50,839 nucleotides of DNA, from assembly GCA_900545325.1 (NCBI GenBank), contig UQZE01000001.1, positions 1 through 50,839 of the forward strand, written 5' to 3'. This DNA comes from an uncultured Eubacteriales bacterium. Its GTDB lineage: Bacteria; Bacillota; Clostridia; Christensenellales; Borkfalkiaceae. This document shows, piece by piece, positions 1-50,839 of this stretch (its first letter is position 1; each line of letters opens with the position of its first letter). Under the pieces are notes generated by a model. It did not search any database, had not been told where the DNA came from, and worked only from the letters and a program-made list of their open reading frames with translations. The position numbers were made by a program, and so were the translations under genes.

Positions 1-53
1 AAAATTGCGGGCGCGTTCTTTTATAATAAAAGGGGGGAATATGATGAACGTTA

Positions 54-611
54 TCAGATGGCGTCCTTCTGCGGCGCCGTTTCCGTGCGGTAGTAGTCGA
101 TATAATCGGACACCGAATGCGCGATGGTCTCCGCCATGCGGTAGATCAGGCTCAGCCGCGTCAGGTTGAAGAGCTGGTAATTTTTAAAGGACTTCACGGC
201 CACTACGCCGATAATGCTCACGTCGCCGATCTCGCTTAAATTCTTGTTCACGCCGAGGCCGGGTTTCAGTCCCTTGTCCACGGCCTTGATCAGCCCCACG
301 TCGTCCGTTTCGCCCACGGCCGCGTCTATGGCGATGACCATGGACTTCGGGTGCAGCTGCTTTAAATACCGCCGCACGTATTCCACTTCTTTGGACGTAA
401 TCGGCTGGTTGAGCGTACCGTAGATATACGCGCCCGCGTTCCTCTGTTTCAGAAAAGTCCCGACCAGCGGGCCGAGGGAATCGCCCAGCACCAGATCGCT
501 GCCCACGCACACGATGATCGGCGCGGCGTTGTCCGCGTTGAATTCCTTGAGCGCCTGGAAAATCCCGTTGTTTGCATACTTGTTGAATACGTTGAAAGTA
601 TAAGTTTTCAT
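54..611 (-). CDS. yyaC: sporulation protein YyaC (GPR-like, DUF1256 family)
   Basis: 185-aa ORF. Motifs IIVCVGSDLVLGDSLGPLVG, VIAIDAAVG and GLKPGLGVNK match the YyaC family. A purine-rich SD lies upstream. Confidence 0.85.
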   Translation of the reverse strand: MKTYTFNVFNKYANNGIFQALKEFNADNAAPIIVCVGSDLVLGDSLGPLVGTFLKQRNAGAYIYGTLNQPITSKEVEYVRRYLKQLHPKSMVIAIDAAVGETDDVGLIKAVDKGLKPGLGVNKNLSEIGDVSIIGVVAVKSFKNYQLFNLTRLSLIYRMAETIAHSVSDYIDYYRTETAPQKDAI

Positions 612-675
612 GCCCTGCCGCCTTCTTTTTCTATAATGATACCCGCGGCGCGGGAAATTATACCTCTTTTTAGAG

Positions 676-704
676 TTGTATTTATTTTATTTTTGTGGTA
701 ATAT
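676..704 (+). promoter_or_regulatory. sigmaA-type promoter with extended -10; candidate leaderless start for cvpA-like gene
   Basis: TTGTAT (676-681), 17-nt spacer ending TGg, TAATAT (699-704). ATG 713 lies 8 nt downstream with no SD between. Confidence 0.45.
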
Positions 705-712
705 TGATTTAT

Positions 713-1483
713 ATGGCAAACTTACTTCTTTCCTCCAACGCCGCAGTGGACATCGTTCTCATCGCGATCATGGCGCTGTTTGCTTTCTACGGCTTTATAA
801 AGGGGTTTACGTCGCTCCTCGTGCGTTTTCTCGCGGGAATTCTCACGCTGGTGCTTTCGTTCGTCCTGTGCCGCAATGCGGCCGATTTTTTAAATGACGT
901 CTTCGGCATGACGGACAAGCTCGGCGCCTCCGTCGCGGGCGCCCTGCCCGGGGTGTTCGGCGAAGAACTGATGAGCATGCCCGTTTCCATGGTGAACGAG
1001 GGCAATTTAGGTTCGCTCTCCGTTCCCAAGTTCATCGTCAACCTGCTTTTGAAAATCGCTTCGGACGGCTCCGTCCCCGCGGATACCGCCGTCGTAGACG
1101 TGCTCGCGCCCGCGTTCGCATACTATATCGCTGTCGTCATCGGGTTCGTGCTTTGCTATATCCTGTTCAGAATATTGTTTTTCCTTATCGGCAGGCTCTT
1201 CAAAGGGGTAAACAAAATCCCCCTGCTCGGCGGCGTCAACCGCCTGCTCGGTTTTCTGCTGGGGGCAATCCAGGGCTTTCTCGTCGTTTACGTCGCGCTT
1301 TCGGTCGTCGACCTGCTGCCTTTCGGGTTTCTGGAAGGTTTCAAAAACCTGCTGGCGGCGTCCAAGGTCGCAAGCGGCATCATGAGCATCAACGTGTTCG
1401 GCATACTCTTCGGCACGGTCAATCCGCTCGATTACATCACGGGCAAAACCGCGTTTCTAAACTCGCGTTATGGATACATTTAA
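713..1483 (+). CDS. CvpA-family integral membrane protein
   Basis: ORF 695..1483, with the start moved to ATG 713 (MANLLLSSNAAVDIVLIAIMALFAFYGFIKGF). Multi-TM protein with a CvpA-like N-terminus. Confidence 0.65.
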   Translation: MANLLLSSNAAVDIVLIAIMALFAFYGFIKGFTSLLVRFLAGILTLVLSFVLCRNAADFLNDVFGMTDKLGASVAGALPGVFGEELMSMPVSMVNEGNLGSLSVPKFIVNLLLKIASDGSVPADTAVVDVLAPAFAYYIAVVIGFVLCYILFRILFFLIGRLFKGVNKIPLLGGVNRLLGFLLGAIQGFLVVYVALSVVDLLPFGFLEGFKNLLAASKVASGIMSINVFGILFGTVNPLDYITGKTAFLNSRYGYI

Positions 1484-2348
1484 AATAGCCTTGCTGCAGC
1501 TCCTGCCCGAAAGCACGCTGCGGGGCAATATCGAAAAGGGGATTTCTTACTGCAGGGCCGCAAAAAAGGCGGGGGCGGATCTCGCCCTCTTTCCCGAAAT
1601 GTGGAGCAACGGTTACCGCATAGGTTCGCCCGCCGATCTTGCGGAGGAGGCCGTCGCCTCCGACGGCGAATTTTTGCGGCGGTTCGCCGGCTGCGCAAAG
1701 GAACTCGGCATGGCGATATGCGTTACCTATCTGGAAAAGTTTTCGCCCGCGCCGCGCAACTCGCTCGCGCTCTTCGACGGACGGGGCGAAAAAGTGCTTG
1801 ACTACTCCAAAGTGCATACCTGCGATTTCGGGGAAGAACGCCTGCTCGCGGCGGGGGACGGGTTCCGCACCGCCGAACTCGAAACCGGCGAAGGCCCGGT
1901 CAAGATCGGCGCCATGATCTGTTACGACAGGGAGTTTCCCGAAAGTGCGCGCGTCCTCATGCTGCAGGGTGCGGAAATCATTCTCGTCCCCAACGCCTGT
2001 CCCATGGAAATTAACCGCCTTTCCCAGCTGCGGGCCAGGGCGTTTGAAAACATGCTGGGCATAGCCACGTGCAACTATCCCGCGCCGCACCCCGACTGTA
2101 ACGGACATTCCAGCGCGTTCGACGGCGTGGCATATATGCCCGAAGTTCCCGTTTCCCGGGATACGTGTATTCTCGAAGCGGGCGAACAGGAGGGCGTTTA
2201 CATAGCGGAATTCGATCTCGCCGCCCTGCGCGCTTACCGCAGGGCGGAGGTGCACGGCAACGCGTACCGCCGTCCGGAAAAATACGCGGCGCTCCTCGAT
2301 AAGACCGTCCGCGAACCGTTCATCCGCAACGACCGTAAAGAAAGATAA
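1470..2348 (+). CDS. carbon-nitrogen hydrolase (nitrilase superfamily) protein
   Basis: 292-aa ORF. LALFPEMW, ICYDREFPE and ILVPNAC match the Glu/Lys/Cys signature segments of CN hydrolases. Overlaps the cvpA-like stop by 14 nt. Confidence 0.8.
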   Translation: MDTFKIALLQLLPESTLRGNIEKGISYCRAAKKAGADLALFPEMWSNGYRIGSPADLAEEAVASDGEFLRRFAGCAKELGMAICVTYLEKFSPAPRNSLALFDGRGEKVLDYSKVHTCDFGEERLLAAGDGFRTAELETGEGPVKIGAMICYDREFPESARVLMLQGAEIILVPNACPMEINRLSQLRARAFENMLGIATCNYPAPHPDCNGHSSAFDGVAYMPEVPVSRDTCILEAGEQEGVYIAEFDLAALRAYRRAEVHGNAYRRPEKYAALLDKTVREPFIRNDRKER

Positions 2349-2378
2349 AGAGGAAAGCGTCTTCCGCTTTCCTCTTTT
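2348..2378. terminator. bidirectional intrinsic terminator between convergent genes
   Basis: AAGAGGAAAGCG / CGCTTTCCTCTT 12-bp stem with a 5-nt loop, flanked by A- and T-runs. Confidence 0.75.
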
Positions 2379-2381
2379 ATT

Positions 2382-2888
2382 TTAAACTAAATATTTTATC
2401 ATGCCCGCTATCGCGTATCCTTCCTTCCGCACGCGCTCTCCCGTAAAGGCAAAGCCGTTCTTTTTCCAAAACGCCGCGGCTTTTTCGCTCCCCTCTATCA
2501 CGCCGAGCTTTACTTTTAAATAGCCGCTCTCTTTGAAAAAGCGGAAAATTTCCCGCGCGAGCCGACTGCCTTCGCCCGCTCCCTGCCTCGTCTTATCGAG
2601 CATAAAAAGACCTATGTAGGCCGTTTCTCCGTCGGGATACCCCGCTATCAGGTCGGCCTCCGCGATCAGCCGCCCGCCGTCGAAAAAACCGATATAATAT
2701 TTGTCCTCATATCCCTTGCCCGGCGGCAGGGCGGCAAGGTTTTCCCGAAAGCTCTCCGCCGACGGGGACGAAAAGGTGAGCGCGAAAAAATCGGCGTTGC
2801 CGCTTTCGAGCGCGTATACCGCGGCGGCGTCTTTTTCGCTGAGCCGCCTTGCAAAAAAGCGCGGGGATATGTTTCCGATTTCCGTCAT
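2382..2888 (-). CDS. GNAT family N-acetyltransferase
   Basis: 168-aa ORF. RQGAGEGSRLAREI and AAAFWKKNGF match the acetyl-CoA binding motif A/B pattern. Its ATG overlaps the response-regulator stop (TGATG). Confidence 0.75.
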   Translation of the reverse strand: MTEIGNISPRFFARRLSEKDAAAVYALESGNADFFALTFSSPSAESFRENLAALPPGKGYEDKYYIGFFDGGRLIAEADLIAGYPDGETAYIGLFMLDKTRQGAGEGSRLAREIFRFFKESGYLKVKLGVIEGSEKAAAFWKKNGFAFTGERVRKEGYAIAGMIKYLV

Positions 2889-3535
2889 CAGTCGTTTTTC
2901 ATGGCGTTTTCAATGATCTCTTTCGCCTGCACGCGGTTGGCGGCGCCCAGCTTGATATAGATGCCGCTGATATAATTGCGCACCGTACCCTCGCTGATCT
3001 CCAGCGCCGTGGAGATCTGGCGGTTGTTGAAGTTTTCCGAAACCATCATCGCGATCTCCGTTTCCCTGTCGGAAAGCTGAAAGGCGCGTTTGAGCCGTAT
3101 TTCCTTGCCCGTAGTAACCATTTTCGCGGCCGCCGTGATCTTTTTTGCGATGTTGGTCGGCAGAATGAGCTCGCCGTTGTAAGCGTTCACCACGGCGTCT
3201 ATGAGGGAGGAGGCGTTGATATCCTTTAAGAGATAACCGCTCGCGCCGTAATTGATGGCGTCCAAAATATAGTCGCTGTCGTCGAAAGTCGTTAAAATCA
3301 CCACCTTGATGTCGGGATAGTTCTTTTTGATCTCGCGGGTGGCGATCACGCCGTTCATATTTGGCATGCGTATGTCCAAAAGCACCACGTCGGGTTTTTC
3401 TTCGGCAATCTTTTTCAAACAGTCTTCTCCGTCGGAGGCGAGCGCTATGACCTTTATTTTTTCCGAAGTTTCCAAAACGGTTCTGATGCCTTCGGCGAGT
3501 ATTTTCTGATCGTCCGCGATGATGACTTTAATCAT
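2888..3535 (-). CDS. response regulator, NarL/LuxR (DegU-like) family
   Basis: Receiver motifs IIADDQ, VVLLDIRMPNMNG and LLKD, plus a C-terminal LuxR HTH (LSDRETEIAMMV..ISEGTVRNYISGIY). Confidence 0.9.
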   Translation of the reverse strand: MIKVIIADDQKILAEGIRTVLETSEKIKVIALASDGEDCLKKIAEEKPDVVLLDIRMPNMNGVIATREIKKNYPDIKVVILTTFDDSDYILDAINYGASGYLLKDINASSLIDAVVNAYNGELILPTNIAKKITAAAKMVTTGKEIRLKRAFQLSDRETEIAMMVSENFNNRQISTALEISEGTVRNYISGIYIKLGAANRVQAKEIIENAMKND

Positions 3536-4739
3536 TGTTTTCTCCTTTATTGAGGTGCGCGGGCAGGATAAGCTTTATTTCCATGCCCTCGTCTTCTTCG
3601 GTATAAAACTCCGCGCTGCCGCCGAGCTTTTCGGCGCCCGCCCGCATGGAACCGAGCCCGTATCCCTCTTTGAAATCGTCCTTGCCCATGCCGTTGTCCG
3701 AAAGAAGAAAGCGTATTTCGCCGTCGGAAATCTTCAGTTCGAACAAAAACGCCGTCGCGCGGCCGTGGCGTATGCCGTTATTCAGCCCCTCTTTGAGCGA
3801 AGTATAGATGAAAAAGCCGATTTCCTCGTCTACGTCTATCTCCTCCGGATACTTCGCGCGGATCACGATATCCGTGCCCTCCATCGTTTCCGCAATGGCT
3901 TTATCGAGAGAAGCCACCAGGTTGAACGGCACGTATTCGCCCGAAAGCACGCGCACGGACTTTCTCAGTTCCTCGAGCGCGGTAACCGCCTGCATGTTGG
4001 CGGAAACGATTCTGCTCTTGGCCTCCTCGGGATCGGTGTCGAATTTGAGTTTCGCGGCCTCGGTCTGCACGATAATGGTCGTGATAGAATGGCCCGTGGT
4101 ATCGTGGATCTGCTTTGCTATGCGGTTGCGCTCCTCGAGCTGCGCCATTTCCTTCAGATTTTCATTGGCTTCCTGCAGTTTTTTTTCGCGTTCCGCCACT
4201 TCCTGCAGATTTTTTACCACTTCCTTGTTCTTTTTGATGATCACGTTCAGCATGTTCGCGATGGTAAACACCAGCGTGAAAACGATAAACTCGTTGATAA
4301 CGGTGGCGAGCAGTACGGAAAAGTCGAAAGCCGCGGGGGCGAAGATATAATCGCGCACGCCTATGCTGACGGCGTACGCCACAAAGGAAAGCCCGCCGAA
4401 CACGCAGTTCCCCTTAAGCGTGTTGTTCATGTAAAAATCCACGAGGATGAGGGAATAGAGCGTGGATAAAAACGGCATGGAAAACATCAGGGAATACACC
4501 AGCAGTATGACGTATTCCACCGCATAAAACACCGCTTTGACCGCGAGATTTTTTATAAAGAAAGAGTTTGCCTCGAATACGATAAACAGTCCGAGCGACA
4601 AAGAAAGGGCCACATACCACCGTTTTCCGCCCTGAACGGACAAAATGACAAGCAGAACGAAAAGGCAGATGCTGCAGCCGACCTTGATGATGTCGGCCAC
4701 GTCGTATTTCTTCAGCTTATAGAAATTTTTTATTTCCAT
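3528..4739 (-). CDS. multi-TM sensor histidine kinase (HisKA_3 type)
   Basis: ORF 3528..4868 trimmed to ATG 4739 (MEIKNFYKL). About 5-6 TM helices, an H-box (RIAKQIHDTTGHS) and an HATPase_c domain (GLNNGIRHG, DNGMG, GYGLGSM). The ATG overlaps the gltX TGA by 1 nt. Confidence 0.85.
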   Translation of the reverse strand: MEIKNFYKLKKYDVADIIKVGCSICLFVLLVILSVQGGKRWYVALSLSLGLFIVFEANSFFIKNLAVKAVFYAVEYVILLVYSLMFSMPFLSTLYSLILVDFYMNNTLKGNCVFGGLSFVAYAVSIGVRDYIFAPAAFDFSVLLATVINEFIVFTLVFTIANMLNVIIKKNKEVVKNLQEVAEREKKLQEANENLKEMAQLEERNRIAKQIHDTTGHSITTIIVQTEAAKLKFDTDPEEAKSRIVSANMQAVTALEELRKSVRVLSGEYVPFNLVASLDKAIAETMEGTDIVIRAKYPEEIDVDEEIGFFIYTSLKEGLNNGIRHGRATAFLFELKISDGEIRFLLSDNGMGKDDFKEGYGLGSMRAGAEKLGGSAEFYTEEDEGMEIKLILPAHLNKGENND

Positions 4740-6181
4740 CACATTCCGAGAAGCGCCATGGAATAATCGAGGCGTCTGAGCGTTTCCTCCTTGCCGAGCA
4801 GTTCCGCAAGCTCCATCACGCCGCCGGGGGTGGATTCCCTGCCGCTGATGGCGATTCTCACGCACCACAGCACCTGGCCGTTTTTCATGCCGAGGCGGGA
4901 TACGAGCGCCATCAATTCGTCGTGCAGGGTGTTGAAATCGAAAGCGCCGAGCGAGGCGAGCAGCTCTCTCGCCGCGGGCAGAACTTTTTTGGCGATCTCG
5001 GCGTCCGTCTTCATCTTTTTATGAGTGAAAAGAGCGACGTCGTATTCGCCGAATTCCTCCAAAAAGTCCACCTTTTCGGGGATTTCGGCAAAGGTTTCTA
5101 TCCTCGTTTTCAAAAGCGCCGCTATTTTTTTCAGATCGTATTTGCCGTATACCTTGCTCTTTTTAAAAAAGGGCAGGCCGCGCTCCACGAACTCTTCGTC
5201 GCCCATTTCCTTGATATATTCGCCCGAAAGCCAGCGCATTTTCGTTTCGTCGAAGATGGAGGGGGACTTGGATATGCCGTCCAGCGAAAAATGTTCCGTA
5301 AGCTCTTTCAGGCTCATTTTCTCTATATTTTCCTTGGGGCTCCAGCCGAGCAGGGCGATATAGTTGACGATGGCTTCTTTCACGAACCCTTTCTCCACGA
5401 AATCGGCGTAGCTCGCGTCCCCGTTGCGCTTGGAAAGCTTGTGCCGCTCGTCCTTCATGATGGGCGGCAGGTGAATATAAACGGGGCGCTCCCAGCCGAA
5501 CGCGTCGTACATCAGGTTGTATTTCGGCGTGGAGGAAAGGTATTCGCTGCCGCGTATGACGTGCGTGATGCCCATCAGGTGATCGTCCACCACGTTGGCG
5601 AAATTATACGTCGGCATGCCGTCGCTCTTGATCAGAATGCCGTCCTCCATATCCTTGAAATCGACGGATATATCGCCGTAAACGAGGTCATGGTAGCTCC
5701 CCGTTCCCTCTTCGGGAATGTTTTGGCGGATAACGTAGGGCGCGCCGCTTTTCAGCTTTTGTTCTATTTCCTCTTTCGAAAGGCGCAGGCAATGCTTGTC
5801 GTAACGGCAGTTGCCGTTTCCGTCGCGCAGCGACTCTATGCGTTCCTTATCGCAGAAACAATAATACGCCCCGCCGAGTTCCACCAGTTTTTTCGCGTAT
5901 TCGGTGTAGATGTCCTTTCTTTCGCTCTGCACGTAGGGGCCGTAACCGCCGCCGACGTCGGGACCTTCGTCGTAGACGATTCCGGAATCTTTCAGCGTGT
6001 CGTAAATGATTTCCACGCTGCCCTCCACATAGCGCTGCAGATCGGTGTCCTCTATCCGCAAAATAAAGTCCCCGCCGCGCTGTTTCGCATATAAAAACCC
6101 GTAAAGCGCCGTTCTCAGTCCGCCGATATGCAAATATCCCGTGGGACTGGGCGCGAATCTCGTTCTAACCTTGTCTGCCAT
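4739..6181 (-). CDS. gltX: glutamate--tRNA ligase
   Basis: RFAPSPTGYLHIGGLRTAL (HIGH motif), RIEDTDLQR and KLSKRNG (KMSKS motif). AAGGAG SD upstream. Confidence 0.95.
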   Translation of the reverse strand: MADKVRTRFAPSPTGYLHIGGLRTALYGFLYAKQRGGDFILRIEDTDLQRYVEGSVEIIYDTLKDSGIVYDEGPDVGGGYGPYVQSERKDIYTEYAKKLVELGGAYYCFCDKERIESLRDGNGNCRYDKHCLRLSKEEIEQKLKSGAPYVIRQNIPEEGTGSYHDLVYGDISVDFKDMEDGILIKSDGMPTYNFANVVDDHLMGITHVIRGSEYLSSTPKYNLMYDAFGWERPVYIHLPPIMKDERHKLSKRNGDASYADFVEKGFVKEAIVNYIALLGWSPKENIEKMSLKELTEHFSLDGISKSPSIFDETKMRWLSGEYIKEMGDEEFVERGLPFFKKSKVYGKYDLKKIAALLKTRIETFAEIPEKVDFLEEFGEYDVALFTHKKMKTDAEIAKKVLPAARELLASLGAFDFNTLHDELMALVSRLGMKNGQVLWCVRIAISGRESTPGGVMELAELLGKEETLRRLDYSMALLGM

Positions 6182-6192
6182 GTCTTCTCCTT

Positions 6193-6885
6193 TTACCGCT
6201 GTTTTATTTCTTCCAGCCTGTCGCTGTAATAATAACTGTACGTTCTGTTTCCCGCAACGATCACGTGGTCGGAAAGCTCCACGCCGTGCAGCGCCAGAAG
6301 TTTATATAATTTCTCCGTCGTTTCGTCGTCCTTTTTCGAGGGCGAGGGATTGCCGCTCAGATGATTGTGGATCGCCACCGCGCGTTTCGGGCGGGCGACG
6401 ATTATGCTCTGCGCCAGTTCTTTCGGATCGATAAAAACTTCGTCCTTCAGTCCGCAGGCGAAGGACGCTTTCGAAAGGATAAAGCTCTTTTCGTCGAGAA
6501 GATAGAGGGAAAACACCTCTTCTTCCAGCGCGCCGAACTCTTCGGCGAGCCTTTCTTTCATCTTTATGTAGATAAATTTTTCCTTCCCGCGGGTTTTTTC
6601 CCCGGCCAGCCGTTCCGCGAGCGCGGCGTACAGCCTGATGGCGAGGCAGGTCTTTTCGCCCACCCCGTCCACGCTTTTCAGCACCTCCGCGTCGGCGGAA
6701 AGCACGTTTTTCAGGGAACCGAACGTCCTTAAAAGCTTATGCGCCAGCGGATTGGTGTCCTTTCTCGGCAGAGCGGAATAGAGCATGATCTCCAGCACCT
6801 CGTGTTCGCTCAGGGAATCGGGATATTTCAGAAACCGTTCCGTCATGCGCCGTCTGTGCCCGCTGTGAATGTTTTTATCTTCCAT
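6193..6885 (-). CDS. radC: RadC-family JAB domain protein
   Basis: ORF 6193..7017 trimmed to MEDKNIHSGHRRRMTERF. Contains an HhH region (GVGEKTCLAIRL) and a JAB motif (AVAIHNHLSGNPSPSKKD). Confidence 0.8.
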   Translation of the reverse strand: MEDKNIHSGHRRRMTERFLKYPDSLSEHEVLEIMLYSALPRKDTNPLAHKLLRTFGSLKNVLSADAEVLKSVDGVGEKTCLAIRLYAALAERLAGEKTRGKEKFIYIKMKERLAEEFGALEEEVFSLYLLDEKSFILSKASFACGLKDEVFIDPKELAQSIIVARPKRAVAIHNHLSGNPSPSKKDDETTEKLYKLLALHGVELSDHVIVAGNRTYSYYYSDRLEEIKQR

Positions 6886-6893
6886 ACGTATCA

Positions 6894-6921
6894 ATTTTAC
6901 CATATTTTCATAAAAAATCAA
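6894..6921 (-). promoter_or_regulatory. sigmaA-type promoter with extended -10; candidate leaderless start for radC
   Basis: Read on the minus strand: TTGATT, 16-nt spacer ending TGg, TAAAAT, then 8 nt to ATG 6885. No SD. Confidence 0.45.
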
Positions 6922-7037
6922 TCGTTTCTTCCGCAAAATCCCTTTTCGGCATAAAATTTTGAATTTTCCCCGCGTTTCTTTTGCATTTTTTCCCGAAATG
7001 GAATACAATAATACCATAAACTCATGGAAGGCGGAAC

Positions 7038-8300
7038 ATGTTAGACAAACAGCTTTATATTGACGATCTGGCTAAACTCATATCCAAAAAGAGCGTGCAG
7101 GGCGCCCCGCGGGAAAACGCGCCGTTCGGCGCGGAAGTCAAGGCCGCGCTCGATCTGTTTTTAGAGATCGGCGCGCGCATGGGCTTCACCGCGGTCAATC
7201 ACGATAATCATATAGGCGAACTGACCTGCGGCGAGGGCGAGGAATTCGGCATCATAGGCCATCTCGACGTCGTTCCCGCAGGGGACGGCTGGCACACCGA
7301 CCCGTATACGCTCACGCTGAAAGACGGCAAGTATTACGGCCGCGGCACCACGGACGACAAGGGGCCTACGCTCCTTTGCCTTTACGCGCTCAAAGAACTC
7401 AAGGACGGCGGCGCGAAATTCAATAAAAAAGTGCGTTTTTTCGTCGGCTGCAACGAAGAATCGGGCTGGGCGGACGTAGAACATTATAAGAAAAACGGCG
7501 GCACGTTTCCGAAATGGGGTTTCTCTCCCGACGGCGATTTTCCCGTGGTCTATGCGGAAAAGGGGCCGAACAGAGTGGTATTTCATCTGCCGTACGCGGG
7601 AAAATTCAAAAACCTGTCGGGCGGCACGGTGGTCAACGCCGTATGCGCCTATGCCTGCGCGAACGGGCCGACCGATCCCGCTTTGCTGCAAAAACACGGG
7701 TTAAAGGCGACGGGGGATAAAATAGAGAGTTTCGGCAAGAGCGCGCACGGCTCCATGCCCGAACTCGGCAAAAACGCCATACTGCCCCTGCTCCGCTATA
7801 TGGCTGACTGCGGCGAAAACGTGGGCGCGCTTATCGATATTTTCGAAGACAAGGCGGGCATTACCGCGCAGGGCAACGAAACGGGCATGGCGACAATCAG
7901 CCCCGACCTCGTTTCGCAGACCGACGGCGAGATCGTGCTCACCGCCGACTTCCGCGTGCCCGCGCGCATGAAAGCGGAGGATTTTTTTCCTATTTTCGAC
8001 AAGATGAACGTAAAATACGAATTTTTCAAGAACCGCGATCCGCTATACGTGCCGAAAGACAGCGAAACGGTGCAGAAACTGATGAAAGCGTATAACGAAG
8101 CCACGGGACAGAACCTGCGGCCCATCAGTCAGCGCGGGGCTACGTTCGCCTCCGTTTTCGAATGCGGTACTGCGTTCGGCCCGGAATTTCCGGGAGAAGA
8201 GAGCAGCATACATCAGCCCGACGAATTTATCAAGGACAGCGATATCGATCTGATGTACGACATCTATTTCAAGGGAATAAAAGCGGTAACCACGGAATAA
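7038..8300 (+). CDS. M20-family dipeptidase (PepV/Sapep-like)
   Basis: IIGHLDVVPAGDGW, GRGTTDDKGP and CNEESGW are typical M20 metal-ligand segments. Confidence 0.8.
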   Translation: MLDKQLYIDDLAKLISKKSVQGAPRENAPFGAEVKAALDLFLEIGARMGFTAVNHDNHIGELTCGEGEEFGIIGHLDVVPAGDGWHTDPYTLTLKDGKYYGRGTTDDKGPTLLCLYALKELKDGGAKFNKKVRFFVGCNEESGWADVEHYKKNGGTFPKWGFSPDGDFPVVYAEKGPNRVVFHLPYAGKFKNLSGGTVVNAVCAYACANGPTDPALLQKHGLKATGDKIESFGKSAHGSMPELGKNAILPLLRYMADCGENVGALIDIFEDKAGITAQGNETGMATISPDLVSQTDGEIVLTADFRVPARMKAEDFFPIFDKMNVKYEFFKNRDPLYVPKDSETVQKLMKAYNEATGQNLRPISQRGATFASVFECGTAFGPEFPGEESSIHQPDEFIKDSDIDLMYDIYFKGIKAVTTE

Positions 8301-8315
8301 AGGAAGGAAATACGA

Positions 8316-9137
8316 ATGAAATTCGATGTGGAACTCGTCGGAAAAATAGGCTCCATGGCCCTCATCGCAAAACAGGCGCAGATCCCCGATTACACGCGCA
8401 TCGCGCGGCTTTCGCGCGAGCTTAAGCCCGGCTATATCTGGGTAACGAGCGGCGCGACCGAGATCGGCAGGCTTGATTATCTCAGGCGGCACGGGCGGGA
8501 ACTCGAGGGAAAAATGGAGGACGTCAAGGCGGACTATTCCGCAGAGGGACAGTCCATACTCATGTCCACTTACCGTCAGTACGTCGATCCGCGCTATTCC
8601 ATTCGCCAGGTGCTGGTCGTACATCAGCACTTCAACGATCCCTTAAAGCGGGAATTTTTAAAATCCCTGCTTTTGCGCTGCAAGGAGCAAAACGCCATAC
8701 CCATCGTCAATTATAACGACGCGGTGTGCGCCGAGGAAAACCGCAAAATGGAGATACAGGCCCTTCTGAGCGCGCATAAAAAGGTAGTGGAATGCGTGGA
8801 TAACGACGAAACCGCCGCGCAGATCGCCTGTCTCGTAAAGGCGGAAACGCTGCTTATCCTGACCAGCACGGACGGCATATACAAGGATCTGAAAAAAGGC
8901 GAACTGGTGGAGGAAATCGGCGGCAAGGACGTCTGCGAGGTGCTGGAAAACATAGATTATTATAAAGGTTTCTGTTCGGGAGCGTCGCGCGCGGGCGCGA
9001 ACGGCGCGGGCGCAAAACTCGAATATATAAAAGACGCCGTGAAACAGGGCACGAAAGTCATCATTGCCAACGGCAAATATTCCATCAAAGAAGTGCTTTC
9101 GGGCGCCGTACCGGCCACGAGAATTTGCGTAAGATAA
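8316..9137 (+). CDS. amino acid kinase superfamily protein, divergent glutamate-5-kinase-like
   Basis: VGKIGSMALI, WVTSGATEIG, IPIVNYNDAV, DNDETAAQIACLV..LLILTSTDGIY and KVIIANG follow the ProB/AAK fold pattern. No PUA domain. Confidence 0.5.
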   Translation: MKFDVELVGKIGSMALIAKQAQIPDYTRIARLSRELKPGYIWVTSGATEIGRLDYLRRHGRELEGKMEDVKADYSAEGQSILMSTYRQYVDPRYSIRQVLVVHQHFNDPLKREFLKSLLLRCKEQNAIPIVNYNDAVCAEENRKMEIQALLSAHKKVVECVDNDETAAQIACLVKAETLLILTSTDGIYKDLKKGELVEEIGGKDVCEVLENIDYYKGFCSGASRAGANGAGAKLEYIKDAVKQGTKVIIANGKYSIKEVLSGAVPATRICVR

Positions 9138-9140
9138 AAA

Positions 9141-9168
9141 ACGTCGGAAAAAATTCCGACGTTTTTTT
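9141..9168 (+). terminator. intrinsic terminator
   Basis: ACGTCGGAA / TTCCGACGT stem with a 4-nt loop, followed by a T7 run. Confidence 0.85.
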
Positions 9169-9314
9169 ATTTTCGCGCATAAACGCTCTTTTCCCGTACA
9201 TACTAAGCACAGTTATTAAATGCGCGCGCATTTGAAACAAATGACAAAATATTTTCACTTTCCGTGTATAATAACAAAAACATTGCGCATCTTAATAACG
9301 AGGGGGAAAAAGAG

Positions 9315-9887
9315 ATGAAAAACTCAACGACCTTTGAAAATCTCGCAAGATCTTTTGCGGGCGAATCGCAAGCGGGCTTACGCTATCAGATTATAGCCGA
9401 TATGTGTATGCAGCAAGGTTACAACTCTCTTGCGGACGAACTGAAAACGATTGCCAAAAACGAAGTTCAGCACGCCAAAACTTATTACCATCTTTTAACG
9501 GAAAACGGCGGCAGCGCAGACAATATCGATATTTGCGCCGGATATCCGTTCGAAAAGATAACTATCGAAGACGGTTTAAGAGAAGCAATGCTGGCGGAGA
9601 AGGAGGAAGCGGATAAAGTTTATCCCGAATTCGCGAAGATCGCCCGGAACGAAGGTTTCACCGGGATCGCGAAAAAATTTGAACTAACAGCAAAAGTCGA
9701 AAAAGAGCACGAACTCAAATTCAAGTATCTGTACGAAAGTTTCAAAAACGGTACGCTTTTCAAAGCGAAACAGCCTACCTACTGGGAATGTTCGGTTTGC
9801 GGACACGTTGAAGCGAGGGAAGAAGCGTGGAATGTATGCCCGCTTTGCAATTCTTCGCAGGGGTTTGTCAAATTAAAGTTAAATTAA
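9315..9887 (+). CDS. rbr: rubrerythrin
   Basis: ORF 9264..9887 trimmed to ATG 9315, which follows GAGGGGG. Ferritin-like diiron motifs (ESQAGLRY, EVQHAKTYY, EKEHELKF) and a C-terminal rubredoxin-type CSVCG..CPLC. Confidence 0.9.
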   Translation: MKNSTTFENLARSFAGESQAGLRYQIIADMCMQQGYNSLADELKTIAKNEVQHAKTYYHLLTENGGSADNIDICAGYPFEKITIEDGLREAMLAEKEEADKVYPEFAKIARNEGFTGIAKKFELTAKVEKEHELKFKYLYESFKNGTLFKAKQPTYWECSVCGHVEAREEAWNVCPLCNSSQGFVKLKLN

Positions 9888-9903
9888 AGGAGATAATTTC
9901 GTA

Positions 9904-10078
9904 ATGAAAAACGTTAAGAACGCGAAGAATGCCAAAAGCACGACTGAAAAAGGCAAGAAAACGAGTCAGGAAAAGAATTGCAGATAATCAAAGCAATTTT
10001 GACGTAACAGGCTCCTATACGGGAATAAACTTATACGATATGTTCGACGAACCCGTACAGGACGCAGACGATCTATAA
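9904..10078 (+). pseudogene. small Lys/Asn-rich, acidic-tailed ORF split between two frames at an A-run
   Basis: AAGGAG SD (9887-9892), then ATG 9904 giving a 27-aa peptide. The +1 frame continues to 10078 (..NFDVTGSYTGINLYDMFDEPVQDADDL). One A fewer in A4 (9971-9974) would fuse them into a 57-aa protein. Confidence 0.35.
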
Positions 10079-10170
10079 CCGAATTTAAGCAAAAATTTTT
10101 CGATAAACTACTTTTCGTTAAAAATTTTTTTGCACACGATCCCCGCCGGATAAATTTTTCCGGCGGGGAT

Positions 10171-10198
10171 TTACTTTTTCTGCATTTTATGTTAAAGT
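10171..10198 (+). promoter_or_regulatory. promoter with extended -10; candidate leaderless start for GNAT gene
   Basis: TTACTT, 16-nt spacer ending TGt, TAAAGT (10193-10198), then 6 nt to ATG 10205. No SD. Confidence 0.4.
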
Positions 10199-10204
10199 AA
10201 AAGC

Positions 10205-10648
10205 ATGAAAATATTTGAAGCAACCGAAAGACCGTCCGCCCTCATAACCGATCTATTGCAGATCTGGGAAAATTCCGTACGCTCTACCCATACGTTCTTA
10301 TCGGAAAGTGAAATTCTCGAAATAAAAAAATTCGTTCCGCAGGCGCTCGCGGGCGTTTCGCGCCTGGTTATAGCAACAGAAAACGGCCGGCCGACCGCCT
10401 TTATGGGCACAGAGGGACAAAAGTTAGAAATGCTGTTTGTCGCGCCCGAAATGCGGGGGAAAGGCATCGGAAAAGCCCTTCTTTTACACGCGACCGAGAA
10501 GTATTCCGTAAACGAACTGACCGTTAACGAAGAAAATCCCCTTGCAAAGGGTTTTTACGAGCACATGGGATTTACCGCGGTCGGAAGGAGCGAGGTCGAC
10601 GGACAGGGAAATCCCTATCCCGTAGTATATATGAAAAAATTCGATTAA
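10205..10648 (+). CDS. GNAT family N-acetyltransferase (YjaB-like)
   Basis: 147-aa ORF with LFVAPEMRGKGIGKALL and AKGFYEHMGF motifs. Confidence 0.8.
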   Translation: MKIFEATERPSALITDLLQIWENSVRSTHTFLSESEILEIKKFVPQALAGVSRLVIATENGRPTAFMGTEGQKLEMLFVAPEMRGKGIGKALLLHATEKYSVNELTVNEENPLAKGFYEHMGFTAVGRSEVDGQGNPYPVVYMKKFD

Positions 10649-10649
10649 A

Positions 10650-10683
10650 AGAAAATTCCCGCCGTTCGGGCGGGAATTTTTTA
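10650..10683. terminator. bidirectional intrinsic terminator
   Basis: AATTCCCGCC / GGCGGGAATT stem flanked by A- and T-runs, between convergent genes. Confidence 0.8.
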
Positions 10684-11490
10684 TTCGTCTTTCAGGCTGT
10701 TGCCGAGATAGGTTCCGAATGTGGTCGGCTTTTTCTTGGGTTCTCTGCCGAGGGAGGAAAATCCGCTTCTTCCGCCTCTGCCGCCGCGGTCGCGCCTGTC
10801 GCCGCGTCTGTCGTCCCTGCGGCCGCCGTAATTTCTGTTGCCGCCGCGGTTTCTGTCGTTATATTTTTTCACGTAGGGTTTCTTTTCGTTGGGAATGATC
10901 ACCACGTGTCTGTTCGGTTCTTTTCCTTCGCTCGCCGTGGTAACGGTTTCGCTCGCCGCCAGCGTGGAATGTATCACCCTCCTTTCGTAAGGATTCATCG
11001 GTTCCAGAGAAACGTCTCTGCCCAGCCTTACCGCCTTGTCCGCGAGTTTATTCGCCAGGTTCACGAGCGTTTCCTCTCTCTTTTCCCTGTAACCTTCGCA
11101 GTCCACAACCACGCGCTTATAGTTCTTGTTGCCGATATTCGCAACCGCCCCCGCAAGCGCCTGCAACGCGTCGAGCACTTCGCCGCGGTATCCTATGACC
11201 GCGGAGGACGAAGTAGTGATCACGTTGATGACAATGTTTTCACCCTCGCTCACGAGTTCGGCTTTTGCGCTGAGGTCCATTTTCTCGAACAAACCTTCCA
11301 AAAACTGCACGGCCCTGCTGCCGCCGGAAAGTTTGACGGATACGTCCACTTCGGCTTCCTTTTTCACTTTGCCGAAAAGACCTTTCACTTCTTCGGCGAG
11401 AACTTTGATTTCAGCCTGTTCTTCCGTGATGGAATAATAGCTCAGTCCCGCCGAGATGGCTTCCGCCACCGTCTTACCTTTAAAAACCAT
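10681..11490 (-). CDS. khpB: RNA-binding protein KhpB/Jag (Jag_N-KH-R3H) with an Arg/Gly-rich C-terminal tail
   Basis: N-terminal MVFKGKTVAEAISAGL..ITEEQ, a KH-like core and an R3H segment (MNPYERRVIHSTL). Sits downstream of yidC as in other Firmicutes. GGAGG SD. Confidence 0.85.
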   Translation of the reverse strand: MVFKGKTVAEAISAGLSYYSITEEQAEIKVLAEEVKGLFGKVKKEAEVDVSVKLSGGSRAVQFLEGLFEKMDLSAKAELVSEGENIVINVITTSSSAVIGYRGEVLDALQALAGAVANIGNKNYKRVVVDCEGYREKREETLVNLANKLADKAVRLGRDVSLEPMNPYERRVIHSTLAASETVTTASEGKEPNRHVVIIPNEKKPYVKKYNDRNRGGNRNYGGRRDDRRGDRRDRGGRGGRSGFSSLGREPKKKPTTFGTYLGNSLKDE

Positions 11491-11545
11491 TTTTTCCTCC
11501 GTTGCGGCTTTTCGCCGCTATTTACAAAACGCCGTATGCGTTTTT

Positions 11546-13132
11546 TTACTTTTCGTCCCCGTCTTTCTTATCGTCCACGCCGCGTTCGGTACGCTCCAGA
11601 ACGACCTTTTTGACGATCCTGTTCGCCTTTGCCCTTTCCTTTTTCTCTTTCGGGGTAAGTTCGCGCTTGTCCTTTTTACGGCGCTTTTTCTTCGGCTCGT
11701 CGTCGGCATCGGGCATTTCAAATTCTTCGCCCTGCTTTTCGAGCGCCTTTTTGAAACGGATATCCACCACCTTATTGATGAGCAGGGTGGTGAGCATACT
11801 TACCACGTTGCTTACGATAATGTATATCGAGAACGCCGCCGTATACATGAGGGAGAAGAAACCCATCATGATGGGCATCATCCACATCATCACTTTCTGC
11901 GTCATCATGCCCTGGCCGTCCACGCTCTGCAGTTCCATCTGCGCCTTTTGGCCTCTCGACATCACCCATTGCATCAGCAGAGAAAATCCCGCCGTCAGCA
12001 CCACGAGCACGAGATACCCGTTCACCTGTTCTTTTTCCGTGCCGAGTTTGGCCGTCAAATTATCGTATTGCAGGGGATCGGACGTATACTTGGAAAGATT
12101 GTATTTTGAATTGAAAGTATTGTAATCTTTGTACACGGGGTGCTGGAAAGGCGTATCGGGCATCCAAATGTTCTTGATCCACAAAAAGCTTTCCTTTTCC
12201 TCGCGGTATTTTTCAGCCGAGCGGGTCTGCTGTATATCCAGCACGAAATTATAAACCGCAGCGTCCTCTGTCAGCGCGGCGTCGTTTTTCTGCTCCTCCG
12301 CGAAATACTCTTCAAACGTCTGTCCCGCGGAATTCTTCATTCCTTTGGCTTTGAAGGCTTCCACGTCCAGTTCGGGCCTCGTAGAGGCGAAATCGTAAAC
12401 GGAAGTTTCGCCGTTTACCGTCTTTTTGATGATTTTATTGTATTCTATATAGCCGCCTTCGGTAAAATACGTTACCGTGCCGATACTCTGATCGTCCTCC
12501 GCCTCTTTGAAATCGTAAACGACTTTCAGCGCGGGTTCGGTCGTAAGCGTGAGCGTATACGTGCCGCTTTCCTGAAAATCTTCCTGCTTTTCAGCCTCTG
12601 CAAACACCGCTTTGTCGTCTATGACCACCTTGCCTTCTTCGTTGTGCCAGATGTAGTTATCAACATCCAGAACGCCCTCGTCCACCACGGAATTGAAAGC
12701 GGTGTTCATATTGTAGAGATATTTGATGTTCTGATAAGTGGAATACTGGCTGAACGCGTTCAGTACGATGATAAAAAATACCAGCGTTATGATGGAGGGC
12801 AGACAGGCGCCGAACATGGAATAGCCTTCCTTTTTATAGAGCGCGGCCATCTTCATGTTGTAGGTCTGCTTGTCTCCGGCGTATTGTTTCTGCAGTTTTT
12901 CGAGCTGCGGCCGCATCTGTTCCATTTTGAGGGAATTGCGGCGCATGGACGCCCTCGAATAAAAGTCGAGGGGAAAAGTTACGAGTTTCAGCGCGAGCGT
13001 GAACATCGTTACGCCGAGCACGATGGTGGGGAACCAGTTTATAAACGTGGCGATCCAGCTGTTGAGCCCCGAAATCGTCGGCTCTTTAAAGCTGTAATAC
13101 GCTACAGCGGCCAGTATATTTGTCAAATTCAT
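11546..13132 (-). CDS. yidC: YidC/Oxa1-family membrane insertase (enlarged)
   Basis: FPLDFYSRASMRR..MRPQLEKLQKQY..KMAALYKKEGYSMFGACLP and the later TM helices match the YidC core. rnpA-yidD-yidC-jag synteny. Confidence 0.9.
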   Translation of the reverse strand: MNLTNILAAVAYYSFKEPTISGLNSWIATFINWFPTIVLGVTMFTLALKLVTFPLDFYSRASMRRNSLKMEQMRPQLEKLQKQYAGDKQTYNMKMAALYKKEGYSMFGACLPSIITLVFFIIVLNAFSQYSTYQNIKYLYNMNTAFNSVVDEGVLDVDNYIWHNEEGKVVIDDKAVFAEAEKQEDFQESGTYTLTLTTEPALKVVYDFKEAEDDQSIGTVTYFTEGGYIEYNKIIKKTVNGETSVYDFASTRPELDVEAFKAKGMKNSAGQTFEEYFAEEQKNDAALTEDAAVYNFVLDIQQTRSAEKYREEKESFLWIKNIWMPDTPFQHPVYKDYNTFNSKYNLSKYTSDPLQYDNLTAKLGTEKEQVNGYLVLVVLTAGFSLLMQWVMSRGQKAQMELQSVDGQGMMTQKVMMWMMPIMMGFFSLMYTAAFSIYIIVSNVVSMLTTLLINKVVDIRFKKALEKQGEEFEMPDADDEPKKKRRKKDKRELTPKEKKERAKANRIVKKVVLERTERGVDDKKDGDEK

Positions 13133-13143
13133 CTTTTAATTCC

Positions 13144-13383
13144 TTAATATACCCACTTGACAACGCTCTTTTTGTCGGGCACTTTGTCGAACCCGCCTTT
13201 TGAAAAAGGATTGCAACGCAAAATACGCCAGAAAGCCAAAACGCAGCCGACGAGAAAGCCCCTTTTTAAAATGGCTTCCAAAGCGTACTGCGAACAGGTC
13301 GGCGTATAGCGGCAATTGCTGCCAAGCTGCGGCGATATGCATTTCTGATAAAATTTAATGAGGAATATTCCGATCTTTTTCAT
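13144..13383 (-). CDS. yidD: membrane protein insertion efficiency factor YidD
   Basis: FYQKCISPQLGSNCRYTPTCSQYALEA..RILRCNPFSKGGFD is the YidD signature. Confidence 0.9.
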   Translation of the reverse strand: MKKIGIFLIKFYQKCISPQLGSNCRYTPTCSQYALEAILKRGFLVGCVLAFWRILRCNPFSKGGFDKVPDKKSVVKWVY

Positions 13384-13702
13384 CTTTGAAAAGTCCCGCT
13401 TTCTTCAGCATGTAGCCCATGCTACTCTTAAATTCGGCAAGGGAATATTCTTCCCTGACTTTCGGGATAAAAACAAAAAAGAAGCCGTCTTTTACGAAGG
13501 AAAAGTAACTTCTGAATGCTTCCCTCAAAAGACGTTTGATCCTGTTTCGCTTCACGCTGGAACCGTGTTTTTTTCCCACGGCATATCCTACTTTTTTCGT
13601 ATCGGCGGCAAAGTAAATCAACGTAAGATTGTTCGAAAACACTCTCGTTCCTTTTTTAAAAACCTTGTCAAAGTCCTCACTTCTTTTTAATCTGTATTCC
13701 AA
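13355..13702 (-). CDS. rnpA: ribonuclease P protein component
   Basis: LKRSEDFDKVFKKG.., GYAVGKKHGSSVKRNRIKRLLREAF. TTG start 18 nt after rpmH. Confidence 0.9.
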   Translation of the reverse strand: MEYRLKRSEDFDKVFKKGTRVFSNNLTLIYFAADTKKVGYAVGKKHGSSVKRNRIKRLLREAFRSYFSFVKDGFFFVFIPKVREEYSLAEFKSSMGYMLKKAGLFKDEKDRNIPH

Positions 13703-13720
13703 TTAAGTTGCCCCGAAATT

Positions 13721-13855
13721 TTAAGCGGAAAGCTTATGGCGGCCCTTATTGCGGCGTCTTTTCAAAACGTTCCTGCCGCTCTTCGTCTTCATTCTCTTTC
13801 TGAAACCGTGTACCTTGCTTCTCTGTCTTTTTTTGGGCTGATATGTTCTTTTCAT
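13721..13855 (-). CDS. rpmH: 50S ribosomal protein L34
   Basis: Not in the ORF track because it is only 44 aa. Manual translation gives [52 protein letters not shown]. Confidence 0.95.
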
Positions 13856-13893
13856 ATTATTCCGTCCTCTTTTTAGTAGTTTTGCGTTTTTTT

Positions 13894-13922
13894 ATTATAG
13901 TAAAGTTTTCTTTTTTTGTCAA
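13894..13922 (-). promoter_or_regulatory. consensus sigmaA promoter of rpmH operon
   Basis: On the minus strand: TTGACA (13922-13917), 17-nt spacer, TATAAT (13899-13894). It starts 5 nt after the dnaN stop. Confidence 0.75.
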
Positions 13923-13926
13923 TCTT

Positions 13927-15030
13927 TTAAGCGTTAATTCTCACGGGCAGCACCAAATACAGGTAATTATCCCCGCTGACGGGCTTGATTATGCAGGGCG
14001 CGATGGGGGAATTTAAGTAAATATTGATGAATTCGTCCTCCGCGATGCGCAGAAATTCCGTAATGTATTTAGAGTTGAAGGCGATCGTTATGTCCTTGCC
14101 CTCCATATTGACGTTCACCGGCTCGTTCACGTTGCCTATCTCGCTCTTGGAGATGACGTACATGAACTTTTCCTTGATGTCGAACTTGACGATGGAGATC
14201 CTGTCGCTCCGCGCGAGCACCGACGCTCTTTCCACGCTGGCGGCGAGCGTCTTTACGTTCACCCTTACGTTGGTTACGAACTCCGAAGGAATGATCTGCT
14301 TGTAATTGATAAATTCGCCCTCCAGCAGGCGGGAGATGAGCGTGGTGCCGTTCGTCTCCACCATGAGGGTGTTTTTATTGAGCGTTACTTTTAAATCCTC
14401 TTCGTCCTTATCGAGCAGCCTCACGATTTCCATCAGCGTGCGGGAAGGGATTATGGCCTTCATTTCCGCGGAAAAACCGCTCACGTCCGCGCGGGCGAGC
14501 GACAGCCTGAAGCCGTCCAGCGCGACCGCCGTAGCCCTGGCGTTGGCGATCTCGAAGAGTACGCCCTTTAATATGGGGCGGCTGTCGTCCTGCGAACAGG
14601 CGAAAACCGTCATGTTGGTCAGGCGTTTGAAATCGCTTTGTTTCATCACGAAGAAATTGTCGTTTATCTTTTTATCCGCGCGCGGGAACTCTTCGGCGGA
14701 AAAGCACTGCATCTCGCTTTCCGAATCCGAGTATTTTATTTTAAGCTGGTTTTCATCCGCCAGAGAAAGCTCCACCTGTTCGTTTTCCAGCTTTTTGACG
14801 AATTCCGCGAAGAACTTGCCCGTTACAACGGTTTCGCCCTCCATCAGGACTTCCGCCCTCACGTTTTTTTCGATGGTCAGTTCCGTATCGGTGGCAACGA
14901 GCGTAAGCGTATCGCCTTTCGCCTTGAGATATATTCCCTCCAGAACGGGATTCGTCTTTTTTACGCCGAGCGCTTTGCTTACTTTAAGCACCGCGTCCGA
15001 AAGGTCCAAACCGTCGCAAATGATCTTCAT
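13927..15030 (-). CDS. dnaN: DNA polymerase III beta sliding clamp
   Basis: 367 aa. N-terminus MKIICDGLDLSDAVLKVSKAL...NPVLEGIYLKAKGDTLTLVATDTE and typical length. GGAG SD. Confidence 0.95.
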   Translation of the reverse strand: MKIICDGLDLSDAVLKVSKALGVKKTNPVLEGIYLKAKGDTLTLVATDTELTIEKNVRAEVLMEGETVVTGKFFAEFVKKLENEQVELSLADENQLKIKYSDSESEMQCFSAEEFPRADKKINDNFFVMKQSDFKRLTNMTVFACSQDDSRPILKGVLFEIANARATAVALDGFRLSLARADVSGFSAEMKAIIPSRTLMEIVRLLDKDEEDLKVTLNKNTLMVETNGTTLISRLLEGEFINYKQIIPSEFVTNVRVNVKTLAASVERASVLARSDRISIVKFDIKEKFMYVISKSEIGNVNEPVNVNMEGKDITIAFNSKYITEFLRIAEDEFINIYLNSPIAPCIIKPVSGDNYLYLVLPVRINA

Positions 15031-15039
15031 AAATTTCTC

Positions 15040-15186
15040 CGTAAACTGTCGTTTCGATATTCTATTATATTATATATGATAGATTGAAAAAAATCAATAA
15101 AATGCGGCTCTTTTTTGTCCGTTTTTTAAGGAAAGGATATTATTTCTTTTTTTAAATTTAAATCAGTAGTCATTATTATAAGGCGG
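15040..15186. other. AT-rich tract (candidate DNA unwinding region) ending in a GGCGG block
   Basis: Long A/T runs (TATTATATTATATATGATAGATTGAAAAAAATCAATAAAAT; TTTTTTTAAATTTAAATCAGTAGTCATTATTATAA) lie between the dnaN start and the DnaA-box array. Confidence 0.4.
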
Positions 15187-15194
15187 TGTATATT

Positions 15195-15382
15195 TGTGGA
15201 AAGCGCCGTTTCCGCTATGTATAGACTGACGTTTTAAAGTGGATAAACTGTGATTTGTTTTGTGGACAAGCTGTGAAAAGCTTGTGGAAGAACGGCGCTT
15301 TCGGTTCTGAAAGGCAGAGGCGGGGCGGGCGCATTTTTTCCCGCGTCAGAAAACGGGTAAGTTTTCCGCACGCTGTGGAAAA
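15195..15382 (+). promoter_or_regulatory. array of five same-orientation DnaA-box-like 9-mers (candidate oriC)
   Basis: TGTGGAAAG 15195, AGTGGATAA 15238, TGTGGACAA 15261, TGTGGAAGA 15283, TGTGGAAAA 15374. Each has 1-2 mismatches to TGTGGATAA. Confidence 0.6.
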
Positions 15383-15406
15383 GAAATGTGAATATCTTTG
15401 TTTTCG

Positions 15407-15435
15407 TTGTGTATTTTCCGAAAATATGTTAATAT
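15407..15435 (+). promoter_or_regulatory. promoter with extended -10; candidate leaderless start for rsmG
   Basis: TTGTGT, 17-nt spacer ending TGt, TAATAT (15430-15435), then 7 nt to ATG 15443. No SD. Confidence 0.45.
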
Positions 15436-15442
15436 CTTTACT

Positions 15443-16120
15443 ATGAAAGAGCTTTTCGGAAAATACGGCATATCGCTCACAGACGCCCAGGCGGAAAAAT
15501 TCGCGAAGTTTTACGCGTTTTTGACCTCGGAAAACGAAAAATACAATTTAACCGCCATCACGACGGAGGAAGAGGTATACGAAAAACATTTTATAGACAG
15601 TCTTCTTTGTGTGGATAAGTTGTGCGGAAAAACGCTGCTCGACGTGGGCAGCGGCGGCGGCATGCCCGCCGTGCCGCTGGCGGTCGTGAAAGAGGATATT
15701 TCCTTTACGCTGCTCGAAGCGACGGGAAAGAAGTGTAATTTTTTGAAAAGCGCGGCCGCGCTTTTGGATCTTAAAAACGTAAAGGTGATAAACGGGCGGG
15801 CGGAAGAGCTGGCGAAAGGGGAGATGCGGGAAAGTTTCGATATCGTTACGGCGCGGGGCGTGGCCCGCATGAACACGCTTGCGGAATACTGCCTGCCGTT
15901 CGTAAAAAAAGGAGGCGTATTCGTGGCGTTCAAGGCGGACGCGGAAGAAGAGGTGAAAGAGGCGGCGTCCGCGCTGAAAATACTCGGCGGCGAAGTGGAG
16001 TATACGGTGAAAAAACAGCTCGGGGAGGCGAAACGAGAAATGATATTCGTCCGCAAAACGGGCGCAACGCCGCCGAAATATCCGCGCGGCAACGGTAAGG
16101 AGAGAAAATGCCCGCTGTAA
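15443..16120 (+). CDS. rsmG: 16S rRNA (guanine527-N7)-methyltransferase RsmG/GidB
   Basis: ORF 15398..16120 trimmed to MKELFGKYGISLTDAQAEKF..YNLTAI. SAM motif LLDVGSGGGMPAVPLA. Confidence 0.9.
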   Translation: MKELFGKYGISLTDAQAEKFAKFYAFLTSENEKYNLTAITTEEEVYEKHFIDSLLCVDKLCGKTLLDVGSGGGMPAVPLAVVKEDISFTLLEATGKKCNFLKSAAALLDLKNVKVINGRAEELAKGEMRESFDIVTARGVARMNTLAEYCLPFVKKGGVFVAFKADAEEEVKEAASALKILGGEVEYTVKKQLGEAKREMIFVRKTGATPPKYPRGNGKERKCPL

Positions 16121-16563
16121 AGGCCGTCGCGGTAACGGGGCACAGGGATATGTCCCGCGGCATAGACGATAAAAAACTGCAGGATATCCTCGTTTCCCTG
16201 ATAGAGAGGGGATACAGGACTTTTTATCTCGGTCTGGCGCTCGGTTTCGACACCTATTGTTTTCGCACGCTGTTTTTATTGAAGAAAAAGTATAAACTGA
16301 AACTGATCGGCTGTGCGCCTTATGAAAATCAAAGCGAAAAATGGAGCGCGCGCGATAAAGAGATATACCGTTATATGTGCTCGCTTTGCGACGAGCGCGT
16401 TGCCGTGAGCGAAAATTATTATCCGGGCTGTATGATGAAGAGAAACGCCTATATGGTGGACAGATCGGAGGTCGTGCTCGCCTATCTCAACAAGAGCGCG
16501 GGCGGCACCTATAATACGGTGAAATACGCCGTATCGCAGGGAAAGAAAATCATATATATATGA
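16108..16563 (+). CDS. SLOG-fold DUF1273/YpsA-like protein
   Basis: VAVTGHRDM.., YRTFYLGLALGFDT and GGTYNTVKYA resemble the YpsA/DUF1273 family. AAGGAG SD. Overlaps the rsmG stop. Confidence 0.65.
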   Translation: MPAVKAVAVTGHRDMSRGIDDKKLQDILVSLIERGYRTFYLGLALGFDTYCFRTLFLLKKKYKLKLIGCAPYENQSEKWSARDKEIYRYMCSLCDERVAVSENYYPGCMMKRNAYMVDRSEVVLAYLNKSAGGTYNTVKYAVSQGKKIIYI

Positions 16564-16564
16564 A

Positions 16565-16594
16565 AACGCCCCCGCAGCCGCGGAGGCGTTTTTT
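16565..16594. terminator. intrinsic terminator between convergent genes
   Basis: AACGCC..CCGC / GCGG..GGCGTT stem followed by a T-run. Confidence 0.6.
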
Positions 16595-16650
16595 ACTGTT
16601 TAGACGGGGTTGACGGGCCGCGGCAGCGCACGGCGGATATTTATCCCGAT

Positions 16651-18123
16651 TTACTGCGGCTGACTTTCGTAAATCGTCTTCGCTTTCCGTACAAGGGTTA
16701 CGAATTCCTGTTTGAAGTAATCGTTATTTATATACGTCCCTATCGTTTCCAGCCTTTCGAGCACGTTTTCGAAACTCGCCGCGCCCTTATAATCGGAATT
16801 TCTGAGCAGAAGAGCGTATTCCGCCACACAGGAAATAAAGGTCGTCTGTGCGTCGGGATTGGGATCGTTGTTTACGAAATTTTTTACGGATCTGTCCTTT
16901 TCTCCGTCGGAAACGTCTTTGTAGCGGATTTCAAGATCGGCAAGCCGTGCGTTATGCTGCGCGTTTTCGCTCAGCTGAATTTCATATACTATGGTTACCG
17001 TCAGGTTGGAACCGATTTCGCCCGCGTCCTTTTCCGGGTTATTGAAATCGTCCTCTGAAATAAGTTTCGTATCGTAGCCGATCAGACGGTATTTTTCCAC
17101 GTTTTCCGTGAACGTAACGCCAGCTTTCGCGTCTTTCGCCACGGCGACGAGCATGCCCGCAATATCTTTGTCAAAGAGTTTTTCCGCCTCTTCGGCGCTG
17201 TCTATATAAGCGTAGTTGCCGTTTCCGTTGCGTGCCAGGCTTTCCAGATTATCGTCCCGCATATTGCCCATGCCGTAGCCGAGCACGGTGAGGTAAACGC
17301 CGCGTTGCGCTTTGTCCTGTATGAATTCTTTTAAGGGCGTGCCGTCCGAAATGCCGACGTTGAAGTCGCCGTCGCTCATCATGATCACGCGGTTGTTGCC
17401 GCCTGCGATAAAGTGATCCGCGGCCTGCGCGTAAGCGAGTTCCAAACCGCCGCTGCCGTTGGTGGAGCCGCGCGCCGTAAGCTTATTTATTTTGGATATG
17501 ATCTTTTTCTTGTTTTTCTCACTCGCGGGCGTGGAATCGAGCACGACCTCGGTGCCGCTCGCATACGTTACGATAGACACTCTGTCTTTTTCGCCGAGAT
17601 TGTTTACCAGCGTTTTCAGCGTGGTTTTTACAAGGCCGAGTCGGTCATAGCCGTCCATGGAACCGGATACGTCTATCAGAAACACGTAATTGCTGGCCGC
17701 CGCGTCCACGCTCACTTCCTCTGTCTTCACGCCGACGGTGATCAGTTTATGATCTTCGTTCCACGGGCAGTCGGAAAGATAGGTATAAACGGCGATGTCG
17801 TCGCCCGCCGCAGGCGCGGCAAAATCGTAATCGAAATAGTTGATGTATTCTTCCGCGCGCACGGAATCGGCGTTTACGGGATAGCCGTTATTGATCGTGC
17901 GGCGCATCAGCGTGTAGTTGGCGGTGTTTCTGTCGAGCGTAAAATAGGAAGAGGGATTGTCCGCCACGTTCTTGAAGGGCTGTTCGTAAACGGAATCGTA
18001 GCGGTAGTCGTGGCCGTAATCTTCGCCTATGTCCGGGTAGTAGTTTCCGCCCTTGCCCGCACAACCTGTGAACACCAACACGCTCGCCGCGGCGAGAGCT
18101 GCATAACGAATCAATTTTTTCAT
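16651..18123 (-). CDS. von Willebrand factor A domain lipoprotein (YfbK-like)
   Basis: Signal peptide with lipobox (VFTGCAG) and MIDAS motif (LIDVSGSMDG ... TNGSGG ... MMSDGDFNVG). AAGGAG SD. Confidence 0.85.
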   Translation of the reverse strand: MKKLIRYAALAAASVLVFTGCAGKGGNYYPDIGEDYGHDYRYDSVYEQPFKNVADNPSSYFTLDRNTANYTLMRRTINNGYPVNADSVRAEEYINYFDYDFAAPAAGDDIAVYTYLSDCPWNEDHKLITVGVKTEEVSVDAAASNYVFLIDVSGSMDGYDRLGLVKTTLKTLVNNLGEKDRVSIVTYASGTEVVLDSTPASEKNKKKIISKINKLTARGSTNGSGGLELAYAQAADHFIAGGNNRVIMMSDGDFNVGISDGTPLKEFIQDKAQRGVYLTVLGYGMGNMRDDNLESLARNGNGNYAYIDSAEEAEKLFDKDIAGMLVAVAKDAKAGVTFTENVEKYRLIGYDTKLISEDDFNNPEKDAGEIGSNLTVTIVYEIQLSENAQHNARLADLEIRYKDVSDGEKDRSVKNFVNNDPNPDAQTTFISCVAEYALLLRNSDYKGAASFENVLERLETIGTYINNDYFKQEFVTLVRKAKTIYESQPQ

Positions 18124-18202
18124 AATTTTTTTCTCCTTATCAAAGATTTCGCTATTACAACGAAATCCGAAAGGCGTTTGTCCCGCAAAAACGGAAAAAT
18201 TT

Positions 18203-18880
18203 TTATAAAAGTTTGGAAATATATTTATCCAGGCTCTTGGCGAACGGGGAAGTAACGTCGATAAAGTACCTTAATGCGTTTTTTTCGGCGTAGCCGGAGG
18301 ATACCCATTCGGCGTCGATATATTCCGTTTTATATTTCACTTCCAGCCCCGCGACGGTCTTTTCGTCTTCGAGGCCGTAATATTTTTTGAAGCCGTCATA
18401 GGTTTCTTTTCCGCTGAATTCCACGTAAATTTCCAGATCTTCCATGCCGTAGCCGTTTATCACTTTGGCGGCTACTTCCACATAGCGCAGCCGGCCGCTT
18501 TCTTTGTCGAAATAAGCGGTGTAGGAGGCCGTGGCGTTGGGGGAATATTCGAAATACTCAAAATCGCGGAACACGTTTTCGTCGAGTTCCCGCAGTTGGG
18601 AATACGTCATATACTCTCCGCGCACGCTGTCCGCGCCGTAGTAAACGGGTTTTTTGGAAATGCCGCCGAAAACGCCGCTCGCCGCGAGAACGGCCACGGC
18701 CAAAATAAGAACGCACGCAAAAGAAGAAACGAGCCGCAAGGTAAATTTGGCCCTTTTCTTTCTGCGCGTTCTCTCCGCGAACGCCGCTCTGGCGGGCAGA
18801 AGAACCTGGCGGCCGACGTTTACGCCGTCAAAGTAATTCTGCATCAAGTTTTCGAGCTGCATGTCTTTCTTCATCATCAT
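18203..18880 (-). CDS. putative single-pass anti-sigma factor
   Basis: The ATG overlaps the sigma stop (TAATG). One TM helix (LVSSFACVLILAVAVLAASGVF). The call rests on position directly after an ECF sigma gene; no diagnostic motif was recognised. Confidence 0.5.
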   Translation of the reverse strand: MMMKKDMQLENLMQNYFDGVNVGRQVLLPARAAFAERTRRKKRAKFTLRLVSSFACVLILAVAVLAASGVFGGISKKPVYYGADSVRGEYMTYSQLRELDENVFRDFEYFEYSPNATASYTAYFDKESGRLRYVEVAAKVINGYGMEDLEIYVEFSGKETYDGFKKYYGLEDEKTVAGLEVKYKTEYIDAEWVSSGYAEKNALRYFIDVTSPFAKSLDKYISKLL

Positions 18881-19440
18881 TACAACGTTTCTATACGCCC
18901 TTTTGTCCCCGAAAGCAGAAAAATTTTCAGCTTTTTTTCCGCCTCGTCCAGATCGCGCTGCACCTGCGACTTGCTCGAACCCGTTTTGCCCGCGATTTCG
19001 CGGATGGTCAGATCGAGATAATATCTGTAATATATGAGCTCTTTTTCCCTTATCGGAAGTTGCTTTATCGCCTCTTCCAGCGTGATCGCGGTAACTTTTT
19101 TATCCTCGTCGTACGCGTCGTAGGAAGTGATGGAAAAGCAATCGTCGATATTGATTTCGGCGTGCCTGCCTTTCTTTCTCAAAAGGTCGAGGGCGGCGTT
19201 CTGCGTTATTTTCATAACGAACCCGTATCCGTTGCCGCCTTTGAATTTATCTGCGTTTTCCACTACCTTGACGAAGGCGTTCTGCACCGCGTCTTCGGCG
19301 TCCGTGCGGTTTTTTAAAATACCGAGGGCGAGCGCGAACATTCTCGACGAACACAAACGGTAAATTTCGTCGAGAGCGCTTTCTTTCCCCATTTTTAGAT
19401 ATAAAAGATAGGTCGCTATCAAAGCGGAAAGTTCGCTCAT
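18880..19440 (-). CDS. ECF-type sigma-70 family RNA polymerase sigma factor
   Basis: Region 2 (DAEDAVQNAFVKV) and region 4 HTH (YYLDLTIREIAGKTGSSKSQVQRDL). Confidence 0.85.
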   Translation of the reverse strand: MSELSALIATYLLYLKMGKESALDEIYRLCSSRMFALALGILKNRTDAEDAVQNAFVKVVENADKFKGGNGYGFVMKITQNAALDLLRKKGRHAEINIDDCFSITSYDAYDEDKKVTAITLEEAIKQLPIREKELIYYRYYLDLTIREIAGKTGSSKSQVQRDLDEAEKKLKIFLLSGTKGRIETL

Positions 19441-19469
19441 TTTTTCTCTCCCTGAATATCCTATTATAT

Positions 19470-19498
19470 ATTGTAAAGCATTTTTCCCGTTTGGTCAA
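19470..19498 (-). promoter_or_regulatory. sigmaA-type promoter of ECF sigma operon
   Basis: On the minus strand: TTGACC (19498-19493), 17-nt spacer, TACAAT (19475-19470). Confidence 0.55.
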
Positions 19499-19501
19499 TA
19501 G

Positions 19502-19521
19502 TTATCCACAATTTATCCACA
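19502..19521 (+). promoter_or_regulatory. two tandem perfect DnaA boxes
   Basis: TTATCCACA at 19502-19510 and at 19513-19521, same orientation, 2 nt apart. Confidence 0.8.
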
Positions 19522-19571
19522 ATAAATATAATAAAAAAAACCGCCTGTAAAGGCGGTTTTTAATCGTTAAA

Positions 19572-19958
19572 TCAAACGTTTTCCTTTTTGAAAGCCGCGA
19601 AAAAGTAAAGCCCGCTCATAATAAGCGGCACGATCAGCGTAGACCAAAACTGCGGAGAAATGCCTTTGAAATTGTCCGTAATCAAAAGAACGGCCGTTAT
19701 GCCGCCGATAATAACGAAAACGATAAGCGAAAATACCGCGCCCGACAGCAGAGGTATTTTGCTGCGATGCTTATTGTGAATAAGATACACGGAAAGAAAA
19801 AACAGCGGAATCTGCAATACGGCTAAAAAAATCCAAATGCCTAAATCGCTGCCGTTCATATAATAAGTCCTTCCGTACAAAAAAAAGACATAACCGAACG
19901 TGGCCAAAAACAAAACGAACGCCAAAACGGCATTGACGATGCAGATTAATCTTTTCAT
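19572..19958 (-). CDS. small 4-TM membrane protein, function unknown
   Basis: 128-aa hydrophobic ORF with GAGGGGG SD. TTGACA-18-TATAAT promoter upstream and a terminator hairpin at 19535-19562. Confidence 0.5.
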   Translation of the reverse strand: MKRLICIVNAVLAFVLFLATFGYVFFLYGRTYYMNGSDLGIWIFLAVLQIPLFFLSVYLIHNKHRSKIPLLSGAVFSLIVFVIIGGITAVLLITDNFKGISPQFWSTLIVPLIMSGLYFFAAFKKENV

Positions 19959-20023
19959 AAATTTTCCCCCTCATACAAATCTTTTTCTTCATTATATAAC
20001 GTATTGAAAGGGAATGTCAAGCA

Positions 20024-20054
20024 TAAAAAAATCCCCCGCGGATTACCGCGGGGG
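20024..20054 (-). terminator. intrinsic terminator of nifJ
   Basis: CCCCCGCGG / CCGCGGGGG stem with a 4-nt loop, followed on the minus strand by a T-run. Confidence 0.8.
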
Positions 20055-20069
20055 CGCTTTCGCTTTTTT

Positions 20070-23682
<3,613 letters not shown>

Positions 23683-23720
23683 TAGAAATCAAAAATTTGC
23701 GTAAAAATTATTCTCTGCTT

Positions 23721-23927
23721 ACGGCGGGGCGCGCGTCAATCCTCCTTCCGTCCGTCCTCCCGCACGCGGGAGGCGAAAAAGGAAACCGCCCGAAGGAAAG
23801 CAACCGAACGGCGCCGCCGTAAGGGGAGCGGCCTTGACCTCGCCCCTTTCCCCGTCCGCGCCGCCCGACGCGCGGACGGGAAACACCCTCGGTCGGCGCC
23901 GCCGTGCCGCCGCGGGGCGCTTTTTTT
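23721..23927 (+). other. GC-rich, hairpin-dense non-coding island ending in a terminator-like hairpin plus T7
   Basis: Hairpins at 23756-23773 (7 bp), 23821-23848 (6 bp outer stem) and 23851-23880 (10-11 bp). A GC stem at 23895-23920 is followed by TTTTTTT. No credible ORF and no riboswitch or RNA family motif recognised. Confidence 0.3.
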
Positions 23928-23947
23928 CCCCATGCGCAAAAAAATAA

Positions 23948-23976
23948 TTGTGTATTTCGCGGGGATATGGTAAAAT
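23948..23976 (+). promoter_or_regulatory. promoter with extended -10; candidate leaderless start for ecfA1
   Basis: TTGTGT, 17-nt spacer ending TGg, TAAAAT (23971-23976), then 7 nt to ATG 23984. No SD. Confidence 0.45.
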
Positions 23977-23983
23977 ATTGCTT

Positions 23984-24817
23984 ATGAGTTTCATTGAAGT
24001 GAAAAACGTTAAATTCCGCTATCCGCAGACCAAAAAGGACGCGCTCGGCGGCATAGAACTTTCGATCGAAAAGGGCGAGTACGTATCGGTCATCGGGCAT
24101 AACGGGAGCGGCAAAAGCACGCTCGCGCGGCTCATGAACGGGCTTCTGCTCCCCACCGAGGGGGAAGTGCTCGTGGACGGGTTTTCCACCGCCGACAAGC
24201 AAAAGCTTTTCGAGATCAGAAAGCGCGTGGGCGTGGTGTTCCAAAATCCGGATAACCAGCTGGTCGCTTCCATCGTGGAGGACGACGTGGCTTTCGGCCC
24301 CGAAAACATCGGCGTGCCGAGAAAGGAGATCGGCGAACGCATAGATTTCGCCCTGAAAGCCGTCGGCATGGAGGAATACAGAAAGTCCACGCCCTCTCGC
24401 CTTTCGGGGGGACAGAAACAGCGCGTGGCCATCGCGGGGGTGCTGGCGATCAGGCCGGAAATGCTCATTCTGGACGAGTCCACCGCCATGCTCGACCCGC
24501 GCGGCAGAAAGGAAGTTACCGAGGTGGTGGAACGGCTCAACCGCGAAAACGGCATGACGGTGCTCACCATCACGCATTATATGGACGAGGTCTGCCGCGC
24601 CGACAGGGTGATCGTGCTGAGCGACGGGCAGATCGTCATGCAGGGCACGCCCGAAGAGATCTTCTCGCGCGAGGAAGAGCTGCGGAGATACGAGCTGGAC
24701 GTACCCGTGCCCGTTTTTATCGCGGACAAGCTGCGCGCGGGCGGCATGGACTTGAAAAAAGTATATTTCAAAGAACAGCTGGGTGAAGAATTATGCAGAT
24801 CGTTGCCGAAAAACTGA
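23984..24817 (+). CDS. ecfA1: energy-coupling factor transporter ATPase EcfA1
   Basis: ORF trimmed to MSFIEVKNVKFRY. Walker A (GHNGSGKST), signature (LSGGQKQR) and Walker B (LILDEST). Confidence 0.9.
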   Translation: MSFIEVKNVKFRYPQTKKDALGGIELSIEKGEYVSVIGHNGSGKSTLARLMNGLLLPTEGEVLVDGFSTADKQKLFEIRKRVGVVFQNPDNQLVASIVEDDVAFGPENIGVPRKEIGERIDFALKAVGMEEYRKSTPSRLSGGQKQRVAIAGVLAIRPEMLILDESTAMLDPRGRKEVTEVVERLNRENGMTVLTITHYMDEVCRADRVIVLSDGQIVMQGTPEEIFSREEELRRYELDVPVPVFIADKLRAGGMDLKKVYFKEQLGEELCRSLPKN

Positions 24818-25659
24818 GCCACGTATATTCGCCGAAGTCTAAATTCGCCGTGGCGGCGCTGAAAGACGTTTCCCTCACGATAGACGAGGGGGAATTTTTC
24901 GGCATAATCGGGCACACGGGCAGCGGAAAATCGACCTTCGTGCAGCATCTGAACGGACTTATCAAAGCCGATAAGGGCAGCGGAAAACTGCGCGTGGGAG
25001 AATTCGACCTGCTCGATAAAAAGTGCGATTTCAAAAAACTCCGCGCAAAGATCGGCATGGTCTTTCAGTATCCCGAATACCAGCTTTTCGCCGATACGGT
25101 GGAGGCGGACGTCGCTTTCGGGCTGAGAAACTTTTTCCCAGGACTGAAAGAAGAAGAGGTGAAATTCCGCGTGAAAGAGGCGCTGGAAACGGTCGGCCTC
25201 GACTATGAGGAAGTAAAGGAAAAATCGCCTTTCGACCTTTCGGGGGGACAGAAACGGCGCGCGGCCATCGCGGGCGTTATCGTAACGAAGCCCGAGATCC
25301 TGGTGCTGGACGAGCCCGTGGCGGGGCTCGATCCCAAGGGCAAAAAGGAATTTTTCGCCCTGCTGCACGCCCTGCACGCGAGTTTCGTCAGAACCGTGGT
25401 TATCGTTTCGCACGATATGGACAATGTGGCGGAACATTGCACGCGCGTCGCCGTGTTCGACCACGGCAGGGTGTTCCGCGTGGCGGAGCCGAAAGAACTT
25501 TTCCGCGACGCGTCCGCGCTCGCGGAGCTGGGGCTGGACGTGCCCGTTACAGGGTATCTCGCAGACGTTCTCAGGAAAAACGGCACCCCCGTCGATACCG
25601 ATTTCACCGTGAACGACTTCACGCGGAAAGTGCTTGAAAAATGGAGGGAACGCGCATGA
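24793..25659 (+). CDS. ecfA2: energy-coupling factor transporter ATPase EcfA2
   Basis: Walker A (GHTGSGKST), signature (LSGGQKRR) and Walker B (LVLDEP). Second ATPase of the ecf operon. Confidence 0.9.
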   Translation: MQIVAEKLSHVYSPKSKFAVAALKDVSLTIDEGEFFGIIGHTGSGKSTFVQHLNGLIKADKGSGKLRVGEFDLLDKKCDFKKLRAKIGMVFQYPEYQLFADTVEADVAFGLRNFFPGLKEEEVKFRVKEALETVGLDYEEVKEKSPFDLSGGQKRRAAIAGVIVTKPEILVLDEPVAGLDPKGKKEFFALLHALHASFVRTVVIVSHDMDNVAEHCTRVAVFDHGRVFRVAEPKELFRDASALAELGLDVPVTGYLADVLRKNGTPVDTDFTVNDFTRKVLEKWRERA

Positions 25660-26474
25660 AAGACGTTACCTTCGGCCAGTATTATCCCGCGGATTCCTTC
25701 GTGCACAAGATGGATCCGCGCGTGAAAATCGTGCTTTCCGTCGCCTATATCGTGGCGGTGTTTTTGGTGCGGGAGTTTCACTTTCTCGGCTTTGCCGCCG
25801 CGTTCGCGTTCATACTGCTCACCACGCTCGTCGCGCGCGTACCCTTCATGAAGGTGCTGCGCAGCATCAAGGCCATCATATTTTTCGTGATATTTTCCTC
25901 CGTGTTGCAGATCTTGTTCAATAAAGAGGGGACCGTGCTCGCGAAATGGTGGATTATAGAGATAACGAACGTCGGCCTGCTGCGGGCGGGTTTTATCACG
26001 CTGCGCATCGTGCTCGTCGTCATGGGCACCGCGCTGCTGACGCTCACGACCACGCCCGTGGAGATCGCGGACGGCATAGAGAGCCTGCTCACCCCCCTCA
26101 AATGGATAAAATTCCCCGTGCACGAATTCGCGCTCATCATGAGCATAGCCCTGCGCTTTATTCCTACGCTGATGGACGAAACGGACAGGATCATCAGCGC
26201 GCAGAAAGCGCGCGGCGCCGATTTTGAAAGCGGAAATATCTTCAAGCGAATCAAGGCGCTCGTGCCCATTTTGATCCCCCTGCTCATCAGCTCTTTCCGC
26301 CGCGCGGACGAGCTGGGCGACGCCATGGACGCCCGCTGTTATTCGGGCGCGAAAGGCAGAACGAAATACAAGAAAATGCGGCTCACGTACCGCGATCTGA
26401 TAGGTTTTGCGCTCACGGGCGGTCTCATTGCGGGCGTGGTGCTCTTAAACGGCGTGCTGGGGGTGGCGGTATGA
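25656..26474 (+). CDS. ecfT: energy-coupling factor transporter transmembrane protein EcfT
   Basis: Start at ATG 25656, overlapping the ecfA2 TGA (ATGA) and preceded by GGAGGG. Multi-TM protein with ISAQKARGADF and ELGDAMDARCY motifs. Confidence 0.9.
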   Translation: MKDVTFGQYYPADSFVHKMDPRVKIVLSVAYIVAVFLVREFHFLGFAAAFAFILLTTLVARVPFMKVLRSIKAIIFFVIFSSVLQILFNKEGTVLAKWWIIEITNVGLLRAGFITLRIVLVVMGTALLTLTTTPVEIADGIESLLTPLKWIKFPVHEFALIMSIALRFIPTLMDETDRIISAQKARGADFESGNIFKRIKALVPILIPLLISSFRRADELGDAMDARCYSGAKGRTKYKKMRLTYRDLIGFALTGGLIAGVVLLNGVLGVAV

Positions 26475-27220
26475 ACGTATATCTCGTTATCGAATACGAC
26501 GGCACCGATTACTGCGGCTGGCAGATCCAGCCCAACGGCGCGAGCGTGCAGGAGGAACTGCAGCGCGCGCTTTTTAAATTGACGGGCGAAAAGATTTCGG
26601 TTACGGGCAGCGGCAGAACGGACAGCGGCGTGCATGCGGCGGGGCAGACGGCCTCCTTTTCGGTCGAAAAGGAAAATATCCCTCCCGAAAATTACGCCCC
26701 GGCGCTCAACGGGCTTTTGCCCAAAGATATCCGCGTTCTCAAAAGCGGCCGCGCGCCCGACGGTTTCAACGCCCGCTTTTCGGCAAAGCGCAAAACCTAC
26801 CGCTATACCTTTTACGTTTCCGCCGTCGAGCGCCCGCTGTACGAGCGCTACGCCGTGCGTACGCTTCCGCTCGATACGGAAAAGATGCGCGCCGCGGCCG
26901 CGGTGCTCGTGGGGGAAAAGGACTTCAAATGTTTCTGCGCGGCGAATTCTTCGGTAAAGGACACGGTGCGCACCCTCTATTCGCTCGAAGTGGAGCGGCG
27001 GGGGGATTTCATCACCGTTACGGCGTGCGGCAACGGGTTTTTATACAATATGGTCCGCATCGTCGCGGGCACGCTGGCGGTGGCGGGCGAGGGAAAGCTG
27101 AGCGTTGAGGACGTGAAAAAAATCGTGGAAGGCGGAAAACGCGCGGAGGGTAAGACCATGCCCGCAAAGGGATTGTGCCTTCTTTCGGTGGAATACGGCG
27201 GCGCGTTACACAACATATAG
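26471..27220 (+). CDS. truA: tRNA pseudouridine(38-40) synthase
   Basis: IEYDGTDYCGWQIQPN and GSGRTDSGVHAAGQ (catalytic Asp motif). Confidence 0.95.
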   Translation: MNVYLVIEYDGTDYCGWQIQPNGASVQEELQRALFKLTGEKISVTGSGRTDSGVHAAGQTASFSVEKENIPPENYAPALNGLLPKDIRVLKSGRAPDGFNARFSAKRKTYRYTFYVSAVERPLYERYAVRTLPLDTEKMRAAAAVLVGEKDFKCFCAANSSVKDTVRTLYSLEVERRGDFITVTACGNGFLYNMVRIVAGTLAVAGEGKLSVEDVKKIVEGGKRAEGKTMPAKGLCLLSVEYGGALHNI

Positions 27221-27279
27221 TGTTCCGCCCGAAAAAAAAGACTATTTCCATAATTTTAAAGGAAAAAAGTAAATTTTGC

Positions 27280-27308
27280 TTGACAATAACGCGATAAAAT
27301 TATAAAAT
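27280..27308 (+). promoter_or_regulatory. sigmaA promoter of rplM-rpsI
   Basis: TTGACA, 17-nt spacer, TAAAAT. A leader of about 110 nt precedes rplM and could be an L13-type leader; I could not verify this. Confidence 0.6.
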
Positions 27309-27422
27309 AATTAAGCGTTTATAACGAAAAGTTTGTCAAAAGTAGGATTAGCCCCCCGAAATTTTTATCGTGTGTAAAAACAAACTTTTTGCGAAATAGA
27401 TATAAACAAGGAGAAATTTACG

Positions 27423-27854
27423 ATGAAAACCTACATGGCGCATGCTGAAACGGTTGAGAGAAAGTGGTATGTGGTCGATGCGGAAGGGATGCCTCTCGGC
27501 AGGCTCGCTTCGAGGGTAGCAGCAATTCTTCGCGGGAAGAACAAGCCTACTTTCACGCCGAACGTCGACACGGGTGATTTTGTTATCGTTGTAAACTGCG
27601 ATAAAGTCGTTCTTACGGGCAAAAAGCTGGAAGACAAGCTGTACCGTTACCATACGGGACACGTCGGCGGCCTGAAAACGATCACGTATAAGAAACTGAT
27701 GGAAAACAAATCCGATCTGGCTGTTTACGAAGCGGTCAAGGGAATGCTGCCGAAAAACAGTCTGGGCAGAGCTATGCTCAAAAAATTAAAGGTTTACAAG
27801 GGGCCCGAACACAACAACGCGGCGCAGAAACCCGAACCTTTGAAACTTATATAA
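27423..27854 (+). CDS. rplM: 50S ribosomal protein L13
   Basis: [41 protein letters not shown]. Confidence 0.97.
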
Positions 27855-27867
27855 GAGGTAGACGACA

Positions 27868-28281
27868 ATGGCTAAAACAGCGAGTAAGAAAAAAATTCAG
27901 TATTGGGGAACAGGCAGAAGAAAGAAGGCCGTCGCGCGTGTGCGTCTCATTCCGGGCGGCACGGGCGCAGTCGTCATCAACGGCAAGACCATCGACGAAT
28001 ATTTCGGGCTGGAAACGCTCAAATACATCGTCCGCCAGCCTTTGGCGGTAACGGATAACCTGTCGAAGTACGACGTGTACGTCAACGTGTTCGGCGGCGG
28101 TTTCACCGGTCAGGCGGGCGCGATCCGTCACGGCCTCGCGCGCGCTCTTATCGTTGCGGAACCCGAACTCCGTCCCATCGTCAAAAAGGAAGGTTTCCTC
28201 ACGAGGGATTCGAGAATGAAGGAAAGAAAGAAGTACGGCTTGAAAAAAGCCCGCCGCGCTCCGCAGTTCTCGAAGAGATAA
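27868..28281 (+). CDS. rpsI: 30S ribosomal protein S9
   Basis: [16 protein letters not shown].., [19 protein letters not shown], ending [12 protein letters not shown]. Confidence 0.97.
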
Positions 28282-28333
28282 TTTTACGGAAAAAATACAA
28301 AACGGAAAGGCGTTTGCCTTTCCGTTTTTTGCG

Positions 28334-28687
28334 TTATTTCTTTTTGTTCACGCGCTTGATGAAATCGTCGTGCGACTTCATGGCGGAGATCAGCGGGTTG
28401 GCGTCGATCTTTATCCGTTCGGGCGCCGTCTGCGGGGCCTGTTCTTTCTGCGGCGGGGCGTTCTTGCTGCCGAAAAGGTTCAAAAGAGAGCCGAGTCCGC
28501 CCTGCGAAAGCGCGGAGCCGATATTGCCGAGAAGATCGTTTCCCGCGCCGCCCTTTTCGGCCTGCGCCGTTTCCGTCTGCGGGGGCGCTTCGTTTCGGCT
28601 TTCCTTCGTTTCGGCGGAGGTTTCGGGCGAGCCGCCCGCGCCGCCGCCCAGCATCGATAAAATCTTCATGATCGAAAAATTTTCCAT
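28334..28687 (-). CDS. hypothetical Gly/Pro/Gln-rich protein
   Basis: 117-aa ORF convergent on the rpsI terminator hairpin (28300-28330). Low-complexity centre with a conserved-looking end (NPLISAMKSHDDFIKRV). Frame chosen over two overlapping Arg-rich ORFs. Confidence 0.4.
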   Translation of the reverse strand: MENFSIMKILSMLGGGAGGSPETSAETKESRNEAPPQTETAQAEKGGAGNDLLGNIGSALSQGGLGSLLNLFGSKNAPPQKEQAPQTAPERIKIDANPLISAMKSHDDFIKRVNKKK

Positions 28688-28904
28688 TGAAATACCTGCC
28701 CTTATGCCCCAAATGCCTTTTCTTTCCTGCCGAAATCGACAGTAATTTTAAAAACTTGCCGCAATTTTATTGCAAAGTGCGGAAATTTAATATATAATAG
28801 ATTAGCGTAAATCATTATAAGCATTAAAATTATATGCGGCGCGGCGGGGGAAATATGCCGTTCCGCGGTGATTTTTTGATATGCTTGACAGGAGTAAGAT
28901 CAAC

Positions 28905-30749
28905 ATGGTGAAAAAATTGCTCAAAACAATAGCGGTGGCGGCGGTAACGGCGGCTCTGGCGGTAAGCGCGGTCGCGTGCGGCGGCGCGTGGAAGTCGAAC
29001 GTGACGCTGACAAGCCCCGGTCCGCTCGTCAGAAACGGCGGATTCGTCGCGGAAACGGAAAATTACGTTTACTTTATCAACGGCGAGGAAACGTATACCG
29101 AAAACAACAAGCTCGGCACGCCCGTCAAAGGTTCGCTGATGGTTGCGGAAAAGTCCAAGCTTGCCGACGGCGGCGCGGAAGCGCAGACGGTCGTTCCCAA
29201 GCTCTTTGCGGCGGGGGATCTTACCGCGGGCGTATATATCTACGGCGACAAGGTTTACTACGCCACGCCGTCCGTGAAAAAGAACACCAGCGGCGCCGCG
29301 GCAACCGACTATCTGGACGTATGTTCTTCCACGCTCGACGGAAAAACGCACACCACCTATACCACCGTCAAGGGCAACGCCACGAATTACAGATTTGTAC
29401 AGGTCGGCGAGAGCGTGCATTTCGTCTACTATAACAGCGAGGACACCGAACTTATAGATTACAACGTTTCGTCCAAGACCGAAAAAGTCATTGAAGACGA
29501 AGTTTCCGCGGTCAAGTTCGTCGCGAACGAAGCGCTTTCGGGCGCGACCGTGCTGTATACCGTCGTTCCCAAGAACGAAAGCACCAACCAGAGCGAAACC
29601 TACAACGTGCTTTACGGCTATATGCCTTCGAACGACGACGCGTCGAACAAGGGCACGGAGATCGCAAGCGGCAAGGGCAAAGAAAACGCCGAAGTCGGCC
29701 AGCGCGGGCCCGATTCCACCTATGCGGTAACGCTTGCGACGGGCGAATATGTATTCTTTACCAAGACGACGACGCTCGACAGCGAAAAGGTGGAAACCTA
29801 CGGCGCGAAAGTGAGCGATTTGATGTCGTCCAAGACGGAAAACGCCGTCAAATACGAAGACAATACCGATAAAATAGCCGATACCACCCTTTTCACCGAC
29901 CTTAGAACGGCGTATGCGGTGGACGGCGATTACGTGGTGAAATATTCCGACAGCGAGGGAAAAGCCCTTAAAAACAAAGAAACGGTCGCAAAAGTCGGCG
30001 TGAGCAAACTGCTGTTCCTCAACGGGAACGATCTTTATTACATCAGTTCTTCGAGCGAACTTGCGAAAGTGGACGTTTCCGACGCGGAAGCCGAACAGAT
30101 CAGAGTTTCCGAAGGCGCGGTCGTTACCGACTGGTTCGCGCCCGTTGCGGCGGGCGGCTACGTGTTCTATCTCGACGCGCAGACGGACGGGCTGAGCTAC
30201 GTGAATTACGCGGCGCTCGACGGCACCGTCGTCGCGGAGGATACGGACGACGACGAAGAGGACGACCTTTGGTATATCAAAAACACCTATTTCCTCGGCG
30301 AGATGAAAGACGCCGATAAGGTAACGGTGGTTTCTTCTAAGATCAGCGCGCTTTCCACGGACGTAACGCAGATCACTTACGACGCCGAGGAAAAGAAGTT
30401 CGAGCAGGAAGAACAGATCGCGGAAGCGCGCGCGGCGTATAACGGCCTGAGCGACAAGCTGAAGAAAGAAATTTCCAAGGACGAGCTTAAGATACTCGAA
30501 AAGTACGAAAACTATTTGGACGTCAGCAAGGAGCTGAACGAATTGCTCGTATACGGCGGACCGACGGGCGTGGATCACGTTGCCGTTACCGCTGAGAACA
30601 AGGACGAGTTACAGGCGATTATCGACAGCGTAAACGCCAGAATGGAAGAACTCGAGTACACCTCCGCGGATAAGGGAAATCTCCTTAAAAACGGAATGTG
30701 GGCTTTACAGGAAGTGCAGAAGGCCATCGACGAACTCAACGAGGCTTAA
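28905..30749 (+). CDS. lipoprotein with repeated beta-propeller-like (DUF5050-type) blades
   Basis: ORF trimmed to ATG 28905, after CAGGAG. Signal peptide with Cys (ALAVSAVACGG). Recurrent YVYFIN / VYYATP / HFVYYN / YVFFTK / LYYISS / YVFYLD blade-like motifs. Confidence 0.6.
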   Translation: MVKKLLKTIAVAAVTAALAVSAVACGGAWKSNVTLTSPGPLVRNGGFVAETENYVYFINGEETYTENNKLGTPVKGSLMVAEKSKLADGGAEAQTVVPKLFAAGDLTAGVYIYGDKVYYATPSVKKNTSGAAATDYLDVCSSTLDGKTHTTYTTVKGNATNYRFVQVGESVHFVYYNSEDTELIDYNVSSKTEKVIEDEVSAVKFVANEALSGATVLYTVVPKNESTNQSETYNVLYGYMPSNDDASNKGTEIASGKGKENAEVGQRGPDSTYAVTLATGEYVFFTKTTTLDSEKVETYGAKVSDLMSSKTENAVKYEDNTDKIADTTLFTDLRTAYAVDGDYVVKYSDSEGKALKNKETVAKVGVSKLLFLNGNDLYYISSSSELAKVDVSDAEAEQIRVSEGAVVTDWFAPVAAGGYVFYLDAQTDGLSYVNYAALDGTVVAEDTDDDEEDDLWYIKNTYFLGEMKDADKVTVVSSKISALSTDVTQITYDAEEKKFEQEEQIAEARAAYNGLSDKLKKEISKDELKILEKYENYLDVSKELNELLVYGGPTGVDHVAVTAENKDELQAIIDSVNARMEELEYTSADKGNLLKNGMWALQEVQKAIDELNEA

Positions 30750-30767
30750 AACACAAGGCATAGATCG

Positions 30768-30792
30768 GGGCGCTTGCACAAGCGCCCTTTTT
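30768..30792 (+). terminator. intrinsic terminator
   Basis: GGGCGCTTG / CAAGCGCCC stem followed by T5. Confidence 0.75.
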
Positions 30793-30978
30793 GTTTCCTC
30801 CGCGGTCCGTCGGGCCGCGGGCGGGAATATATAATGATTAGTAAATTAAAACAAAAATAATGCTCGAAAAAAAATACGGCGGCGGGTGTAAATCCCGCGG
30901 CTTTACACTGCGGCGCAATCGGTCAACTTTGCGCCGCAGTTTTTTTGACGTTAAATCGCCTTAACGGCAAGTATAAAA

Positions 30979-31144
30979 TTCGACAAGAATTTTAAAAAAC
31001 GTCAGTTTTTGACTATTTATTTTTCCGGTATACAAAACGCCAAAAAAGGATATAATTTAACATATTAAACGGTTTATGCGCCAAAGTTCGTTCCCTTTTG
31101 ATCTTTAAGGCAAAAAAAGTAGAAAAAAGCAAGAAATTTCGACA
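30979..31144 (-). promoter_or_regulatory. two 0A-box heptamers upstream of spo0A
   Basis: TGTCGAA on the minus strand at 30979-30985 and 31138-31144. About six copies of a 7-mer are expected by chance in this window, so the support is modest. Confidence 0.35.
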
Positions 31145-31248
31145 AATATTGTTCAAAAATGCTTTTATTTTTCGGTAAAATGGTGTAAAATAGAATACGG
31201 TTATTTCGCGAAAGAATAATCAAATAAATTTTAAGGAGGATAGTTTCA

Positions 31249-32013
31249 TTGGAGAAGAAATCCATCGTTATCATTCAGGATAACGAAAAGAGGAACATGG
31301 AACTGCAAAAAATCATTGCCGCAACTTCCGATCTGGAAGTCGTCGGCATCGCGACAGACGGAATCGGCGGATATAAGCTGATCGAAGAAAAGAAACCCGA
31401 TTTCGTCGTTTCCGAACTGCTGCTCGCCGGCTTCGACGGGTTCTGTATTCTCGACAAACTGAGATCTTCGGGGCTGGAAACAAAGGTCATACTCGTGAGC
31501 GCGTTCGTCCGCGAAGACATCGTCGCAAAAGCTCTTTCCAAAGGCGCGGCGTTTTTTATCGCGAAACCTTACGCTTACGAAGTGCTTATCGAGCGCATTC
31601 GCGACCTCGACGAAACCAGGGCGGCGCAGAAGGCGCGCGTTTACGGCGAGGGCGTCAGGCGCAACACGCTCGACGAAAAGATAAGCAATATTTTTATAAA
31701 CGTAGGTATACCTCCTCACATCAAAGGGTATGCTTATCTGCGGGAAGGCGTTAAGATGGCCGTGGACAACCCCGACATCATCAACAACATCACCAAAAAA
31801 CTCTATCCCATGATCGGCGAAAGATATTCCACCAGCGCCAGCAAAGTGGAAAGGGCGATCCGCCACGCGATAGAAGTCGCCTGGAACAGAGGGCGCATCG
31901 AAAGCATAAACAATATTTTGGGCGTGAGGGCTTATATCGGCGCCGAAAAACCTACCAACGGGGAATTTATCGCCCTCGTCGCGGATAAAATGCTTTTGGA
32001 AAAAGTGCAGTAA
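31249..32013 (+). CDS. spo0A: sporulation master regulator Spo0A (atypical receiver: Glu at the acceptor site)
   Basis: TTG start 9 nt after AGGAGG. Effector-domain signatures GIPPHIKGYAYLREGV, SASKVERAIRHAIEVAWNRG and KPTNGEFIALVADKM. Confidence 0.85.
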   Translation: MEKKSIVIIQDNEKRNMELQKIIAATSDLEVVGIATDGIGGYKLIEEKKPDFVVSELLLAGFDGFCILDKLRSSGLETKVILVSAFVREDIVAKALSKGAAFFIAKPYAYEVLIERIRDLDETRAAQKARVYGEGVRRNTLDEKISNIFINVGIPPHIKGYAYLREGVKMAVDNPDIINNITKKLYPMIGERYSTSASKVERAIRHAIEVAWNRGRIESINNILGVRAYIGAEKPTNGEFIALVADKMLLEKVQ

Positions 32014-32046
32014 AATAAAAAATTTAAAAAATTATATCAAAAATAG

Positions 32047-32075
32047 TTTACAAATCGGACTTTTATTGCTAAAAT
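32047..32075 (+). promoter_or_regulatory. sigmaA promoter ahead of zinc-ribbon/acidic protein gene
   Basis: TTTACA, 17-nt spacer, TAAAAT. Implies a leader of about 185 nt. Confidence 0.55.
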
Positions 32076-32265
32076 CTTATGCGATACTGAAAAGATGAGC
32101 CGAAAGCCGAAAAAATCGCTGAAAAGTAACTTTTTTTCGCGGCGGCACAATACAATAAGTATACGGACGTATTCCCGATGAAAACGGCGGCTCGATTTTT
32201 GGGGGAGTTAAACCGAGGGAAAGGTTCCGGCAAACAAGGAAAAAACGTAGTAAGAGGATTTGGAT

Positions 32266-32772
32266 ATGGCGGGAGATTATATTAAATGTCCGAGATGCGA
32301 ACTCAATTACATTCATAAGAACCAGGGGTATTGCGATGTATGCAAGGCGGAGCTGAAATTAGGTCCGCAGCTGGTTTTCGCCGTAGAAGAAGATGATGAG
32401 GAACCCATGGAACTTTGCCCCATCTGCAAGCAGAATTACATCAAGGAAGGGGAAGAGATGTGCGCCAAGTGCCGTGAGGAAATGGACTTCAAAAAAGACG
32501 AGATAGACCTCGATAAGGACGAGGAGTGGAAAAATTATCTCGAAGAAGACGCCGACGACTGCGAAGACGACGAGGAGATGCTCTCGCTTTCACGTCTGGC
32601 GGAAGAAGAGGCTGACGAACTCTTCGACGACGAAGAAGACGAAGAAGCGGACGACGTCGGTCCCGACGAACCCGACGACTTTGAAATCCCCGAGATCGAC
32701 GAAAGAGATTTCGAGGAAGAGGACGAAGACGAGGAAGAAGAGGACGAGGACGACGAGTTCGACGATAAATGA
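32266..32772 (+). CDS. double zinc-ribbon protein with polyacidic C-terminal tail
   Basis: ATG 32266 lies 7 nt after AAGAGGA. CPRC..CDVC and CPIC..CAKC pairs, followed by about 95 residues that are mostly Asp/Glu. Confidence 0.6.
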   Translation: MAGDYIKCPRCELNYIHKNQGYCDVCKAELKLGPQLVFAVEEDDEEPMELCPICKQNYIKEGEEMCAKCREEMDFKKDEIDLDKDEEWKNYLEEDADDCEDDEEMLSLSRLAEEEADELFDDEEDEEADDVGPDEPDDFEIPEIDERDFEEEDEDEEEEDEDDEFDDK

Positions 32773-32865
32773 TAAAACGATAACGAAAACGCGCGGTAAT
32801 TACGCGCGTTTTGTCTTTTAAAGGGGAAAAGGTATAAAATCCGCGCCGGGGGCAATTATCGGAGT

Positions 32866-33108
32866 ATGATAAAAAACACCTCGGGCATCAACGATGCGAA
32901 AAAAGCCGTCAACGAATTTGCGGGCAAGGACGTGGAAGTCAAGGTAAACCTCGGCAGGAACAAGGAACTCTGCTACTGCGGCAAACTCACGGGGATCTAC
33001 CCCGCGCTTTTTAAGGTCAGTCCCTTTGAAAAGGACTTCAAGGGCAAAACGTCTTATTCCTATTCGGAATTTCTCTGCGGCACGGTAAAACTGAAATCGC
33101 TCGGCTGA
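32866..33108 (+). CDS. veg: Veg protein
   Basis: 80 aa. VKVNLGRNKE..GKLTGIYPALFKV and TSYSYSEFLCGTVKL parallel B. subtilis Veg (..SYSYADILTETVEL). Confidence 0.8.
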   Translation: MIKNTSGINDAKKAVNEFAGKDVEVKVNLGRNKELCYCGKLTGIYPALFKVSPFEKDFKGKTSYSYSEFLCGTVKLKSLG

Positions 33109-33142
33109 AAAGAGCCGAAAATAAGCGCGCGGGATCGCGCGC

Positions 33143-33352
33143 TTATTCTATGTCGAAAATTTCGTTCGGGCAGGTATCGAGCAGTTTGCATATCGTTATG
33201 ATCTGCCCGTAGCTCAGTTCGTAAACGCCGTTTTCGAAACGGCTGTACTGCTGCTGCGTCATAAAAAGCCTGGCTGCAACTTCTTTTTGCGTGTACCCCT
33301 TGCTTTTTCGCGCCGACTTGATGTTATTTCCCACCGATTTCGCTATTTTCAT
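33143..33352 (-). CDS. XRE-family helix-turn-helix transcriptional regulator
   Basis: 69 aa. IKSARKSKGYTQKEVAARLFMTQQQYSRFENG is a typical HTH_3 motif. Confidence 0.85.
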   Translation of the reverse strand: MKIAKSVGNNIKSARKSKGYTQKEVAARLFMTQQQYSRFENGVYELSYGQIITICKLLDTCPNEIFDIE

Positions 33353-33358
33353 AGAACA

Positions 33359-33414
33359 AACATACCACTTTGTGATGTAAAATGATTGACTTACATCACT
33401 TTATGATGTATAAT
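33359..33414. promoter_or_regulatory. divergent promoter/operator region
   Basis: Inverted repeat GTGATGTAA-N10-TTACATCAC (33372-33399) spans the -35 TTGACT (33386-33391) of the plus-strand promoter, whose TATAAT is at 33409-33414. A third half-site, ATGATGTAT, overlaps that -10. On the minus strand, TGgTATGTT sits 6 nt before the XRE ATG. Confidence 0.55.
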
Positions 33415-33444
33415 TTAATTAAAAAAATACAAAGGAGAGGAAAC

Positions 33445-33609
33445 ATGATCGAACACAGAGTGGTCAGCTGCAAGGAAAAGCGGTCGAAGATCGAAAAGAC
33501 CTGCGACAAAATGGGCAAGGACGACTGGGCTTTCGCGGGGCATTTCAGGAGCAGGTTTTTATTTATCTTCAACAAGCACTATCTCGTATTCACGAGAAAT
33601 TCCAAGTAA
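33445..33609 (+). CDS. small hypothetical protein (54 aa)
   Basis: ATG 33445 follows AAAGGAGAGG. Followed by a strong terminator (GGAGGGGCGCTGCCCCTCC + T-run). Resemblance to DUF4177 is weak. Confidence 0.45.
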   Translation: MIEHRVVSCKEKRSKIEKTCDKMGKDDWAFAGHFRSRFLFIFNKHYLVFTRNSK

Positions 33610-33787
33610 AAACGGAGGGGCGCTGCCCCTCCGTTTTTTTCGCGCCGTTTCGCCCGCGGCCGCGGCGGAGGCGCCGCGCCTCCCGCGGGAGCTTGTTTCA
33701 TAAATTTTGCGCGAATTTGTCATATCTTTCTTTTTCAGGTTATATATTGATACTGTGCAGCGGCAAACCAAAAAAAGGAGATAAAAG

Positions 33788-35308
33788 ATGTTTATTGAAC
33801 CCAAATACGAAGAAATCGTTTATAAAAGCGAAATAAAAAAACTTTTAAGCGAGACCAAGATAGAATGTAAAACCGCGCTTCCGGCGGAAGAAGTCGTCAA
33901 AGTGCTTTCCGTCTCGGCGCAGGCCGTCCTCACGGGGGAAGAGGTAACGGCGGATCAATTCCGTTACAGCGGAAAGGCGCTGTTCTGCGTGGCTTACCTC
34001 GCGGCGGACGGCTCGGTGAAAAAGGCCGAGTGCGGCACGGAATTTTCCAACTCCGTCAAAACCGATTTCGCGGAAAGCGTGTACAGCGAAACTTCGCTTT
34101 CGGTCAAAAAAGCTTCGGCGGAAATAGGCGGCGGCATTCTGGTCGTTCATTCCGTGGTGGGTGCGGAAACGTGCTTTTATACCGACAGGCGCGCAAAGGC
34201 GCTCACGGGCGGCGAAAACCTCATTCTGAAAAAATCCAACGTCAAGATTGTGCGCGAAACCAAGGTGAACAAAGCGGTGTTCCCCCTCGAAGAGGAATTC
34301 GAAGTTCCCTATGCGGTGGGCGACGTCGTTCTGCATACCGCCTGCGCCATGGTAACGGCCTCGCAATGCGGCGTGGGAACGCTCATTTGCGACGGCGAAC
34401 TGATTTTGTCGGTCTGCATGTTGCAAAAAATCGAAAACAGTGATATATTAAAAGAAACGAGATGTCTGCCTTTCCGCTACGAACTCGAAGCCGAGGAAGT
34501 TTCCCCGTCCTTCGCGGCGCAGTGCAAAGCCTCTTTGAAAAATCTCAGCCTCAACATCGCGGTGGACGAAAACACGGGCAAGAGCACCGTTGCCGTTTCT
34601 GCGGACGTGGAAGTGGGCGGCTGCTATTTCCAGGAAAACGAAACGGAATGTTGTTCGGATTGCTATTCCCCGCTCTGCGAGGTTACGCTCAGCCGCAGCG
34701 AATGTTCTTCCTCCTGCCCCGCGGGCGAAAAGACTTTTGAAAAGCGCGTGGGCGGCAGGGGCGCGTTTGCGGGCGCGCTGCCCGCGGGCACGCGCCTGAT
34801 GTGCACCGCGAACGAAAAGGTTACGCTCACTTCGGTGCGCGCCGAAAACGACGTAATCGCCGCGGAGGGCGTGCTGGAGGCGGTCGCGCTGTGCAAGGAC
34901 ATCGAGGGCAAGGTGTTTTCCGCCGAACTCGAAGCGCCCTTCCGCACTTCGCTCGAATACGACGTGGGCGACAACCGCTATTCGGTGGAAGCCGTGGCTT
35001 GCGAGAGCTCGGCGCGCATCGTATCCCCCGAAAGTTTCGATCTGGACGCGCTCGTCAAATTCAGGGTAACGGCGACGAGGACGGCAGGCGTGAGCGTGGT
35101 AGGCGAAGTTGAGGAGGGCGAGGAAAAAAAGCCCGCGGAGTCGGCGATCAGCGTGTATATCCCCATTGAAGGAGAAGAGCTTTGGGACGTGGCGAAACGC
35201 CTCAATTCCTGTCCCGACGCCATCGCCTCGATGAACGCCGACCTCTCTTACCCGCTGAGCGGAAAGGAACGGATCGTAATTTACAGACAGGAAAAGAAAG
35301 AGTATTGA
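33788..35308 (+). CDS. DUF3794 (SPOCS)-type sporulation protein with C-terminal LysM
   Basis: 506 aa. The C-terminal ISVYIPIEGEELWDVAKRLNSCPDAIASMNADL is LysM-like. The N-terminal repeat architecture resembles DUF3794 proteins found next to ispE/veg in Clostridia. Confidence 0.6.
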   Translation: MFIEPKYEEIVYKSEIKKLLSETKIECKTALPAEEVVKVLSVSAQAVLTGEEVTADQFRYSGKALFCVAYLAADGSVKKAECGTEFSNSVKTDFAESVYSETSLSVKKASAEIGGGILVVHSVVGAETCFYTDRRAKALTGGENLILKKSNVKIVRETKVNKAVFPLEEEFEVPYAVGDVVLHTACAMVTASQCGVGTLICDGELILSVCMLQKIENSDILKETRCLPFRYELEAEEVSPSFAAQCKASLKNLSLNIAVDENTGKSTVAVSADVEVGGCYFQENETECCSDCYSPLCEVTLSRSECSSSCPAGEKTFEKRVGGRGAFAGALPAGTRLMCTANEKVTLTSVRAENDVIAAEGVLEAVALCKDIEGKVFSAELEAPFRTSLEYDVGDNRYSVEAVACESSARIVSPESFDLDALVKFRVTATRTAGVSVVGEVEEGEEKKPAESAISVYIPIEGEELWDVAKRLNSCPDAIASMNADLSYPLSGKERIVIYRQEKKEY

Positions 35309-36150
35309 AAGAACGTACGGTAATCGTACCCGCCAAAATCAATCTCACGCTCGATATTCTGGGCGCGGCGGCGGGCTATCACGAAATAGAATCCCTTGCG
35401 GCGTCGATCGATCTGGTCGACGCTGTTACCGTTTGCCTTCAAAGCGAAGGTTTTACCCTCTCGGAAACGGGAATCAGGGCGGATTGTCCCTTCGAAAAGA
35501 ACAACGCCGTGCGCGCGGCGCGCGCTTTTTTCCGGAAGGCGGGGCTGCGCGGAGGCGCTGCCGTTTCTATAGAAAAACATATCCCGCTGGGCGGGGGGCT
35601 GGGCGGTTCTTCCGCGGACGCGGCGGGCGTGATTTCGGCGCTCTGCGCCCTCTGCGGCATGGACGCCGCTTTTGCGGACGAGGTGGCGAAGGAGGTCGGC
35701 AGCGACGTCAATTACATGCTGCGGGGCGGCTACGCCGTCATGCGCGGCAGGGGGGAGCGCGTGGAAAAGATAAACGCGGATACCGTGCTGTATCTCTTGG
35801 TGATCGTTTCCGGCTCCGTCGACACGGGCAGTTGCTACGCCCTTTGCGACGAGCTGAAAATCCCGCCCGTGCGCGGCACGGCGCGGGCGGCGGAATGTCT
35901 TGTGCGGGGCGATATAACGGCGCTCAAAGGCGCGCTGTTCAACGTCATGACCGAGGCGGCGCAAAAGCTCAACGGGCGGATACGGGAAAATCTCGCCGCA
36001 ATAGAGGCCGTCGGCGGCAAGGCGGTGATGAGCGGCAGCGGCGGCACGGTCTTCGGCGTGTTCGGAAGCGAAGGCGCGAGGGACGCGGCGTTTGAAAAGC
36101 TGAGCCAACTCTATGGAGCAAACGTATTGAAAGCGAAAACGCTGCCGTAA
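35305..36150 (+). CDS. ispE: 4-diphosphocytidyl-2-C-methyl-D-erythritol kinase
   Basis: TTG 35305 overlaps the preceding TGA. VPAKINLTLDILG and the GHMP motif IPLGGGLGGSSADAA. Confidence 0.85.
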   Translation: MKERTVIVPAKINLTLDILGAAAGYHEIESLAASIDLVDAVTVCLQSEGFTLSETGIRADCPFEKNNAVRAARAFFRKAGLRGGAAVSIEKHIPLGGGLGGSSADAAGVISALCALCGMDAAFADEVAKEVGSDVNYMLRGGYAVMRGRGERVEKINADTVLYLLVIVSGSVDTGSCYALCDELKIPPVRGTARAAECLVRGDITALKGALFNVMTEAAQKLNGRIRENLAAIEAVGGKAVMSGSGGTVFGVFGSEGARDAAFEKLSQLYGANVLKAKTLP

Positions 36151-36202
36151 AGGCGGAAGATAAAAAGCGCGGAAAATTTTCCGCGCTTTTTTCTTTTTAA
36201 AG

Positions 36203-36231
36203 GTATAAATGAAAGTATTTGCGGCAATAAA
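36203..36231 (+). promoter_or_regulatory. candidate forespore (sigmaF/G-type) promoter of spoIIR
   Basis: GTATA, 15-nt spacer, GGCAATAAA. Close to the GYATA-15-GGnnAnAnT sigmaF pattern. Confidence 0.35.
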
Positions 36232-36259
36232 CGTACTGTCAGAGAACGGAGGAAAGAAA

Positions 36260-36784
36260 ATGAAAAAATTCTGCATAATCTTGATGATATTAACCATAAT
36301 AATCATAGGCTCGGCTGCGTTTATAAAGAATAACGAAACGCATACCGAATATCTGAGGATACATATCCGCGCGGATTCCAACGAGGCCGAAGCGCAGGCA
36401 GTCAAGTACGAAGTAAAGGGGGAAGTCGTGAAAATGCTCACCCCCTACCTTGCGGAATGCCGCACGAAGGCGCAGGCGGAGCAAACGCTCAAAAACCTGC
36501 TCGGGGAGATCGAGAAAACGGCGGACGCAGTCCTGGCGGCGAACGGTTTTTCCTATCGCAGCAAGGCGAGCGTGCGGGAAGAGGAATTCCCCACGCGCGT
36601 CTACGAAGACCTCACCCTTGACGCGGGCTACTACGACGCGCTGATCCTCGAACTCGGTTCGGGGAAAGGCGACAACTGGTGGTGCGTTGTGTACCCTCCC
36701 TTGTGTTTCACGGGCGGGGAGTGCGGATACGTTTACAAAAGCAAGATTCTCGAAATCATCGAGAGTTTCAAAAAGAAAAACTAA
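36260..36784 (+). CDS. spoIIR: stage II sporulation protein R
   Basis: ORF trimmed to MKKF after GGAGG. LRIHIRADSNEAEAQAVKYEV and GDNWWCVVYPPLCF are SpoIIR signatures. Confidence 0.9.
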   Translation: MKKFCIILMILTIIIIGSAAFIKNNETHTEYLRIHIRADSNEAEAQAVKYEVKGEVVKMLTPYLAECRTKAQAEQTLKNLLGEIEKTADAVLAANGFSYRSKASVREEEFPTRVYEDLTLDAGYYDALILELGSGKGDNWWCVVYPPLCFTGGECGYVYKSKILEIIESFKKKN

Positions 36785-36794
36785 CGGAGGAAAG

Positions 36795-37487
36795 ATGAAG
36801 AAACTGGTTAAAACCGCCGCCGTGCTCATGATCATATTCACGCTCGGATTCTGTTTGACCGGCGTGATCGGGCACGTGCCCGCGATCACGGCGAGCGCGG
36901 CGGTGTTGCAGCAGGGCAGCCGCGGCAGCGACGTTACCACCCTGCAAAGGAAACTGAAGAACTGGGGCTATTACAGCGGCTCCGTGGACGGAATATTCGG
37001 CTCCCAGACGAGGGAAGCCGTCAGATACTTCCAGAGAAAGAACGGCCTCGTCGTCGACGGGATCGTCGGCAAAAAGACGCTTGCCGCGCTCGGCATGAGC
37101 CTCGGCGGGTCTTCGGGCTCCACGAGCGGATATTCCAATTCGGATATTTCCCTGCTCGCGCGGCTCATTTACGGCGAAGCGCGCGGCGAAAGCTATACGG
37201 GACAGGTCGCGGTCGGCGCGGTTGTGCTCAACAGGGTGAGGAGCTCTTCCTTCCCGAACACCATCGCGGGCGTCATTTATCAGCCGTACGCGTTTACCGC
37301 CGTTTCGGACGGGCAGATCAATTTAACGCCCAACGCCACGGCGCGCAAAGCGGCCATCGCCGCCATGAACGGCTGGGATCCCAGCTACGGCGCGATTTAT
37401 TACTACAACCCTTCCACGGCGACGAGTTCGTGGATATTCTCAAGGCAGACCACGGTGGTCATAGGCGACCACGTGTTCGCGATCTAA
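36795..37487 (+). CDS. sleB: spore cortex-lytic enzyme SleB
   Basis: ATG 36795 after GGAGG. PG_binding_1 segment (LQRKLKNWGYYSGSVDGIFGSQTREAVRYFQ) and Hydrolase_2 segment (LLARLIYGEARGE..VLNRV..YQPYAFT). Confidence 0.9.
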   Translation: MKKLVKTAAVLMIIFTLGFCLTGVIGHVPAITASAAVLQQGSRGSDVTTLQRKLKNWGYYSGSVDGIFGSQTREAVRYFQRKNGLVVDGIVGKKTLAALGMSLGGSSGSTSGYSNSDISLLARLIYGEARGESYTGQVAVGAVVLNRVRSSSFPNTIAGVIYQPYAFTAVSDGQINLTPNATARKAAIAAMNGWDPSYGAIYYYNPSTATSSWIFSRQTTVVIGDHVFAI

Positions 37488-37500
37488 CGGAGGAAGAACA

Positions 37501-39252
37501 ATGGCAGAAAAGAAAAACAGCGCGCTCGTGAAGGCCGAAAAGGCGACGAGCGGCGACCCCGTCGAAAAACAGACGGGCGAACGCGAAGAAACGATACGCG
37601 CGATCAGGGAAAAGCAGAAAGCGGACGAACGCATCGCCCGCGCCAGAGCGAAAAAGACCAAGGTGGAGCGCCGCGCCGCGATAAAGGCGGAGGAAATGCG
37701 CAGAAAACAGGCGCAGAAAGCGCGCGCCAAGGCCGAACGCGAAACGATAAAGAGAAACGCCCTCGCCGAGCGCGAACGCAAAAAGCTCGAAGAAGAGAGA
37801 AAGCGTGCGGCCGTCAAAGCCGAACGCGCGGCAAAGGCCGAGGAAGAGCGCAGGCAACGCGAGGCTGCCAAGGCCGAAAAACGGCGGGAAAGGCAGATGA
37901 AACAGCGCTCTAAAAACAAGAAGAAAAAGGAAAACAAGGGCTACGGCGGCTGGATGGCGGCGGTCATCTCGCTCGGCGTTACGGTGCTGGTGCTCTCTTC
38001 CGTGCTGGCAATGAACATCTTCATGCCCACGGCCTCGGACAAGCAGCTCGCGGCGATGTACGAAAAGTCCTATTACGATACCGTAACCTACGTAGGCAAT
38101 CTCGACAGCAACCTTTCTAAGGCGCTTGCGACCAAGGACGGCGAGGCGCTGCAGAAATATATGGTGGAACTCGCGGTGCAGAGCGAGCTGGCGGAAAACG
38201 ACATCAACCGCCTGCCCCTCGAGGACGACGCGAAATTTTATACGACCAAGCTTATAAACCAGATCGGCGATTTTGCGAAATACCTCAATAAAAAGCTTAT
38301 CGACGGAGAAGAACTGGCCGAAAGCGACCTCGCGTCGCTCAAACAGCTTTACGAAGCGAACAAGCAGTTCAAGGAAAGCCTCAGCCGCATCACCTATAAC
38401 ATGGGCGAGGGCTACGACTTCAAAAAGCTCGAAAAGGACGGCAACGAACTTCTGAGCGGCATGGAGGAACTGCAGAACATGAGCGCGGAATATCCCGAAC
38501 TCATCTACGACGGTCCGTTTTCCGACGGCCAGGCCAAAAAGGAAGTGAAGGGCCTTTCGGGCGGTGAAGTGAGCGTGGAAGAAGCGCGCGACGTCTTTGT
38601 AAAGGTTTTCAACGAATACGGTATAAACGAAATAGAGGACGCGGGCGAAACGAGCGGGCTTTTCGACTGCTACAATTTCACGGCAATGTCGGACGGCGCG
38701 CAGATCTTTGCGCAAATCAGCAAAAAAGGCGGGCACGTGGTGCTTTTCGATTACTTCAAGGATTGCTCCGCAGTCAACTACGACGGAGAGGACCTGATCC
38801 CCGTAGGACAGGCGTTTTTGGAGAACCTCGGGCTCGATAACATGAAATGCGTGTGGGCGAGCAGCTCGCAGGCGGTAACGTCGCTTAATTTCGCATATGA
38901 GCAGGACGGCGTGATCGTGTACAGCGACCTCATCAAGCTCACCGTATGTCAGGAAACGGGCAAGGTTACGGGCATGGAGGCGGCGCCCTATTATATGAAC
39001 CATACGGAAAGGGATATTCCCGCGCCCGCGATCTCTTCGCAGACGGCGGCGGGCAGGGTATCTTCTTCGCTGGACATCGTGGGCACGCGCATGGCGTATA
39101 TCCCCAAGAGCGAAAACACAGAATGTCTGACCTATGAATTCAAGGCCGAAAAGGACGGCGACACGTATTACGTGTATATCGACGCCTTGACGGGCAGGCA
39201 GGTGGAAATGTTCAAGGTGATCGTTACCGATGACGGCACCATGCTGCTGTAA
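37501..39252 (+). CDS. ypeB: germination protein YpeB with a long charged N-terminal extension
   Basis: Immediately follows sleB. One TM helix at about residues 150-172, then a YpeB-like body (AAMYEKSYYDTV.., PepSY-like C-terminus YYVYIDALTGRQVEMF). Confidence 0.85.
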   Translation: MAEKKNSALVKAEKATSGDPVEKQTGEREETIRAIREKQKADERIARARAKKTKVERRAAIKAEEMRRKQAQKARAKAERETIKRNALAERERKKLEEERKRAAVKAERAAKAEEERRQREAAKAEKRRERQMKQRSKNKKKKENKGYGGWMAAVISLGVTVLVLSSVLAMNIFMPTASDKQLAAMYEKSYYDTVTYVGNLDSNLSKALATKDGEALQKYMVELAVQSELAENDINRLPLEDDAKFYTTKLINQIGDFAKYLNKKLIDGEELAESDLASLKQLYEANKQFKESLSRITYNMGEGYDFKKLEKDGNELLSGMEELQNMSAEYPELIYDGPFSDGQAKKEVKGLSGGEVSVEEARDVFVKVFNEYGINEIEDAGETSGLFDCYNFTAMSDGAQIFAQISKKGGHVVLFDYFKDCSAVNYDGEDLIPVGQAFLENLGLDNMKCVWASSSQAVTSLNFAYEQDGVIVYSDLIKLTVCQETGKVTGMEAAPYYMNHTERDIPAPAISSQTAAGRVSSSLDIVGTRMAYIPKSENTECLTYEFKAEKDGDTYYVYIDALTGRQVEMFKVIVTDDGTMLL

Positions 39253-39258
39253 AAGTTA

Positions 39259-39291
39259 TTCCGACGCGGTTTTCCGCGTCGGAAATTTTTT
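39259..39291 (+). terminator. intrinsic terminator of sleB-ypeB
   Basis: TTCCGACGCGG / CCGCGTCGGAA stem, followed by A and a T-run. Confidence 0.85.
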
Positions 39292-39299
39292 AAAAACCC

Positions 39300-39328
39300 T
39301 TGACAAAGCGGAAAAGGTATGTTAAAGT
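39300..39328 (+). promoter_or_regulatory. sigmaA promoter (extended -10) of T-box leader
   Basis: TTGACA, 17-nt spacer ending TGt, TAAAGT. Confidence 0.65.
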
Positions 39329-39335
39329 ATAGAAA

Positions 39336-39590
39336 ACTGAAAAACCTGTGAGACGGGGTAGTAACTCGGAAAAAAGTCTTAAGAGAGCTGCGGTTCGGTG
39401 CGACGCAGCGGCGGAAACCGGGCGAATGGGCCGTTGAGGGCGGGCGCGAAAGGCAGCGAGTAGCGAACGACGTAACCTTGCGTCAAGAGGGGCCGTATGC
39501 AGGTACGGTAACGAGGCGGCAGCAATGCCGTAAAATTGGGTGGCAACACGGTAAATATCGTCCCAAGCGATATTTGCCGTGTTTTTTTGT
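39336..39590 (+). promoter_or_regulatory. T-box riboswitch leader, probable Trp specifier
   Basis: AGAGAG (39382-39387), distal-loop GGTGCGA (39397-39403), GAA-UGG-G specifier context (UGG 39427-39429), T-box AAATTGGGTGGCAACACGG (39533-39552), and a terminator ACACGGTAAATATCG / CGATATTTGCCGTGT followed by T7. Confidence 0.85.
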
Positions 39591-39694
39591 ATAAAGGAAA
39601 GGCTTATGGATAAACTTTTATTGCGTTCCGAATTCCGATGGCGCGGGGCAAAACGGACTTAAAACTAAAAATCGGAAAAAAGGAGAAAGAAAAA

Positions 39695-41083
39695 ATGAAT
39701 AACAAAAAAATACCCACTAAAATATATCTGAGCGAAGAAGAGATGCCCAAGGCATGGATGAATATCCGCGCGGCGATGAAGGAAAAACACGATCCCTTTC
39801 TCAATCCCGCGACCTTAAAGCCCTGCACGGCGGAGGAGCTGTCCCGCGTGTTCTGCAGGGACGTGGTGGAACAGGAGCTCGACCAGGAAAACCTGTTTAT
39901 CCCCATTCCGCAGGAAATACGGGAATTTTACAAGATGTACCGCCCGTCGCCTTTGACGCGCGCCTATTTTCTGGAAAAACTGCTCGACACCCCCGCGGAA
40001 ATTTACTATAAATTCGAGGGGAACAATACGTCCGGCTCGCACAAGCTCAACAGCGCGGTCGCGCAGGCGTACTATGCTAAAAAGGAGGGGCTGACCTCGG
40101 TAACTACGGAAACGGGCGCGGGGCAGTGGGGCACGGCACTTTCCATGGCGTGCGCGTTTTTCGGGTTGGACCTCACGGTGTATATGGTCAAAGTGAGTTC
40201 CATGCAAAAACCGCACCGCCGCGAAGTCATGCGTACGTACGGCGCGAAAGTGGTCGCTTCTCCCTCGGATACGACCGAAGTCGGTAGAAAGATCCTCGCG
40301 GAGTTCCCCGAAACGGGCGGTTCGCTCGGCTGCGCCATCAGCGAGGCCGTGGAAAAGGCGGTCAACACGCCGAACTGCCGCTATCTGCTCGGCAGCGTGC
40401 TCGATCACGTCGTTTTGCACCAGTCGGTTATCGGTCTGGAAAGCAAGATCGCCATGGATAAATACAATATTGCGCCCGATATCGTCATCGGCTGCGCGGG
40501 CGGCGGCAGCAACCTGGGCGGATTGATCGCGCCCTTCATGGTCGATAAGATCAACGGCGAAAACGACATAGACTTTATCGCGGTCGAGCCCGCTTCCTGC
40601 CCGTCCATGACGCGCGGAAAATACGTATACGATTTCTGCGACACGGGCAAGACTACCCCGCTCGCGAGAATGTACACGCTCGGCAGCGGGTTTATGCCCA
40701 GTCCCAACCATGCGGGCGGACTGCGGTATCACGGCATGAGCCCGATCGTTTCCAAACTCTATCACGACGGGTATATGCGCGCCGTGTCCGTGGAACAGAC
40801 CGAAGTGTTCAAGGCGGCGGAAATGTTCGCCAAGGTAGAGGGCACGCTGCCCGCGCCAGAATCGGCGCACGCCATCAAAGTCGCCATCGACGAGGCGCTC
40901 AAATGCAAAAAGACGGGCGAGAAAAAGGTCATACTCTTCGGGCTTACGGGAACGGGGTATTTCGATATGACCGCTTACGGCGCGTATAACGACGGCGCCA
41001 TGAGCGATTATATCCCCACGGAGGCCGACCTCGAAAGGGGATTCGCTTCCTTCCCCGACATACCCCAGAATAAAAATTGTTAA
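39695..41083 (+). CDS. TrpB-like PLP-dependent enzyme (tryptophan synthase beta, TrpB2 type)
   Basis: ORF trimmed to MNNKKIPT after AAGGAG. YYKFEGNNTSGSHKLNSA (PLP Lys) and GCAGGGSNLGG. Long N-terminal TrpB2-style extension. Confidence 0.85.
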   Translation: MNNKKIPTKIYLSEEEMPKAWMNIRAAMKEKHDPFLNPATLKPCTAEELSRVFCRDVVEQELDQENLFIPIPQEIREFYKMYRPSPLTRAYFLEKLLDTPAEIYYKFEGNNTSGSHKLNSAVAQAYYAKKEGLTSVTTETGAGQWGTALSMACAFFGLDLTVYMVKVSSMQKPHRREVMRTYGAKVVASPSDTTEVGRKILAEFPETGGSLGCAISEAVEKAVNTPNCRYLLGSVLDHVVLHQSVIGLESKIAMDKYNIAPDIVIGCAGGGSNLGGLIAPFMVDKINGENDIDFIAVEPASCPSMTRGKYVYDFCDTGKTTPLARMYTLGSGFMPSPNHAGGLRYHGMSPIVSKLYHDGYMRAVSVEQTEVFKAAEMFAKVEGTLPAPESAHAIKVAIDEALKCKKTGEKKVILFGLTGTGYFDMTAYGAYNDGAMSDYIPTEADLERGFASFPDIPQNKNC

Positions 41084-41090
41084 GGGCCGA

Positions 41091-41123
41091 ACGCCCCGCC
41101 GCAGATCGCGGCGGGGCGTTTTT
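41091..41123 (+). terminator. intrinsic terminator
   Basis: ACGCCCCGCCGC / GCGGCGGGGCGT 12-bp stem followed by a T-run. Confidence 0.85.
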
Positions 41124-41171
41124 ATTTAAAACGCTTGACAACGCTATCCCGCAGGTGTTATCATAAGTATG

Positions 41172-41195
41172 AAAAGTAAGAAATTTCTTACTTTT
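41172..41195. promoter_or_regulatory. perfect 24-bp palindrome abutting the SD of the abrB-like gene
   Basis: AAAAGTAAGAAA|TTTCTTACTTTT, followed directly by AGGAGG (41196-41201). Confidence 0.6.
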
Positions 41196-41209
41196 AGGAG
41201 GTTTGTAAA

Positions 41210-41437
41210 ATGACAAATAAATTTCCTGAAGGGAAATTCATGGCTACTGTCAAGGTGGGGCCGAAAGGGCAGATCGTGATACCGAAGGAGGCGCGCGAGA
41301 TGTTCGGCCTTAAGGCGGGGGACGCGCTTTTGTTCCTCGCGGACAAGGGGCAGGGAATCGCGATCCAGCCCTTCGAATACGCCGAAAACTTTTTTAAGGA
41401 AGTTTATAAGATCAAGAAAGAGGATGAAAAGGAATGA
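41210..41437 (+). CDS. AbrB/MazE/SpoVT-family DNA-binding protein
   Basis: VKVGPKGQIVIPKEAREMFGLKAGDALLF is a SpoVT-AbrB swapped-hairpin motif. Confidence 0.8.
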   Translation: MTNKFPEGKFMATVKVGPKGQIVIPKEAREMFGLKAGDALLFLADKGQGIAIQPFEYAENFFKEVYKIKKEDEKE

Positions 41438-42297
41438 ACGCGCTCGAAGTTACGGGGCTTTGCAAAAAATACCCCAAATTTACGCTGGACAACGTGAGTT
41501 TTTCCGTGGGCGAGGGGCGCGTGTGCGGTCTGATCGGCAGAAACGGCGCGGGTAAGAGCACTACGCTCAAAGCGATCATGCGGCTTATCGCCGCGGAGGG
41601 GCGGGTAAAGGTATTCGGCCGCGACTTCGCCGCGGAGGAAGCCGCCGTCAAGTCGGATATCGGCTTTGTCGGCGGCGGGTTCGGCTTTTATCCCCTTAAA
41701 AAGATAAAGGCCGTCAGCAAGGCGTTCGCCTCGTTTTACCCGAACTGGAACGAAGGCACGTATCGGAAATATCTTTCGGATTTCGGTATAGACGAAGAAA
41801 AAAAGCCCTCCGAGCTTTCCGAGGGCATGAAGGTGAAGTATTCCCTCGCGCTTGCGCTGTCGCACGGCGCGCGGCTGCTCGTCATGGACGAACCGACCAG
41901 CGGGCTGGATCCGCTCTCGCGCGAAGAATTCTGCGATATCGTACTGGAACTCACGCGGGAAAACGGGGTGAGCGTGCTTTTTTCCACGCACATCACCTCC
42001 GACCTCATGCGGGTGGCGGACGACGTGGTTTATATTTCGGAGGGGCGCGTCCTCACCGAAAGTCCGCTTGCCGGCCTGCTGGGCGCGTACGATAAAGTTA
42101 CGTTCGCTTCCGCCGCAGATGCCGCAAGATGCGGCTGCGTAATCGGCCTGAAAACCGTGAAAGAAGGCGCGGAGGGGCTGGTGCGCCGCGGCTGCGCGGC
42201 GGAGGGGGCGCTGAGATGCGAAAATGCAGACCTCGACGCCGTGATGATCCATCTCGAAACCGAAAAAAAGGGGGTGCGTCATGCTGAAACTCATTAA
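41434..42297 (+). CDS. ABC transporter ATP-binding protein
   Basis: Walker A (GRNGAGKST), signature (LSEGMKVK) and Walker B (LVMDEPTSGLD). The ATG overlaps the abrB-like stop. Confidence 0.9.
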   Translation: MNALEVTGLCKKYPKFTLDNVSFSVGEGRVCGLIGRNGAGKSTTLKAIMRLIAAEGRVKVFGRDFAAEEAAVKSDIGFVGGGFGFYPLKKIKAVSKAFASFYPNWNEGTYRKYLSDFGIDEEKKPSELSEGMKVKYSLALALSHGARLLVMDEPTSGLDPLSREEFCDIVLELTRENGVSVLFSTHITSDLMRVADDVVYISEGRVLTESPLAGLLGAYDKVTFASAADAARCGCVIGLKTVKEGAEGLVRRGCAAEGALRCENADLDAVMIHLETEKKGVRHAETH

Positions 42298-42928
42298 AAA
42301 GGAATTCGCGCTGGCGCTCCATCCCACCTGCGTCGTCTTCCTCTTTTTCGCGGCCTTCGTATTCATTCCGAACTACCCGTACGAGGTCATGTTTTTCTTT
42401 TCCGCGCTGGCGGCGTACTTCGTATGCCTGACGGGGCGCGAAAACAAAGATCTGTGCTTTACCTGCGCCCTGCCCGTCGAAAAGAAGAGCGTCGCGCTCG
42501 CGCGCGTGCTGTTTTTCGTCATACTGCAGCTGGCGCTGGTGCTGCTGTGCGCTCTCTTTTCCGCGGTGAAAACGGCGTTTCTCGATATGCCGAACGCCGC
42601 TGGCATGGAGGCGAACGCCGTGCTCGCGGCAAACGGGCTGGTCATGCTCGGCATATTCAACGCCGTCTTTTTCCCGCCGTATTTCCGCGAACCCGAAAAG
42701 ATCGGCAAGCCGTTCGTGATCGGCGCTGTCGCCTTGTTTTTGTTCGTCGCCGCCGTTACGGCCTGCTGTTTCGCGGTGCCTTTCGTGCGCGACGTATTGG
42801 ATACGCCCGATCCCGAACATTTCGGCGCGAAACTCATATATCTCGCTGCGGCCGCGCTGATTTACGCCGCATTGACGTCCTTCTCCGCGCTCCGCTCCAT
42901 GAAGAATTTCGAAAAGACGGATCTTTAA
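42281..42928 (+). CDS. ABC-2 type transporter permease
   Basis: 215-aa, 6-TM ORF overlapping the ATPase stop. GGGGG SD. Call rests on context. Confidence 0.6.
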   Translation: MLKLIKKEFALALHPTCVVFLFFAAFVFIPNYPYEVMFFFSALAAYFVCLTGRENKDLCFTCALPVEKKSVALARVLFFVILQLALVLLCALFSAVKTAFLDMPNAAGMEANAVLAANGLVMLGIFNAVFFPPYFREPEKIGKPFVIGAVALFLFVAAVTACCFAVPFVRDVLDTPDPEHFGAKLIYLAAAALIYAALTSFSALRSMKNFEKTDL

Positions 42929-42937
42929 AACGATCGA

Positions 42938-42968
42938 ACCCCGCCGCAATCCAGCGGCGGGGTTTTTT
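42938..42968. terminator. bidirectional intrinsic terminator
   Basis: ACCCCGCCGC / GCGGCGGGGT stem followed by a T-run, between convergent genes. Confidence 0.8.
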
Positions 42969-42974
42969 ATGTAT

Positions 42975-44045
42975 TTACGGCTTTATCACGCATTCGCCCG
43001 TTTTCGCGTCCTGAAAGAGCATCCAGAATCCGTCGCCCTTCATCTCGAAGATGGAAAGGGGGATAAAGGTGCAGTAGCCCGCAAGCTCTTTCGGGGGATA
43101 GGGCGAATATTTCGCGGGCACGCCGTAACATATGTACTTCGGTCGCCCCTTTTCCTCCGTCAGCCCCACGAGGTAATAGTTGCTTTTATAATCTATCTTT
43201 ACCCAGCGGCTGTTCGGAATGGTCGCTTTCAGGCAGTCCTCCTCCGGATATTCGGCAAATATCTTGTCGAGTTCGTCCTTGACCGTCAGGTAGTAGTCGC
43301 CCTGGAAGCTTTTGCCGAAAGCAGCGTGGAGATCATTTTCGCGCCCCGCCGTTTCTTCTTTTTTTCCGCCGTCTTCATTCTGGCTTTGAGAATGAGTATC
43401 GTCATCGAATTGATATACGCTTTGTTCATCTTTTCCTTCTTCCTTTATTTTCAGCGCGTCGACGTCCGCGTCTTCGCTTAAATAGTAATTTTCCGTCGCC
43501 ACGGCGAGATCGTCGTATACGGGCGGCGTTTCCGGAATCACGGATACGTCCTCCGCGTTTTCCTCTTCCGGCGGCGCGCTTTGCGCGGCGTTTACTTCCG
43601 CTTTTTCCGCAATATTCTGTTTCGTCTCCTCCGCAGCAGGAGGTTTTTTGCGCGGCGCCGCCTGCGTGTAACTCTCATTCAAAAACTCCGTAAGCCGTTC
43701 AGGCCGATATTCAAGTTCGCCCGCGCCGCAGGCCACGGGCACGGTGTTTTCGCCCATATAGGCGATCATGCAGACGAACCCGCCGCGGCGTATGTCCGCA
43801 TCGTACCGTTTGGAAAAGGAAAAGGGGGAAGGCCCCAGATCTTCCGCGTACATCTTGCCGTCGGGAAAGAGGATGACCGCGCGGTAGCCGCCCTCGGTTA
43901 CTGCCGCGAAATTGATAAGCGAAAGGTTGATTTCCGTTACGGAATCGGATTGCTCCGCCCGCGCGATGCCGCTCAGCGGCCTCCCGTTTACGGAAAAACC
44001 GGGCGCGAGTTCTTTCAGTATCAGAAATTTTTTTGCATAAGCCAT
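42975..44045 (-). CDS. hypothetical two-domain protein with acidic linker
   Basis: 356-aa ORF with purine-rich SD. Structured N- and C-terminal parts (..PKYICYGVP..GFWMLFQDAKTGECV) are separated by an acidic, Pro-rich linker. No family recognised. Confidence 0.5.
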   Translation of the reverse strand: MAYAKKFLILKELAPGFSVNGRPLSGIARAEQSDSVTEINLSLINFAAVTEGGYRAVILFPDGKMYAEDLGPSPFSFSKRYDADIRRGGFVCMIAYMGENTVPVACGAGELEYRPERLTEFLNESYTQAAPRKKPPAAEETKQNIAEKAEVNAAQSAPPEEENAEDVSVIPETPPVYDDLAVATENYYLSEDADVDALKIKEEGKDEQSVYQFDDDTHSQSQNEDGGKKEETAGRENDLHAAFGKSFQGDYYLTVKDELDKIFAEYPEEDCLKATIPNSRWVKIDYKSNYYLVGLTEEKGRPKYICYGVPAKYSPYPPKELAGYCTFIPLSIFEMKGDGFWMLFQDAKTGECVIKP

Positions 44046-44186
44046 ATATTTTCCCCGAAACTTCTTTCCTTATTATTTTAATATATGTTCCTATTAAATA
44101 TATATGATAATCGGGGCGTAAAAATCATGAAAAAACTTCTTTTATGTCGAAAAAAGCAAAATCTTTCCCGCGCGTGAGAAAAAAAC

Positions 44187-44215
44187 TTTACATTTGACTT
44201 TTTACGTGTTATAAT
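44187..44215 (+). promoter_or_regulatory. sigmaA promoter (extended -10) of pckG
   Basis: TTTACA, 17-nt spacer ending TGt, TATAAT. Implies a leader of about 165 nt. Confidence 0.6.
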
Positions 44216-44386
44216 GCAAACTGAGAAACGATAGGATATTGTTCGGGAGGACTTCCGAAATGCCCCCGTTTCGCCGCCTTTTTATATTTTTGGGTATAAA
44301 ATAGGCTCGTTGCGGTTCACAAAAGGAAACTTTGCGCAAACCGCGCCCGAAATCGTCAGAAAAAATTTTAATAGAGGAGAAAGATT

Positions 44387-46162
44387 ATGACAAGCAACAA
44401 AAAAGTATTGGCATTTATCGAAGAGACCAAGGCTTTGTGCGATCCCAAAGAAGTCGTTTGGGTAGACGGAAGCGAAAAACAGCTCGACGCTTTCAGAAAG
44501 CAGGCTGTTGAAGAGGGTATCCTCATCAAACTCAACGAGGAACTTCTGCCCGGCTGCTATCTGCACCGCACCACGCAGAACGACGTTGCGAGAGTGGAAG
44601 GCAGAACCTTTATCTGCTCCAAGAATAAGGACGATTCTTCGCCCATCAACAACTGGATGGAAACGAACGAAGCGTATGATATGCTCAAAAAACTGTTCAA
44701 GGGCTGCATGAAGGGCAGAACGCTCTACGTCATTCCCTATTCGATGGGCGCCGTGGGCTCCAAGTTCTCCAAGATCGGCATCGAGCTTACCGACTCCATC
44801 TACGTCGTGCTCAACATGGCCATCATGACGAGAGTCGGCCAGAAAGTTCTCGACGTTCTCGGCGACGGCGATTTCGTAAAAGGCCTGCACTCCTATGCGG
44901 AGCTTTCGGAAGAGAAGAGATACATCTGCCACTTCCCGGAAGACAACACCATCATTTCCATCAACTCCAACTACGGCGGCAACGTGCTGCTCGGCAAAAA
45001 GTGCTTTGCGCTCAGAATCGCTTCGTATCTCGGCAAGACCGAAGGTTGGATGGCCGAACACATGCTCATTCTCGGCGTGGAATATCCCAACGGCGAAACG
45101 AAATATATCGCCGCCGCGTTCCCGTCGGCTTGCGGCAAGACCAACCTCGCAATGCTCATTCCGCCCGAAATTTACAGAAAGAAGGGCTATAAAGTCTGGT
45201 GCGTCGGCGACGATATCGCCTGGATCAGAGTGGGTGAGGACGGCAGGCTGTACGCCGTTAACCCGGAAAACGGTTTCTTCGGCGTAGCTCCCGGCACGAA
45301 CGAAAAATCCAATCCCAACGCGCTGCACACCACGCAGAAAGGCACGATCTTCACGAACGTCGCTTACAATGCGGATAACAACACCGTTTGGTGGGAAGGC
45401 CTCGACAAGAATCCTCCCAAGAACGGCATAGACTGGAAGGGCAACCCCTGGAACGGCGATACGAAGGACGCGGACGGCAAACCCGTCAAAGGCGCGCACC
45501 CGAACAGCAGATTTACGGCTCCCGCCGTCAACTGCCCCTGCCTGTCCAAGGAATTCGAAAACCCCAACGGCGTGCCTCTGTCCGCCATCGTATTCGGCGG
45601 CAGAAGAGCCAAGACCGCTCCGCTGGTTTATCAGTCCACTTCGTGGGATAACGGCGTGTTCGTCGGTTCCTCCATGGCCAGCGAAACGACGGCCGCGGCT
45701 GTCGGCGCCGTCGGCGTAGTCAGAAGGGATCCCATGGCTATGCGTCCGTTCGTCGGCTACAACATGGGCGATTATTTCGCACACTGGATCGAAATGGGCA
45801 AAAAGGTCAAGAATCCGCCCAAAATCTTCAACGTCAACTGGTTCAGAACGGATGACGAAGGACACTTCATCTGGCCGGGCTTCGGCGACAACATGAGAGT
45901 GCTCGACTGGATCCTCGCGCGCTGCGAAGATAAAGTCGACGCCGTTGAAACGCCGATCGGCTACGTTCCCAAGGCGGAAGACATCAATATCGAAGGCCTC
46001 GACGGCATCACGGTGGACACCATCAAGGGCCTGCTCGAAATCGACAAGGAAACCTGGAAACAGGAAGCGGACGGCATCGAAAGCTTCTACGGCGAACTCA
46101 CGAGAGTGCCGCAGGAACTCAAAGATCAGCTTGCCAACCTCAAAGCGAAACTCAACGCGTAA
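44387..46162 (+). CDS. pckG: phosphoenolpyruvate carboxykinase (GTP)
   Basis: 591 aa. FPSACGKTNLAML (kinase-1a), WVGDDIAWI and NWFR..GHFIWPGFGDN match GTP-PEPCK. Confidence 0.95.
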   Translation: MTSNKKVLAFIEETKALCDPKEVVWVDGSEKQLDAFRKQAVEEGILIKLNEELLPGCYLHRTTQNDVARVEGRTFICSKNKDDSSPINNWMETNEAYDMLKKLFKGCMKGRTLYVIPYSMGAVGSKFSKIGIELTDSIYVVLNMAIMTRVGQKVLDVLGDGDFVKGLHSYAELSEEKRYICHFPEDNTIISINSNYGGNVLLGKKCFALRIASYLGKTEGWMAEHMLILGVEYPNGETKYIAAAFPSACGKTNLAMLIPPEIYRKKGYKVWCVGDDIAWIRVGEDGRLYAVNPENGFFGVAPGTNEKSNPNALHTTQKGTIFTNVAYNADNNTVWWEGLDKNPPKNGIDWKGNPWNGDTKDADGKPVKGAHPNSRFTAPAVNCPCLSKEFENPNGVPLSAIVFGGRRAKTAPLVYQSTSWDNGVFVGSSMASETTAAAVGAVGVVRRDPMAMRPFVGYNMGDYFAHWIEMGKKVKNPPKIFNVNWFRTDDEGHFIWPGFGDNMRVLDWILARCEDKVDAVETPIGYVPKAEDINIEGLDGITVDTIKGLLEIDKETWKQEADGIESFYGELTRVPQELKDQLANLKAKLNA

Positions 46163-46173
46163 TCGCCGCGTTG

Positions 46174-46205
46174 CCCCGTTCGGGAATTTCCCGAACGGGG
46201 TTTTT
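46174..46205 (+). terminator. intrinsic terminator of pckG
   Basis: CCCCGTTCGGGA / TCCCGAACGGGG stem followed by T5. Confidence 0.9.
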
Positions 46206-46240
46206 GTTTTAACGAAAATACGGTTTCTTTCATTTAAATA

Positions 46241-46269
46241 TTTACATTGTCGGAAAAACAGGCTATAAT
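46241..46269 (+). promoter_or_regulatory. sigmaA promoter of ADH gene
   Basis: TTTACA, 17-nt spacer, TATAAT. Confidence 0.6.
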
Positions 46270-46287
46270 GAAAGCGGAGGAACAGGA

Positions 46288-47298
46288 ATGATTGCATATA
46301 TGTATATCAAAAACGGAGAATTTGCGCTTACGGAAAAACCGAAACCCGCCCTCGCGCAGGAACGCGACGCCGTGGTAAAGGTAACGCTGGCGAGCATATG
46401 CACCAGCGATCTTCATATAAAACACGGCAGCGTACCCCGCGCGGTGCCGGGCGTTACCGTCGGACACGAAATGGTCGGCGTGGTGGAGGAAACGGGTTCC
46501 GCCGTAAAAAACGTGCGGAAAGGCGACCGCGTTGCCGTCAATGTGGAAACTTTCTGCGGAAACTGTTTTTTCTGCAAGAACGGTTTCGTGAACAACTGCA
46601 CGGACGAAAACGGCGGCTGGGCGCTCGGCTGCAGGATCGACGGCGGCCAGGCGGAATACGTGAGGGTGCCTTTTGCCGATACGGGATTAAGCAAAATACC
46701 CGACGGCGTAAGCGACGAACAGGCGCTGTTTGCGGGCGATATCCTCGCAACGGGCTATTGGGCGGCGAAAATTGCCGACATTTCGCAAAACGACACCGTG
46801 CTGATCATCGGCGCTGGGCCGACGGGAATATGTACCCTGCTTTGCGCACGGCTGAAAAATCCGTCGCGCATCATAGTTTGCGAAAAGGACAAGGATCGCG
46901 CCGCATTCGTAAAAAAGCATTATCCCGACGTACTGCTCGCCGCGCCCGAAAACGCGGAAGATTTTGTAAAGGCGAACAGCGCGCACGGCGGCGCGGATGT
47001 CGTGTTTGAGGTTGCGGGAACGGAGGAAACGTTCGGTTTGGCGTGGAAATGCGCGCGTCCCAACGCCGCGGTGGTGATCGTCGCGCTGTACGACCGCCCG
47101 CAGGTATTGCCTCTGCCCGATATGTACGGCAAAAATCTCACCTTTAAAACAGGCGGCGTTGACGGGTGCGACTGCGGCGAGATACTGCGCCTCATAGCGG
47201 AAGGAAAAATCGATACGGTACCGCTTATCACGCATACGTATCCGCTGAAAGAGATGAAAAGGCGTATGATTTGTTTGAAAAGAAACTTGACGGCGTGA
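46288..47298 (+). CDS. zinc-dependent medium-chain alcohol dehydrogenase; C-terminus disrupted by a frame change
   Basis: CTSDLH, GHEMVGVV, CGNCFFCKNG (structural Zn) and GAGPTG (Rossmann). The expected ending KAYDLFEKKLDGVMKIAVRI is in the +1 frame up to 47321. Confidence 0.8.
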   Translation: MIAYMYIKNGEFALTEKPKPALAQERDAVVKVTLASICTSDLHIKHGSVPRAVPGVTVGHEMVGVVEETGSAVKNVRKGDRVAVNVETFCGNCFFCKNGFVNNCTDENGGWALGCRIDGGQAEYVRVPFADTGLSKIPDGVSDEQALFAGDILATGYWAAKIADISQNDTVLIIGAGPTGICTLLCARLKNPSRIIVCEKDKDRAAFVKKHYPDVLLAAPENAEDFVKANSAHGGADVVFEVAGTEETFGLAWKCARPNAAVVIVALYDRPQVLPLPDMYGKNLTFKTGGVDGCDCGEILRLIAEGKIDTVPLITHTYPLKEMKRRMICLKRNLTA

Positions 47299-47431
47299 TG
47301 AAAATCGCCGTAAGAATATAAACGGATAGATGCGCGGCTGCTTTATTCGATTGTAGCATATAAGCTGATCGTTCTTAACTTCGCGGCGTTTGAAAATATA
47401 TTTGATAATTTGAGCAGCAAGGGAGATAAAA

Positions 47432-49420
47432 GTGAAGATTGTTCGAACAAAAAACAATAAACAAGAAGGAAGGGCTCTTTTTATTTTACGGTTGCTCGCT
47501 GGGATTTTATTTGTTTTCGCTATTATATTGATTTTTATATTAACGCAGAAATATAGGTACAATATTGCAAAGAGTAAAGCTGAGTTGGTTATGCATAATT
47601 ACCAATTGCTTGACGAAAAAATGCAATTTATCGAGGCTGTTGCGGCGGAAACGGATTGGGTGCAAAACATGAGCATGGTCGACGCCCAAGGATTTGAGGA
47701 TATTTTCCCGCTGGATTTATATGATGCTCAGGCAGGTATTCGAAATTATAACGCTCTAATAGGATTTGCTTGTGAAACAATAGTTCTATTTGATAACAGC
47801 GATTATGCGTTGTCCGCTTCGGGCGCTTTGCCGTATAAAGAATTGGAAAGTTATTTTGATGCTGCGGATAATTTTAATATTTATTCGGAAGGCATTTACG
47901 GAGGCGTGCAGTATGTGCGCAATTCGGACGTCGTTACTTCCGTGATTTATAACTGTCCGAATACATTGAACGGTTATAATTTCCGCCTTATTTTTATTAT
48001 AGAAGAAAATTATCTGTTAAGTTATCTTGCGGAAGCAGGAGATATCGATACAAACGCCTTTTTTATAAGTTTTAAAGGCAATGAAATTCTTGTGGGAAAA
48101 GATTATCAACCTGAACGTGCAGCCACTACGTCTTCCGGTGATTTTGTTTTCGGATATAGTCAAGTTTTTCCGATATGGCAGTTTCTCGGCTGGTTAGGCG
48201 GAACGCTGCTCGTATTCGGAACTTTATATGCGCTCATTCATTTTAAAATTAATAATTACTACGACAGTATGCAGACCTATATTAGAAAACTGAATGAACT
48301 GGTGGGCAAGCCCTGTACAGAAGAGAATTCTGCCGGAATTACAAAAAATTTCGGGGAGATTCTTTCTGAAATTTCAAAAATTGAAATGCAATCCAAGGCA
48401 TTATTGTCTAAGGACTTTACGAAATTAGTGGAAGAATACATCTGTAATATTGTACATTCAGGGGAAGCCTTGAATGAAGAGGCTCGCCGAGGACTGCAAC
48501 GGTTAGGTGTAGCCGTTGATAAAAATATAACGGTCGTTTACTTTGGCCGCACGGAAATTACCTATACGGCAGGTTTCGGTGAGTTTTACGATTTAGGCGA
48601 TGCAATTATGTTGATCGAAAAGAATTCTGCCGTGGAGATGGATTGCGTTTACGGACAAAGCAAAAATTATCGGGGAATGGAATATTCGTCCACTGCATAT
48701 TTTGAAGCAAAAGAAGCTTATGAAACGGCAGTGTTTTATGAAAGAAAAAATATTAAATTTCCGGAAATAGGAAAATTTATCGCGCTTCCGCAAGAAGCCG
48801 AGCATTTTAAAAAATCTTTGTGCAGACTTTTGATGTCTTCGGAATGTGAAGAGATAAACAAGCAATTGAATGACGTAAAGGCGGCATTGTTACGTACTTT
48901 TATAAAACCCGCTTTGCTCAGAGAATTTTTCAGCGACATCGACGATCAGCTATCTAAAATAGAAAAAGAACAAAGGATAGAAGACGGAAACGATAAAATC
49001 GGCGGAGAAACGGAAAGCATATCGGAAAAAACAGAAGATATTTCGAGACGCTCCGCACGGATCATGGCATGTTTTCTGCAAAAGAGCAGGGATAGATATT
49101 CTTATTATTTTTCTGTTATTAAATCTTATGTGGATAAAAATTTTTGCAATCCCGATATTTCATTAGCTACCGTTGCGGAGGAATTCGGCTTTTCCGCCGC
49201 GTATGTAAGTAAAATATTTACCGGGAGCGGGAATATTTCATACAGCGATTACATCAATTCTTTGAGAATAGAGAAGGCGAAAATAATGTTGGAAGAAACC
49301 GATTTGTCCGTGAATGCAATTGCATCGCGGTGCGGGGTGCTCAGCCCCGTTACATTCCGACGCATTTTTAAAAAATATACGAACATGCTTCCGGGAGAAT
49401 ACAGAGAAAGCATAAAATAA
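47432..49420 (+). CDS. AraC-family transcriptional regulator with membrane-anchored N-terminal sensor region
   Basis: GTG start after GGGAG. Two TM helices in the N-terminal region. C-terminal AraC HTH (AAYVSKIFTG.., INSLRIEKAKIML, NAIASRCGV..FRRIFKKYT..PGEYR). Confidence 0.8.
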   Translation: MKIVRTKNNKQEGRALFILRLLAGILFVFAIILIFILTQKYRYNIAKSKAELVMHNYQLLDEKMQFIEAVAAETDWVQNMSMVDAQGFEDIFPLDLYDAQAGIRNYNALIGFACETIVLFDNSDYALSASGALPYKELESYFDAADNFNIYSEGIYGGVQYVRNSDVVTSVIYNCPNTLNGYNFRLIFIIEENYLLSYLAEAGDIDTNAFFISFKGNEILVGKDYQPERAATTSSGDFVFGYSQVFPIWQFLGWLGGTLLVFGTLYALIHFKINNYYDSMQTYIRKLNELVGKPCTEENSAGITKNFGEILSEISKIEMQSKALLSKDFTKLVEEYICNIVHSGEALNEEARRGLQRLGVAVDKNITVVYFGRTEITYTAGFGEFYDLGDAIMLIEKNSAVEMDCVYGQSKNYRGMEYSSTAYFEAKEAYETAVFYERKNIKFPEIGKFIALPQEAEHFKKSLCRLLMSSECEEINKQLNDVKAALLRTFIKPALLREFFSDIDDQLSKIEKEQRIEDGNDKIGGETESISEKTEDISRRSARIMACFLQKSRDRYSYYFSVIKSYVDKNFCNPDISLATVAEEFGFSAAYVSKIFTGSGNISYSDYINSLRIEKAKIMLEETDLSVNAIASRCGVLSPVTFRRIFKKYTNMLPGEYRESIK

Positions 49421-49582
49421 ACTGAATTTTCTGAAAATAGAAAGAAATGAACCCGTTTTTCAAAGATTAAATCTTGACGAGGGTTCATTTTTTTGTTATT
49501 TTGATTTTGCGGAATAGGAGGATATATCAAATATGAACCGAAAATTTCCATATAAAAACTTCGGGGCAAAGGGAGAAAGGGA

Positions 49583-50839
49583 ATGAACGATCGATCGAAA
49601 TATATCACGAGAATTATCGTATTCGCTCTTGTTGTCATTTTTATTTTAGCGATTGTCGGCTACTCTGTCTACTTGTTCACCCGCGGAAGAGAAGAAAAAA
49701 TTTCCGAATGGGGAGGTGCGGAAAGCGCAGATATTTTGGATAACAGTGTGCCCGAATCATATTCGCTTCCGTTTGGAAAAGGCATTACGATCACTTACTC
49801 GGGGCCGGATAATTGGTATGTCGCAGCTTCGCTCAGCAATAATTTACCCGTTTGGCAGGAAGTTTCCGAACGCACGGGGGTAAATTTCAGCTGGCAAGTT
49901 TTACCCTCCGCGCAATGGAATCAAAGCATGAAATTAAAAATAAACGGAGGGGGAGAATTGCCCGATATGATGGGTATTCCCGATTGGGGAAACGGCGATA
50001 TCAATAAATATGCCGAAGAAAAAGTAATCATTCCCTTAAATGAACTGATCAATAAATATGCTCCTAATATAAAGCGTATTTTAAAGGAAAATCCGCTGCT
50101 CCGAAAACAGATGACAGCTGCGGACGGCAATATTTACAGCATAGATGAGTTTTTCAGCGCAAACCACTATGATAAGGCTGTAATTATTCGCAAAGACTGG
50201 TTGGAAAAATGCGGTTACCGAGAAGGGTGGATACCAAAGACAAAAGAGGAATTTGTGGATGTAATGGAGCGTTTTCGTGATTATCGCGACGCGGAAAAAT
50301 TGCCTCTGTCCGGTTCCGCAGACGCTAAAAACGGAGTAATTCCGCTTGTAGCGGCGGAAGGATATATGTATGATTTGTTTTGTTCGGGTTTTGGTTTATC
50401 CGCGCCGTTGCAGGATTGTGCGGTAAACGAAGACGGCAAGGTCGTTTTTCAACGAGCGACGCCTGAATACGGTGAATTTTTGGAGTGGCTGGCCGATCTT
50501 TATTCGAACAAATTGCTGTATTCGGGTTATGCGGCGAGTTCCGAATCGGATTTTGAAAAGCTCATAATTCAAAACCGAGTGGGAATTTCGGTAGCTGCCG
50601 GCGATACAATGGATAAATATAACAGTCTACTCAAAAGGTATGGTATAGACGGCGAATATATCCTGATCAATCCTCCTGTAGACGACGAAGGAAATATTAC
50701 GCTCGTCAAACGCTCTCTTTCGGGCGGACAAATCGGAATAAGCTATGATTGTGAAGATCCTGTAACGGTTATTCGGCTGATGGATTATTTGTGGGCAAGC
50801 AATGAAGGAATGATTTTGATGCATTACGGACTGGAAGGG
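49583..50839 (+). CDS. ABC transporter extracellular solute-binding protein (carbohydrate type), 3' end outside the window
   Basis: Not in the ORF track because it has no stop. I read 419 codons from ATG 49583 (after GGGAGAAAGGG) without a stop. N-terminal TM anchor, then SBP-like text (PDMMGIPDW, KDWLEKCG, LYSGYA). Confidence 0.7.
   Translation, partial: MNDRSKYITRIIVFALVVIFILAIVGYSVYLFTRGREEKISEWGGAESADILDNSVPESYSLPFGKGITITYSGPDNWYVAASLSNNLPVWQEVSERTGVNFSWQVLPSAQWNQSMKLKINGGGELPDMMGIPDWGNGDINKYAEEKVIIPLNELINKYAPNIKRILKENPLLRKQMTAADGNIYSIDEFFSANHYDKAVIIRKDWLEKCGYREGWIPKTKEEFVDVMERFRDYRDAEKLPLSGSADAKNGVIPLVAAEGYMYDLFCSGFGLSAPLQDCAVNEDGKVVFQRATPEYGEFLEWLADLYSNKLLYSGYAASSESDFEKLIIQNRVGISVAAGDTMDKYNSLLKRYGIDGEYILINPPVDDEGNITLVKRSLSGGQIGISYDCEDPVTVIRLMDYLWASNEGMILMHYGLEG

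Follow-up and report, generated by a model that had tools for sequence, protein, structure and literature searches.

A putative dnaN-linked replication origin, uncoupled from dnaA, in a lineage of gut Clostridia

The incC region of Bacillus subtilis oriC, which lies between dnaA and dnaN, carries DnaA boxes 6 and 7, a GC cluster, DnaA-trios and an AT-rich element upstream of dnaN. In Escherichia coli, oriC is found between mioC and gidA(mnmG)-gidB(rsmG), with dnaA ~40 kb away; dnaN stays with dnaA there, and rpmH is divergent from dnaA. Across Firmicutes, the rnpA-rpmH-dnaA-dnaN context is described as conserved and the origin as bipartite, consisting of oriC1 and oriC2 (PMC7561715); in Clostridioides difficile, melting in vitro needed both (PMC7561715). 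The basal unwinding system has been defined by a DnaA box with at most 2 mismatches, a spacer of at most 16 bp (with a peak at 10–13 bp) and at least three trios of the form 3'-NAN-5', where the trio consensus is 3'-GAT-5' and a weaker second box and a GC cluster are frequent within the spacer (PMC8287927). B. subtilis also has DnaA-box clusters outside its origin, which are described as serving regulation or titration without an unwinding element (PMC3245932). In cyanobacteria, origins beside dnaN with dnaA elsewhere have been confirmed experimentally in Synechococcus elongatus PCC 7942 and Anabaena PCC 7120, and the proposed cause is that dnaA moved away from an ancestral dnaA-dnaN origin (PMC4009838).

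We analysed a 50.8-kb stretch of DNA (the window, 50,839 nt) whose Spo0A, SipL and YpeB genes mark the host as a spore-forming member of the Clostridia. Pfam and NCBIfam profile searches bore out the gene order reported by a first-pass annotation. On the minus strand, dnaN is followed by rpmH, rnpA, yidD, yidC and jag; dnaN and rpmH are co-oriented and 71 nt apart (the spacer from dnaN stop to rpmH start is 13856-13926); and the non-coding region upstream of dnaN is 412 nt long (15031-15442) and ends at a divergent, plus-strand rsmG in the usual place of dnaA (Table 1). With 270 bits, the product of dnaN clears the TIGR00663 equivalog cutoff of 138, and that of rsmG matches TIGR00138 (164 bits, cutoff 99.5). 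The two ends of YidC are covered by TIGR03592 (residues 38-139) and by other YidC models (~373-505), and some gene calls give rnpA a shorter, 95-aa start. The ypsA-rsmG pair is retained in most relatives, and an Rfam scan of 9-21 kb found no RNA family.

Table 1. Coordinates of genes and of observed or candidate signals around the dnaN-rsmG gap (window numbering).
Feature	Position	Strand	Remarks
jag (khpB)	10681..11490	-	Pfam Jag_N, KH, R3H; last gene of the block; position kept in all relatives
yidC, membrane insertase, 528 aa	11546..13132	-	big internal insertion; Pfam 60KD_IMP in two stretches
yidD	13144..13383	-	PF01809, on gene called in identical contigs
rnpA, RNase P protein	13355..13702	-	Pfam Ribonuclease_P, E = 2e-24
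rpmH, ribosomal protein L34	13721..13855	-	Pfam Ribosomal_L34, E = 2e-22
rpmH promoter, TTGACA-17-TATAAT	13894..13922	-	directly past dnaN stop codon; 12/12 consensus match
dnaN, DNA polymerase III beta clamp, 367 aa	13927..15030	-	all three Pfam beta-clamp domains
dnaN promoter, TTGATT-17-TATAAT	15069..15097	-	10/12 consensus match
AT-rich tract by the trios, candidate DNA-unwinding element	15137..15170		low stability, conserved motif
DnaA-trio-like run, CTT ATA ATA ATG on dnaN-sense strand	15171..15182	-	12 nt past proximal box
12-nt spacer AATATACACCGC	15183..15194	-	holds degenerate second box, ends in GC cluster
Degenerate second box ATATACACC	15185-15193	-	3 mismatches; inside 12-nt spacer
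Proximal DnaA box CTTTCCACA	15195..15203	-	2 mismatches; anchor of putative unwinding module
Upstream box TTATCCACT	15238	-	1 mismatch
Upstream box TTGTCCACA	15261	-	1 mismatch
Upstream box TCTTCCACA	15283	-	2 mismatches
Opposite-orientation box TTTTCCGCA	15362	+	2 mismatches
Upstream box TTTTCCACA	15374	-	1 mismatch
Upstream box ATATTCACA	15387	-	2 mismatches
Candidate rsmG promoter, TTGTGT-17-TAATAT	15407..15435	+	TG at -15/-14; read from sequence
rsmG (gidB)	15443..16120	+	divergent from dnaN; Pfam GidB, E = 4e-50
Perfect DnaA box TTATCCACA inside rsmG	15610-15618		0 mismatches
ypsA-like SLOG gene	16108..16563	+	Pfam YpsA; conserved rsmG partner beyond the gap

The first-pass annotation had offered three explanations for this arrangement: a rearranged origin with dnaA relocated, loss of dnaA, or an assembly join within the interval. 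The last was refuted. The identical gene order was present in 22 contigs encoding the exact DnaN and in 24 encoding a 99.5% variant (at least 46 contigs), which came from different samples in Logan, ENA and NCBI and from SPAdes, MEGAHIT and scaffolded assemblies, and which were 99.1–99.8% identical in nucleotide sequence across the junction. The same order was found in 18 other species, and nothing was found in favour of a chimera between 13.8 and 15.5 kb, to which we assign a negligible probability. The idea of a rearranged origin gained support and proved to reach further than one genome: the order rsmG←→dnaN-rpmH-rnpA-yidD-yidC-jag is fixed in 19 species-level relatives, which are Christensenellaceae/'Ca. 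Borkfalkiaceae'-like MAGs of uncultured gut Clostridia. The rearranged locus is a lineage trait, not a peculiarity of one genome. In an alignment of six species at 73–80% nucleotide identity (alignment A1), the mean column identity of the gap was only 63%, and the conserved islands within it were the boxes, a core reading ..TTTCCACA-AAT.TACACCGC-CTAATAATAAT.., the AT tract and two promoters.

We scored as DnaA-box-like any 9-mer with at most 2 mismatches to TTATCCACA. The five same-orientation 9-mers listed in the first-pass annotation were all found at their positions with 1–2 mismatches, but the list was incomplete; three more lie at 15387, 15362 and 15610-15618, the last of which, within rsmG, recurs in relatives L004, L006 and L009. 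Beyond the proximal box, the upstream array spans 15238..15395. The gap thus holds 7 boxes within 210 bp, 6 of them on one strand. When the window was shuffled 300 times in a dinucleotide-preserving way, no 210-bp segment had more than 6 boxes, or more than 4 on the same strand; in 2000 shuffles confined to the gap, the count was 1.35 ± 1.1 boxes and never reached 7. The cluster exceeds chance. At a threshold of at most 1 mismatch, the whole window has 20 boxes against 5.9 expected. Boxes occur at matching alignment positions in sister species, and 73 of the 93 boxes in 16 related gaps run in the dnaN-sense direction. In the proximal box, the TCCA core is invariant in all six species of A1 and the remainder nearly so. 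As judged from such sequence comparisons, the boxes of the gap are under purifying selection.

The succession of boxes, AT-rich tract and dnaN described in the first-pass annotation is kept, and the elements of the basal unwinding system (PMC8287927) are found along with it. The box with 2 mismatches that would anchor the module has three 1-mismatch boxes upstream of it; the spacer measures 12 bp, contains the degenerate box and has a GC end, the GGCGG block noted earlier at 15182-15186 being present in the sequence; and four trios follow, reading 3'-NAN-5' four times on the complementary strand, a loose pattern that is easily satisfied in AT-rich DNA. Within the spacer, ...TACACCGCC is nearly invariant in A1, and a second box, TTATCCACC, is clear in the equivalent 12 nt of L009. 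In L004, L005 and L007, the trio register reads CTA ATA ATA AT., and the 12-bp distance between box and trios recurs in seven other species (L004, L005, L007, L009, L013, L014 and L016). Textbook CTA repeats are seen in two relatives: L075 has CTA CTA CTA TTA TTA after an 11-nt spacer (8 or 14 nt with a 3-nt frame shift), and L019 has a comparable run. The first trio of this species is CTT and not CTA, the complement of the consensus GAT, which counts against reading the gap as an origin, and it is only through the conservation of its register that the putative trio assignment becomes convincing.

Beyond the trios lies an easily melted AT-rich tract. The 40-mer at 15141-15180, at -38.9 kcal/mol (window mean, -56.6 ± 5.5), is among the five least stable in the 50.8-kb window, two of which fall in the dnaN-rsmG gap; the TTTAAATTTAAAAAAAG motif of the tract is conserved across species. 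The A/T-rich tract that had been drawn from 15040 to 15180 is indeed present next to dnaN, but it is not uniform, as 15069-15097 is the dnaN promoter. In this promoter region, ATTGATTTTTT...TATATAAT and CGGAGA blocks are invariant in A1, and a GGAG ribosome-binding site for dnaN follows at ~15037-15040. A promoter scan returned a full match to the consensus claimed earlier between dnaN and rpmH, where the TTGACA and the -10 hexamer are kept in nine loci inspected (eight relatives and the species' own contig, L001); a search between dnaN and rpmH for an intrinsic terminator found none. At the other end of the gap, the candidate rsmG promoter falls below the threshold of the scan tool; no other block near rsmG in A1 is as well conserved, and the promoter is probably genuine.

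Taken together, we consider it probable that the gap at 15031-15442 serves as the replication origin of the chromosome, or at a minimum as the half of it where DnaA-dependent unwinding takes place, and we propose that the classic Firmicutes origin neighbourhood has been rearranged in this lineage to rsmG←oriC→dnaN-rpmH-rnpA-yidD-yidC-jag. DnaA, encoded at another chromosomal site, would occupy the same-orientation boxes at 15195-15395. The proximal tandem boxes, CTTTCCACA and the degenerate ATATACACC, would sit 12 bp from the trios at 15171-15182, and a filament of ATP-DnaA could extend from them and the trios onto one strand, opening the adjoining AT-rich tract (~15137-15170), which would be the site of helicase loading. 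The dnaN promoter would then lie just past the unwinding region, with rpmH following dnaN under a strong promoter of its own.

Such an origin would need its initiator from another locus. The earlier observation that no DnaA-like ORF exists anywhere in the 50.8 kb was confirmed by Pfam scans of 40 long window ORFs, which detected no DnaA, and by tblastn of six DnaA proteins against the window, which gave nothing better than E = 0.04. At least one of the 40 ORFs scanned, 20004-23612 on the plus strand, is the shadow of a real minus-strand gene. Using the proteins at the window ends, we extended the view 10 kb beyond each end (on the left ...band7-nfeD-DZR-parB-parA-ftsH, on the right a sugar ABC transporter and other genes), and none of dnaA, recF and mnmG is found over the ~25 kb that adjoin the gap on the side of jag or the ~45 kb on that of rsmG. 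Likewise, dnaA is absent within 8–10 kb of dnaN in the sisters L007 and L008 and in the deeper relatives L075 and L076. Database searches seeded with DnaA from relatives, and an exhaustive search of representatives, returned only other clades among the matches listed (at least 120 in each), which were dominated by micro-variants; no inspected DnaA cluster could be tied to this species, despite the ~271 contigs in which its single-copy DnaN and Spo0A each occur. These two proteins, MFR6055309.1 (DnaN) and MFR6055618.1 (Spo0A) in an NCBI MAG, are found together on a contig of 552,376 bp, and the species is highly abundant in some metagenomes, such as ERZ26178010, whose contig NODE_37 reaches ~1137x coverage.

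These absences would also be expected if dnaA had been lost from the clade, with replication starting independently of DnaA and the boxes being relics or serving another protein. We regard such a loss as very unlikely. The boxes persist as islands across six species where the rest of the gap has diverged; elsewhere in the window, the perfect tandem boxes of 19502-19521 are retained by a sister species amid otherwise unalignable DNA, which argues for a working DnaA in the clade; DnaA is intact, with both Pfam domains, in every related lineage in which dnaA was located; and the missing match is explicable, since the matches listed were filled by variants from other clades. Loss of DnaA is not known outside a few endosymbionts and some cyanobacteria.

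We strongly favour the view that the dnaA of this species has instead been relocated, because related lineages carry the gene in a movable module and because the boxes appear to be under purifying selection. In all seven dnaA contexts found in relatives, dnaA is part of a recF←→dnaA-mnmG module, which occupies different places in different lineages, and by analogy the dnaA of this species would sit in such a module. The recF/dnaA gaps of eight relatives contain 0–1 DnaA boxes and the dnaA loci of three lineages showed no skew switch, so that the box array travels with dnaN and not with dnaA. Judged by skew, dnaA would run head-on to fork movement in three lineages. Scaffold comparison linked DnaA to DnaN in the L009 group alone, with no such link for this species.

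One group of DnaA sequences, P0420/P0422, was considered as the possible DnaA of this species and was treated as belonging to another genus, because an equivalog-level Spo0A is encoded at the P0420 locus itself, and this protein and the product of the gene downstream share only 52% and 56% identity with the pair in the window. Two abundant sister species make up the group, their nucleotide identity of 80.7% paralleling the 78% between this species and its sister, and sample ERZ28658560 contains the P0420 DnaA and the DnaN of this species on different scaffolds. The two pairs could still be paralogous within one genome; tetranucleotide correlation did not separate same-genome from sister-genus fragments.

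The dnaA contexts of relatives bear equally on whether this dnaN might be a second copy, with a canonical rpmH/dnaA/dnaN origin elsewhere in the genome. The sole point in favour of a paralogue is that the analysis covered just the window and its flanks, and we consider it highly improbable: the protein is a full-length, equivalog-level DnaN, the normally single-copy rpmH-rnpA-yidD-yidC-jag genes adjoin it, and the neighbours of dnaA in its seven contexts are recF and mnmG, in no case dnaN or rpmH. Only the distant loci L019/L020 have dnaA beside dnaN, and the genes are divergent there.

A rearranged origin should be weighed most carefully against a box cluster that merely controls transcription of dnaN and/or rsmG, or titrates DnaA, while the true origin lies elsewhere, a reading that we think rather unlikely. 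Several observations fit such a regulatory cluster. A sigma-70-like match (TTTCCA-16-TATAAT, 15202->15175) shares bases with the proximal box and the trios, so their conservation could partly reflect a DnaA-controlled promoter, and the dnaN promoter is 70–100 bp away. The pair at 19502-19521 lies upstream of an ECF sigma gene, where DnaA is probably also a regulator, and fits the non-origin category of regulatory or titrating clusters better than the dnaN-rsmG gap does. Clusters away from dnaN do exist in the group, as relative L064 has a denser one, 8 boxes in 200 bp, in an unrelated MarR/amidase gap (L064:16367-16564). Moreover, the genes around the gap are not cleanly divergent: parA, parB and ftsH on the jag side and a large PFOR gene on the other side all point toward it, which is not the usual co-orientation with replication and counts against an origin.

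Against regulation alone stands the fixed order in which a conserved box, a 12-bp spacer, trios and an AT-rich tract face dnaN, the hallmark of an unwinding module; the trios and low-stability tract in conserved register set the gap apart from non-origin clusters of the B. subtilis type (PMC3245932). The near absence of boxes from the recF/dnaA gaps also speaks against it, and no better origin candidate was found within the 70 kb examined. Finally, the cumulative GC-skew minimum of the window falls at ~15 kb and that of L007, L008, L009 and L012 at the same gap, so that the local minimum coincides with the gap in five loci, although the skew evidence covers 50–70 kb, with 20–50 kb per locus, and largely tracks local gene orientation, such that the divergent rsmG/dnaN pair alone would create a local switch. 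The local GC skew is consistent with an origin at the gap.

If the gap is an origin, a group of abundant human- and animal-gut Clostridia breaks the rnpA-rpmH-dnaA-dnaN rule (PMC7561715). The module of box, trios and AT tract would stay glued to dnaN, itself fused in front of the rpmH operon, while dnaA moves around the chromosome as a recF/dnaA-mnmG module with almost no DnaA boxes upstream. Origin-finding software and the convention of starting MAGs at dnaA would misplace the origin in these genomes. The lineage would also amount to a natural experiment on whether one dnaN-linked module suffices in a Firmicute and whether dnaA autoregulation and dosage of origin-proximal genes can be done without. 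Should the clade prove to have no dnaA, free-living spore-forming gut Clostridia would start replication without the canonical initiator, from a box-bearing dnaN-linked origin, perhaps with a substitute protein reading the same boxes.

Among known origins, the gap shares with that of B. subtilis a box array, tandem proximal boxes, a short GC-ended spacer, trios, an AT-rich tract and dnaN, all in the same polarity, and its spacer falls within the 10–13 bp peak of the B. subtilis-type basal system (PMC8287927). Unlike in B. subtilis, the gene upstream of the gap is the divergent rsmG and not dnaA; most trios read ATA (3'-TAT-5'), not the consensus 3'-GAT-5'; and the origin would be a single block, not bipartite, since rpmH follows dnaN and there is no rpmH-dnaA interval with a second box cluster. 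It resembles oriC2 of C. difficile, also a member of the Clostridia, in having the unwinding region directly upstream of dnaN and TTATCCACA-type boxes (PMC7561715), and differs in that the locus has no dnaA and no oriC1 equivalent, with rpmH co-oriented behind dnaN. Thus, neither half of the canonical Firmicutes layout is present: divergent rsmG replaces the dnaA that would lie directly upstream of dnaN, and rpmH, which would diverge from dnaA across oriC1, is co-oriented and downstream of dnaN, the gene divergent from dnaA in relatives being recF.

As in E. coli, where the initiator gene is tens of kb off, the putative origin adjoins a gene of the rsmG/gidB family; unlike in E. coli, dnaN and rpmH stay with it, and in relatives dnaA travels with recF and mnmG. 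The layout is that of cyanobacterial origins, with a DnaA-box cluster tied to dnaN, uncoupled from a dnaA that is not adjacent, and with many boxes of the TTTTCCACA type; the likeness is one of layout only. Cyanobacteria are a different phylum, and so the dnaN-linked arrangement would have arisen independently, the dnaN-rpmH-rnpA-yidC-jag fusion and the rsmG neighbour being specific to the present lineage. A dnaN-linked origin with an unlinked dnaA is already known in cyanobacteria; the version proposed here for Clostridia would be an independent parallel to the cyanobacterial uncoupling of origin and initiator gene.

The gene calls made in the first-pass annotation around the gap between dnaN and rsmG were correct, with the six genes from jag to dnaN on the minus strand and rsmG on the plus strand. 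Its suggestion that dnaN reads straight into rpmH stood in part: we found no terminator in the 71-nt spacer, and dnaN therefore runs into the rpmH operon, but rpmH retains its own perfect TTGACA-17-TATAAT promoter within that spacer, at the same place in all nine inspected loci (eight relatives and this species' own contig, L001). YidC is 528 aa long; family models match two separate stretches of it (~38–139 and ~373–505), which implies that ~230 aa are inserted in the central part of the protein.

The lack of dnaA beside dnaN had been attributed to either an assembly join or a rearranged origin. We found the exact DnaN protein on 22 contigs, and another 24 encode a variant 99.5% identical to it; these contigs are drawn from Logan, ENA and NCBI and were built by different assemblers from different samples. 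All carried the same neighbours, with 99.1–99.8% identity to the window across the junction, which contradicts a join and leaves a misjoin with negligible probability. The rearrangement was borne out, and it is lineage-wide. A scan with one genome per species yielded 18 related loci, all from MAGs labelled Clostridia, Bacillota or Christensenellaceae; dnaN-rpmH-rnpA-yidD-yidC-jag was found in all 16 that extend past dnaN, and rsmG (usually with ypsA) diverged from dnaN wherever the upstream side was visible. The same block occurs in two further lineages, L075 (DnaN 69% identical) and L076 (61%), and the arrangement is common to 19 species-level lineages in total. Only in the most distant relatives, L019 (DnaN identity 45%) and L020 (a match spanning only the first 110 residues), does dnaA lie beside dnaN, and there the two genes are divergent. 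The locus is genuine and reproducible, and represents a known type of element in a variant form found across the lineage. That this dnaN is a paralogue is scarcely credible; its protein, like RsmG, passes the NCBI equivalog model.

All five DnaA-box-like 9-mers named at first pass are present, and three further boxes lie near them, including a perfect one inside rsmG. Seven boxes fall within 210 bp, six of them on one strand, a cluster that exceeds chance (matched by 0 of 300 window shuffles and 0 of 2000 gap-only shuffles). Across the window we observed 20 boxes against 5.9 expected, and in 16 related gaps 73 of 93 boxes run in the dnaN-sense direction. The rsmG-internal box stays perfect in L004, L006 and L009 despite RsmG identities of only 58–72%; either the origin's array may reach into the gene, or amino-acid conservation may simply have preserved the box. 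Upstream of an ECF sigma gene lies a tandem perfect pair, TGTGGATAA-NN-TGTGGATAA. Sister species L004 has this pair before the orthologous gene as well, within DNA that otherwise cannot be aligned; L007 and L008 lack it. This pair is probably a DnaA-regulated promoter or titration site.

When the gap was aligned between this species and five sister species (73–80% nucleotide identity), mean column identity was only 63%, yet sharp conserved islands were seen. Running toward dnaN, the islands begin with the rsmG promoter region and several DnaA boxes that line up between species. Next come a core with hardly any variation (TTTCCACA-AAT.TACACCGC-CTAATAATAAT) and an AT-rich stretch (TTTAAATTTAAAAAAAG); beyond a variable segment lie the dnaN promoter (TTGATT-17-TATAAT) and then the ribosome-binding site. 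The core, made up of a proximal box, a 12-nt spacer and four putative DnaA-trios, agrees with the published rules used to find basal unwinding systems, in which the box has ≤2 mismatches, the spacer is ≤16 bp long (with a peak at 10–13) and there are at least three trios (PMC8287927). Because these rules are loose, the weight of the call rests on conservation. The 12-bp register recurs in L004, L005, L007, L009, L013, L014 and L016, and L009 has two clear tandem boxes at the position of the proximal box and spacer. The trios of L075 read CTA CTA CTA TTA TTA after an 11-nt spacer (8 or 14 nt with a 3-nt frame shift) and those of L019 CTA CTA CAA CTA CTA CTA; both are textbook arrays. Two of the window's five least stable 40-mers fall in the gap, one directly adjoining the trios. 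No Rfam family matched the gap region.

Features of the window and of related loci (coordinates refer to the window unless a locus is named)
Feature	Position	Strand or sense	Remark
jag	10681-11490	minus	
yidC	11546-13132	minus	
yidD	13144-13383	minus	
rnpA	13355-13702	minus	
rpmH	13721-13855	minus	
dnaN	13927-15030	minus	
Non-coding gap	15031-15442		412 nt
Trios CTT ATA ATA ATG	15171-15182	dnaN-sense	central T; 3'-NAN-5' on other strand
Spacer AATATACACCGC	15183-15194	dnaN-sense	12 nt; holds degenerate second box and GC cluster
Proximal box CTTTCCACA	15195-15203	dnaN-sense	
rsmG	15443-16120	plus	
Perfect box inside rsmG	15610-15618		codons for L-C-V-D-K
ypsA-like gene	beyond rsmG	plus	
ECF-type (sigma-70 family) gene	18880-19440	minus	
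Tandem boxes TTATCCACA-NN-TTATCCACA	19502-19521	plus	between ECF-type sigma gene and ORF 19572-19958
recF/dnaA-mnmG module	L009:16365-20808; L029, L034, L036, L054, L064 around 8600-13400		
Module, ten Christensenellaceae-like relatives (L009-L015, L017, L018, L021)	1.3-3.9 kb downstream of jag	dnaN strand	recF divergent from dnaA-mnmG
Module, P0273 (P0121 cluster)	beside DUF1256-cvpA-gltX-radC-M20		gene run of window 54-8300; GltX 69% identical
Module, P0294	beside smc-rnc-plsX		recF divergent from dnaA-mnmG
Module, P0420 and P0422 (two abundant sister species)	beside yggS-sepF-spo0A-cysS		recF divergent from dnaA-mnmG
Module, P0444 (named 'Ca. Borkfalkiaceae')	~10 kb from rsmG, opposite side to dnaN		recF divergent from dnaA-mnmG

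The cumulative GC skew has a local minimum at ~15 kb, and in L007, L008, L009 and L012 the minimum coincides with the corresponding gap; since the skew closely tracks gene orientation, we rate it as consistent with an origin at the gap, not decisive. To the right of 24 kb, and up to 10 kb past the window end, nearly all genes lie on the plus strand, which fits a right replichore. The jag side is mixed, with parA, parB and ftsH pointing toward the gap, an orientation that is unusual for origin-proximal partition genes. These three genes lie 5–9 kb left of the window start and ~20 kb from the gap (L022:15406-19293); in L076 the trio is on the rsmG side instead, again transcribed toward the gap. 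At 20004-23612 the longest plus-strand ORF (1202 aa, no Pfam match) is a shadow ORF of the real minus-strand gene, an 1173-aa pyruvate:ferredoxin oxidoreductase, which points toward the proposed origin and would thus be head-on to replication. Right of the window end, a sugar-transporter operon that is intact in one strain (L025) is interrupted in another by a serine recombinase and a tyrosine integrase (L026:14698-17787), which looks like a strain-specific mobile-element insertion.

We consider the gap to be probably the replication origin. DnaA, encoded at a distant gene, would fill the oriented box array; the proximal tandem boxes would place an ATP-DnaA filament on the trios; and the AT tract beside them would open and serve for helicase loading, with transcription of dnaN and rsmG running away from the gap. 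Under the main rival, which is unlikely, the boxes in the gap would serve regulation or titration and the true origin would be at another site. This rival is kept alive by a promoter-like match that overlaps the proximal box and by a relative's strong cluster of boxes in a gap unrelated to this one.

The first-pass annotation was right that the 50.8 kb encode no DnaA; we found neither the protein nor a fragment of it. No dnaA, recF or mnmG of this species occurs from 10 kb left to 10 kb right of the window, so that the span free of them reaches at least 25 kb from the gap in the jag direction and at least 45 kb in the rsmG direction, and dnaA is absent within 8–10 kb of dnaN in sister species L007 and L008 and in L075 and L076. 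This species' own dnaA was not found among the DnaA matches listed in protein database and representative searches. Outright loss of dnaA is very improbable; the footprinted gap boxes, the conserved 19502-19521 pair and the window-wide box enrichment suggest, indirectly, that DnaA is functional in this clade. In every other lineage whose DnaA was looked up, a recF(-), dnaA(+)-mnmG(+) module recurs, in which recF diverges from dnaA rather than following dnaN. The recF/dnaA gaps of eight relatives hold 0–1 boxes each, and at three relatives' dnaA loci the skew is uniformly negative with no switch; therefore, in this group, the box array stays with dnaN, and dnaA is a movable passenger. With so few boxes in that gap, the usual box-based autoregulation of dnaA may be missing in these relatives. 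In L064, which carries DnaA P0444, eight boxes with ≤1 mismatch, four of them perfect, lie within 200 bp (16367-16564) in the gap separating a MarR-family gene from an amidase gene, ~5 kb from dnaA and ~4.5 kb from rsmG. This cluster is denser than any in the window and might form another part of that organism's origin or act there as a titration site.

By abundance, sister-species divergence and one shared sample, P0420/P0422 were the best candidate for this species' own DnaA. They were rejected and treated as another genus because their counterparts of the window's Spo0A and of the small gene that follows it (31249-32772, against L036:188-1739 and L055:1315-2819) show identities of only 52% and 56%. 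These P0420/P0422 counterparts sit 8 kb from dnaA. With 247 and 213 bits, the two Spo0A proteins both exceed the TIGR02875 equivalog cutoff of 200; they may be orthologues from separate genera or paralogues within a single genome.

We found no description in the literature of such an arrangement in Christensenellaceae-like bacteria; since predicted origins of these genomes may already be recorded in DoriC and similar databases, this silence is weak evidence of novelty. The locus is moderately interesting for origin specialists and useful for origin annotation in these gut MAGs. The E. coli origin adjoins gidA/gidB, with dnaA ~40 kb away, a layout that may be regarded as parallel to that of the window locus. 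Cyanobacterial dnaN-linked origins with unlinked dnaA (PMC4009838) are likewise parallel in layout. Neither of the two features that define the canonical Firmicutes context, rnpA-rpmH-dnaA-dnaN (PMC7561715), is present at the window locus. By analogy, the module in this gap would nevertheless work as the dnaN-proximal half does in the origins of B. subtilis and C. difficile.

Follow-up and report, generated by a model that had tools for sequence, protein, structure and literature searches.

A Spo0A protein with glutamate at the phospho-acceptor position in uncultured gut Clostridia and its possible control without aspartate phosphorylation

The decision to form an endospore is taken to hinge universally on phosphorylation of Spo0A at Asp56, and a 2024 review states that all endospore formers activate Spo0A via Asp phosphorylation (PMC11210211). 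The window, the whole 50,839-nt stretch of DNA from an uncultured Eubacteriales bacterium analysed here, contains a spo0A gene for which an earlier note, made from the sequence alone, read Glu in place of this Asp. The locus raises the question of how a Spo0A with such a substitution might be controlled. In this study, we examined the acceptor site, its state in relatives, the upstream region and the neighbouring genes.

Identity and acceptor pocket of the window Spo0A

The spo0A coding sequence and the features discussed below are collected in Table 1. The open reading frame scored 247.1 bits (E = 1.8e-73) on NCBIfam TIGR02875 (spore_0_A), covering profile positions 2-259 of 262. TIGR02875 is an equivalog model with a curated cut-off of 200 bits, and the window protein lies above this cut-off for the Spo0A orthologous family. 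It has the two-domain architecture of the family, an N-terminal REC domain and a C-terminal PF08769 domain, and its full-length identity to B. subtilis Spo0A is 40%. The Spo0A_C domain also matched PDB 1fc3 and 1lq1 (E about 1e-36). The earlier naming of the protein and its effector domain as Spo0A was borne out by the profile score and the two domains. The recognition helix and the 0A boxes at target promoters that characterise the family were found as well, the promoter examined being that of the gene itself. A tblastn search gave a single match, with no second spo0A within the window. Some gene callers begin the product at Met17 (238 aa; P0271 and P0278). This start was discarded in view of the conserved N-terminus, the Shine-Dalgarno sequence before the TTG, and the ATG with which relatives begin at the position homologous to the TTG.

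Table 1. Coordinates of the features in and around spo0A (positions in the window)
Feature	Position	Strand	Details
spo0A coding sequence	31249..32013	+	254 aa, TTG start, stop included; from the ORF list; identical to P0001
Shine-Dalgarno AAGGAGG	31233..31239	+	9 nt before the TTG start
Receiver (REC) domain, residues 6-118	31264..31602	+	Degenerate acidic pocket; Pfam PF00072 (Response_reg), E = 1.4e-16
Spo0A_C effector domain, residues 145-247	31681..31989	+	Contains recognition helix SKVERAIRHAIEVAW; Pfam PF08769, E = 3.8e-37
Gln10, codon CAG	31276..31278	+	First acidic pocket position (B. subtilis D10); profile alignments, direct codon reading
Asp11, codon GAT	31279..31281	+	Second acidic pocket residue, kept; direct codon reading, alignment
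Glu56, codon GAA	31414..31416	+	Phospho-acceptor position (B. subtilis D56); HMMER and MAFFT, direct codon reading
Ser84, codon AGC	31498..31500	+	Thr/Ser switch position (B. subtilis T86); direct codon reading, alignment
Lys106-Pro107, AAA CCT	31564..31569	+	Pocket Lys with cis-Pro (B. subtilis K108-P109); Lys codon 31564-31566
Perfect 0A box, TGTCGAA on the minus strand	31138..31144	-	111 nt upstream of the TTG; conserved in the clade in both position and orientation
Second perfect 0A box	30979..30985	-	spo0A upstream intergenic region
TAAAAT, candidate -10 hexamer	31186..31191	+	Preceded by TG; (T)GTAAAAT recurs at a like distance in relatives
Double Zn-ribbon protein with long acidic tail	32260..32772	+	168-170 aa; candidate partner
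spoIIR-sleB-ypeB	36209..39252	+	Sporulation and germination genes; Pfam context, NCBIfam; conserved synteny block

HMMER aligned the window protein to the receiver domain of B. subtilis Spo0A (PDB 9phz_E) without gaps across residues 1-77. At the acceptor, 'fvvsElllagfdg' of the window was paired with 'vlvlDiimphldg' of B. subtilis, and MAFFT alignments with 120, 84, and 125 homologues gave the same register. Glu at Asp56 and Gln at Asp10, which had been read by eye, were thus confirmed by profile alignment. Whereas a canonical receiver has Asp at the acceptor (CheY D57, Spo0A D56) and two Mg2+-binding acids after beta1 (D10 and D11), the window protein has Glu56 and Gln10-Asp11. A register shift giving a true acceptor Asp was discarded, since the nearest Asp residues, D51 and D63, pair with D51 and D63 of B. 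subtilis and the four alignments agree.

The changes extend to residues near the acceptor. The window Spo0A has Q10, S55, L59, A60, and G61 in place of the D, L, M, P, and H of canonical Spo0A. Ser at the Leu55 position had already been noted, as had the replacement of a conserved Pro by Ala; the latter stands, except that the B. subtilis residue is P60 and not P59. The Thr/Ser, Tyr/Phe, and Lys switch residues of phospho-accepting receivers are present as S84, F103, and K106-P107, and the Asp11, Thr/Ser, and Lys positions described earlier as retained correspond to D11, S84, and K106. The own numbering S84 and K106 differs from T86 and K108 because, past residue 79, B. subtilis Spo0A has two residues more than the window protein. 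As judged from the alignment, the pocket is only partly degraded, with D11, S84, F103, and K106 kept. As an internal control, a NarL-type response regulator (2888-3535) retains its full pocket (DD...D...T...K) and lies next to a kinase. The sole kinase in the window (3528-4868) pairs with this regulator.

Pocket variation and selection across the clade

The clade set comprised about 200 Spo0A homologues from Christensenellaceae-like gut and rumen MAGs, and residues were mostly counted over 197 sequences. Position 10 was Gln in 176 of the 197 (about 89%); it was almost never acidic and never Asp. What had been taken as a feature of one genome is a clade-wide state. Position 11 was Asp in 146 sequences, Glu in 26, Gly in 11, Ala in 6, and Asn in 6. 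At position 56, Glu (108 of 197) was accompanied by Asp (46), Gly (42), and Asn (1). The switch position 84 was Ser in 184/197 and Thr in 12/197, and Lys106-Pro107 was invariant in all 197. These results demonstrate that the pocket decay is common to the whole clade, and that the change is fixed and conserved.

On an NJ tree, residue 56 underwent about 30 parsimony changes. Glu and Gly interchanged within a cluster at least 90% identical, and Asp and Glu within a cluster at least 85% identical. The earlier emphasis on Glu as a phosphomimic loses its ground here, as this site is occupied by Gly or Asp in sister lineages and flips occur at identities of at least 85-90%. Since Gly or Asp can stand in its place, the carboxylate of Glu56 is unlikely to be required, and an essential phosphomimic role of Glu56 appears unlikely.

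Asp56 was found together with D11 in about a quarter of clade members (Q-D-D and A-D-D lineages). Gln or Ala at the first position alone is no proof of lost phosphorylation, which could persist in these lineages. In the Q-G-D lineages, D56 is kept and the key Mg2+ ligand D11 is lost.

Other Spo0A cluster representatives from uncultured Clostridia commonly showed pocket decay as well. Position 59 was Met in 45 of 53 canonical-pocket representatives and Leu in 51 of 67 degenerate-pocket ones. Pro at position 60 was present in 48/53 against 29/67, and position 15 in alpha1 was hydrophobic in a fraction of 0.94 against 0.72. A87 and F110 were relaxed in the degenerate-pocket representatives. At the level of aligned residues, the two groups of representatives differ both next to the pocket and at positions of partner docking.

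The dN/dS values were 0.08-0.12 in the REC domain and 0.03-0.04 in the effector domain. G38, P50, G64, G99, K106-P107, L113, and R116 were invariant in homologues, and the recognition helix SKVERAIRHAIEVAW was invariant in 80 aligned homologues. AF2 predicted a confident (beta-alpha)5 fold for REC (pLDDT > 90), and Foldseek superposed this model on the phosphorylated Spo0A N-domain 1qmp with an rmsd of 1.0 A over 117 columns (TM 0.91). The AF2 model also matches 1lq1/1fc3. These results indicate purifying selection on the receiver fold, on the switch residues (Ser/Thr and Lys-Pro), and on the domain that binds DNA. DNA specificity appears to be retained.

Upstream region, neighbouring genes and alternative explanations

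Perfect 0A boxes occurred upstream of spo0A at 2.57 per kb, compared to 0.12 per kb elsewhere, and were about 20-40-fold enriched across the clade. Loci with an upstream perfect 0A box numbered 16/24 with Glu56, 27/40 with Asp56, and 6/11 with Gly56, against 0.02 expected, with the conserved boxes some 95-145 nt ahead of the start codon. Over the whole window, 0A-box enrichment was not significant (11 vs 8.5 expected). The enrichment is confined to the region upstream of spo0A, and these conserved boxes suggest autoregulation. A SigH-type promoter (AGGA-N14-17-GAAT) had no match upstream in the window and 18 relatives. The sigma-70 scan upstream of spo0A gave weak candidates only, and the promoter scan listed a neighbouring TAAAAT near the candidate -10 hexamer.

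Because the change at the acceptor is fixed and conserved, Asp-phosphorylation-independent control is the best inference, and the suggestion of the earlier note that this Spo0A may act without phosphorylation holds on this basis of a replaced acceptor Asp. Independence from Asp phosphorylation is further suggested by the D/E/G interchange at position 56, the purifying selection, and the loss of D10 and D11 in relatives. An ALR is a recognisable REC with its phosphorylatable Asp replaced (Maule et al. 2015), and the window protein combines PF00072 with Glu. We consider it fairly probable that the window Spo0A is of this form, working without Asp phosphorylation and probably ruled by an autoregulated expression level and/or a partner protein. 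In such a mechanism, no phosphoryl group would be passed to residue 56 from a histidine kinase or phosphorelay, and the REC domain would survive as a structural or dimerisation module. The activity of Spo0A would be set mainly by the amount made, with autoregulation suggested by the conserved 0A boxes, and Glu56 would be tolerated and not needed as a phosphomimic. Two points were counted against the ALR reading: it is conceivable that Mg2+ is bound by D11 and E56, and phosphorylation could have been lost only recently in the window lineage.

Control by expression level or a partner had also been proposed. The former gains some substance from the conserved upstream boxes; for the latter, a protein partner may contribute, with the Zn-ribbon neighbour as a candidate only. 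The Zn-ribbon gene lies downstream of spo0A in 53 of the best 80 loci listed, directly adjacent in most. Its product has conserved Cys motifs, 744 unnamed homologues, and only sub-threshold Pfam DZR matches.

The gene order unk622-spo0A-Zn-ribbon-veg-SipL-ispE-spoIIR-sleB-ypeB is conserved, and the spo0A synteny block is kept in at least 50 species-level genomes. In the window, spo0A lies about 16 kb from the putative oriC, within the rplM-rpsI ... veg-ispE-spoIIR block. Neither the region upstream of spo0A nor the scanned ORFs of the window contained a SpoIVB (Peptidase_S55) gene, in agreement with the earlier remark that the usual spoIVB-spo0A context is missing. The sporulation genes in the window encode SleB, YpeB, SpoIIR, a SipL-like protein, and YyaC. 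SleB scored 298.6 bits on its NCBIfam model (cut-off 236.5) and YyaC also exceeded its equivalog cut-off, whereas SpoIIR (138.7 vs 151.9) and YpeB (269.8 vs 303.6) were slightly below. The spoIIR/sleB/ypeB synteny was present in 26-28 loci, Gly56 lineages included, and the three reading frames are intact in Gly56 lineages. Since intact sporulation and germination genes adjoin spo0A even there, the window Spo0A most likely still governs sporulation entry, as far as gene content can tell.

An opposite reading of this neighbourhood, which we regard as unlikely, is that sporulation has been or is being lost and Spo0A has been repurposed, kept for other stationary-phase or colonisation regulation while its pocket decays with the sporulation kinases gone. 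Cultured Christensenella and Catabacter are described as non-spore-forming, and SpoMAG predicts most Christensenellales MAGs to be non-sporulating. The drift of residue 56 among D, E, and G is expected of an unconstrained acceptor, and the SpoIIR and YpeB scores just under the cut-offs fit as well. However, spoIIR, sleB, ypeB, the SipL-like gene, and yyaC are intact and syntenic with spo0A clade-wide, Gly56 included, and SleB and YyaC exceed their equivalog cut-offs. Some Christensenellales MAGs are also predicted spore-formers, and ethanol pre-treatment enriches Christensenellaceae. Even if Spo0A were repurposed, the protein would still be phosphorylation-independent.

It is improbable that the switch relies on phosphorylation elsewhere, either on Ser55 beside Glu56 or by a Ser/Thr kinase. 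The analogy is with CheY D57N, which Appleby and Bourret in 1999 reportedly found to be phosphorylated on Ser56. Position 55, Leu in B. subtilis, is Ser in the window and Thr/Ser in about 70% of the clade, and D11, S84, and K106 are kept. However, Thr55 also occurs with canonical D-D-D pockets in other Spo0A cluster representatives, and the Q-G-D, Q-A-E, and Q-P-E lineages lack the Mg2+ ligand that any kinase-catalysed transfer in the pocket requires. In about 30% of the clade, Glu and Gly forms included, position 55 is instead M, L, I, or V, and Thr55 is therefore not linked to the loss of D56. Thr/Ser55 as an alternative acceptor tied to this loss was rejected, as no association was seen across homologues.

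A specialised paralogue, with a canonical phosphorylatable Spo0A elsewhere in the genome doing the switching, was another option in the earlier note and is very improbable. It draws on the fact that 50.8 kb of the genome is in view and that the genome-collection scan covers the best 80 loci. In this GTDB scan at species level, the best match listed was 71% identical, and the window's own species was not among the matches listed. Spo0A is normally single-copy in Firmicutes, which speaks against a paralogue, and the protein is above the Spo0A equivalog cut-off. One spo0A was found per locus in 84 loci, the sole spo0A in every locus read, and no genome appeared twice among the best 80 species-level matches. 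The synteny block, kept in those 50 or more genomes, and the upstream 0A boxes are conserved as for an ancestral locus, with the effector domain the most conserved part (dN/dS 0.03).

An artefact of sequencing, assembly, or alignment is practically negligible and found no support; the earlier note had argued against a single base-call error. The identical protein P0001 occurs on 271 contigs in 529 collection blocks, with hundreds of assemblies contributing independently. Every full-length population variant retains Q10-D11-E56, relatives in the same state encode Glu56 by both GAA and GAG (GAG in L005), and the four independent alignments are concordant.

Relation to canonical Spo0A and to other receivers

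Canonical Spo0A (B. subtilis, G. stearothermophilus, and C. difficile; TIGR02875; 1qmp, 1fc3, 1lq1, and 9phz) shares with the window protein the two domains, the recognition helix, the 0A-box sequence upstream of its own gene, and sporulation genes nearby. The window protein differs in Glu for Asp56, Gln for Asp10, L-A-G for M59-P60-H61, and the lack of spoIVB upstream. The rule that Asp phosphorylation activates Spo0A (PMC11210211) would not hold for it.

The bacteria of this clade probably control Spo0A without the usual kinase signal. Beyond this, it is possible, and we propose it tentatively, that gut and rumen Clostridia of a whole clade (Christensenellaceae-like MAGs, at family to order level), which has kept sporulation and germination genes, enter sporulation via a never-phosphorylated Spo0A. 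The His-Asp step, held to be universal in endospore formers, would be replaced by a concentration-driven, autoregulated switch, possibly aided by the acidic Zn-ribbon protein encoded just downstream. Models that centre the initiation of sporulation on kinases, and anti-sporulation strategies aimed at kinases, may not carry over to these taxa. MAG-based sporulation predictors use the presence of spo0A as the first criterion, and the pipeline label 'sporulation transcription factor Spo0A' masks the mechanistic difference. A large clade of abundant gut bacteria without the Spo0A acceptor, in which Glu, Gly, and Asp interchange and REC is still under selection, offers a natural experiment on the roles of the Spo0A receiver beyond accepting phosphate.

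Known ALRs and pseudo-receivers include ChxR (Glu at the acceptor), plant PRR/TOC1 (Glu), RitR (Asn), FrzS (Ala), and HP1043. The window protein resembles them in that its REC fold persists with another residue in place of the acceptor Asp, in that it retains the pocket Lys and the Thr/Ser-Tyr/Phe coupling residues, and in its presumed phosphorylation-independent activity. Among ALR substitutions, Glu is the most frequent (26%), with Gly making up 11% (PMC4395418). Typical ALRs keep residue 1 of the acidic triad (65%) and lose residue 2 (PMC4395418), whereas the window clade loses residue 1 (D10) and mostly keeps residue 2 (D11). Unlike in other ALRs, the output is Spo0A_C, that of a developmental master regulator, and the acceptor toggles between D, E, and G inside one orthologous clade.

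Our literature search found no paper on a natural Asp-less or phosphorylation-independent Spo0A. The sole record found was in the ALR census, where 7 of 391 Pfam-26 proteins of the class 'Response_reg~Spo0A_C' have no acceptor Asp (Maule et al. 2015, S6 Table). This entry is a bare count with no organisms, clade, context, or function, and the MAGs of the window clade were mostly sequenced later.

In B. subtilis Spo0A, D56E alone does not activate the protein (Green et al. 1991, as cited in PMC4395418); this insufficiency of D-to-E alone, as that citing text gives it, was also counted against the ALR reading. Engineered constitutive Spo0A (the sad67 deletion; D56 substitutions combined with other mutations; Green et al. 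1991, as cited in PMC4395418) shows that the protein can act without phosphorylation. These variants are laboratory alleles, whereas the window clade carries a natural, conserved multi-substitution state.

Identity of the window Spo0A and its acidic pocket

The earlier note had read 31249-31620 as a Spo0A with Glu at the acceptor Asp56 and Gln at Asp10. This range is the receiver (REC) half of a 254-codon open reading frame. The product carries the Pfam domains Response_reg (residues 6-118, E = 1.4e-16) and Spo0A_C (residues 145-247, E = 3.8e-37), and it scored 247 bits against TIGR02875, the NCBIfam equivalog model for Spo0A (cut-off 200 bits), with NarL as the runner-up family at 58 bits. 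Its top solved-structure matches were the effector domains 1fc3 and 1lq1 and the receiver domains 9phz and 1qmp/1dz3. The protein is therefore Spo0A by sequence and architecture, as had been claimed.

In a HMMER alignment with the B. subtilis Spo0A receiver domain, Glu56 stood opposite Asp56 and Gln10 opposite Asp10 with no gap through residue 77, and this register was reproduced by MAFFT with three different homologue sets. Both replacements are confirmed by these alignments and by their codons. Asp11, Ser84 (= T86) and Lys106-Pro107 (= K108-P109) are kept, in agreement with the reported retention of Asp11 and of the Thr/Ser and Lys positions. Beyond the acceptor, L-A-G replaces canonical M59-P60-H61; the reported Pro-to-Ala substitution is real, and the proline is P60, not P59. 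After residue 79, the protein has two fewer residues than its B. subtilis counterpart. It is a genuine orthologue that lacks two of the features by which a canonical phospho-accepting receiver is defined, and it fits the definition of an aspartate-less receiver (ALR). It is therefore a clade-wide variant of Spo0A and of ALR regulators, new except for one incidental earlier count.

That count is an uncommented line, 'Response_reg~Spo0A_C: 7 ALRs of 391', in a 2015 ALR census (PMC4395418 S6 Table), in which Glu made up 26% and Gly 11% of acceptor replacements (PMC4395418). According to a 2024 review, Spo0A is activated in all endospore formers via phosphorylation of a conserved aspartate (PMC11210211). 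Sporulation surveys of Christensenellales MAGs used spo0A presence as a marker and did not consider the acceptor (PMC11536998, PMC12536801). The full-text literature searched, mostly that outside subscription journals, yielded no account of a natural Spo0A that is Asp-less or phosphorylation-independent.

Some public gene calls (P0271 and P0278, 238 aa) take Met17 (31297) as the start, a miscall because the true start is TTG. With beta1 and positions 10 and 11 missing, these truncated records conceal the pocket change from annotation-based surveys.

The NarL-type regulator of the window (2888-3535) has a perfect DD...D...T...K pocket (D8, D9, D53, T81, K103). As an internal control, this shows that the ordinary two-component proteins of the organism are canonical and that such signalling is intact in the genome.

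Pocket variation and receiver conservation

Among the best 120 homologues, all full-length Spo0A from uncultured Clostridia, 116 had Gln10; 84 had Glu56, 30 had Gly56 and just 6 had Asp56. With each GTDB species represented by one genome, a scan gave the best 80 loci, nearly all in MAGs labelled Christensenellaceae, Christensenella, Clostridia or Clostridiales, from guts of human, ruminant, horse, reindeer and other hosts. In these loci position 10 was Q66, A9 and E5 and never Asp; position 11 was D58, E13, G8, A3, N2 and P1; position 56 was D42, E30, G12 and N1; Ser/Thr86 and Lys108 were invariant. Glu56 thus recurs among the relatives in which the earlier note had suggested looking for it.

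On a neighbour-joining tree of Spo0A built without the pocket columns, parsimony required about 30 changes for residue 56, 23 for residue 11 and 11 for residue 10. With positions 10-11-56 written as a triplet (D-D-D in B. subtilis), Q/A-D-D was the state of basal groups, including 'Acidiphilium sp. CAG:727'-type genomes, and Q-D-E was uniform in the lineage of the window itself (relatives of at least 67% identity). Some lineages had lost the second acid (Q-G-D, Q-A-E or Q-P-E), which is the principal Mg2+ ligand of receiver domains, as known from CheY D13. Independently of the tree, an E<->G flip was found within one protein cluster of at least 90% identity and a D<->E flip within one of at least 85%. 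The flips at position 56 are recent.

Beyond the clade, we sampled 125 full-length Spo0A-like representatives of the 50%-identity clusters nearest to the query, a sample biased to query relatives. Asp56 was present in 95; the other 30 had E (12), G (7), N (4), S (3) or another residue (4), and the replacements among these nearest representatives (P0121-P0269) were E, G, N, S, Q, A, T, Y or R. Position 11 was non-acidic in about 40% (50/125). Canonical and degenerate-pocket representatives differed at sites beside the pocket or on the kinase/phosphotransferase-docking surface: residue 59 was M in 45/53 canonical and L in 51/67 degenerate representatives, P60 was kept in 48/53 vs 29/67, alpha1 position 15 was hydrophobic in 0.94 vs 0.72, and A87 and F110 were relaxed in the degenerate group. 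These sequences show that Spo0A pocket decay is not rare in metagenomic Clostridia, and it seems widespread in uncultured Clostridia outside this clade. Lys108 was also gone from a few of these representatives.

For the Glu56 lineage, sequence pairs whose dS was unsaturated (0.5-1.3) gave a dN/dS of 0.08-0.12 in REC and 0.03-0.04 in the effector domain. The invariant or near-invariant REC sites in ~200 sequences are G33, D37, G38, P50, G61, D63, G64, S84, G99, A100, Y102, K106, P107, L113 and R116. AlphaFold2 gave a confident (beta-alpha)5 domain with pLDDT >90 through residue 90. In Foldseek, the predicted REC matched the phosphorylated Spo0A N-domain 1qmp at 1.0 A (TM 0.91), and the predicted C-domain matched 1lq1 and 1fc3 (TM 0.86-0.93). 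The receiver domain appears to be still functional.

Gene neighbourhood and upstream region of spo0A

Upstream of spo0A the window has the order ecfA-ecfA-ecfT-truA-rplM-rpsI, a 117-aa unknown and a 622-aa lipoprotein-like unknown. Downstream are a 170-aa double-Zn-ribbon acidic protein, veg, an HTH gene, a SipL-like gene, ispE, spoIIR, sleB and ypeB. The non-standard context reported before is borne out, as spoIVB was absent upstream of spo0A and among the window ORFs scanned. In the best 80 loci, the Zn-ribbon gene lay downstream of spo0A in at least 53 (mostly directly adjacent), and veg was found in at least 49, the SipL-like gene in at least 37, ispE in at least 34, spoIIR and sleB in at least 28 and ypeB in at least 26, these counts being minima because many contigs end earlier.

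In the Zn-ribbon protein, a pair of CxxC...CxxC zinc ribbons (CPRCxLNY...YCDVCKAEL; LCPxCxxNY...MCxxC) is accompanied by the conserved motifs DKDEEWKNYLD and EEMLSL and by a strongly acidic tail. The protein collection contains 744 homologues of it, none of them named; Pfam DZR was sub-threshold only and NCBIfam gave no match. The gene for the 622-aa protein, which had no Pfam or NCBIfam match, was immediately 5' of spo0A in 36 of the best 80 loci, and the SipL-like gene was between veg and ispE in 37. The SPOCS domain is the sole recognisable feature of the latter's product, a candidate SipL/SpoVID-like coat-morphogenesis protein.

Features of the window discussed in the text
Feature	Position	Strand	Details
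spo0A	31249-32013	+	start TTG; Shine-Dalgarno AAGGAGG 9 nt before
Gln10 codon	31276-31278	+	CAG
Asp11 codon	31279-31281	+	GAT
Glu56 (acceptor-position) codon	31414-31416	+	GAA
Perfect 0A box (TGTCGAA)	31138-31144		within 500-bp region upstream of spo0A
Perfect 0A box (TGTCGAA)	30979-30985		within 500-bp region upstream of spo0A
622-aa protein	28881-30749	+	lipoprotein-type signal peptide (…AVSAVAC-GG)
Double Zn-ribbon protein	32260-32772	+	168-170 aa
SipL-like protein, 506 aa	33788-35308	+	N-terminal SipL/SPOCS domain (PF12673, 44 bits)
NarL-type response regulator and HisKA_3 kinase	2888-4868	-	kinase at 3528-4868 adjoins regulator
Probable replication-origin region	13144-15400, 15610, 19502-19521		GC skew, gene content, DnaA boxes
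dnaN	13927-15030	-	directly upstream of rpmH-rnpA-yidD-yidC-jag; rsmG on other side
DnaA boxes, one mismatch (n=3)	15238-15382		
Perfect DnaA box	15610		
Perfect tandem DnaA boxes (n=2)	19502-19521		

Across the clade, the recognition helix SKVERAIRHAIEVAW does not vary. Perfect 0A boxes were not enriched in the whole window (11 observed vs 8.5 expected). Across loci, their density was 2.57 per kb over the 350 bp preceding spo0A vs 0.12 per kb elsewhere. At least one box lay within 250 bp upstream in 16/24 Glu56, 27/40 Asp56 and 6/11 Gly56 loci, the shuffle expectation being ~0.02. The main box keeps its orientation across loci and sits 95-145 nt ahead of the start codon; after it come a conserved TTGTTCAAAAAT-like motif and a (T)GTAAAAT -10-like element; a SigH-type promoter pattern was not found in the upstream regions compared. 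These results are consistent with Spo0A binding its own promoter whatever residue 56, and we infer that such predicted binding would activate spo0A.

Directly downstream of the conserved 0A box is a conserved, partly palindromic AT-rich motif, ATATTGTTCAAAAAT (31146-31160), which reads TTGTACAAAA/TTGAACAAAA at homologous positions in related loci (L005-L040). It may be bound by another regulator.

The window also encodes jag, yidC/spoIIIJ, rnpA, rpmH, dnaN and rsmG and has a DnaA-box cluster, so spo0A lies ~16 kb from a probable oriC. Window-wide, 20 DnaA boxes had at most one mismatch vs 5.9 expected. The cumulative GC skew minimum is at ~12-14 kb, and no dnaA adjoins dnaN.

Readings of the altered acceptor site

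We consider it moderately probable that this is a phosphorylation-independent Spo0A with a retained sporulation role. In the simplest account, Spo0A of the clade ancestor would no longer have relied on phosphotransfer to Asp56, D10 loss being the shared change; the acceptor and D11 would later have been released to vary, though only among a few residues (D, E, G, N); and the receiver domain would have been retained for another role, most plausibly dimerisation or effector-domain positioning. Glu56 would then be one tolerated state and not an obligatory phosphomimic, because Gly substitutes in very close relatives. The interpretation in the earlier note is thus supported for phosphorylation independence and not for Glu as a phosphomimic. 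In B. subtilis Spo0A, D-to-E by itself is not activating, according to an ALR review that cites Green et al. 1991 (PMC4395418). Without a covalent switch, the control variables would likely be Spo0A concentration and protein partners. The conserved 0A boxes point to feedback on concentration, and the downstream Zn-ribbon acidic protein is a candidate partner from its genomic linkage to spo0A.

A Spo0A repurposed in non-sporulating lineages is unlikely. Christensenellaceae isolates are described as non-spore-forming; they were also enriched by ethanol pre-treatment and 'might be spore-forming' from annotation (PMC11085954). SleB and YyaC scored above their NCBIfam equivalog cut-offs, SpoIIR and YpeB slightly under theirs, and the spoIIR, sleB and ypeB ORFs were intact in Gly56 lineages with sufficient flanking sequence. 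Phosphorylation at an alternative site is improbable. We regard a paralogue beside a canonical Spo0A copy as highly improbable, and the spo0A gene block is conserved across the clade.

An artefact as the source of Glu56 has a negligible probability, and the earlier view that this is no base-call error stands: the identical protein (P0001; NCBI annotation 'MAG: sporulation transcription factor Spo0A [Eubacteriales bacterium]') was recorded on 271 contigs of up to 552 kb and in 529 collection blocks, every full-length variant in its 90% cluster kept Q10-D11-E56, and relatives 71-91% identical encode Glu56 as GAA or GAG.
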